Assembly (NCBI GenBank): GCA_964626665.1
Contig: CAZVGK010000039.1
Coordinates: 4,818 to 23,318, forward strand
DNA length: 18,501 nucleotides
From: an uncultured Gemmatimonadota bacterium
GTDB taxonomy: Bacteria; SM23-81; DAOVCL01
Direction of reading: 5' to 3'
Shown here: piece after piece, positions 1 through 18,501 of the stretch
Numbering within the stretch: the first letter of the stretch is position 1
Layout of the letters: each line of letters starts with the position of its first letter
Program-made: the position numbers and the translations under genes
Notes under the pieces: generated by a model
Seen by the model: the letters and a program-made list of their open reading frames with translations, nothing else
Databases searched by the model: none
Told to the model about the DNA's origin: nothing

Positions 1-79
1 TCAGCTCCTCCCCCTTCTCCTCCCTCAGCTCCTCCCCCTTCTCCTCCCTCAGCTCCTCCCCCTTCTCCTCCCTCAGCTC
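1..79. repeat. Perfect 24-bp tandem repeat (3 copies plus 7 nt) inside argS, encoding (LREEKGEE)n
   Basis: TCAGCTCCTCCCCCTTCTCCTCCC at 1-24, 25-48 and 49-72, then TCAGCTC at 73-79. Confidence 0.95.
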
Positions 80-694
80 TTGGGCGAGCTCCACCAGATA
101 ATCCCCCTTGTATCCATCAGCAGGGAAAGGGAAGGAGGGGGCGAACAACTGTTCGTATCTGGCCTGGAGGGACTTTCCCAATAGCATCATCTGATTTCCG
201 GCATCGTTGAAGTAATACTCCCTCTCCACCCTGTATCCGGCCCATTGCAGCAGATTGGCTAAAACATCCCCTAAGGCGGCCTGCCGACCATGGCCCACGG
301 TGAGGGGGCCGGTGGGATTTGAGCTGACAAACTCCACCTGCACCCTTTTTCCCTCTCCCAGGTTACATCTCCCGTATTCCTTGCCGCTCTCAAATATCTC
401 CCGCAGGGAGGCCACTATTTCCTTCCGGGATAGAGTGAAGTTGATGAACCCTGGGCCAGCCACCTCAGCCTTTTCAATCTGTTCTGGGGAGTAGCTTAGC
501 TTATTTAGTATCTTCTCTGCTATCCTCCGCGGGTTTTCCCCTATCTGGGAGGCAAGGGAAAAGGCAGTGCTGGTGGTCAGGTCGCCCCAACTGGACTCTC
601 GGGGGCTGGTCAATTCTATATCCTCTCCAATTTCCCAACCACATTCCTCTATGGCTTCCCGCAGCTTATCTTGAAGATATACTTTTATCCTCAT
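1..694 (-). CDS. argS: Arginyl-tRNA synthetase, 5' part (runs off the window start)
   Basis: Manual translation from ATG at 694: MRIKVYLQDKLREAIEE...WGDLTTSTAFSLA...AEVAGPGFINF...VQVEFVSSNPTGPLTVGHGRQAALGDVLANLL...EYYFNDAGNQM...FPADGYKGDYL. These are ArgRS motifs (GPGFIN, NPTGPL-xxGH, YxNDxGxQ). Absent from the ORF track because there is no stop in the window. Confidence 0.96.
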   Translation of the reverse strand, partial: MRIKVYLQDKLREAIEECGWEIGEDIELTSPRESSWGDLTTSTAFSLASQIGENPRRIAEKILNKLSYSPEQIEKAEVAGPGFINFTLSRKEIVASLREIFESGKEYGRCNLGEGKRVQVEFVSSNPTGPLTVGHGRQAALGDVLANLLQWAGYRVEREYYFNDAGNQMMLLGKSLQARYEQLFAPSFPFPADGYKGDYLVELAQELREEKGEELREEKGEELREEKGEEL

Positions 695-1058
695 TCTCCA
701 CTTCCTGGGTGGGGGCGTCCCCCCAGAGCTTCCCCAAAGCATACTTTTCCCTGGTCTCCGGGCGGAATATGTGCGCCACCACATTTATGTAATCCAAAAG
801 AACCCAGCTCAAGGCCTTATAGCCCTCAATATGCCAGACCTTGGTTTGTAACCCCTTTGTCCCCTCCATTATGGCATCAGCTATGGCCTTTATGTGGAGA
901 TCTGAGTCCCCTGAGCAGATGACGAAGAAATCGGTGATATCGGTCAGGCCTCTGAGATCCAGAATCCTTATCTGCTGGGCCTTCTTGGAGAGGGCAAAGG
1001 AGGAGATAGCCCTGGCCAGTTCCTCAGGATTTGGGGCCAAATTGTTCTTCTTCTCCAA
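666..1058 (-). CDS. rsfS: Ribosome silencing factor RsfS (Iojap/YbeB)
   Basis: KKAQQIRILDLRGLTDITDFFVICSGDSDLHIKAIAD...WVLLDYINVVAHIF..TREKYALGKLWGDAP matches the RsfS pattern. Overlaps the argS start; exact start codon (TTG) uncertain. Confidence 0.95.
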   Translation of the reverse strand: MEKKNNLAPNPEELARAISSFALSKKAQQIRILDLRGLTDITDFFVICSGDSDLHIKAIADAIMEGTKGLQTKVWHIEGYKALSWVLLDYINVVAHIFRPETREKYALGKLWGDAPTQEVENEDKSISSR

Positions 1059-1509
1059 CTCGATTAAGCTTTAACTCCTTGTAGTCTTTGCCCAAGATAA
1101 CGGTGAGATCCAATTCCAGGTAGTCGCAGCTTTGTTGGATGATGTTTTCCTCACTCACCCCTAAGAGTTTGGCCAGCTTGCGCGCAGCATCCCTGTTTCC
1201 CACCCTATCCACGACCAAGCTTTCTAAGAGGAGAGGGGTATTCTTCACATCCACCACATCGTATCCCTTAAGGCGCAGGAATTTAGCTGCTTTTGCTGCC
1301 AGGCCATCTACCCCGCACCCATTCAGCACCTGCACCCGAGTCACCGCATGGGAGGTTGCGGGTGGCTTCCGGGGGGAGCGAGTGATAATAGAATAGAGGA
1401 AGAACACCACAACAAGGGAAAAAAAGACTATAGTGACCTCTGAGGGACCTCTTTTTTTAGTGAGAGCACCTCTTTTCCCCTTTTGGGGGGCTACTCTTCT
1501 TTTTGCCAT
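1024..1509 (-). CDS. LytR C-terminal domain membrane protein
   Basis: Basic N-terminus, one TM helix (VTIVFFSLVVVFFLYSII), then VQVLNGCGVDGLAAKAAKFLRLKGYDV...DLTVILGKDY, typical of LytR_C. Confidence 0.88.
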   Translation of the reverse strand: MAKRRVAPQKGKRGALTKKRGPSEVTIVFFSLVVVFFLYSIITRSPRKPPATSHAVTRVQVLNGCGVDGLAAKAAKFLRLKGYDVVDVKNTPLLLESLVVDRVGNRDAARKLAKLLGVSEENIIQQSCDYLELDLTVILGKDYKELKLNRVGEEEQFGPKS

Positions 1510-1559
1510 TGGGAAGTTCTATGCCTGGAAACGAAATTATTTATAACTACGCCGGGTCC

Positions 1560-1755
1560 CTTCTTTCGGACAGGGCTTTAGCCCTGTCCGAAAGAAGCAG
1601 AGAACTCCCGACCACCTACGTCGGTCGGGACAGATTCCGGTATATACCTACGGGTTGATAAGGGAAAACCTTTGAATAACGAATTCGTCACCGGTTTGCT
1701 GTGCCATCAGGGCTCCGCCCTGACGGAGATTAATCTCGAATGCGGCTCTGCCGCT
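1560..1755. repeat. Cluster of REP-like palindromes
   Basis: Perfect 17-bp inverted repeat CTTCTTTCGGACAGGGC-TTTA-GCCCTGTCCGAAAGAAG (1560-1597); TCCCGACC/GGTCGGGA (1606-1630); TCAGGGC-TCC-GCCCTGA (~1707-1723); GCGGC-TCT-GCCGC (~1742-1754). Confidence 0.65.
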
Positions 1756-1771
1756 GCCCTCGAGGAGAACC

Positions 1772-2191
1772 CTATCTTTCTCCCCGGAAAGGGGGAGCAG
1801 CCCAGGGGCTTCTGCTTATGTTTATCTGCAGATTAAAGTATGGGTTGGGCCTGTAGTCAATCCCTAAATGGGAGAGAAAGAATCCCCTCCGCAGATCTCC
1901 CCTCAGAGGGCGATGGAGGTAACCCAAATCCATACTTAGGATTAAGGGCTCAGCCAGCTTATATCTGATAGAGTTTTGGTAAAGGGCAAAGTTCCTGGAG
2001 CCCTTCCCTGTGGAGAAGTAGAGACCATAAGATTGGGTAAGGGAGAGCCTCTGCGGATCGAGGAGGCTAAAGCCTTTACTGCCTTGCTCCCTTAGGTTAA
2101 ACGAGCTTTTCCCTCCCTCCCCAGCCCCTGCTCTGCTGGCCACAAAAAGGAGACCAATTATCGCCAGGCCAATGAGTTGTTTTCTGAACAT
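1772..2191 (-). CDS. Secreted/outer-membrane-like hypothetical protein
   Basis: GGAGGAGG RBS upstream; signal peptide MFRKQLIGLAIIGLLFVASRAGA; alternating beta-strand pattern (LSLTQSYGLYFS, LYQNSIRYKL, LGIDYRP..FNLQINIS). Confidence 0.8.
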   Translation of the reverse strand: MFRKQLIGLAIIGLLFVASRAGAGEGGKSSFNLREQGSKGFSLLDPQRLSLTQSYGLYFSTGKGSRNFALYQNSIRYKLAEPLILSMDLGYLHRPLRGDLRRGFFLSHLGIDYRPNPYFNLQINISRSPWAAPPFRGER

Positions 2192-2221
2192 TGCTACCTC
2201 CTCCCTTTACGAAAACCTATC

Positions 2222-2396
2222 AGAATGCCCCGTTCCCAGAACGGGGATGAATGACATCTTTATAGTTCCCTCTCCCCTGGTGGGAGAGGGTTAGGGTGAG
2301 GGGGGAAATCGGAGCCAATTCTCACCCTCTCCTTAGTCCTCCCCCATCAAGGGGGAGGAGGAGTATTTTTGATGCCTTACTCTGTGGGCAGGGGGG
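2222..2396. mobile_element. Putative MITE/REP composite: IS200/IS605-end-like hairpins enclosing an inverted pair of GC-rich REP-like units
   Basis: ATG-CCCCGTTC-CCA-GAACGGGG-ATGAATG (hairpin 2228-2246); CCCTCTCCC-CTGGT-GGGAGAGGG-TTAGGGTGAGGGGG (2268-2305); inverted relative CTCACCCT...TCCTCCCCC-ATCAA-GGGGGAGGA (2321-2359); degenerate ATGCC...GGGCAGGGGGG (2372-2396). No transposase in the window. Confidence 0.45.
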
Positions 2397-4307
2397 TTAT
2401 TCCTTTTTTAAAAGAACCTTGCCATATTTTTCCCCCACAACTTCTTCTTTGATTGAGTATAACCGGTGGTAGTCCTCAATGGAGAGGATCGCCTCAGCAA
2501 GGTTGATCTCTAACCTATAGGAGAGGGAAGATCCGTCTCCCTCTATTTTTTGGTAGCTGATCTTTCCCAGGCCCCCAGGCAGTTCCCTCTGGAAGCTCCC
2601 CGGAGCTAAAACAACCCGATATCCCCTGGGCAGTATCACCTTAAAGTCCACGGTCGTCCTCTCCTTCTCCCCGTGAAAATAGGGGTTATACCTCTTCTTG
2701 GTGGATAGCTGGACAAAATCCCGCAAGTTCTCGGTTATGGGCTTGCTTAGGTCAAAGTAGAGGAAGTCGCCGTCAGCAATCCCGTAGTGGGGGACCTTAC
2801 AGCTAAAGGCTTCGATGAACTTGCTGGGTGACTCCTTGGTTTGGAGGCCGCTAATGGGGACTGCGCTCCGCGATATATGGTCAAGCTTCTTCTGGGCATA
2901 CTGCTGCAATTTCTGCGGCGATAGTTCCTGGTGCATCTTTTTCACCTGAGCGTAATCCATCCCATAGTGCGTATCTCTCTTTACCAGGTAGGCATCGCCA
3001 TTGGCGATTAACTGTAGCTCAGTCTGGATATTTTTCCCATTGCGCAAGCTATCGGCAATGGAGACCGGGATGGCCGAGAGGCTATCCCCATTAACCAGGT
3101 AACTGAGGTCCCCATCCAGATCTCGGTTAATCGCTAAGGGGCCATACTGGCCGTCCTTGAGCATAGGGTCGAGGTATAACTCCTGGTTGCCCAGATTCAC
3201 AGCCACCAGGGGTCGGGAGATAGCGGAGAAGGACTGTGCCTTGAGATCCTCTTGGTAAAGCTGCAACCTTCTGTTGCCTAACAAGAAACAGAAACGGGGC
3301 TTCATCCCTGCGGACTGGAGAAGCCCATAGAGAAGGATTGCCTTGTCATAGCCGTCCCCGTAACCATCCCGCAAGCTTGTGGCCGCATCGCTCAGGTAGC
3401 CTCCGATGATTGAGATCCCTCCTAAAGGGATGGAGTTCACCTGGCCAGCGACGAAGTCATAAAGCCTCTTTAGCTTCAGGTAATCATTAGAGCCATTGCC
3501 AATAATCTGCGTCTCTTTCTTCCTTAGCTCCGGAGTGACCTGGGCCCTCTCCACCATTTTGCGGTTAAGGTCGGAGAGGAACCCCTTTAGGTCCGGGATA
3601 TTGCTGTAGTAGAGGGTGGGGGCCAACTGGGTCAAGGGAGGTAGATCCCTCTCCTCGGCTATCCCCTTTTGATTCACCGCAGTCCACTCATATCTAATCC
3701 GGCTACCCTCTGTGTCCTGCGCAAAATCTACCCCAGCAGGTTGGTTGAAATGAAAGCTAACCCCCTGCGGCACTTCAATAGTTACCACCTTCTTCAGTAG
3801 CGGATCATGGAATTGAAAGCATTCTGCGCCATAGAAAGGGAAATGGGCATTACATCTTACCTCATAGTTTATCTCCACCACATCTCCCACATCCACAGAG
3901 GGGAAGGAGACTACCATAATGCCCACTGCGGGGTATCTTGGTCCCTTGGTGGTCGAGGGATCATCCATATCGTTGATCTCCTCCTTCCTCACCACCTCTA
4001 TGGAACCGTTGGCGTTTATCGTCTGGGCATTTTTTATCTTCACCCCTTTAAATTTTCGGGCATAGGTTATCCGATACTCGCCAAACTGGTTTCTCCCCTT
4101 CTGGTTAAGGATCTTCCTGATTATATGGATGGAGGATGTGTAGCTTCCATCGTCGTTGAGCACCCAATAGTGCTCCGAAAGGGCAATGACCGAGTTCGCC
4201 CGGGGGTGGGTCTCCCTACCGGGGATCTGGGAGTAGTCATAGGCGAAGAGATTTGCCCAGACAAGGCAGAAGAAGAGAACCAAGGGCACATAGAATTTCC
4301 TATTCAT
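2397..4307 (-). CDS. DUF3857 + transglutaminase-like domain protein, secreted, catalytic Cys absent
   Basis: Signal peptide; DUF3857-type N-terminus (IIRKILNQKGRNQFGE...VSFPSVDVGDVVEINY); transglutaminase-like helix reads GYGDGYDKAILLYGLL, followed by YLDP. Confidence 0.85.
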   Translation of the reverse strand: MNRKFYVPLVLFFCLVWANLFAYDYSQIPGRETHPRANSVIALSEHYWVLNDDGSYTSSIHIIRKILNQKGRNQFGEYRITYARKFKGVKIKNAQTINANGSIEVVRKEEINDMDDPSTTKGPRYPAVGIMVVSFPSVDVGDVVEINYEVRCNAHFPFYGAECFQFHDPLLKKVVTIEVPQGVSFHFNQPAGVDFAQDTEGSRIRYEWTAVNQKGIAEERDLPPLTQLAPTLYYSNIPDLKGFLSDLNRKMVERAQVTPELRKKETQIIGNGSNDYLKLKRLYDFVAGQVNSIPLGGISIIGGYLSDAATSLRDGYGDGYDKAILLYGLLQSAGMKPRFCFLLGNRRLQLYQEDLKAQSFSAISRPLVAVNLGNQELYLDPMLKDGQYGPLAINRDLDGDLSYLVNGDSLSAIPVSIADSLRNGKNIQTELQLIANGDAYLVKRDTHYGMDYAQVKKMHQELSPQKLQQYAQKKLDHISRSAVPISGLQTKESPSKFIEAFSCKVPHYGIADGDFLYFDLSKPITENLRDFVQLSTKKRYNPYFHGEKERTTVDFKVILPRGYRVVLAPGSFQRELPGGLGKISYQKIEGDGSSLSYRLEINLAEAILSIEDYHRLYSIKEEVVGEKYGKVLLKKE

Positions 4308-4317
4308 CGTTCACCTC

Positions 4318-6282
4318 TCACTTTTTAATTATGATCATCTTCTTGTCGGCGATCTCCCCTCGCTGGGTGCAATCCTTGAGCTGCAGGTACTCCTCAGGGG
4401 TAAATTCCACTTTGTTGAGGGAAAACTCCCTACTGATGAGCAGACTCCGCTGCCCATCCTTTTGGAAGCGATAGCGCAACTGGTAACCGGCCTTGTCCAC
4501 TAATGGGTTCTGCGGCAAGATGAGCTCCCCATAATCTGCGGCCAGCTTAATCCTGACCTCATCCTGCGAGGAGACAGTGAAGCGGGTTTTGAAATCGAAG
4601 TTGCGTTTCTTCAAGGCCATTTCTCCTAAGATGTATCTCATCAATCCGAAATCTGTGGAGATATAATCGATGGGGAACAGCGCATAGTTGGCATTCTCAA
4701 TTAACGGCTCCTTCAAGGTGAACTTCAGCTTCAATTGGAGGTTCTCTCCCATCTGGGTCATTAGGTTGGTGGGTAAGAGCTCAAAGGTGTCTACCTCGGC
4801 CGTGCTGTTGAACCTCTTTACCATCCTGTGGATGTAGTTTTCAATATCCTTTGGGGACTGGCGGATAAAAAAGCCCCGATAGACCTCATCCCAGATGCCG
4901 GTAAACTCGATTTTGGCCTCTCCTTTGGCCTCTCCGCCCACGATCTCCAGATTGGTCACCGTCTTCAGCAGGTTGTCCTTGGCCGGCCTTACTGGCGTTA
5001 GCTTCAGGGGTTCGCCATACTTGGAGCTCACCAGGTAGCTGCAGTCCCTCTCCCAGTCCGGCAGATACTCCTTAGCCGTTTCGCTTGTTGCGTCATAGAG
5101 GGTATAATGGCCACTGGACTCCCTGATGGCCGTAATGGCATGGTTGAAATAGGGCAAGGGGACCTCCTCATCCCTCTTTGCTCCCGCATAGATCAACACT
5201 GGATAGGCTTCCTCACCAAGCAACCGGAACATCCCAGCCAGCAGGACGGCTTTATCCCGACAGACGCCATGCCTCCTCTCAAAGGTCTCAGTTATGTTAT
5301 GGGGCTCATAGCCGGGGGCCTCCTTCTCCGTGGTTATCCCCATATACCTGACCTTTTGGGAGGCAAAACGGAAGATTCTGTCGATCCTCTCCTCTCTGGT
5401 TTGGGCATCATCAGTTAACTCCTTGACCTTCTTGATCATCCCCTCGGAGGCGCTCATATGCGGTTCTGTGAGGTTATAATACCATTTGGAGACCGCTGGC
5501 CAATCCTCAAATGTGGAGACCAAAACCCGCGTTCCCACCCTGGTTACGGTGGGCATCTTCGGCTCCTCGATAAGCTGAGGCATATCCTTGGCCACCCAGG
5601 TATAGTAGATCTTGTCGCCTTTTTTCACCATATCCTTTGAGACCCTATCAGCATCTCTCCCTTTCACTATAGTCTTCCTCAACGGGAGGTCTGCCGGGGC
5701 CACCGCCTCATATCTGTAATGGAGAATTGGCTGGAACTCCTGAAAAAGACAGAGGTCGCAGAAGTTATTGGCCAATCTGGTGTGGAAGCAAATTCGGGAA
5801 ACCCGATAATGGACGAGATCTCCCACCTCCAGGTCAGGGATATTGACTGTAACCAACCTGTTGTTTGGATTGTAGATGTTCATACTCATCTGAGAGGGAT
5901 TCACCTGATCCTTGAGGTTCTTGTCTATCTCCACCGGGACGATGCGGCCATCGGATTTAATCACCTCTATGGCCTCGATGTTTTGTTTAGTGAGTGCCCG
6001 GTCATAGTAGCCCTTGAATACCGAGCTCTCCCTTCTCCCCTTCTCCGTGAGCACCTTAACATAGTAATCGTCTTCGTTGATATAAGTTCCATCCTCGTTG
6101 TATTTTACCCGTTGATAGTCATCCACTAAAACCGTGTGGGCATTGGGATATTTGGCCCGGGAGATCGCCTGTGCCCTCTCAATTATCGCATCCCTATTGA
6201 GAAGTAGCTCATAGCCAAAACAGAGAGGGGCAAGGGAGATGGAAAAGAGGAGAAAAAATAGGGTTGCCCTCTTCAAATTCAC
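4318..6282 (-). CDS. DUF3857 + transglutaminase-like cysteine protease domain protein, secreted
   Basis: Likely GTG start at 6282 with AGGAGG RBS (ORF track extends it to 6315). Signal peptide; IPDLEVGDLVHY; triad motifs GVCRDKA (Cys), FNHAIT (His), LYDAT (Asp). Confidence 0.9.
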   Translation of the reverse strand: MNLKRATLFFLLFSISLAPLCFGYELLLNRDAIIERAQAISRAKYPNAHTVLVDDYQRVKYNEDGTYINEDDYYVKVLTEKGRRESSVFKGYYDRALTKQNIEAIEVIKSDGRIVPVEIDKNLKDQVNPSQMSMNIYNPNNRLVTVNIPDLEVGDLVHYRVSRICFHTRLANNFCDLCLFQEFQPILHYRYEAVAPADLPLRKTIVKGRDADRVSKDMVKKGDKIYYTWVAKDMPQLIEEPKMPTVTRVGTRVLVSTFEDWPAVSKWYYNLTEPHMSASEGMIKKVKELTDDAQTREERIDRIFRFASQKVRYMGITTEKEAPGYEPHNITETFERRHGVCRDKAVLLAGMFRLLGEEAYPVLIYAGAKRDEEVPLPYFNHAITAIRESSGHYTLYDATSETAKEYLPDWERDCSYLVSSKYGEPLKLTPVRPAKDNLLKTVTNLEIVGGEAKGEAKIEFTGIWDEVYRGFFIRQSPKDIENYIHRMVKRFNSTAEVDTFELLPTNLMTQMGENLQLKLKFTLKEPLIENANYALFPIDYISTDFGLMRYILGEMALKKRNFDFKTRFTVSSQDEVRIKLAADYGELILPQNPLVDKAGYQLRYRFQKDGQRSLLISREFSLNKVEFTPEEYLQLKDCTQRGEIADKKMIIIKK

Positions 6283-6364
6283 CGATTCCTCCTTTCGTAA
6301 GGTTTTTTTAAGCATCTTTTACCGAAACCCATCTACTCCTAAAAATATTTCTGTTGTTGAGCGG

Positions 6365-6493
6365 TCAGATCCCTGATCTGAGGGTGCGTGACAGAAGAGG
6401 ACTTCTGCCGCCTTCTAAGGGCCCTCGGCTAAAGCCGGGTTGGAGGTTTCGTGGTTCTTCCTTAGCTCTTTGTGGATTTTATCATCCACAAAG
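6365..6493. repeat. Intergenic palindromes (REP-like, or RNA-stabilising/terminator hairpin)
   Basis: TCAGATC-CCT-GATCTGA (6365-6381); CGGCT-AA-AGCCG (~6426-6437); 10-bp stem CTTTGTGGAT-TTTATC-ATCCACAAAG (6468-6493). Confidence 0.5.
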
Positions 6494-6539
6494 GGAGGAC
6501 CTTCCGTCAGGGCAGGAGTCCTACCAGCACATCTCAAGC

Positions 6540-8612
6540 TTACTCAACCACAAATTCGCTCGCCCATCTTTGCAGTTTGGGTCCCTGGCGCCTGGCCAAT
6601 AGCTCCTGCCACTTTTCATCCGTGAGCCTGTCCTTCATCGGCTGTTTGAACTCGTAGTAGGAGAAGGCCCCTCCCTTGGTCAGGGTAAGCTTTCCCTCCA
6701 CTGGGGCGATGAGGTAGATGATGGATGGATTCCCCACCCCCTCTTCCAATACCTGCTGGGAGTTGACATCGGTGTGCACATCGGCCACTACGGCCATCCT
6801 TTGGTCGGTGCCGGATGTTATTTTTTTCATTAACTCTGGGGAGAATCTGGTAATCCCCTCCAGCTTGGACCCTATTTCCCAGATCAGCCTGTATTCCTCA
6901 TCTCCCAAAGCCTCTCCTTGCAGCTCCTTGCGGGAGATGCTCGTCAGGGAGCTCAATAGCTCCTCGAATTGCTGGAGTTTCCCGCGCGGCCCCGTGGAGA
7001 GCAGCCCCTGGCTGTTTAGCCCCTCTCTAAGCTGGGTGATCAGAGCCTTTATCCGGTCATAGAGCTGGGGATAGGGTTCGACATATCCCTTAGTGAGCCT
7101 TGGGCGAGGTGGCAAACCAGTGGCCATCATTGTATAGCTCTGCTTAGCATAGAGAATGGTGTCATGCCTCAGTTCGGCCCAGGAACCGAGAGCGGTGTTC
7201 AGCTCCTTAAGGACCCAGGCCTTGCTCCCCATAAAGGAAGGATAGCCGTTATGCTTTCTCCCTACCAGCCATCTCAGACAGGAGAACCAGCTCCAATAGA
7301 GGTTTTCCTCCCAGGTCTTCTTATCAAGTTCGGTAAATTCTTCCCTCAGTTTCTCAAGCATCTGGTCATAGTTGCGATAATTAGTATCCCCTTCCTTTCT
7401 CAGGATCTTCAGAGCCTGCTTGCTTCCTAAAACTGCCAGCACATCCAGCCCGCGGGGGAAACATCTCTGGGGGCCCATTATTGTCTGTTCCATAGTGAAA
7501 GGATGACCATTACCGGTATACCCGATCACCTTGTTGTATACCAGGTTCTGAAGGATATAGGAGTCGGGGATGAATCTCTGTCCCATAAACCGGAAACCCT
7601 GAGTGAGCTGCGCAGCCCCTTTCCTGGCGGCCTCTACATCCTCCACAAGGGTGGAGACGATTTTGGGTTTCCTCAGCTCTTTGGCCTTTTTGATAAAACC
7701 ATCGAGCCTTGTGGTGTCAGCGAGGGCCTCAATAGAGAACTTATCACCATAGACATCTTTGATTAGCTTAGTGTAGTCATCGATATCGAGGTCGTCTGTT
7801 TTGCCTACAAAGAAAACGGTAGGACGATAGATCCTCTCCCAGCTTTTCTTTGCCGCATCGTTCTCATTGAAGAGAGTGCAGATGAGGATCGCCTGCCTGG
7901 TGAGAGACCTCCCCTTCTTCTTTACATCCACTTTCCCGGCAAACATCCCTTCCCCTGGTTCAAGCCAGAAGCAGACTCTCCCATACCACATCATCGCCCG
8001 GAAGTAATGTTCAAACACCTCTGAACGGGTGTAATGGCCGCGGGGGAGATATTGGCTGTAGTCCTCAAGGTAGCCGAAGATGGGAGAAGGAGCAAACCCC
8101 CTATGCTGGGAGATTAGCACCAGCTCTTTCTCCACCTGGGGGAGGATGGCTGGAGGAATCTCCGCCTCCAACCCCAAGAGCCTGGCAGCTACCCCAAAGA
8201 AGCCCACATTTGCTAGGGCGGCCTCCCTCACCTTTCCCCCCCTGGCCTGCTCATACTGGTTCAGAGAGCCCCTGAACATAGCCTCGGTCAGCCCCTGGAG
8301 CTCATCGTTGAGCTTCTCTACCTCCACGGCCCTCAGCATATAGTCAAAGAGGATGTGGGAAGTATGTAGCAGGAGATCTGAGGTAACCAATATTGGCTCC
8401 CCTCTTTGTTTAGCATCCTTATAGATTTGAAAGATCTCCTCTTTTTCACTGTGAACGACGGTGAACCCCTCCTCGGTTAGCTTCGCTTTGGCCGCGGCGG
8501 AGAGCCGGAAGGAATCGATGTTACTCACCTTACCCAGATCCCAGCTCCCAGAATTGGCCAGAGAGAGGGTGGGGATAAGCAAAAATGAAAATAGAAGAAC
8601 TAACTCCCTCAT
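6540..8612 (-). CDS. DUF3160 domain secreted protein
   Basis: Signal peptide; EDYSQYLPRGHYTRSE..YFRAMMWYGR, FRFMGQRFIPDS, ELNTALGSWAELRHDTILYAKQSY, GYVEPYP, VVADVHT, GGAFSYYEF..RLTDEKW are DUF3160 motifs. Confidence 0.92.
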   Translation of the reverse strand: MRELVLLFSFLLIPTLSLANSGSWDLGKVSNIDSFRLSAAAKAKLTEEGFTVVHSEKEEIFQIYKDAKQRGEPILVTSDLLLHTSHILFDYMLRAVEVEKLNDELQGLTEAMFRGSLNQYEQARGGKVREAALANVGFFGVAARLLGLEAEIPPAILPQVEKELVLISQHRGFAPSPIFGYLEDYSQYLPRGHYTRSEVFEHYFRAMMWYGRVCFWLEPGEGMFAGKVDVKKKGRSLTRQAILICTLFNENDAAKKSWERIYRPTVFFVGKTDDLDIDDYTKLIKDVYGDKFSIEALADTTRLDGFIKKAKELRKPKIVSTLVEDVEAARKGAAQLTQGFRFMGQRFIPDSYILQNLVYNKVIGYTGNGHPFTMEQTIMGPQRCFPRGLDVLAVLGSKQALKILRKEGDTNYRNYDQMLEKLREEFTELDKKTWEENLYWSWFSCLRWLVGRKHNGYPSFMGSKAWVLKELNTALGSWAELRHDTILYAKQSYTMMATGLPPRPRLTKGYVEPYPQLYDRIKALITQLREGLNSQGLLSTGPRGKLQQFEELLSSLTSISRKELQGEALGDEEYRLIWEIGSKLEGITRFSPELMKKITSGTDQRMAVVADVHTDVNSQQVLEEGVGNPSIIYLIAPVEGKLTLTKGGAFSYYEFKQPMKDRLTDEKWQELLARRQGPKLQRWASEFVVE

Positions 8613-8928
8613 TTTGTGTCCTTTTTAAAATGTTTCTTGATCCTCTCAGGGGAGGCAAGAAACCCCCTCATTGAGACATTTTCTTTGGGTTAAGAGTAAC
8701 TCCATGGCGAATTGGAGACTTTGCGCCCCCGATGAGGACAAAACCTCGGCAACTGTCATTAGTTGAATGGTAGAGGAAATGGTCAAAGAAGAAAATTTGG
8801 GGAAATTAAGTGAATCGAAGGGAGATAAGCTCCCTCTCCATAAAGGAAGTCTTAAGATCTGTGCTTTCCGGATTTAAACCTATCCTTTGTTGCGCAAATT
8901 AGCAGGCCTTCCCTTTGTGATTGGGTCA

Positions 8929-8957
8929 AATATAACCCATCGATTATGGCTTGTCAA
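8929..8957 (-). promoter_or_regulatory. Sigma70-type promoter for the DUF3160 operon
   Basis: Minus strand TTGACA (8957-8952), 17-nt spacer, TATATT (8934-8929). Confidence 0.7.
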
Positions 8958-8993
8958 GTCCTTTTCTTCGGTTTGTTTTTCTCCAAAAAAAAC

Positions 8994-9022
8994 TTGACTT
9001 TGGGAGTTGAGATTGTTATATT
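8994..9022 (+). promoter_or_regulatory. Sigma70-type promoter (extended -10) for the small-protein/activator operon
   Basis: TTGACT (8994-8999), 17-nt spacer ending TGT, TATATT (9017-9022). Confidence 0.65.
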
Positions 9023-9082
9023 TTGTTATAATTTGAAAAGGCCATTTTAGGGGAGAGGCATCCCCCCTCCGTGAGGTGATGA

Positions 9083-9418
9083 ATGATGAAAAAGTTGGGT
9101 ATTATCTTATTGACCATAGTCTTCCTTCTTTCCATAGTTAGCCTTCTGCCGGTGAAGAAGGTATCTGCCAGCGAAGGGCCAGAGGAATGTCTGCTTATGG
9201 CCGCCTGGCCGTGGGACGAGTATTATCATGGTAATAAAGGAGGTTCCTCTAACAATTCAGGAGATTCTTATGTTCCCACTCAGAATCGGGAGGTTATTCA
9301 AAGGAGTTCCACTATATCTGATCAATCAGGAGAGGTGAAGAAGATCAGGAACTATCCTTGGTATAAAAACTGGATTTGGAAGGTTGGCTTTTATCTACGG
9401 GTTTTCATCAATAAGTGA
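9083..9418 (+). CDS. Small secreted protein, candidate signalling pro-peptide
   Basis: GAGGTG RBS; signal peptide MMKKLGIILLTIVFLLSIVSLLPVKKVSA; core AWPWDEYYH; Ser/Gly/Asn-rich linker; aromatic amphipathic C-terminus YPWYKNWIWKVGFYLRVF. Ends 20 nt before the activator gene. Confidence 0.8.
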   Translation: MMKKLGIILLTIVFLLSIVSLLPVKKVSASEGPEECLLMAAWPWDEYYHGNKGGSSNNSGDSYVPTQNREVIQRSSTISDQSGEVKKIRNYPWYKNWIWKVGFYLRVFINK

Positions 9419-9438
9419 TTCTTTGAGGAGACAAAGCC

Positions 9439-12267
9439 GTGGGTAGCAAAATGCCGAAATTAGACGCTTTAATCAAGGAGATTGAGGTTCTCCTTTACAA
9501 AGAGAAGGGGCTGGACAGGGCGGAGGCAAAGGTTGATGAGGCTACAGAAAAGATAATCACTTCACAATTGCAAGACTCTCCTCAAGCAGCACAGGTATAT
9601 ACTCTGGCAACGGAAGTCAAGATAGAGATTGGTAAATATGTGGAGGCAGAGCCTTATGCATTTAAGGCATTTGAGATTCTGAAGGACTCCGCCGAGAACA
9701 GGCTAAAGGGGAGAGTTCAATGGTGTATAGGAAGGATTTACAAAAACCTGGGTGATATGGATAAAGCCCGTATATACTTAGAGGATTCTCGAAGCACATA
9801 TCGCACCATTGGATACAGGCAGGGTGAATTGGAGGCATTGAATGGTTTAATTCACCTTGATTTTATTGGATCCGAATGGTCATCTGCCAAGAAGAGATTG
9901 AAATATGCTTACCAAATAAATCAGGAGTCAGGCGATCGGCGAGGGATGGCCCTTTGCCTCACAAACCTGGCGACCGTATCTATACTTCTCGGGGAGCATA
10001 GTGCTGCTGAGAAGACCCTCTTGGAGAGCATCAAAATCAAGGAGAAGTTAGGGGATCCGCTTCTTTTGACCCACAGTTGGCTCTCGCTTGCTCGCTTATA
10101 TCTGAGGGAGCGGAGATGGTCGGAGGCCTCTCGGCTCATCCAGAAGGCGAAGAAGGTAAGTGAGGAACATACCCTTTCACGCGAGTTGGCGATGAGCCTG
10201 GAGAGTGAAGGGGAGTTATACTTTGAGCGGAAAGAATATGTCAAGGCCGAGAAGAGTTATCTGGATGGTTTGAGGGTAGGGGAGCGGATATCTCCTGAAG
10301 GGGATGTCGTCGCAGAGCTGTGTCGCAAGCTTGCTGATTTGTATTCAGCTACAAAGGAGCCTGATAAGGCGATTGAATACGGCCATAGGGCTCTGGAGGT
10401 CTCAACCAAGCTTGGAGACAGATTCGAACAGGGGTGCTGTCATCGGGCGTTGGCTGTGGCTTATGGTTTAAAAGGTCTAAAGGATAAAGCCCAAGAGAAG
10501 TTTGCTAAATCTGTCTCCATTTTCAAGTCAATTGGGGAGCGGTTTGAATTGGCTTATAGTCTTCTGACAAATGGAGAGTTGAGCGGGAGGGTTGGTCTGC
10601 TTAGGGAGGCTTATGCCCTTTTTTCTCAGATTGAAGGCGCTGTTTTTTATAAGGCGCTTGCCGAACTCCAGTTGGCTAAGGTTGACCCTTCTCTTAAGGC
10701 TGAAATCCAATATCTACGAGAGGCTGAGGATATATTTCGAGCTAAGGGGGAAGCCGAGAAGCTCAAGGAGGTTGAGGTCATAAAGGCTGAGCTTAATAGG
10801 AGGCTAACTCAGCCTACAACCAAGAAGTATGAGGTCTTAAAAGGCCTGGCCTCACCGGAATTGGGGGAGGTATTTGAGGGGGTGGTGAGGGAGCTTAAGG
10901 CAACCAGGGGATTTGTTGCTTATCGGAGGGATGCCAGCAATGGGGAAATGAAAGTAGAGAGGAGCCACAATCTCACTGAGGAAGAGGCGAGGAAACTTCT
11001 CTCCCTGTTGACCGATAACAACGGTTTTCAGCCAGGGGAGCCTTTCATCCTCTATGACACCGAGTTGGACAATCGTTTTTCCTCTTTGGGAGCAGGTAGC
11101 GTAATGATCACCCCTTTTTCCAGTAAGACCGAAGGGAGAATAGACGGTTTCCTGTATGTGGATCGGCAAAAGCAAAAGCAAAAGGATGGGGAACCGTTCT
11201 TAGACAAGGAATATGACCTCTTCTACTATCTCTCAGAGAGGGTGGGCAAGGCGATTTCGGAAAAGAGACAGGGGGAGTTGGAAGAGGAGTTGAGTGAGTT
11301 AAAGAGGAGTATGAAGGGATCAGGGGTGCTCACCCATAATCCTCAGATGTTGAAGATATTGAAACTGATAGAGTTAGCCCAAGGTTGTGATGCGCCCACC
11401 CTCTTGACTGGGGAGACAGGCACCGGAAAGGACTTCATCGCCCGGATTATCCATCAGGGGAGTGCCAGGAAGGATGCGGGCTTTGTGGAGATACACTGCG
11501 GGGCAATTCCCAAAGACCTGGTGGAGTCAGAACTATTTGGTTATGAAAAAGGTGCCTTTACCGGGGCTGTCTCTCGCAAGCTGGGACGGCTTGAGCTTGC
11601 AGAGGGAGGAACCCTCTTCCTCAATGAGCTAGGAGAACTGTCAGAATCTACCCAGGTGAAGCTGTTGAGATTTTTGGACACCACCGAGTTGGAGAGGGTA
11701 GGGGGTAACAGAACCATAAGGGTAAACACGAGGGTAATAGCGGCTACCAACAAGGATTTAAAGGTAGAGGTGGAAAATGGGACATTTCGGAAGGACCTCT
11801 ACTACAGGTTGAATGTGCTATGTGTGGAATTACCTCCATTAAGGGAACGGAAAGAGGATATACCCCCTTTGGCCCATCATTTTATAAAACTTTATGGAGA
11901 CAAATATGGGAAGAAGGTCCAAGGGATGGCTCCCGGAGTCCTCCAGGCAATGATGGAGTATGACTGGCCGGGGAACATAAGGGAGTTGGAGAATATGATT
12001 GGGACGATGGTAATAGCAACCAGGGAGGGGGAAGAGATTAGCGTAGGGCTATTGCCAAAGCAGGTTAAAAAAATGCTTCAGCCGGAAGAGGGAGATGCTC
12101 CTACGCTGCCCAGCAAACTCGCCTCTGTTGAAAAAGAAGCCATTTGGGATGCCTTAGAGCGGACTAATGGAATAAAGACAAAGGCAGCCCAAATCTTAGG
12201 AATACATGAGGCTACGCTACGGGGCAAGATAAAGAAATACAAGTTAGAGAAAGTAATGGACAATTAG
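9439..12267 (+). CDS. Sigma54-dependent enhancer-binding protein: TPR array, GAF-like domain, AAA+ domain, Fis-type HTH
   Basis: GAGGAG RBS and GTG start; ~450 aa of TPR-like helical repeats (e.g. IGRIYKNLGDMDKARIYLEDS); GAF-like segment (GSVMITPF...IDGFLYVD); Walker A GETGTGKD, ESELFGYEKGAFTGA, FRKDLYYRLN, WPGNIRELEN; HTH ALERTNGIKTKAAQILGIHEATLRGKIKKY. No receiver domain. Confidence 0.95.
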   Translation: MGSKMPKLDALIKEIEVLLYKEKGLDRAEAKVDEATEKIITSQLQDSPQAAQVYTLATEVKIEIGKYVEAEPYAFKAFEILKDSAENRLKGRVQWCIGRIYKNLGDMDKARIYLEDSRSTYRTIGYRQGELEALNGLIHLDFIGSEWSSAKKRLKYAYQINQESGDRRGMALCLTNLATVSILLGEHSAAEKTLLESIKIKEKLGDPLLLTHSWLSLARLYLRERRWSEASRLIQKAKKVSEEHTLSRELAMSLESEGELYFERKEYVKAEKSYLDGLRVGERISPEGDVVAELCRKLADLYSATKEPDKAIEYGHRALEVSTKLGDRFEQGCCHRALAVAYGLKGLKDKAQEKFAKSVSIFKSIGERFELAYSLLTNGELSGRVGLLREAYALFSQIEGAVFYKALAELQLAKVDPSLKAEIQYLREAEDIFRAKGEAEKLKEVEVIKAELNRRLTQPTTKKYEVLKGLASPELGEVFEGVVRELKATRGFVAYRRDASNGEMKVERSHNLTEEEARKLLSLLTDNNGFQPGEPFILYDTELDNRFSSLGAGSVMITPFSSKTEGRIDGFLYVDRQKQKQKDGEPFLDKEYDLFYYLSERVGKAISEKRQGELEEELSELKRSMKGSGVLTHNPQMLKILKLIELAQGCDAPTLLTGETGTGKDFIARIIHQGSARKDAGFVEIHCGAIPKDLVESELFGYEKGAFTGAVSRKLGRLELAEGGTLFLNELGELSESTQVKLLRFLDTTELERVGGNRTIRVNTRVIAATNKDLKVEVENGTFRKDLYYRLNVLCVELPPLRERKEDIPPLAHHFIKLYGDKYGKKVQGMAPGVLQAMMEYDWPGNIRELENMIGTMVIATREGEEISVGLLPKQVKKMLQPEEGDAPTLPSKLASVEKEAIWDALERTNGIKTKAAQILGIHEATLRGKIKKYKLEKVMDN

Positions 12268-12306
12268 AAGTAAAATCTACTACGCTGAACAGCAATTCAG
12301 ACACTG

Positions 12307-12336
12307 ACCACTTGAGAAAGCTCAAGTGGTTTTTTT
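12307..12336 (+). terminator. Intrinsic terminator of the activator operon
   Basis: ACCACTTGAG-AAAG-CTCAAGTGGT followed by a T tract. Confidence 0.9.
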
Positions 12337-12370
12337 ATTCCCCAGGGTTGAGTTATTGGGTTCAACATCT

Positions 12371-12474
12371 TCGTATTTTTCCACGGATTTGTCGTTTATA
12401 TCCACGGCTATCTAAGTTTCAGGGGAAAAAGCAATTACAGTAAATTTAGATTTTTGTGTCGTGATAATCTACGA
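12371..12474. promoter_or_regulatory. Three putative upstream activator sequences (TCGT-N8-ACG)
   Basis: TCGTatttttccACGG (12371-12386), TCGTttatatccACGG (12392-12407, 21 bp later) and TCGTgataatctACGA (12459-12474), about 120-220 bp upstream of the predicted sigma54 start site. Confidence 0.65.
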
Positions 12475-12566
12475 ATTCTGCTAAACTCCAAAAATGGAGA
12501 CATTTGCTAGCAGATATAACTCCAATAAAAATAACCACTTAAAATTTTCGGTTTTGATAACATAAC

Positions 12567-12582
12567 TGGCACAGAATTTGCT
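12567..12582 (+). promoter_or_regulatory. Sigma54 (-24/-12) promoter
   Basis: TGGCAC-AGAAT-TTGCT matches TGGCAC-N5-TTGCW exactly; it follows a sigma54 activator gene and an AT-rich spacer. Predicted start site about 12593. Confidence 0.88.
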
Positions 12583-12592
12583 AAGGTTATAA

Positions 12593-12880
12593 GTATAGAT
12601 GTCTCCGCGTCCGTGGCTTGAAAGGCAGTCAAGAAAGAAGCCGGTGCTGCTTTGTTTGAGGACTCTGGAATTCTACGAATCACAGAGTCCTCCATCAAGG
12701 GGTTTGGGGGAAAGGATGTGCTTTCCCCCAAGGAGTAACAGGATTACGGTGTGAGCTGGCAGAGCACCGTAATCCGCCATAGGGGCGATAGCCCCTTGGA
12801 AGTTTGTGAACGAAGTGAACAAACTTTGCTTGGTGGTTGGAGGCAGCATTTGGGGGAACAAAATTAGCGGAGATGCCCCG
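12593..12880 (+). ncRNA. Candidate sigma54-dependent structured non-coding RNA (~280 nt, family not recognised)
   Basis: Nested stems 12600-12608/12867-12875, 12643-12652/12841-12850 and 12692-12699/12829-12836, plus local hairpins 12658-12692, 12704-12731, 12741-12775, 12781-12796 and 12800-12826. No RBS-led ORF. Confidence 0.55.
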
Positions 12881-12917
12881 CAGGCTCTCCCTTGCCTGCC
12901 ACCCCTGCCAAGAAGGA

Positions 12918-12951
12918 ACACGAATCACACGAATAGACGAATTTGCACGAA
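12918..12951. repeat. Degenerate short tandem repeat with ACGAA core, 4 copies
   Basis: ACACGAAT-C-ACACGAAT-A-GACGAAT-TT-GCACGAA. Confidence 0.6.
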
Positions 12952-12970
12952 GAGATAGAAAGATCACATC

Positions 12971-13033
12971 GAGGTGGCACAACCCCGATTTTGCCACCTA
13001 CCTTTGCCGTAAGAATCGGGGTTCTGATGGCTC
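12971..13033. repeat. REP doublet (REPIN-like), copy 1
   Basis: GAGGTGGCACAACCCCGATTTTGCCACCT followed by the inverted partner GCCGTAAGAATCGGGGTTCTGATGGCTC. Confidence 0.7.
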
Positions 13034-13381
13034 GGTGGGGGTACTGTCAGCTAAGGGCACCTACCAGCTCAGACTAAATTTCTATTTTCTTAGGGTTCCT
13101 GCCCTACCAGCAGGGGAAAGTTTCATTTTTAATTCTCAATTTTTAATTGCTTTTTTCAGTGAGGTTCCGTGGTGAATTGTCACCAGGAGGCAAGCGAAGG
13201 CAGGGTAGAGGTGACCCGATAGTCTCCTTATGGTGCCAGAGGGGGAGGACTATTGATAAGGAGGGGTGCCCTCGGATGAGCTTGGTCACGCAGAATTCCG
13301 GTTTGCCACTCGCATTGTCTCAACAACCTGGCGGGTCTCATCAGGGGTCTGGGGCCCGCCAGGACTCCTATCACCTTTAAC

Positions 13382-13442
13382 GAGGTGGCAGAACCCCGAT
13401 TCTGCCACCAGGATTGCGTCAGAACAGGGGTTCTGACGCCTC
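13382..13442. repeat. REP doublet (REPIN-like), copy 2
   Basis: GAGGTGGCAGAACCCCGATTCTGCCACC followed by GCGTCAGAACAGGGGTTCTGACGCCTC; clearly homologous to 12971-13033. Confidence 0.75.
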
Positions 13443-13479
13443 TGATCGAGACCTTCCACCATAGGAGAAGCGTCAGGTT

Positions 13480-13647
13480 ATGGAATCCGACTATAAAAAA
13501 CCGAAGCCAAAAATGAGCCTGGAGCTTGACCAGGGAAAACCTCAAGAGAAGAAGAGCCTCTGGCAGAAGATTAAAGAATTCTTCGCTCAGGAACCCGAAG
13601 AACAAGGTGCAGAATACTGGAGGAACAGAGACCCAAGTGACTGGTAA
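13480..13647 (+). CDS. Small hypothetical protein, 55 aa (not in the ORF track)
   Basis: MESDYKKPKPKMSLELDQGKPQEKKSLWQKIKEFFAQEPEEQGAEYWRNRDPSDW*; AGGAG at 13463-13467; purine-rich coding-like composition; amphipathic SLWQKIKEFF segment. Confidence 0.6.
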   Translation: MESDYKKPKPKMSLELDQGKPQEKKSLWQKIKEFFAQEPEEQGAEYWRNRDPSDW

Positions 13648-13667
13648 GGGAATCTGCTATAAATTCC

Positions 13668-13696
13668 TTGACTTGGGAGGTTGAGAGGGGTATAAA
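13668..13696 (+). promoter_or_regulatory. Sigma70-type promoter upstream of the secreted-protein cluster
   Basis: TTGACT (13668-13673), 17-nt spacer, TATAAA (13691-13696). Confidence 0.6.
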
Positions 13697-13841
13697 TTTG
13701 TGAGGCACATTTTACCAAGGGGGTGCAATGAAGGAACAGATAAGATTTTTGGCGTTAGTGCTCGTATGGGGGCATAGGAGAACAAAGCCACATATACCAG
13801 TTTTGCCCCAGGAGAAATTTAGTTAAAACAAGGAGGGAGAA

Positions 13842-15992
13842 ATGCGTAAGATCAGTATAGGATTTGTATTCTTGGCAATTATCCTGGCCGCTATTCCCCT
13901 ATATGCCTCAGGTGCGGGGGACTACAAGCTTGGGTTGACCTCGGTAAATCATGGAGAGGCTGAGCTTATTGATGATACTGGTTTGAGGCATCACATAGTC
14001 TCAACTAATGGTCTGGTCATTGATACTATGACCTGGTGTAATGGTATCCCTTTTGCTGATTTGAGCCAATACCTGTGCCCTTATGACAGCATGGTGAATT
14101 GGTTCAGGCCTCTTGCCCCTTGTTCCCTGTATGAAGTTGGCGGTATGTTTGCCAGCTCAGGGACTGCAAAGCTCTTTGTCTGTAGGTATGGGTACTTCTC
14201 CAGTGATTTCTCCTTCCCCTGGCCAGTAACCGATAATGAGTTGCCTGGCCCAGCCGAGTGGGATATCTCTGGAACTGGTGGCTGGGAGGAGAAGGACTTC
14301 AGGGAATATCCTTCGGATCAAGGATTCATCTTACAATTCCCAGGGGACAGCCTCTTCGCGGTAGGCTTTGGGTCCGACAGTGAGGCAAAGCCTCATATTT
14401 TTTATGACGATTATAGCCTGCATCCTGCGATCTATCCTGACGAAAATGGTGTATTCCATTGTACCCAACATTGGCGAATCACGTGGTGTCATGATGGCCA
14501 TTGGCAGTGGAATTTGAGACATCCATGTGAGCCCCCACCCCCTTGTATTTGGTGTCCTGAGCTCAATATGAGGGCGGTTGTCAACTATTATCAGGGTGTT
14601 CCCCCCTTCTTACAGGTTCTGTGGCAGAGGAATAATACCTGGTTGAGGGAGAATATCAAGATAACTGCCTTGCTGTTCGATTTTGATGGCTGGATTGCTG
14701 AGGCTACCCTTCATTATACGGTCAATGGTTCAGGGGACACATCTGAGGTCCCTATGAGCATAGAGGCGGAAGAAGGAAACAGATTTCTTGCTGCCGGTTA
14801 TCTTCCAGGTCAATTTTCCTCGGGTGATACTATAACCTACTGGTGTACCTGTGTGGACAACGATGGCAAGCCCAACAAATGGGTGGGAGATGCGGTTAAA
14901 TCCTTTGTCATTAAGAAGCCGCAGAACCCTGGGGCACAGATACTACTCGTAGGGGACGGGAATGTTAGCAAGCAGAGGGCCAGATACTATGAGAATCTGT
15001 TGGACAGGTTGGGCTACTCCTATGAACCCACCTGGTTTGCTGAGGAGAATTATGGGATAGACAGCTCAGTTGTTCTCCATACCTATGAGGGAATGGGATG
15101 GGATGCTATAATCTGGTTTGGATGGGGGTGTGGGAGCCTCCCTCGGCCGGATGGTTTGGAGGCTGACCATCCACTTATCAGGTATCTGGATAGTGGAGGG
15201 AGGCTTTTTCTTGCTGATCAGGACTATTTCTGGAAGAAGGGTATAGAAACTGGGGTTGAGATCAGCTTTGAGCCTGGAGACTTTGCCTATGACTATCTAG
15301 GGGTTCAATCCTGTATCAGCGATCCCAATATGCAGGATACCATCAGCCTTGGGGATACGATATTCTATGGGGTAGATGCTGATGACCCCATATCTGGGAA
15401 TTTCTATGAGACCGCTGTAGAGTTACATCCGAGATGTGTTGGGGTTGCCAATTGGGCTGACTATACTGAGGCTACAGCCCAGGGTGTGAACATCTTCAAG
15501 GGAGGAAAAAGCGAAGAATACAGTGGTACTAGGTTAGAGGGTGCCGAAGGGTTCAGGACTGTTTTTCTGCCCTGGTGTTTTGAGGCAATTGTCGACTGTG
15601 CGGATACCAACATCCTCACCCTCCAGGCGGATACGCTAATGTTGAATATTCTGAATGATTGGTTTGAGCTGGAAGGTATGCAGAGAATTGAGGCGGGGGT
15701 TGTGCCTCGTTCTTTTTCCTTATCTCAAAACCATCCCAATCCGTTCAATTCTAATACAGCTATCAGCTATCAGTTGTCAGCGATCAGGCCGCACCGCACC
15801 ACCCTAAAAATCTACAATATATTAGGAGAGGAGGTGATAACCTTAGTTGACCAGGAGCAAAGGGTGGGGAGGTATGAGGTGGTCTGGGATGGAAGAAACA
15901 ACCAGGGAAAGGAGGTGACCAGTGGCGTATATCTTTACCGGCTAAAGGCCGGCGAATTTACCGCAGCAAGGAAGATGGTTTTGTTAAGGTAG
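13842..15992 (+). CDS. Secreted multidomain protein with FlgD-Ig/T9SS-type C-terminal domain
   Basis: AGGAGG RBS; signal peptide; Cys/Trp-rich N-terminal domain; Ig-like segment; alpha/beta domain (ILLVGDG...DAIIWFG...LIRYLDSGGRLFLADQD); C-terminal FSLSQNHPNPFN...KIYNILGEEVITLVD...VWDGRNNQGKEVTSGVYLYRLKAGEFTAARKMVLLR. Confidence 0.9.
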   Translation: MRKISIGFVFLAIILAAIPLYASGAGDYKLGLTSVNHGEAELIDDTGLRHHIVSTNGLVIDTMTWCNGIPFADLSQYLCPYDSMVNWFRPLAPCSLYEVGGMFASSGTAKLFVCRYGYFSSDFSFPWPVTDNELPGPAEWDISGTGGWEEKDFREYPSDQGFILQFPGDSLFAVGFGSDSEAKPHIFYDDYSLHPAIYPDENGVFHCTQHWRITWCHDGHWQWNLRHPCEPPPPCIWCPELNMRAVVNYYQGVPPFLQVLWQRNNTWLRENIKITALLFDFDGWIAEATLHYTVNGSGDTSEVPMSIEAEEGNRFLAAGYLPGQFSSGDTITYWCTCVDNDGKPNKWVGDAVKSFVIKKPQNPGAQILLVGDGNVSKQRARYYENLLDRLGYSYEPTWFAEENYGIDSSVVLHTYEGMGWDAIIWFGWGCGSLPRPDGLEADHPLIRYLDSGGRLFLADQDYFWKKGIETGVEISFEPGDFAYDYLGVQSCISDPNMQDTISLGDTIFYGVDADDPISGNFYETAVELHPRCVGVANWADYTEATAQGVNIFKGGKSEEYSGTRLEGAEGFRTVFLPWCFEAIVDCADTNILTLQADTLMLNILNDWFELEGMQRIEAGVVPRSFSLSQNHPNPFNSNTAISYQLSAIRPHRTTLKIYNILGEEVITLVDQEQRVGRYEVVWDGRNNQGKEVTSGVYLYRLKAGEFTAARKMVLLR

Positions 15993-18425
15993 CTTAAATT
16001 TAAGAGAGGAGGAAGGAACGATGACAGACAAGGATTGGTTGATGAATGTGGAGAATGAGACAAGGGGAGGTAAAAATGGTTATTAGAAAGCTTTTGAGGG
16101 AAATTGTTCTTGTGGTCTGTTTCTTTATCTTAATTTCCCCCCAAATTCTCTTCGCCTGGACAACGCCGGTGAATATCTCCAATACCTCAGGACACTCAAG
16201 GTACGCTTCATTAGCGGTGGATAGGAATGGTCATATTCATGTGGTTTGGGAGGATGATACCTCAGGGAACAACGAGATTCTCTATTGCTTTTGTGATGGA
16301 GAGTCCTGGCATCCTTCCATCGATATCTCAAATGATGCCACCGACTCGGAAAGGTCGGACATAACGGTGGATGCCTTCGGACAACTCCATGTGGCCTGGA
16401 TAGATCACCAGTCCGGGGAGATATACTGGACTTTTTACGCTGAAACCTCCTGGACCTCTCCGGTGAATATCTCCAATAATCCAGGTTACTCCACCTGCCC
16501 CAGTTTAGCGGCCGATGATTCAGGCAGAGTCTATATCGCTTGGCACGACATTGGGGGGGAGCAATCCGATATCTACTTCAGCATTTATGATGGAACCTCC
16601 TGGTCACCTCCCCAGAATGTCACCAATGATGCGGTGAGCTCAGCCTATCCCGATATAGCCGTTGACTCTAAGGGATGTGTGCATTTGGTGTGGATGAACT
16701 ATGGTGCAGATATAGAGGCATATTACTCGAAATATGATGGGCACTCCTGGTCAAGTTGGGTTAATGTCTCTAATCTTGAAGGATACTCCTGCGATCCAAA
16801 GATAGCCCTGGATTCTCAGGATCATCCTCATGTCGCCTGGGAGGAACGTGAGCACGGTTACGAGGTTTATTACACCCATTTCGATGGAGAGGATTGGACT
16901 GTTCCCTATAAGCTTTCCGGCAGTGACTGTCATAATCCCGCTATTACGCTTGATTCTAAAGACAAAAGCCATGTAGTATGGGGTGGGCCAGGGAATGGAA
17001 TTTACTATACCTTTGGAAATGATACTTCTTGGTTTTCTCCCATTGATATTACAGATTCTTCTGAGGTAATTTGTTTATTGGCTGACATAGGGGTAGATTC
17101 AACCCATCTTCATGTGGTGTGGACCAAAGCCATTGATCGGACCCGTGCTGAGATTTACTACAGCAGCCATAAGTTAAGTGGAATAGAGCCAGAGCGGTGG
17201 AGGCCATTTCCAAGTGGGTATAAGCTGGAACAGTGTTATCCTAATCCGTTTAACCCGACCACTACCATCCGCTACCACCTCCCAGCGGTCAGCAGTTAGC
17301 TTAAAGATCTACAATATCTTAGGAGAGGAGGTGATAACCTTAGTGGACCAGGAGCAAAGGGCGGGGACGTATCAAGTTGTCTGGGATGGAAGAAACAATC
17401 AAGGAAAGGAGGTGACCAGTGGAGTATATCTTTACCGGCTAAAGGCCGGCGAATTTACCGCAGCAAGGAAGATGGTCTTGTTAAGGTAGCTTAAATTTAG
17501 AGAGGAGAAGAGAACGATGACAGACAGGGATTGGTTGATGAATGTGGAGAATGAGACAAGGGGAGGTAAAGATGAATATTAGAAGAAAGCTTTTGAGGGA
17601 AATTGTTCTTGTAGTCTGTTCCCTTATCTTAGTCCCCGTAAATCCCCTCCTCGCCTGGACAACGCCGGTGAATATCTCCAACACCTCAGGACACTCAAAC
17701 TATGCTTCCTTAGCGGTGGACAAATATGGTCACATTCATGTGGTTTGGGAGGATGACACCTCAGGGAACAACGAGGTTTTGTATTGTTTCTACAACGGAG
17801 ATCATTGGTCTGCTCCTCTTAATATCTCCAACGATCCAACGGACTCGGAAGCATCGGACATAACGGTAGATGCCCTGGGACAACTCCATGTGGCCTGGAT
17901 AGATTACCAGTCTGGGGAGATATACTGGACTATTTACAATGGAACCTCCTGGTCTCCTCCCCAGAACATCTCCAACAATCCCGGGCATTCTACCTGTCCC
18001 AGCTTAGCGGCTTATGATTCAGGCAGGGTCTTCATAAGCTGGCATGACATCAGAGGGCAATCTGACATCTACTTCAGCAGCTACGATGGGACCTCCTGGT
18101 CATCCCCGCAGAATGTCACCAATGATCCGCAGGACTCAGCCTATCCCAATATAGCCGTTGACTCCAAGGGGTGTGTGCATTTGGTATGGATGAACTATGG
18201 TTTGGACATAGAGGCATATTACTCAAAATACGACGCGAACTCCTGGTCAAGCTGGGTTAATATCTCCAATCTTGTGGGATACTCTTGTGATCCAAAGATA
18301 GCCCTGGATTCCCTGGATCATCCTCATGTGGTCTGGGAGGAGAGACAGTGGGGAGACCAGGAGGGGTATCACGTTTACTATGCCCATTTCGATGGGGAGA
18401 ATTGGGCTACCTCCTACAAGCTTTC
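15805..18425 (+). repeat. Tandem duplication with ~1497-bp period (C-terminal domain DNA + spacer + beta-propeller N-terminal region)
   Basis: ~15805-16915 aligns with ~17302-18425; stop codons end at 15992 and 17489, and spacers and start regions are near-identical. Confidence 0.9.
16076..17489 (+). pseudogene. Secreted BNR/sialidase-like beta-propeller repeat protein whose C-terminal domain is split by a frameshift at ~17285-17300
   Basis: Likely ATG at 16076 after GGAGG; six WxxPxNIS...P.(I/L)AxD..G..H(V/L)xW repeats; PNPFNPTTTIRYHLPAVSS* stops at 17299, and the rest of the domain (SLKIYNILGEEV...RKMVLLR) continues in another frame to 17489. Confidence 0.82.
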
Positions 18426-18489
18426 AACTGGAAGTAAAAATTTTAACCCTTGTATATTAAAGCCTAGAGCCCGAAACTGCAGAAGGTAG
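17572..18489 (+). CDS. Paralogous secreted beta-propeller repeat protein, apparently truncated, no C-terminal domain
   Basis: ATG at 17572 after GGAGG; highly similar to the 16076 gene up to YKLS...NP, then an unrelated tail LKPRARNCRR* 12 nt before the window end. Confidence 0.75.
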   Translation: MNIRRKLLREIVLVVCSLILVPVNPLLAWTTPVNISNTSGHSNYASLAVDKYGHIHVVWEDDTSGNNEVLYCFYNGDHWSAPLNISNDPTDSEASDITVDALGQLHVAWIDYQSGEIYWTIYNGTSWSPPQNISNNPGHSTCPSLAAYDSGRVFISWHDIRGQSDIYFSSYDGTSWSSPQNVTNDPQDSAYPNIAVDSKGCVHLVWMNYGLDIEAYYSKYDANSWSSWVNISNLVGYSCDPKIALDSLDHPHVVWEERQWGDQEGYHVYYAHFDGENWATSYKLSTGSKNFNPCILKPRARNCRR

Positions 18490-18501
18490 GCTTATCATCA
18501 T

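What the first reader, a model, noticed from the sequence alone, without database searches (positions are those of the whole stretch)
9083..12880. Candidate peptide-sensing sigma54 circuit with an RNA output: secreted pro-peptide, TPR-GAF activator, enhancer sites, sigma54 promoter, structured RNA
Seen: one compact same-strand module containing a sigma70 promoter, a 111-aa signal-peptide ORF, a receiver-less activator with a long TPR array, a terminator, three dyad sites, a consensus -24/-12 promoter and a highly paired ORF-less transcript. Known: RRNPP quorum-sensing receptors (Rap, NprR, PlcR, PrgX, Rgg, AimR) bind re-imported peptides through TPR domains and sit next to their pro-peptide genes; sigma54 activators can drive adjacent sRNAs (CbrB-CrcZ, LuxO-Qrr1, GlrR-GlmY). 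Inference: this locus joins the two logics as a one-component peptide-responsive sigma54 activator controlling a regulatory RNA. I do not know of a described system with this layout.
Basis: partly seen in the sequence, partly recalled or inferred. Interest (0 to 1): 0.9.

Follow-up and report, generated by a model that had tools for sequence, protein, structure and literature searches.

The report
Exported small protein–TPR sigma54 activator cassette
This is one copy of a repeated, previously undescribed regulatory cassette in Zixibacteria and related phyla, in which a small exported protein is always paired with a TPR-GAF sigma-54 activator that sits just upstream of its own sigma-54 promoter; the promoter's transcript is a conserved folded leader ahead of a tiny protein gene rather than a clearly gene-less RNA.

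Summary
These are a 111-aa signal-peptide ORF, a 942-aa TPR–GAF–AAA+–HTH sigma-54 activator, a terminator, three dyads and TGGCAC-N5-TTGC.

An upstream small ORF was found in 30 of 31 related loci. A -24/-12 site lies within 600 nt of the stop in 21 of 25 loci, against 64 of 5000 random windows. The genome has 5 such cassettes and a congener about 13. The gene pair recurs in 17 distant loci; two of the four activators looked up there carry names, from Gemmatimonadota and Candidatus Eisenbacteria MAGs.

The "ORF-less, highly paired RNA" is only partly right:
- Directly after the promoter lies a conserved ~150-nt core, which folds well but has weak covariation.
- In this window the core is split by a ~165-nt dispersed repeat and followed by high-copy REP-like hairpins.
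- A conserved 55-aa coding gene follows at 13480-13647. It lies 301-913 nt from the promoter in 13 loci, so the RNA is most likely a 5' leader.
- One paralog class does look like a short terminated sRNA.

Peptide sensing is untested. The small protein is exported while the sensor is cytoplasmic, and no OppA-type binding protein was found (one OPT transporter was). No expression data exist.

Verdict: a real, undescribed variant of sigma-54 control, with the mechanism open.

The parts
8994..9022 (+). sigma70-type promoter-like site (TTGACT-17-TATATT, TG extended) for the small-ORF/activator operon
   Evidence: 10 of 12. The same promoter, including its spacer, recurs before small ORFs of several paralog cassettes. 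Promoter-like hits in the region are not enriched over shuffles (7 against 5.5).
9050..9079 (+). 5'UTR hairpin followed by a GTGAGGTGA Shine-Dalgarno element
   Evidence: The SD element is present before almost every small ORF examined. The hairpin varies in sequence between cassettes while keeping its pairing, judged by eye.
9083..9418 (+). gene for a 111-aa small exported protein: signal peptide, conserved A-x-P-W motif, low-complexity middle, hydrophobic/basic C-terminal helix
   Evidence: invariant A41, P43, W44 across 25 sequences. HMM hits upstream of 30 of 31 related activators. 51 clusters in 5.8 billion proteins, with no Pfam domain and no informative name.
9439..12267 (+). gene for a 942-aa TPR-GAF-AAA+-HTH_8 sigma54 enhancer-binding protein without a receiver domain
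12306..12338 (+). intrinsic terminator of the operon
   Evidence: Conserved in the ortholog L047.
12371..12474 (+). three dyads TCGT-N7-YACGR (12371-12386, 12392-12407, 12459-12474), probably the activator's own enhancer sites, 93-196 nt upstream of the promoter
   Evidence: Other paralogs carry different dyads, for example GTCCA-N4-TGGAC in C2, L048 and L059 (read).
12567..12581 (+). sigma54 -24/-12 promoter, TGGCAC-N5-TTGC
12589..12655 (+). 5' half of the conserved leader-RNA core
12656..12824 (+). dispersed mid-copy repeat of about 165 nt (four hairpins), inserted in the terminal loop of the core's central hairpin; boundaries approximate
   Evidence: Contigs from two further salt-marsh runs cover both junctions with no differences.
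12825..12908 (+). 3' half of the conserved leader-RNA core; 12891-12900 pairs with 12624-12633
12910..13180 (+). REP-like high-copy repeats (about 30-84 copies at 12910-13060, about 45 at 13110-13180)
   Evidence: Depth spikes.
13175..13372 (+). second conserved non-coding block with a predicted structure
   Evidence: 6 loci aligned, alifold -62.8.
13370..13445 (+). REP-like palindromic repeat, up to about 133 copies in the genome
13480..13647 (+). gene for a conserved 55-aa highly charged protein ending in DPSDW, the likely protein product of the sigma54 transcript
   Evidence: Differences by codon position are 1300, 926 and 2022.
13668..13696 (+). sigma70-like element TTGACT-17-TATAAA, resembling the promoter at 8994 including its spacer
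   Evidence: only these two matches in the genome. Seen by eye and not listed by the scan. Related elements sit right after the small-ORF stop in other cassettes.
13842..15992 (+). 716-aa secreted protein with a T9SS-type C-terminal sorting domain, a possible further target

Best explanation
The window holds one copy of a lineage-wide, multi-copy sigma54 regulatory cassette.

Shown by the sequence:
- A sigma70-type promoter is followed by a two-gene operon. It encodes a small Sec-type exported protein (signal peptide, acidic A-x-P-W motif, C-terminal hydrophobic/basic helix) and a cytoplasmic TPR-GAF-AAA+-HTH enhancer-binding protein.
- The operon ends at a terminator.
- Directly behind the terminator lie copy-specific dyad sites and a sigma54 promoter.

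Inferred:
- The activator binds its own dyads and switches on this private promoter.
- The transcript starts with a conserved, folded core of about 150 nt. Here the core is enlarged to about 900 nt by a repeat insertion, REP-like elements and a second conserved block.
- The transcript then encodes a conserved 55-aa charged protein and may read on into a secreted-protein gene.
- The small exported protein is the cognate input or partner of the activator's TPR-GAF sensor. The route from outside to the cytoplasm is unknown.
For: - Architecture.
- Five cassettes in the window's own genome with the same gene order.
- Set examined: 32 related loci (5 own genome, 13 G002, 4 G001, 1 G025, 9 other contigs). 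Three loci identical to the own genome were dropped first.
- Small ORF upstream in 30 of 31 loci that have upstream DNA.
- A -24/-12 match of at least 9 of 10 within 600 nt after the stop in 21 of 25 loci with at least 400 nt of downstream DNA. The background is 64 of 5000 random windows. Two of the four misses have TGGCAC/T-N5-TTGT.
- In 17 distant loci with full-length TPR-GAF activators, a same-strand upstream signal-peptide ORF is present in 17 of 17 by eye and 15 of 17 by a crude detector. The detector finds such an ORF before 18 of 1123 ORFs of at least 300 aa in the own genome. The same strict detector scores only 24 of 31 in the near set.
- Two of these distant proteins carry Gemmatimonadota and Candidatus Eisenbacteria names.
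- Dyads are conserved at the same offsets in an ortholog and differ between paralogs.
- The core RNA is conserved in 13 copies and 96.5% of cells pair.
- The covariance model finds it only at cassettes in G000, G001 and G002. Of 13 hits, 11 are training sequences, one is a further cassette and one sits at a contig start.
- The 55-aa ORF occurs in 14 loci. It lies 301-913 nt from the promoter in the 13 loci with a mapped promoter, mostly behind GGAGG-type ribosome-binding sites. Its substitutions are biased to the third codon position.
- rpoN is present.
Against: - There are no expression data. No RNA run holds the region, so the start, extent and processing of the transcript are inferred.
- Covariation in the core is weak. 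Three pairs change on both sides, and 13 and 26 of 500 shuffles reach the observed percentage paired and covariation score. Sequence conservation could reflect something other than RNA structure.
- In this copy about 900 nt with many strong hairpins separate the promoter from the 55-aa ORF. Termination inside cannot be excluded, although the scan lists no + strand terminator.
- The ribosome-binding site of this copy's 55-aa ORF is weaker than in other copies.
- The small protein is predicted to be exported while the sensor is cytoplasmic, so a direct contact needs an extra step.
- The loci are paralogs and kin, not independent samples.
Confidence: 0.6

Rival explanations
1. The small protein is a secreted pro-peptide, and a processed fragment is re-imported and bound by the TPR superhelix, as in RRNPP quorum sensing. 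The activated protein then drives a trans-acting regulatory RNA.
For: - The small ORF and activator pairing is strict and extends to MAGs named in two other phyla.
- The TPR model is a long superhelix whose best structural matches are LGN/Pins-type TPRs solved with partner proteins (title lines).
- One OPT-family oligopeptide transporter is encoded.
- There are 5 to about 13 diverged paralog pairs per genome, each with its own dyads. This would suit orthogonal signalling channels.
- The C41-type paralogs have a short hairpin-plus-U-run RNA and no 55-aa ORF.
Against: - No OppA/DppA-type binding protein, PTR2 or SbmA homolog was found in a 99.65% complete genome.
- The best-conserved part of the small protein, the A-x-P-W motif, is shared by all paralogs rather than being paralog-specific.
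- At about 105-120 aa the protein is much longer than the RRNPP pro-peptides I recall.
- No RRNPP receptor appears among the listed structural matches.
- In the window the transcript has no listed terminator and runs into a conserved coding ORF.
Confidence: 0.15
2. The conserved ~150-nt core is itself a functional small RNA, released by processing or termination, which acts in trans in the manner of Qrr sRNAs under LuxO. On this view the 55-aa gene is a separate downstream unit.
For: - The core is more conserved in sequence than the proteins of the same cassettes. Activator N-termini are 42-45% identical where cores are nearly identical.
- Insertions are tolerated only in loops or between helices.
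- The C41-class RNA ends in a terminator-like hairpin.
- Several paralogous activators per genome drive near-identical cores.
Against: - No terminator follows class-1 cores (for the window).
- In compact copies the 55-aa ORF starts only about 300-390 nt from the promoter, with no sigma70-type promoter noted in between (for the window).
- There is no Rfam match.
- The scan tool did not list the C41 terminator.
Confidence: 0.2
3. The small exported protein is not the signal. It is a co-expressed envelope component or product. The TPR array binds a cytoplasmic protein, for example the 55-aa DPSDW protein as feedback or the unexported pre-protein as a readout of secretion. The GAF domain senses a small molecule.
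For: - The topology problem: the small protein is exported and the sensor is cytoplasmic.
- A bona fide GAF fold is present.
- The 55-aa protein has no signal peptide and ends in an acidic Pro/Trp motif that loosely resembles the A-x-P-W motif of the small protein (resemblance by eye only).
- Outputs differ between lineages while the input pair stays. Sigma70-family sigma factor genes follow the promoter in two distant loci.
Against: - The pairing of the small ORF with the activator is much stricter than that of the 55-aa ORF, which was found in 14 of 32 loci, some of them cut by contig ends.
- No ligand or partner has been identified.
Confidence: 0.3
4. The region behind the promoter is repeat-laden intergenic DNA without a function of its own, and the promoter is a chance or decaying site.
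For: - Large parts of 12656-13445 are dispersed repeats.
- Covariation is weak.
Against: - The promoter, the core and the 55-aa ORF are conserved in position across diverged paralogs and across genomes.
- The dyads are conserved in an ortholog.
Confidence: 0.05

Closest known systems
Bacterial enhancer-binding proteins with an N-terminal GAF sensor (NifA, FhlA, NorR type; Aquifex Nlh2)
   Same: - AAA+ sigma54-interaction domain with GAFTGA, a C-terminal Fis-type HTH, and a GAF domain directly before the AAA+ domain.
- No receiver domain.
- The target promoter lies next to the activator gene.
   Different: - A TPR superhelix of about 450 residues precedes the GAF domain.
- A small exported protein gene is strictly paired with it.
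- There are 5 to about 13 paralogous cassettes per genome.
- No NCBIfam equivalog cut-off is reached.
RRNPP peptide receptors (Rap, NprR, PlcR, PrgX, Rgg, AimR); features recalled, not tested here
   Same: A TPR sensor fused to a DNA-binding output and encoded next to a small gene with a signal peptide.
   Different: - The output is an AAA+ sigma54 activator with a C-terminal HTH_8.
- The small gene lies upstream in the same operon and encodes about 105-120 aa.
- The hosts are FCB-group MAGs, not Firmicutes.
- No OppA-type binding protein was found.
- No RRNPP structure is among the listed Foldseek matches.
Sigma54-dependent small RNAs next to or under their activator (LuxO-Qrr, CbrB-CrcZ, GlrR-GlmY); recalled
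   Same: - A sigma54 promoter is followed by a conserved structured non-coding stretch.
- Several homologous copies exist per genome.
- The C41-type copies are short and end in a hairpin plus U-run.
   Different: - In the window and most copies there is no terminator, and a conserved 55-aa coding gene follows.
- There is no Rfam match.
REP/MITE-like dispersed palindromic repeats
   Same: Short palindromic units at tens to more than 100 copies per genome, lying between genes.
   Different: Here they are embedded in, and partly interrupt, a conserved sigma54-driven leader.

Membership tests
bacterial enhancer-binding protein (sigma54 activator) | AAA+ sigma54-interaction domain with GAFTGA loop and Walker A | tested here: met
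   PF00158 at E 1.6e-63. GAFTGA and GETGTGK read in the translation.
bacterial enhancer-binding protein (sigma54 activator) | DNA-binding HTH (Fis type) at the C-terminus | tested here: met
   HTH_8 at residues 894-934, E 4.4e-12.
bacterial enhancer-binding protein (sigma54 activator) | host encodes sigma54, and a -24/-12 promoter with upstream binding sites is available | tested here: met
   rpoN at C12:37065-37535. Promoter at 12567-12581. Three dyads. Binding and activation were not tested.
GAF-domain sensor | GAF fold | tested here: met
   Model of residues 458-624 (pLDDT 82). Nearly all listed Foldseek matches are GAF domains, with TM 0.46-0.65. By sequence the support is weak.
RRNPP quorum-sensing receptors | TPR domain that binds a short re-imported peptide | not testable with these tools
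   The TPR superhelix is present. No binding data exist.
RRNPP quorum-sensing receptors | homology or close structural likeness to Rap/NprR/PlcR/PrgX/Rgg/AimR | tested here: not met
   The listed Foldseek matches are LGN/Pins, OGT, APC/C, Tom70 and designed TPRs, with no RRNPP member. Pfam hits are generic TPR families and TPR_MalT.
RRNPP quorum-sensing receptors | adjacent gene for a small secreted pro-peptide | tested here: met
   The protein is longer than the RRNPP pro-peptides I recall, and nothing is known about its processing.
RRNPP quorum-sensing receptors | oligopeptide permease (Opp) for re-import | tested here: not met
   No SBP_bac_5 match in the own genome, which is 99.65% complete. 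One OPT-family transporter exists, so another route is possible.
sigma54-dependent trans-acting sRNA | short transcript ending at an intrinsic terminator, without a coding ORF | tested here: not met
   For the window there is no + strand terminator in 12332-14000 and a conserved coding ORF at 13480-13647. The C41-type paralog may meet this feature (not listed).
sigma54-dependent trans-acting sRNA | membership of a described RNA family | tested here: not met
   No Rfam match in 12270-13840 at E up to 1.
structured RNA element (new leader motif) | conserved secondary structure supported by covariation | tested here: inconclusive
   96.5% of cells pair against 40-59% for slid controls. Only 3 pairs change on both sides, and 13 and 26 of 500 shuffles reach the observed percentage paired and covariation score. 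The sequences are too similar to decide.

The most novel reading that the evidence does not exclude
FCB-group bacteria (Zixibacteria, Gemmatimonadota, Eisenbacteria) use a sigma54-coupled counterpart of peptide quorum sensing. Each cassette exports its own small protein, and that protein or a fragment of it is read by the cognate cytoplasmic TPR-GAF enhancer-binding protein. Up to about 13 orthogonal channels per genome each have a private enhancer. They converge on near-identical leader RNAs and a 55-aa protein, or on alternative sigma factors in other phyla.
Probability: 0.18. Interest if true: 0.9.

Novelty: new variant of a known kind. Interest (0 to 1): 0.68.

Why it matters
Sigma54 activators are usually switched by phosphorylation, small ligands or anti-activators. 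A TPR-GAF sensor strictly paired with a small exported protein would add a new input logic to this well-studied class.

The pairing is found in MAGs named Candidatus Zixiibacteriota, Gemmatimonadota and Candidatus Eisenbacteria, and it is amplified to many diverged copies per genome. It therefore gives a testable handle on regulation in phyla that are barely studied experimentally.

Each cassette is also compact and self-contained: operon, private enhancer, promoter, leader and small protein. That makes direct reconstitution in a heterologous host feasible.

Tried and rejected
- Complex prediction of the TPR-GAF region (1-624) with the mature small protein (30-111): no answer, score 0.00. This is neither support nor evidence against.
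- The look-up of sequencing runs: no RNA holder listed; 23 DNA runs hold the stretch or part of it, 22 labelled salt marsh and one, with a small share, hydrothermal vent.
- Read laying on 4 DNA runs gave contigs only. They break at the repeats, and no contig joins cleanly across the ~165-nt insertion, so nothing can be said about polymorphism.
- Rfam at E up to 1: only sub-threshold microRNA, lncRNA and HCV-element models outside the region.
- Pfam and NCBIfam for the 111-aa and 55-aa proteins: nothing.
- ESM Atlas: no usable lead for either protein.
- A first dyad pattern was mistyped with one N too many and found nothing. It was corrected.
- Two promoter-scoring scripts had indexing or weighting errors and were replaced. 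One search was an unfinished script.
- The terminator scan did not list the C41-type hairpin that I read as a terminator.
- The covariance-model search found no copy in G025.
- I considered that the 77-112-aa ORFs inside 12837-13380 might be genes. I rejected this because they overlap dispersed repeats and no conserved protein was seen.
- Supplementary files of papers were not consulted.

Full report
**What is in the window**

The finding spans 9083-12880 on the + strand.
- ORF listing gives a 111-aa ORF at 9083-9418 and a 942-aa ORF at 9439-12267.
- The large protein has many TPR Pfam hits (about residues 97-363). It also has Sigma54_activat (632-796, E 1.6e-63), AAA_lid_14 and HTH_8 (894-934), and no receiver domain.
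- Its translation shows Walker A GETGTGK and the GAFTGA loop.
- An AlphaFold2 model of residues 1-624, built on an alignment of 15 relatives, has pLDDT 87. It shows about 22 helices forming a TPR superhelix (6-456), then an alpha/beta domain (470-585) and a long linker helix.
- The whole model matches LGN/Pins-type and other long TPR arrays best.
- A separate model of residues 458-624 (pLDDT 82) matches GAF domains almost exclusively among the listed hits (DosS/DosT, PtsP, phytochromes). A profile search of PDB sequences also gives GAFs, including the GAF of the sigma54 activator Nlh2, at E 5e-4 to 0.05. So "TPR-GAF activator" is correct, although Pfam alone does not call the GAF (E 0.2).
- A strong terminator follows at 12306-12331.
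- Three dyads TCGT-N7-YACGR lie at 12371, 12392 and 12459, with none elsewhere in the 18.5-kb window. The pattern was taken from these sites, so that statistic is circular.
- TGGCAC-N5-TTGC lies at 12567-12581. There are 12 such sites in the genome against about 5.8 expected, and five of them sit just behind activator genes.
- The genome encodes sigma54.
- A sigma70-type site (TTGACT-17-TATATT with TG) lies at 8994-9022.

**The cassette is repeated and conserved**

The window is contig C39 of a 3.17-Mb, 99.65%-complete genome. Related MAGs carry the title Candidatus Zixiibacteriota, and the stretch is held by salt-marsh metagenome runs.

The genome has five full-length paralogs of the activator, 34-38% identical to each other. 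All five have the same layout. A 102-118-aa signal-peptide ORF with a shared A-x-P-W motif comes first, then the activator, then a -24/-12 site 172-300 nt after the stop.

Two congeneric genomes hold at least 4 copies (G001) and about 13 copies (G002), as shown. One scan each of genome and metagenome contigs added more loci.

I examined 32 loci after dropping three that are identical to the window's own genome.
- An HMM of the small protein hits an ORF directly upstream in 30 of the 31 loci that have upstream DNA. The miss, G025, has an analogous 124-aa signal-peptide ORF with EHPWD.
- Of 25 loci with at least 400 nt of downstream DNA, 21 have a match of at least 9 of 10 to TGGCAC-N5-TTGC within 600 nt. 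The background is 64 of 5000 random 600-nt windows of the genome.
- Of the four misses, two have TGGCAC/T-N5-TTGT, one activator is broken, and one scores 8 of 10.

These loci are paralogs and kin, so the counts overstate independence. Even so, the pairs have diverged to 24-45% identity while keeping the layout.

**Beyond the genus**

A profile of the TPR-GAF region was run against 401 genomes. It finds full-length relatives (ORFs of about 1000-1070 aa) in other lineages.
- In the 17 such loci I examined, a same-strand upstream small ORF with a signal peptide is present in 17 of 17 by eye.
- A crude, strict detector finds it in 15 of 17. The same detector finds such an ORF before 18 of 1123 ORFs of at least 300 aa in the window's genome, and scores only 24 of 31 in the near set.
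- These small proteins share a plan. A signal peptide is followed by an acidic Pro-containing motif (A-x-P-W-D, EHPWD, GDPDxP), a low-complexity stretch and, in most, a C-terminal Trp-containing hydrophobic/basic helix.
- Of the four activators found in the look-up, two carry names: "sigma 54-interacting transcriptional regulator" from a Gemmatimonadota MAG, and a hypothetical protein of a Candidatus Eisenbacteria MAG.
- No NCBIfam equivalog cut-off is reached.
- The small-protein family proper has only 51 clusters among 5.8 billion proteins, with no domain or informative name.
- In 10 distant loci with at least 490 nt downstream, 6 have a -24/-12 match of at least 9 of 10. In two of them the next gene is a sigma70-family sigma factor.

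The input pair is therefore conserved while the output varies.

**Enhancer sites**

The ortholog in G002 (L047; N-terminal region 67% identical in the alignment) keeps the terminator. It also keeps two exact dyads and one variant at the same distances from the promoter (-177, -108), while the surrounding sequence differs.

Other paralogs carry different dyads at the equivalent place, for example GTCCA-N4-TGGAC in C2, L048 and L059 (read). This fits an activator-specific private enhancer. Binding itself is inferred.

**What the sigma54 promoter drives**

A DNA search of the genome shows that 12560-13700 is a mosaic.
- Directly after the promoter lies a core that has one other copy in the genome, behind the C2 paralog.
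- In the window this core is split into 12589-12655 and 12825-12908 by an element of about 165 nt with 3-6 further copies. The element folds into four hairpins.
- Behind the core come REP-like palindromes at 30 to about 133 copies (12910-13060, 13110-13180, 13370-13445), and a second conserved block (13175-13372).
- Contigs from two other salt-marsh runs reproduce both junctions of the insertion without differences.

Thirteen core copies align well.
- RNAalifold predicts a long-range helix (window 12624-12633 with 12891-12900) that encloses a central hairpin (12645-12650 with 12843-12848). Single-sequence folds agree.
- 96.5% of cells pair, against 40-59% for slid controls.
- Only three pairs change on both sides. 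Of 500 shuffles, 13 reach the observed percentage paired and 26 reach the covariation score. The structure is therefore plausible but not proven.
- The strong z-score of the window copy (-5.8) owes much to the inserted hairpins. The insertion-free copy scores -2.0.
- A covariance model finds the core only at cassettes in the three congeners. Of 13 hits, 11 are training sequences, one is a further cassette and one lies at a contig start.
- Rfam has no match.

**The transcript is not ORF-less**

- A 55-aa ORF at 13480-13647 has four further copies in the genome, each behind an activator gene. It occurs in 14 of the 32 loci.
- In the 13 loci with a mapped promoter it starts 301-913 nt downstream, mostly behind GGAGG-type ribosome-binding sites.
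- Across 14 aligned copies, differences fall 1300, 926 and 2022 on codon positions 1, 2 and 3, as expected for a coding sequence.
- The product is highly charged and ends in DPSDW. It has no family match.
- No + strand terminator is listed between 12332 and 14000.
- The ORF is followed by a sigma70-like element and a secreted-protein gene: the 716-aa protein with a T9SS-type sorting domain here, and other families elsewhere.

The simplest reading is that the conserved RNA is the 5' leader of this small gene, expanded by repeats in this copy.

One paralog class (C41, L055, L061) differs. It has a shorter RNA with the same central hairpin motif and a GC-rich hairpin plus U-run about 115 nt from the promoter, and no 55-aa ORF. 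The scan tool did not list that terminator. This class is the best candidate for a true small RNA.

**Is it peptide sensing?**

This was not shown.
- The small protein looks exported, with a basic N-terminus, a hydrophobic core and A-x-A-type cleavage sites. The activator has no membrane segment.
No OppA/DppA-type binding protein, PTR2 or SbmA homolog was found. One OPT-family transporter was.
- The best-conserved motif of the small protein is shared by all paralogs, which is not what a channel-specific signal predicts. The variable middle and C-terminus could carry specificity.
- Alternatives are that the TPR array reads the unexported pre-protein, that it reads the 55-aa product as feedback, or that the GAF domain binds a small ligand.

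**Literature**

Four full-text searches found nothing describing a TPR-type sigma54 activator or a peptide-sensing one. The term sets were: "enhancer binding protein" + "sigma-54" + "tetratricopeptide"; "RRNPP" + "sigma-54"; "bEBP" + "TPR"; and "Zixibacteria" + "sigma-54". I saw only listings and abstract starts. In PMC5552954 I saw two passages, where "TPR" turned out to be a resistance marker. Comparisons with RRNPP, Qrr, CrcZ and GlmY rest on my recall. Supplements were closed.

**Verdict**

- The "RNA output" is better read as a structured, repeat-invaded leader of a small-protein gene, with a possible sRNA in one paralog class.
- The "peptide-sensing" mechanism remains an open and attractive hypothesis.

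Noticed in passing
window 13175-13372: A second conserved non-coding block of about 190 nt is shared by 6 cassette loci and occurs twice in L054. It has a predicted multi-hairpin structure and at least one compensatory change in a hairpin stem. It has no Rfam match.
   Followed up: partly
window 12968-13040 and 13380-13445: A REP-like palindromic unit (GGTGGCA...TGCCACC with a partner arm downstream) is present at about 80-130 copies in the 3.2-Mb genome. It causes contig breaks and depth spikes in other metagenome assemblies.
   Followed up: partly
window 13110-13180; also upstream of small ORFs in other cassettes: An AT-rich repeat of about 45 copies (TTCATTCTTAATTCT-like) also sits directly upstream of the small ORF in the cassette types that lack the TTGACT-type promoter. 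It may be a different promoter type or a mobile promoter-bearing unit.
   Followed up: no
window 9050-9079 and the equivalent place in other cassettes: A GTGAGGTGA ribosome-binding element precedes almost every small ORF examined. It follows a hairpin whose sequence varies between cassettes while its pairing is kept.
   Followed up: partly
L121 and L124 (distant genomes G085, G247): In two distant TPR-GAF activator loci the downstream sigma54 promoter sits 44-118 nt before a sigma70-family sigma factor gene (regions 1.2, 2, 3 and 4), giving a sigma54-to-sigma70-family cascade. The activator of the L099/L124 locus (G247) is named from a Gemmatimonadota MAG; G085 was not named.
   Followed up: partly
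own genome C5:39472, C6:63882, C29:30785: Ordinary activators without TPR, about 460 aa long, are also followed directly by consensus TGGCAC-N5-TTGC sites. An activator gene followed by its own promoter seems to be the usual layout in this genome.
   Followed up: no
window 2259-2367: A long hairpin lies in the gap between the ORFs 1772-2191 and 2397-4307. It gives sub-threshold matches to microRNA precursor models (best E 0.0028, far below gathering) and is probably another palindromic repeat or a terminator.
   Followed up: no
window 2397-8612 (- strand) and 16046-18489 (+ strand): The neighbouring genes are two DUF3857/transglutaminase-like proteins, a DUF3160 protein and two BNR_4 paralogs. 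Their link to the cassette is unknown.
   Followed up: no
L047 and L048 (G002:C108 and C109): Two cassettes carry identical 113-aa small proteins. Their activators differ: 932 and 960 aa, with N-terminal regions 67% and 58% identical to the window's. L059 combines a window-like activator with a C2-like intergenic region. Both observations suggest recombination between cassettes.
   Followed up: no
L060 (G001:C161) and L054 (G002:C98); L051: Some cassettes are decaying. Two activators have internal stops, L060 has lost the 5' strand of one core helix, and the 55-aa ORF of L051 is frameshifted.
   Followed up: no

What the first reader, a model, noticed from the sequence alone, without database searches (positions are those of the whole stretch)
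12593..12880. ~275-nt multi-branched RNA starting at the predicted sigma54 start site
Seen: 5' TGTCTCCGC (12600-12608) pairs with 3' GCGGAGATG (12867-12875). Inside, GGTGCTGCTT (12643-12652) pairs with AGGCAGCATT (12841-12850), and CCATCAAG (12692-12699) with CTTGGTGG (12829-12836). The innermost stem encloses four hairpins of 11, 11, 6 and 8 bp, with a 10-bp side hairpin at 12658-12692. The long-range stems use G-U pairs that work on the plus strand, favouring a plus-strand RNA over a DNA cruciform. Several GGA motifs lie in loops or linkers, which could mean CsrA/RsmA sponging (speculative). Alternative: a non-autonomous mobile element, since GGGGTTTGGGGG...CCCCCAA-type hairpins also occur in such elements.
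Basis: partly seen in the sequence, partly recalled or inferred. Interest (0 to 1): 0.82.

Follow-up and report, generated by a model that had tools for sequence, protein, structure and literature searches.

The report
Mobile hairpin repeat inside sigma-54 leader
The striking branched fold is two things joined: a conserved leader of a sigma-54-driven small-protein gene, and a 170-base mobile hairpin repeat that landed in one of its loops and supplies most of the fold.

Summary
It is not one evolved RNA.

**The insert.** Bases 12657-12826 are one copy of a five-hairpin dispersed repeat.
- It has at least 43-46 copies in each of three same-genus genomes.
- Its stems covary strongly.
- It is present or absent at orthologous sites with sharp ends.
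- Alone it gives z -8.7 and 85 of the 125 kcal/mol.

**The leader.** The two outer stems belong to a roughly 135-150-nt leader domain found at 12 loci in the same three genomes.
- All 12 lie 12-20 nt after a TGGCA(C/T)-N5-TTG(C/T) motif.
- 11 of 12 lie just downstream of a sigma-54 activator gene.
- 11 of 12 lie upstream of a conserved gene of about 55 codons.
- Only the window and one G001 locus carry the insert.

The leader domain is much better conserved than the neighbouring activator gene (median 82% against 55%). However, its folding z-scores are unremarkable and its covariation is not significant.

GGA motifs are not enriched, so the CsrA-sponge idea finds no support. No RNA data were available.

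The parts
9439..12267 (+). TPR-type sigma-54 activator (enhancer-binding protein), 942 aa
   Evidence: Pfam Sigma54_activat 1.6e-63, AAA_lid_14, HTH_8 and TPR repeats.
12306..12331 (+). Terminator-like hairpin with a T-run after the activator gene
   Evidence: It is the only plus-strand terminator-like site found in 12200-13900.
12567..12582 (+). Sigma-54-type promoter motif TGGCAC-N5-TTGCT, predicted start about 12592-12593
   Evidence: Sequence. The same motif lies 12-20 nt before the first stem at 12 of 12 family loci. rpoN is present.
12600..12608 (+).
   Evidence: 98.9-100% of cells paired in relatives; one pair shows G-U, A-U and G-C.
12609..12619 (+). Conserved GTCCGTGGCTT block of the leader domain (identical in the 7 sequences; varies or is partly missing in 2 of the 12)
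   Evidence: Alignments A1 and A6.
12620..12642 (+). 5' strand of the alternative long-range helix (P-alt); partly decayed in the window
   Evidence: Duplex -19.7 kcal/mol here, against -24 to -33 in insert-free relatives.
12643..12652 (+).
   Evidence: 96-97% of cells paired.
12657..12826 (+). Inserted copy (subfamily 1) of the roughly 170-nt five-hairpin dispersed repeat.
   Evidence: Absent from 10 of 12 related leaders. Family counts. Covariation. Alone: z -8.72.
12830..12840 (+). Near-invariant P3-loop motif TTGGTGGTTGG (one of 12 has TTGGTAGTTGG).
   Evidence: Alignments A1, A6 and A7.
12841..12850 (+). P3 3' arm
12867..12875 (+). P1 3' arm
12883..12900 (+).
13187..13380 (+). Second conserved leader block (module B). 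Found downstream of the 5' domain at several family loci.
   Evidence: 80-90% identity to G000:C2, G001:C20, G001:C122 and G001:C89; 73-83% to four G002 loci.
13480..13647 (+). Conserved small ORF (55 aa, ends in DPSDW) with a Shine-Dalgarno sequence. It is the first gene after the leader.
   Evidence: Five paralogues in G000. Found downstream of the leader domain at 11 of 12 loci. No Pfam family.

Best explanation
The region is a chimera of a conserved leader and a mobile repeat.

**(1) The leader.**
- A sigma-54 promoter, presumably fired by the TPR-type activator encoded just upstream, starts a transcript near 12593.
- That transcript runs about 890 nt to a conserved 55-codon gene at 13480.
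- Its first 135-150 nt, not counting the insert, form a conserved leader domain shared by 12 such activator/promoter/leader/small-gene modules in three species of one genus.
- The domain consists of a 5'-terminal stem P1, a hairpin P3 with a near-invariant UUGGUGGUUGG loop, and a longer helix P-alt that crosses P1. P-alt and P1 are therefore either a pseudoknot or two alternative folds.

**(2) The insert.**
- A 170-nt five-hairpin repeat inserted into the apical loop of P3, before G000 and G001 split or in their common paralogue.
- It folds on itself, so P3 and P1 can still close around it. That is what produces the 'multi-branched RNA'.
- The repeat moves as DNA. It inserts just 3' of an AAYTTA-like target, with no inverted ends and no clear duplication. 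This fits single-strand (HUH/Y1-type) transposition best, but no transposase could be tied to it.

**Shown:** the composite nature, copy numbers, covariation of the repeat, presence/absence at orthologous sites, and linkage of the leader domain to promoter, activator and small gene.

**Inferred:** transcription, RNA-level function of the leader domain (most likely control of stability or translation of the small gene), and the transposition mechanism.
For: **The insert is a passenger**
- The paralogue G000:C2 aligns to 12568-12656 and 12826-13381 with adjacent ends, skipping 12657-12825.
- 10 of 12 family members lack the insert.

**The repeat family**
- nhmmer finds 46-50 full-length copies in G000.
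- The covariance model finds 46, 46 and 43 matches in G000, G001 and G002 (46 candidates were scored per genome). It finds 0 in the 4 other same-phylum genomes and one weak match each in 2 of the 54 remaining genomes searched.
- Over 41 copies and 58 pairs, 87.3% of cells pair and 34 pairs change on both sides. 0 of 500 shuffles reach any measure, and slid controls give 34-47%.

**Mobility**
- Empty site in G002:C61 against filled G000:C2:40175, with no duplication.
- Empty site in G001:C102 against filled G000:C40:22071. The 7 nt AACTTAG on the left flank equal the element's 3' end.

**Source of the stability**
- Insert alone: z -8.72.
- Core paralogues: z -2.06 and -0.30.

**The leader family**
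- 2, 3 and 7 loci in G000, G001 and G002, plus one hybrid locus in G002 that is left out of the counts below.
- Promoter motif at 12 of 12.
- Activator gene upstream at 11 of 12; the twelfth is cut off by a contig end.
- Small ORF downstream at 11 of 12.
- Median identity of the leader domain is 0.82, against 0.55 for the last 600 nt of the activator gene and 0.50 for the spacer. The leader domain is the higher in 53 of 55 pairs.
- No plus-strand terminator-like site lies between promoter and small ORF.
Against: - No RNA data exist for this organism in the runs listed, so the transcript and its start are predictions.
- Covariation in the leader domain is not significant. With 10 insert-free members, 94.5% of cells pair, but 72 of 500 shuffles reach that, and only 1 pair changes on both sides. 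The 7-sequence set gives the same picture.
- Core paralogues do not fold clearly better than shuffles. Conservation could therefore be at the DNA level or due to gene conversion.
- The outermost stem P1 appears in the minimum-energy fold of only 1 of 10 insert-free members. P-alt appears in 8 of 10.
- None of the 8 Y1-transposase-like ORFs is flanked by the repeat's ends.
- The window's own insertion has only paralogous empty sites, and their loop sequence differs by 1-2 nt. Its exact ends are therefore known only to about +/-3 nt.
- The same-site insert in G001:C122 may be an orthologue or a close paralogue. The genes after its small ORF differ.
Confidence: 0.78

Rival explanations
1. One reading: the whole 275 nt is one purpose-built multi-branched non-coding RNA, perhaps a CsrA/RsmA sponge, made from the sigma-54 promoter.
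For: - The fold is real and very stable.
- The same insert at the same place is kept at 89% identity in G001:C122.
- A weak CsrA-like ORF exists, at 26.4 bits against a cut-off of 27.
Against: - 10 of 12 related leaders lack the interior.
- The interior is a repeat with at least 46 copies, found in both orientations relative to neighbouring genes: 26 same, 13 opposite and 11 mixed of 50, by crude ORF calls.
- GGA is not enriched. 203 of 1000 shuffles have as many, 7 of the 10 motifs lie in the repeat, and at most 2 are fully unpaired.
Confidence: 0.04
2. The insert has been co-opted. The five-hairpin element is a structured RNA module that works in host transcripts (processing, stability or insulation), and its copy in the P3 loop now contributes to regulating this particular leader.
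For: - The element has strand-specific features typical of functional RNA folds: GNRA-type loops (GAAA, GUGA, GAGA, GUAA, GCAA); a tandem G.A flanked by covarying pairs; and an 11-nt loop kept between subfamilies whose stems differ completely.
- 20 of 46 copies sit right after a same-strand ORF and 19 of 46 right before one.
- The leader copy is retained in two species.
Against: - The same features also suit single-stranded DNA hairpins recognised by a transposase.
- The orientation bias is only about 2:1.
- 10 of 12 leaders work without the insert.
- There are no expression data.
Confidence: 0.1
3. The outer 'leader domain' has no RNA-level role. It is conserved as DNA, for example as a binding site for a shared protein downstream of the promoter, or is homogenised by gene conversion among paralogous modules.
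For: - Covariation is not significant.
- z-scores are -2.06 and -0.30.
- A hybrid locus, G002:C98, joins the 3' half of this domain to the 5' half of another leader type, which shows recombination among modules.
Against: - 94-95% of cells stay paired, against 41-60% when partners are slid.
- Changes are overwhelmingly G-U-compatible, one-sided substitutions.
- In several members P1 starts exactly at the predicted +1.
- The plus strand folds 20 kcal/mol better than the minus strand.
Confidence: 0.15

Closest known systems
REP / REPIN / BIME elements and their RAYT (Y1/HUH) transposases. Abstracts seen of PMC3116915, PMC3337134 and PMC3733652; details beyond the abstracts are recalled.
   Same: - High-copy, extragenic, hairpin-forming and lineage-specific.
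- Often sits just downstream of genes.
- No transposase gene inside.
- The genome holds Y1-type transposase ORFs.
- Mosaic arrays occur with other hairpin modules in the same spacer.
   Different: - It is 170 nt with five different hairpins, not a 20-40-bp palindrome or an inverted REP doublet.
- There is no unpaired GTAG or CGTC tag. GACG...CGTC lies inside the first stem.
- No Y1 gene is flanked by its ends.
Non-autonomous IS200/IS605 derivatives (palindrome-associated elements). Recalled; no paper read here.
   Same: - No terminal inverted repeats and no clear target duplication.
- Inserts 3' of a short specific target.
- Strand-specific subterminal hairpins.
   Different: - The left and right hairpins are unlike each other.
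- No TnpB-type gene is in the genome.
- No full-length parent element was found.
Sigma-54-dependent regulatory RNAs encoded next to their activator, such as CrcZ after cbrB in Pseudomonas and the Qrr RNAs with LuxO in Vibrio. Recalled; the listing shows LuxO/Qrr papers only as titles and abstracts.
   Same: An activator gene is followed by a sigma-54 promoter that drives a structured RNA.
   Different: - Here the RNA appears to be a roughly 890-nt 5' leader of a small protein gene, not a free sRNA.
- There is no terminator after the domain.
- There are no A-rich or GGA repeat motifs.
- There are 2-7 paralogous modules per genome.
CsrB/RsmY/RsmZ-type CsrA sponges (defining features recalled).
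   Same: A multi-hairpin RNA with some GGA motifs.
   Different: - GGA is not enriched.
- Most GGA motifs lie in stems or in the mobile insert.
- csrA in this genome is only a sub-threshold match.

Membership tests
Sigma-54-dependent promoter | GG at -24 and GC at -12 with fixed spacing (TGGCAC-N5-TTGCW) | tested here: met
   TGGCAC-N5-TTGCT at 12567-12582. The motif is kept at 12 of 12 family loci. There are 28 strict matches genome-wide.
Sigma-54-dependent promoter | rpoN and an activator (bEBP) present | tested here: met
   Sigma54_DBD ORF on C12. Sixteen strong activator genes in the genome. An activator gene lies directly upstream at 11 of 12 loci.
Sigma-54-dependent promoter | Transcript start 11-12 nt after the GC, dependent on rpoN | not testable with these tools
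   No RNA run is listed for this DNA.
CsrA/RsmA sponge RNA | Many GGA motifs, mostly exposed in hairpin loops | tested here: not met
   10 GGA against 7.9 +/- 2.0 in shuffles (203 of 1000 shuffles have as many). Most lie in stems, and 7 of 10 lie in the insert.
CsrA/RsmA sponge RNA | csrA in the genome | tested here: inconclusive
   One 82-aa ORF scores 26.4 bits; the Pfam cut-off is 27.
Classical MITE | Terminal inverted repeats | tested here: not met
   The ends GACGTTTCGG... and ...GAGCTAAGTTC are not inverted copies of each other (alignments).
Classical MITE | Target-site duplication of fixed length | tested here: not met
   No duplication at the G002:C61 empty site. At G001:C102, 7 nt are shared, but they equal the element's own conserved 3' end.
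REP/REPIN with RAYT | Short palindrome or inverted doublet with an unpaired GTAG or CGTC tag (abstract of PMC3733652) | tested here: not met
   Five unlike hairpins. GACG/CGTC is paired inside hairpin A.
REP/REPIN with RAYT | Cognate Y1 transposase gene flanked by the same repeat | tested here: not met
   8 Y1_Tnp matches. None is flanked by the repeat; one copy lies 650 nt downstream of one of them.
IS200/IS605-type non-autonomous element | No inverted ends, no duplication, insertion 3' of a short specific target | tested here: met
   Two empty/filled pairs. The left flank is semi-conserved as TAAYTT in the alignment.
IS200/IS605-type non-autonomous element | Ends shared with an autonomous TnpA (with or without TnpB) element | tested here: not met
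   No PF07282 match. The Y1 loci lack the ends.
Any Rfam family | Match at or near a family's gathering score | tested here: not met
   No match at gathering score in the window. Only chance-level matches at E up to 10 in the window stretch, and at E up to 1 in 14 related loci.

The most novel reading that the evidence does not exclude
The 135-150-nt leader domain is a new pseudoknotted regulatory RNA. A 5'-terminal stem crosses an 18-bp helix, and the hairpin loop UUGGUGGUUGG is nearly invariant. The domain is shared by a paralogous set of activator / sigma-54 promoter / small-protein modules (2-7 per genome). It would act as a common post-transcriptional checkpoint, through ligand or protein binding or by switching between P1 and P-alt, placed on top of module-specific transcriptional activation. 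The five-hairpin mobile element that invaded its loop would itself be a structured RNA module that host transcripts tolerate or exploit.
Probability: 0.2. Interest if true: 0.65.

Novelty: new member of a known kind. Interest (0 to 1): 0.42.

Why it matters
**For the scan.** A spectacular folding z-score at a promoter can be produced by a passenger repeat. Copy counting and comparison with paralogues separate the two within a few steps.

**For biology.** Two undescribed objects remain.
- A genus-restricted, strongly covarying 170-nt five-hairpin mobile element. It inserts precisely without inverted ends or duplication, often in the few bases between genes of an operon.
- A conserved leader domain common to a family of activator / sigma-54 / small-protein modules in an uncultured sediment bacterium. 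Earlier scan notes call it a Zixibacteria relative; I did not test that name.

The leader domain offers a testable case of RNA-level control layered on sigma-54 activation. Neither object matches an Rfam family.

Tried and rejected
- **Rfam.** No match at gathering score in the window, and no credible match at E up to 10 in the window stretch or up to 1 in 14 related loci.
- **RNA evidence.** No RNA holder is listed. Contigs of 4 DNA runs laid on 12400-13900 gave no joint across 12657-12826. Contigs break inside the repeat at 12728 and 12775, so they show neither an empty-site variant nor its absence.
- **Metagenome pattern scan** with two invariant leader motifs. 7 stretches matched: one is the same genome's C2 copy, and 6 are chance matches in unrelated sequence.
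- **P3 loop pairing with the ribosome-binding region of the small gene.** Duplex energies there (-7.8 to -15.0) are no better than for other leader windows (minima -13.0 to -15.8). Rejected.
- **TnpB/IscB guide-RNA idea for the repeat.** There is no PF07282 match in the genome.
- **Link to Y1 transposase genes.** None found.
- **Covariance model from the 7-sequence alignment with the insert.** It was rebuilt from the 5 sequences without the large insert.
- **Earlier scan notes by sequence.** Nothing for either repeat subfamily and nothing near the finding.
- **G001:C122 in the per-member fold script.** Not evaluated, because the script stopped on a failed pattern.

Full report
**1. Observation**

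The three long-range stems, the side hairpin and the four inner hairpins are at the coordinates given. All of them appear in the plus-strand minimum-energy fold of 12593-12880. That fold has -125.2 kcal/mol, z -6.49, and 0 of 200 shuffles fold as well. The minus strand gives -105.6 kcal/mol, z -7.40. A TGGCAC-N5-TTGC motif at 12567-12581 predicts a sigma-54 start near 12592-12593. No Rfam family matches.

**2. Surroundings**

- Upstream, at 9439-12267, lies a 942-aa TPR-type sigma-54 activator. A terminator-like hairpin follows it at 12306-12331.
- The next long gene, 13842-15992, encodes a secreted protein with a FlgD_ig/T9SS-type C-terminus.
- The 1.5-kb spacer between them is a mosaic of sequences repeated elsewhere in the genome.

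**3. The interior is an insertion**

A paralogous locus, G000:C2, matches 12568-12656 and 12826-13381 with adjacent ends and lacks 12657-12825. Among 12 related leaders in three same-genus genomes, only the window and G001:C122 carry this segment.

The segment belongs to a repeat family of about 170 nt.
- nhmmer finds 46-50 full-length copies in G000, depending on the cut-off.
- A covariance model finds 46, 46 and 43 matches in G000, G001 and G002 (46 candidates were scored per genome). It finds none in the 4 other same-phylum genomes, and one weak match each in 2 of the 54 remaining genomes.
- Across 41 copies, a five-hairpin structure of 58 pairs is 87.3% paired. 34 pairs and 135 cells change on both sides. 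0 of 500 shuffles reach any measure, and slid controls give 34-47%.
- The loops include GNRA types. A tandem G.A is flanked by covarying pairs. The 11-nt loop of the third hairpin is kept between two subfamilies whose stems differ.

Two orthologous comparisons show sharp presence/absence.
- G002:C61 is empty where G000:C2:40175 is filled. There is no duplication, and the insertion follows TAATTA.
- G001:C102 is empty where G000:C40:22071 is filled. The left flank AACTTAG equals the element's 3' end.
- A third site is filled in both G000 and G001.

There are no inverted ends. By crude ORF calls:
- 20 of 46 copies follow a same-strand ORF end;
- 19 of 46 precede a same-strand start;
- 12 of 46 do both;
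- some upstream ORFs end at the TAA in the loop of the first hairpin.

Relative to flanking ORFs, orientation is same/same in 26, opposite/opposite in 13 and mixed in 11 of 50.

The genome has 8 Y1-transposase-like matches and no TnpB-type match. None of the Y1 genes is flanked by the element's ends.

**4. Where the stability comes from**

The insert alone gives -85.1 kcal/mol, z -8.72. Insert-free members of the outer part give z -2.06 (G000:C2) and -0.30 (G002:C18). It therefore exists only because of the insertion.

**5. The outer part is a real, conserved leader domain**

A covariance model built from five members without the large insert finds 12 clean members and one hybrid. The clean members number 2 in G000, 3 in G001 and 7 in G002. 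The hybrid is G002:C98. It finds none in the 10 other genomes searched.

| Feature | Count |
|---|---|
| TGGCA(C/T)-N5-TTG(C/T) 12-20 nt before the first stem | 12 of 12 |
| Sigma-54 activator gene ending 179-299 nt upstream on the same strand | 11 of 12 (the twelfth is cut by a contig end) |
| Homologue of a 50-56-aa ORF 250-650 nt downstream | 11 of 12 |

- In the window the ORF is at 13480-13647 and has no Pfam family.
- rpoN is present.
- The domain is far better conserved than its neighbours. Median pairwise identity is 0.82, against 0.55 for the last 600 nt of the activator genes and 0.50 for the spacer. The domain is the higher in 53 of 55 pairs.
- No plus-strand terminator-like site lies between promoter and small ORF. 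I therefore read the domain as the 5' end of a leader about 890 nt long.

**6. Structure of the leader domain**

- P1 (12600-12608 with 12867-12875) and P3 (12643-12652 with 12841-12850) are kept in all members.
- RNAalifold and single-sequence folds prefer a longer helix, P-alt.
- P-alt is in the minimum-energy fold of 8 of 10 insert-free members. P1 is in that of 1 of 10, and in that of the window, where the 5' strand of P-alt has decayed.
- Duplex energies are -24 to -33 kcal/mol for P-alt (-19.7 in the window) and -7 to -16 for P1.
- P1 and P-alt cross. They are either a pseudoknot or alternatives.
- On 10 insert-free members, 94.5% of cells pair, against 41-60% when slid. But 72 of 500 shuffles reach that figure, and only one pair changes on both sides. 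The 7-sequence set is similar.

The structure is therefore consistent and conserved, but it is not proven by covariation. The sequences are too alike.

**7. CsrA idea**

GGA occurs 10 times, against 7.9 +/- 2.0 in shuffles. Seven of the 10 lie in the insert and most are paired. The only CsrA-like ORF is below the Pfam cut-off. The idea is not supported.

**8. Expression**

No RNA run is listed. DNA contigs neither show nor exclude an empty-site variant. Transcription, the start site and any RNA-level function remain predictions.

**9. Comparison with known systems**

*The insert.* It behaves like REP/REPIN/BIME or IS200/IS605-derived non-autonomous elements: extragenic, hairpin-rich, without inverted ends or duplication, and target-specific. 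It differs in three ways.
- It has five unlike hairpins.
- It lacks an unpaired GTAG or CGTC tag (definition from the abstract of PMC3733652).
- It has no identifiable partner transposase.

*The leader.* The layout resembles activator-adjacent sigma-54 RNAs such as CrcZ or the Qrr RNAs (recalled). Here, though, it appears to be a 5' leader of a small protein gene and is present in several paralogous modules.

*Earlier scan notes.* Notes on this genome describe BIME-like hairpin mosaics and REP/RAYT-type repeats (e1-1212897, e1-1212898). Another describes a small repeat that parks between genes and rewrites gene ends (e1-1459052). My results agree with that general picture. None of those notes covers this repeat family or this leader.

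**10. Verdict**

- The interpretation as one 275-nt multi-branched sigma-54 RNA is only partly supported.
- What remains of interest is a new mobile five-hairpin repeat and a new, still unproven, conserved sigma-54 leader domain.

Noticed in passing
window 13480-13647: Conserved small ORF of 55 aa (Lys-rich N-terminus, acidic C-terminus ending in DPSDW) with a Shine-Dalgarno sequence. It has 5 paralogues in G000, each after a large TPR-type sigma-54 activator. It has no Pfam family.
   Followed up: partly
window 13187-13380: Second conserved leader block (module B). It is 80-90% identical at G000:C2, G001:C20, G001:C122 and G001:C89, and 73-83% at four G002 loci. It contains a 9-bp hairpin, CCTGGCGGG...CCCGCCAGG. 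Structure was not analysed.
   Followed up: no
window 12970-13040 and 13381-13445: REP-like hairpin doublets (GGTGGCAGAAC...GTTCTGCCACC, GCGTCAGAAC...GTTCTGACGC), with about 40-100 BLAST hits in the genome. The same hairpin type sits between P3 and the 3' arm of P1 in 7 of 10 members of the leader family that lack the 170-nt insert.
   Followed up: partly
window 13118-13183: Another short dispersed repeat, with about 35-42 BLAST hits in the genome.
   Followed up: no
window 12922-12950; also G000:C2, C12 and C15 leaders: Array of 3-4 CACGAAT heptamers. In the C12 and C15 leaders the same array is present in the opposite orientation (ATTCGTG).
   Followed up: no
G000:C9, C12 and C15: A second leader type follows TGGCAC-N5-TCGCA promoters after three other TPR-type activators, upstream of paralogues of the same small ORF. 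Its first helix (CAGGCAGAGGG with CCCTTTGTCTG) resembles P-alt. G002:C98 is a hybrid of the two leader types.
   Followed up: partly
window 12667-12685 against L018 (G001:C122) 494-535: The loop and inner stem of the insert's first hairpin are inverted between the two species (TTCTACGAA against TTCGTAGAA). This suggests a hairpin-tip inversion.
   Followed up: no
window 15805-18489: Tandem duplication of about 1.5 kb carrying two BNR_4-domain genes (16046-17299 and 17542-18489), 83-94% identical including their upstream regions.
   Followed up: no
window 13669-13698: Near-consensus sigma-70-like TTGACT-17-TATAAA lies between the small ORF and the 716-aa gene, so the large gene may have its own promoter.
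   Followed up: no
G000:C40:22244 onward (L006): One subfamily-1 repeat copy is inserted immediately before a sequence that looks like the 5' end of a tRNA gene. This was judged by eye and not checked with ARAGORN.
   Followed up: no
window 1-93: A CT-rich 12-nt-period (24-nt unit) tandem repeat at the window's start. It lies within an ORF that is open on the minus strand.
   Followed up: no
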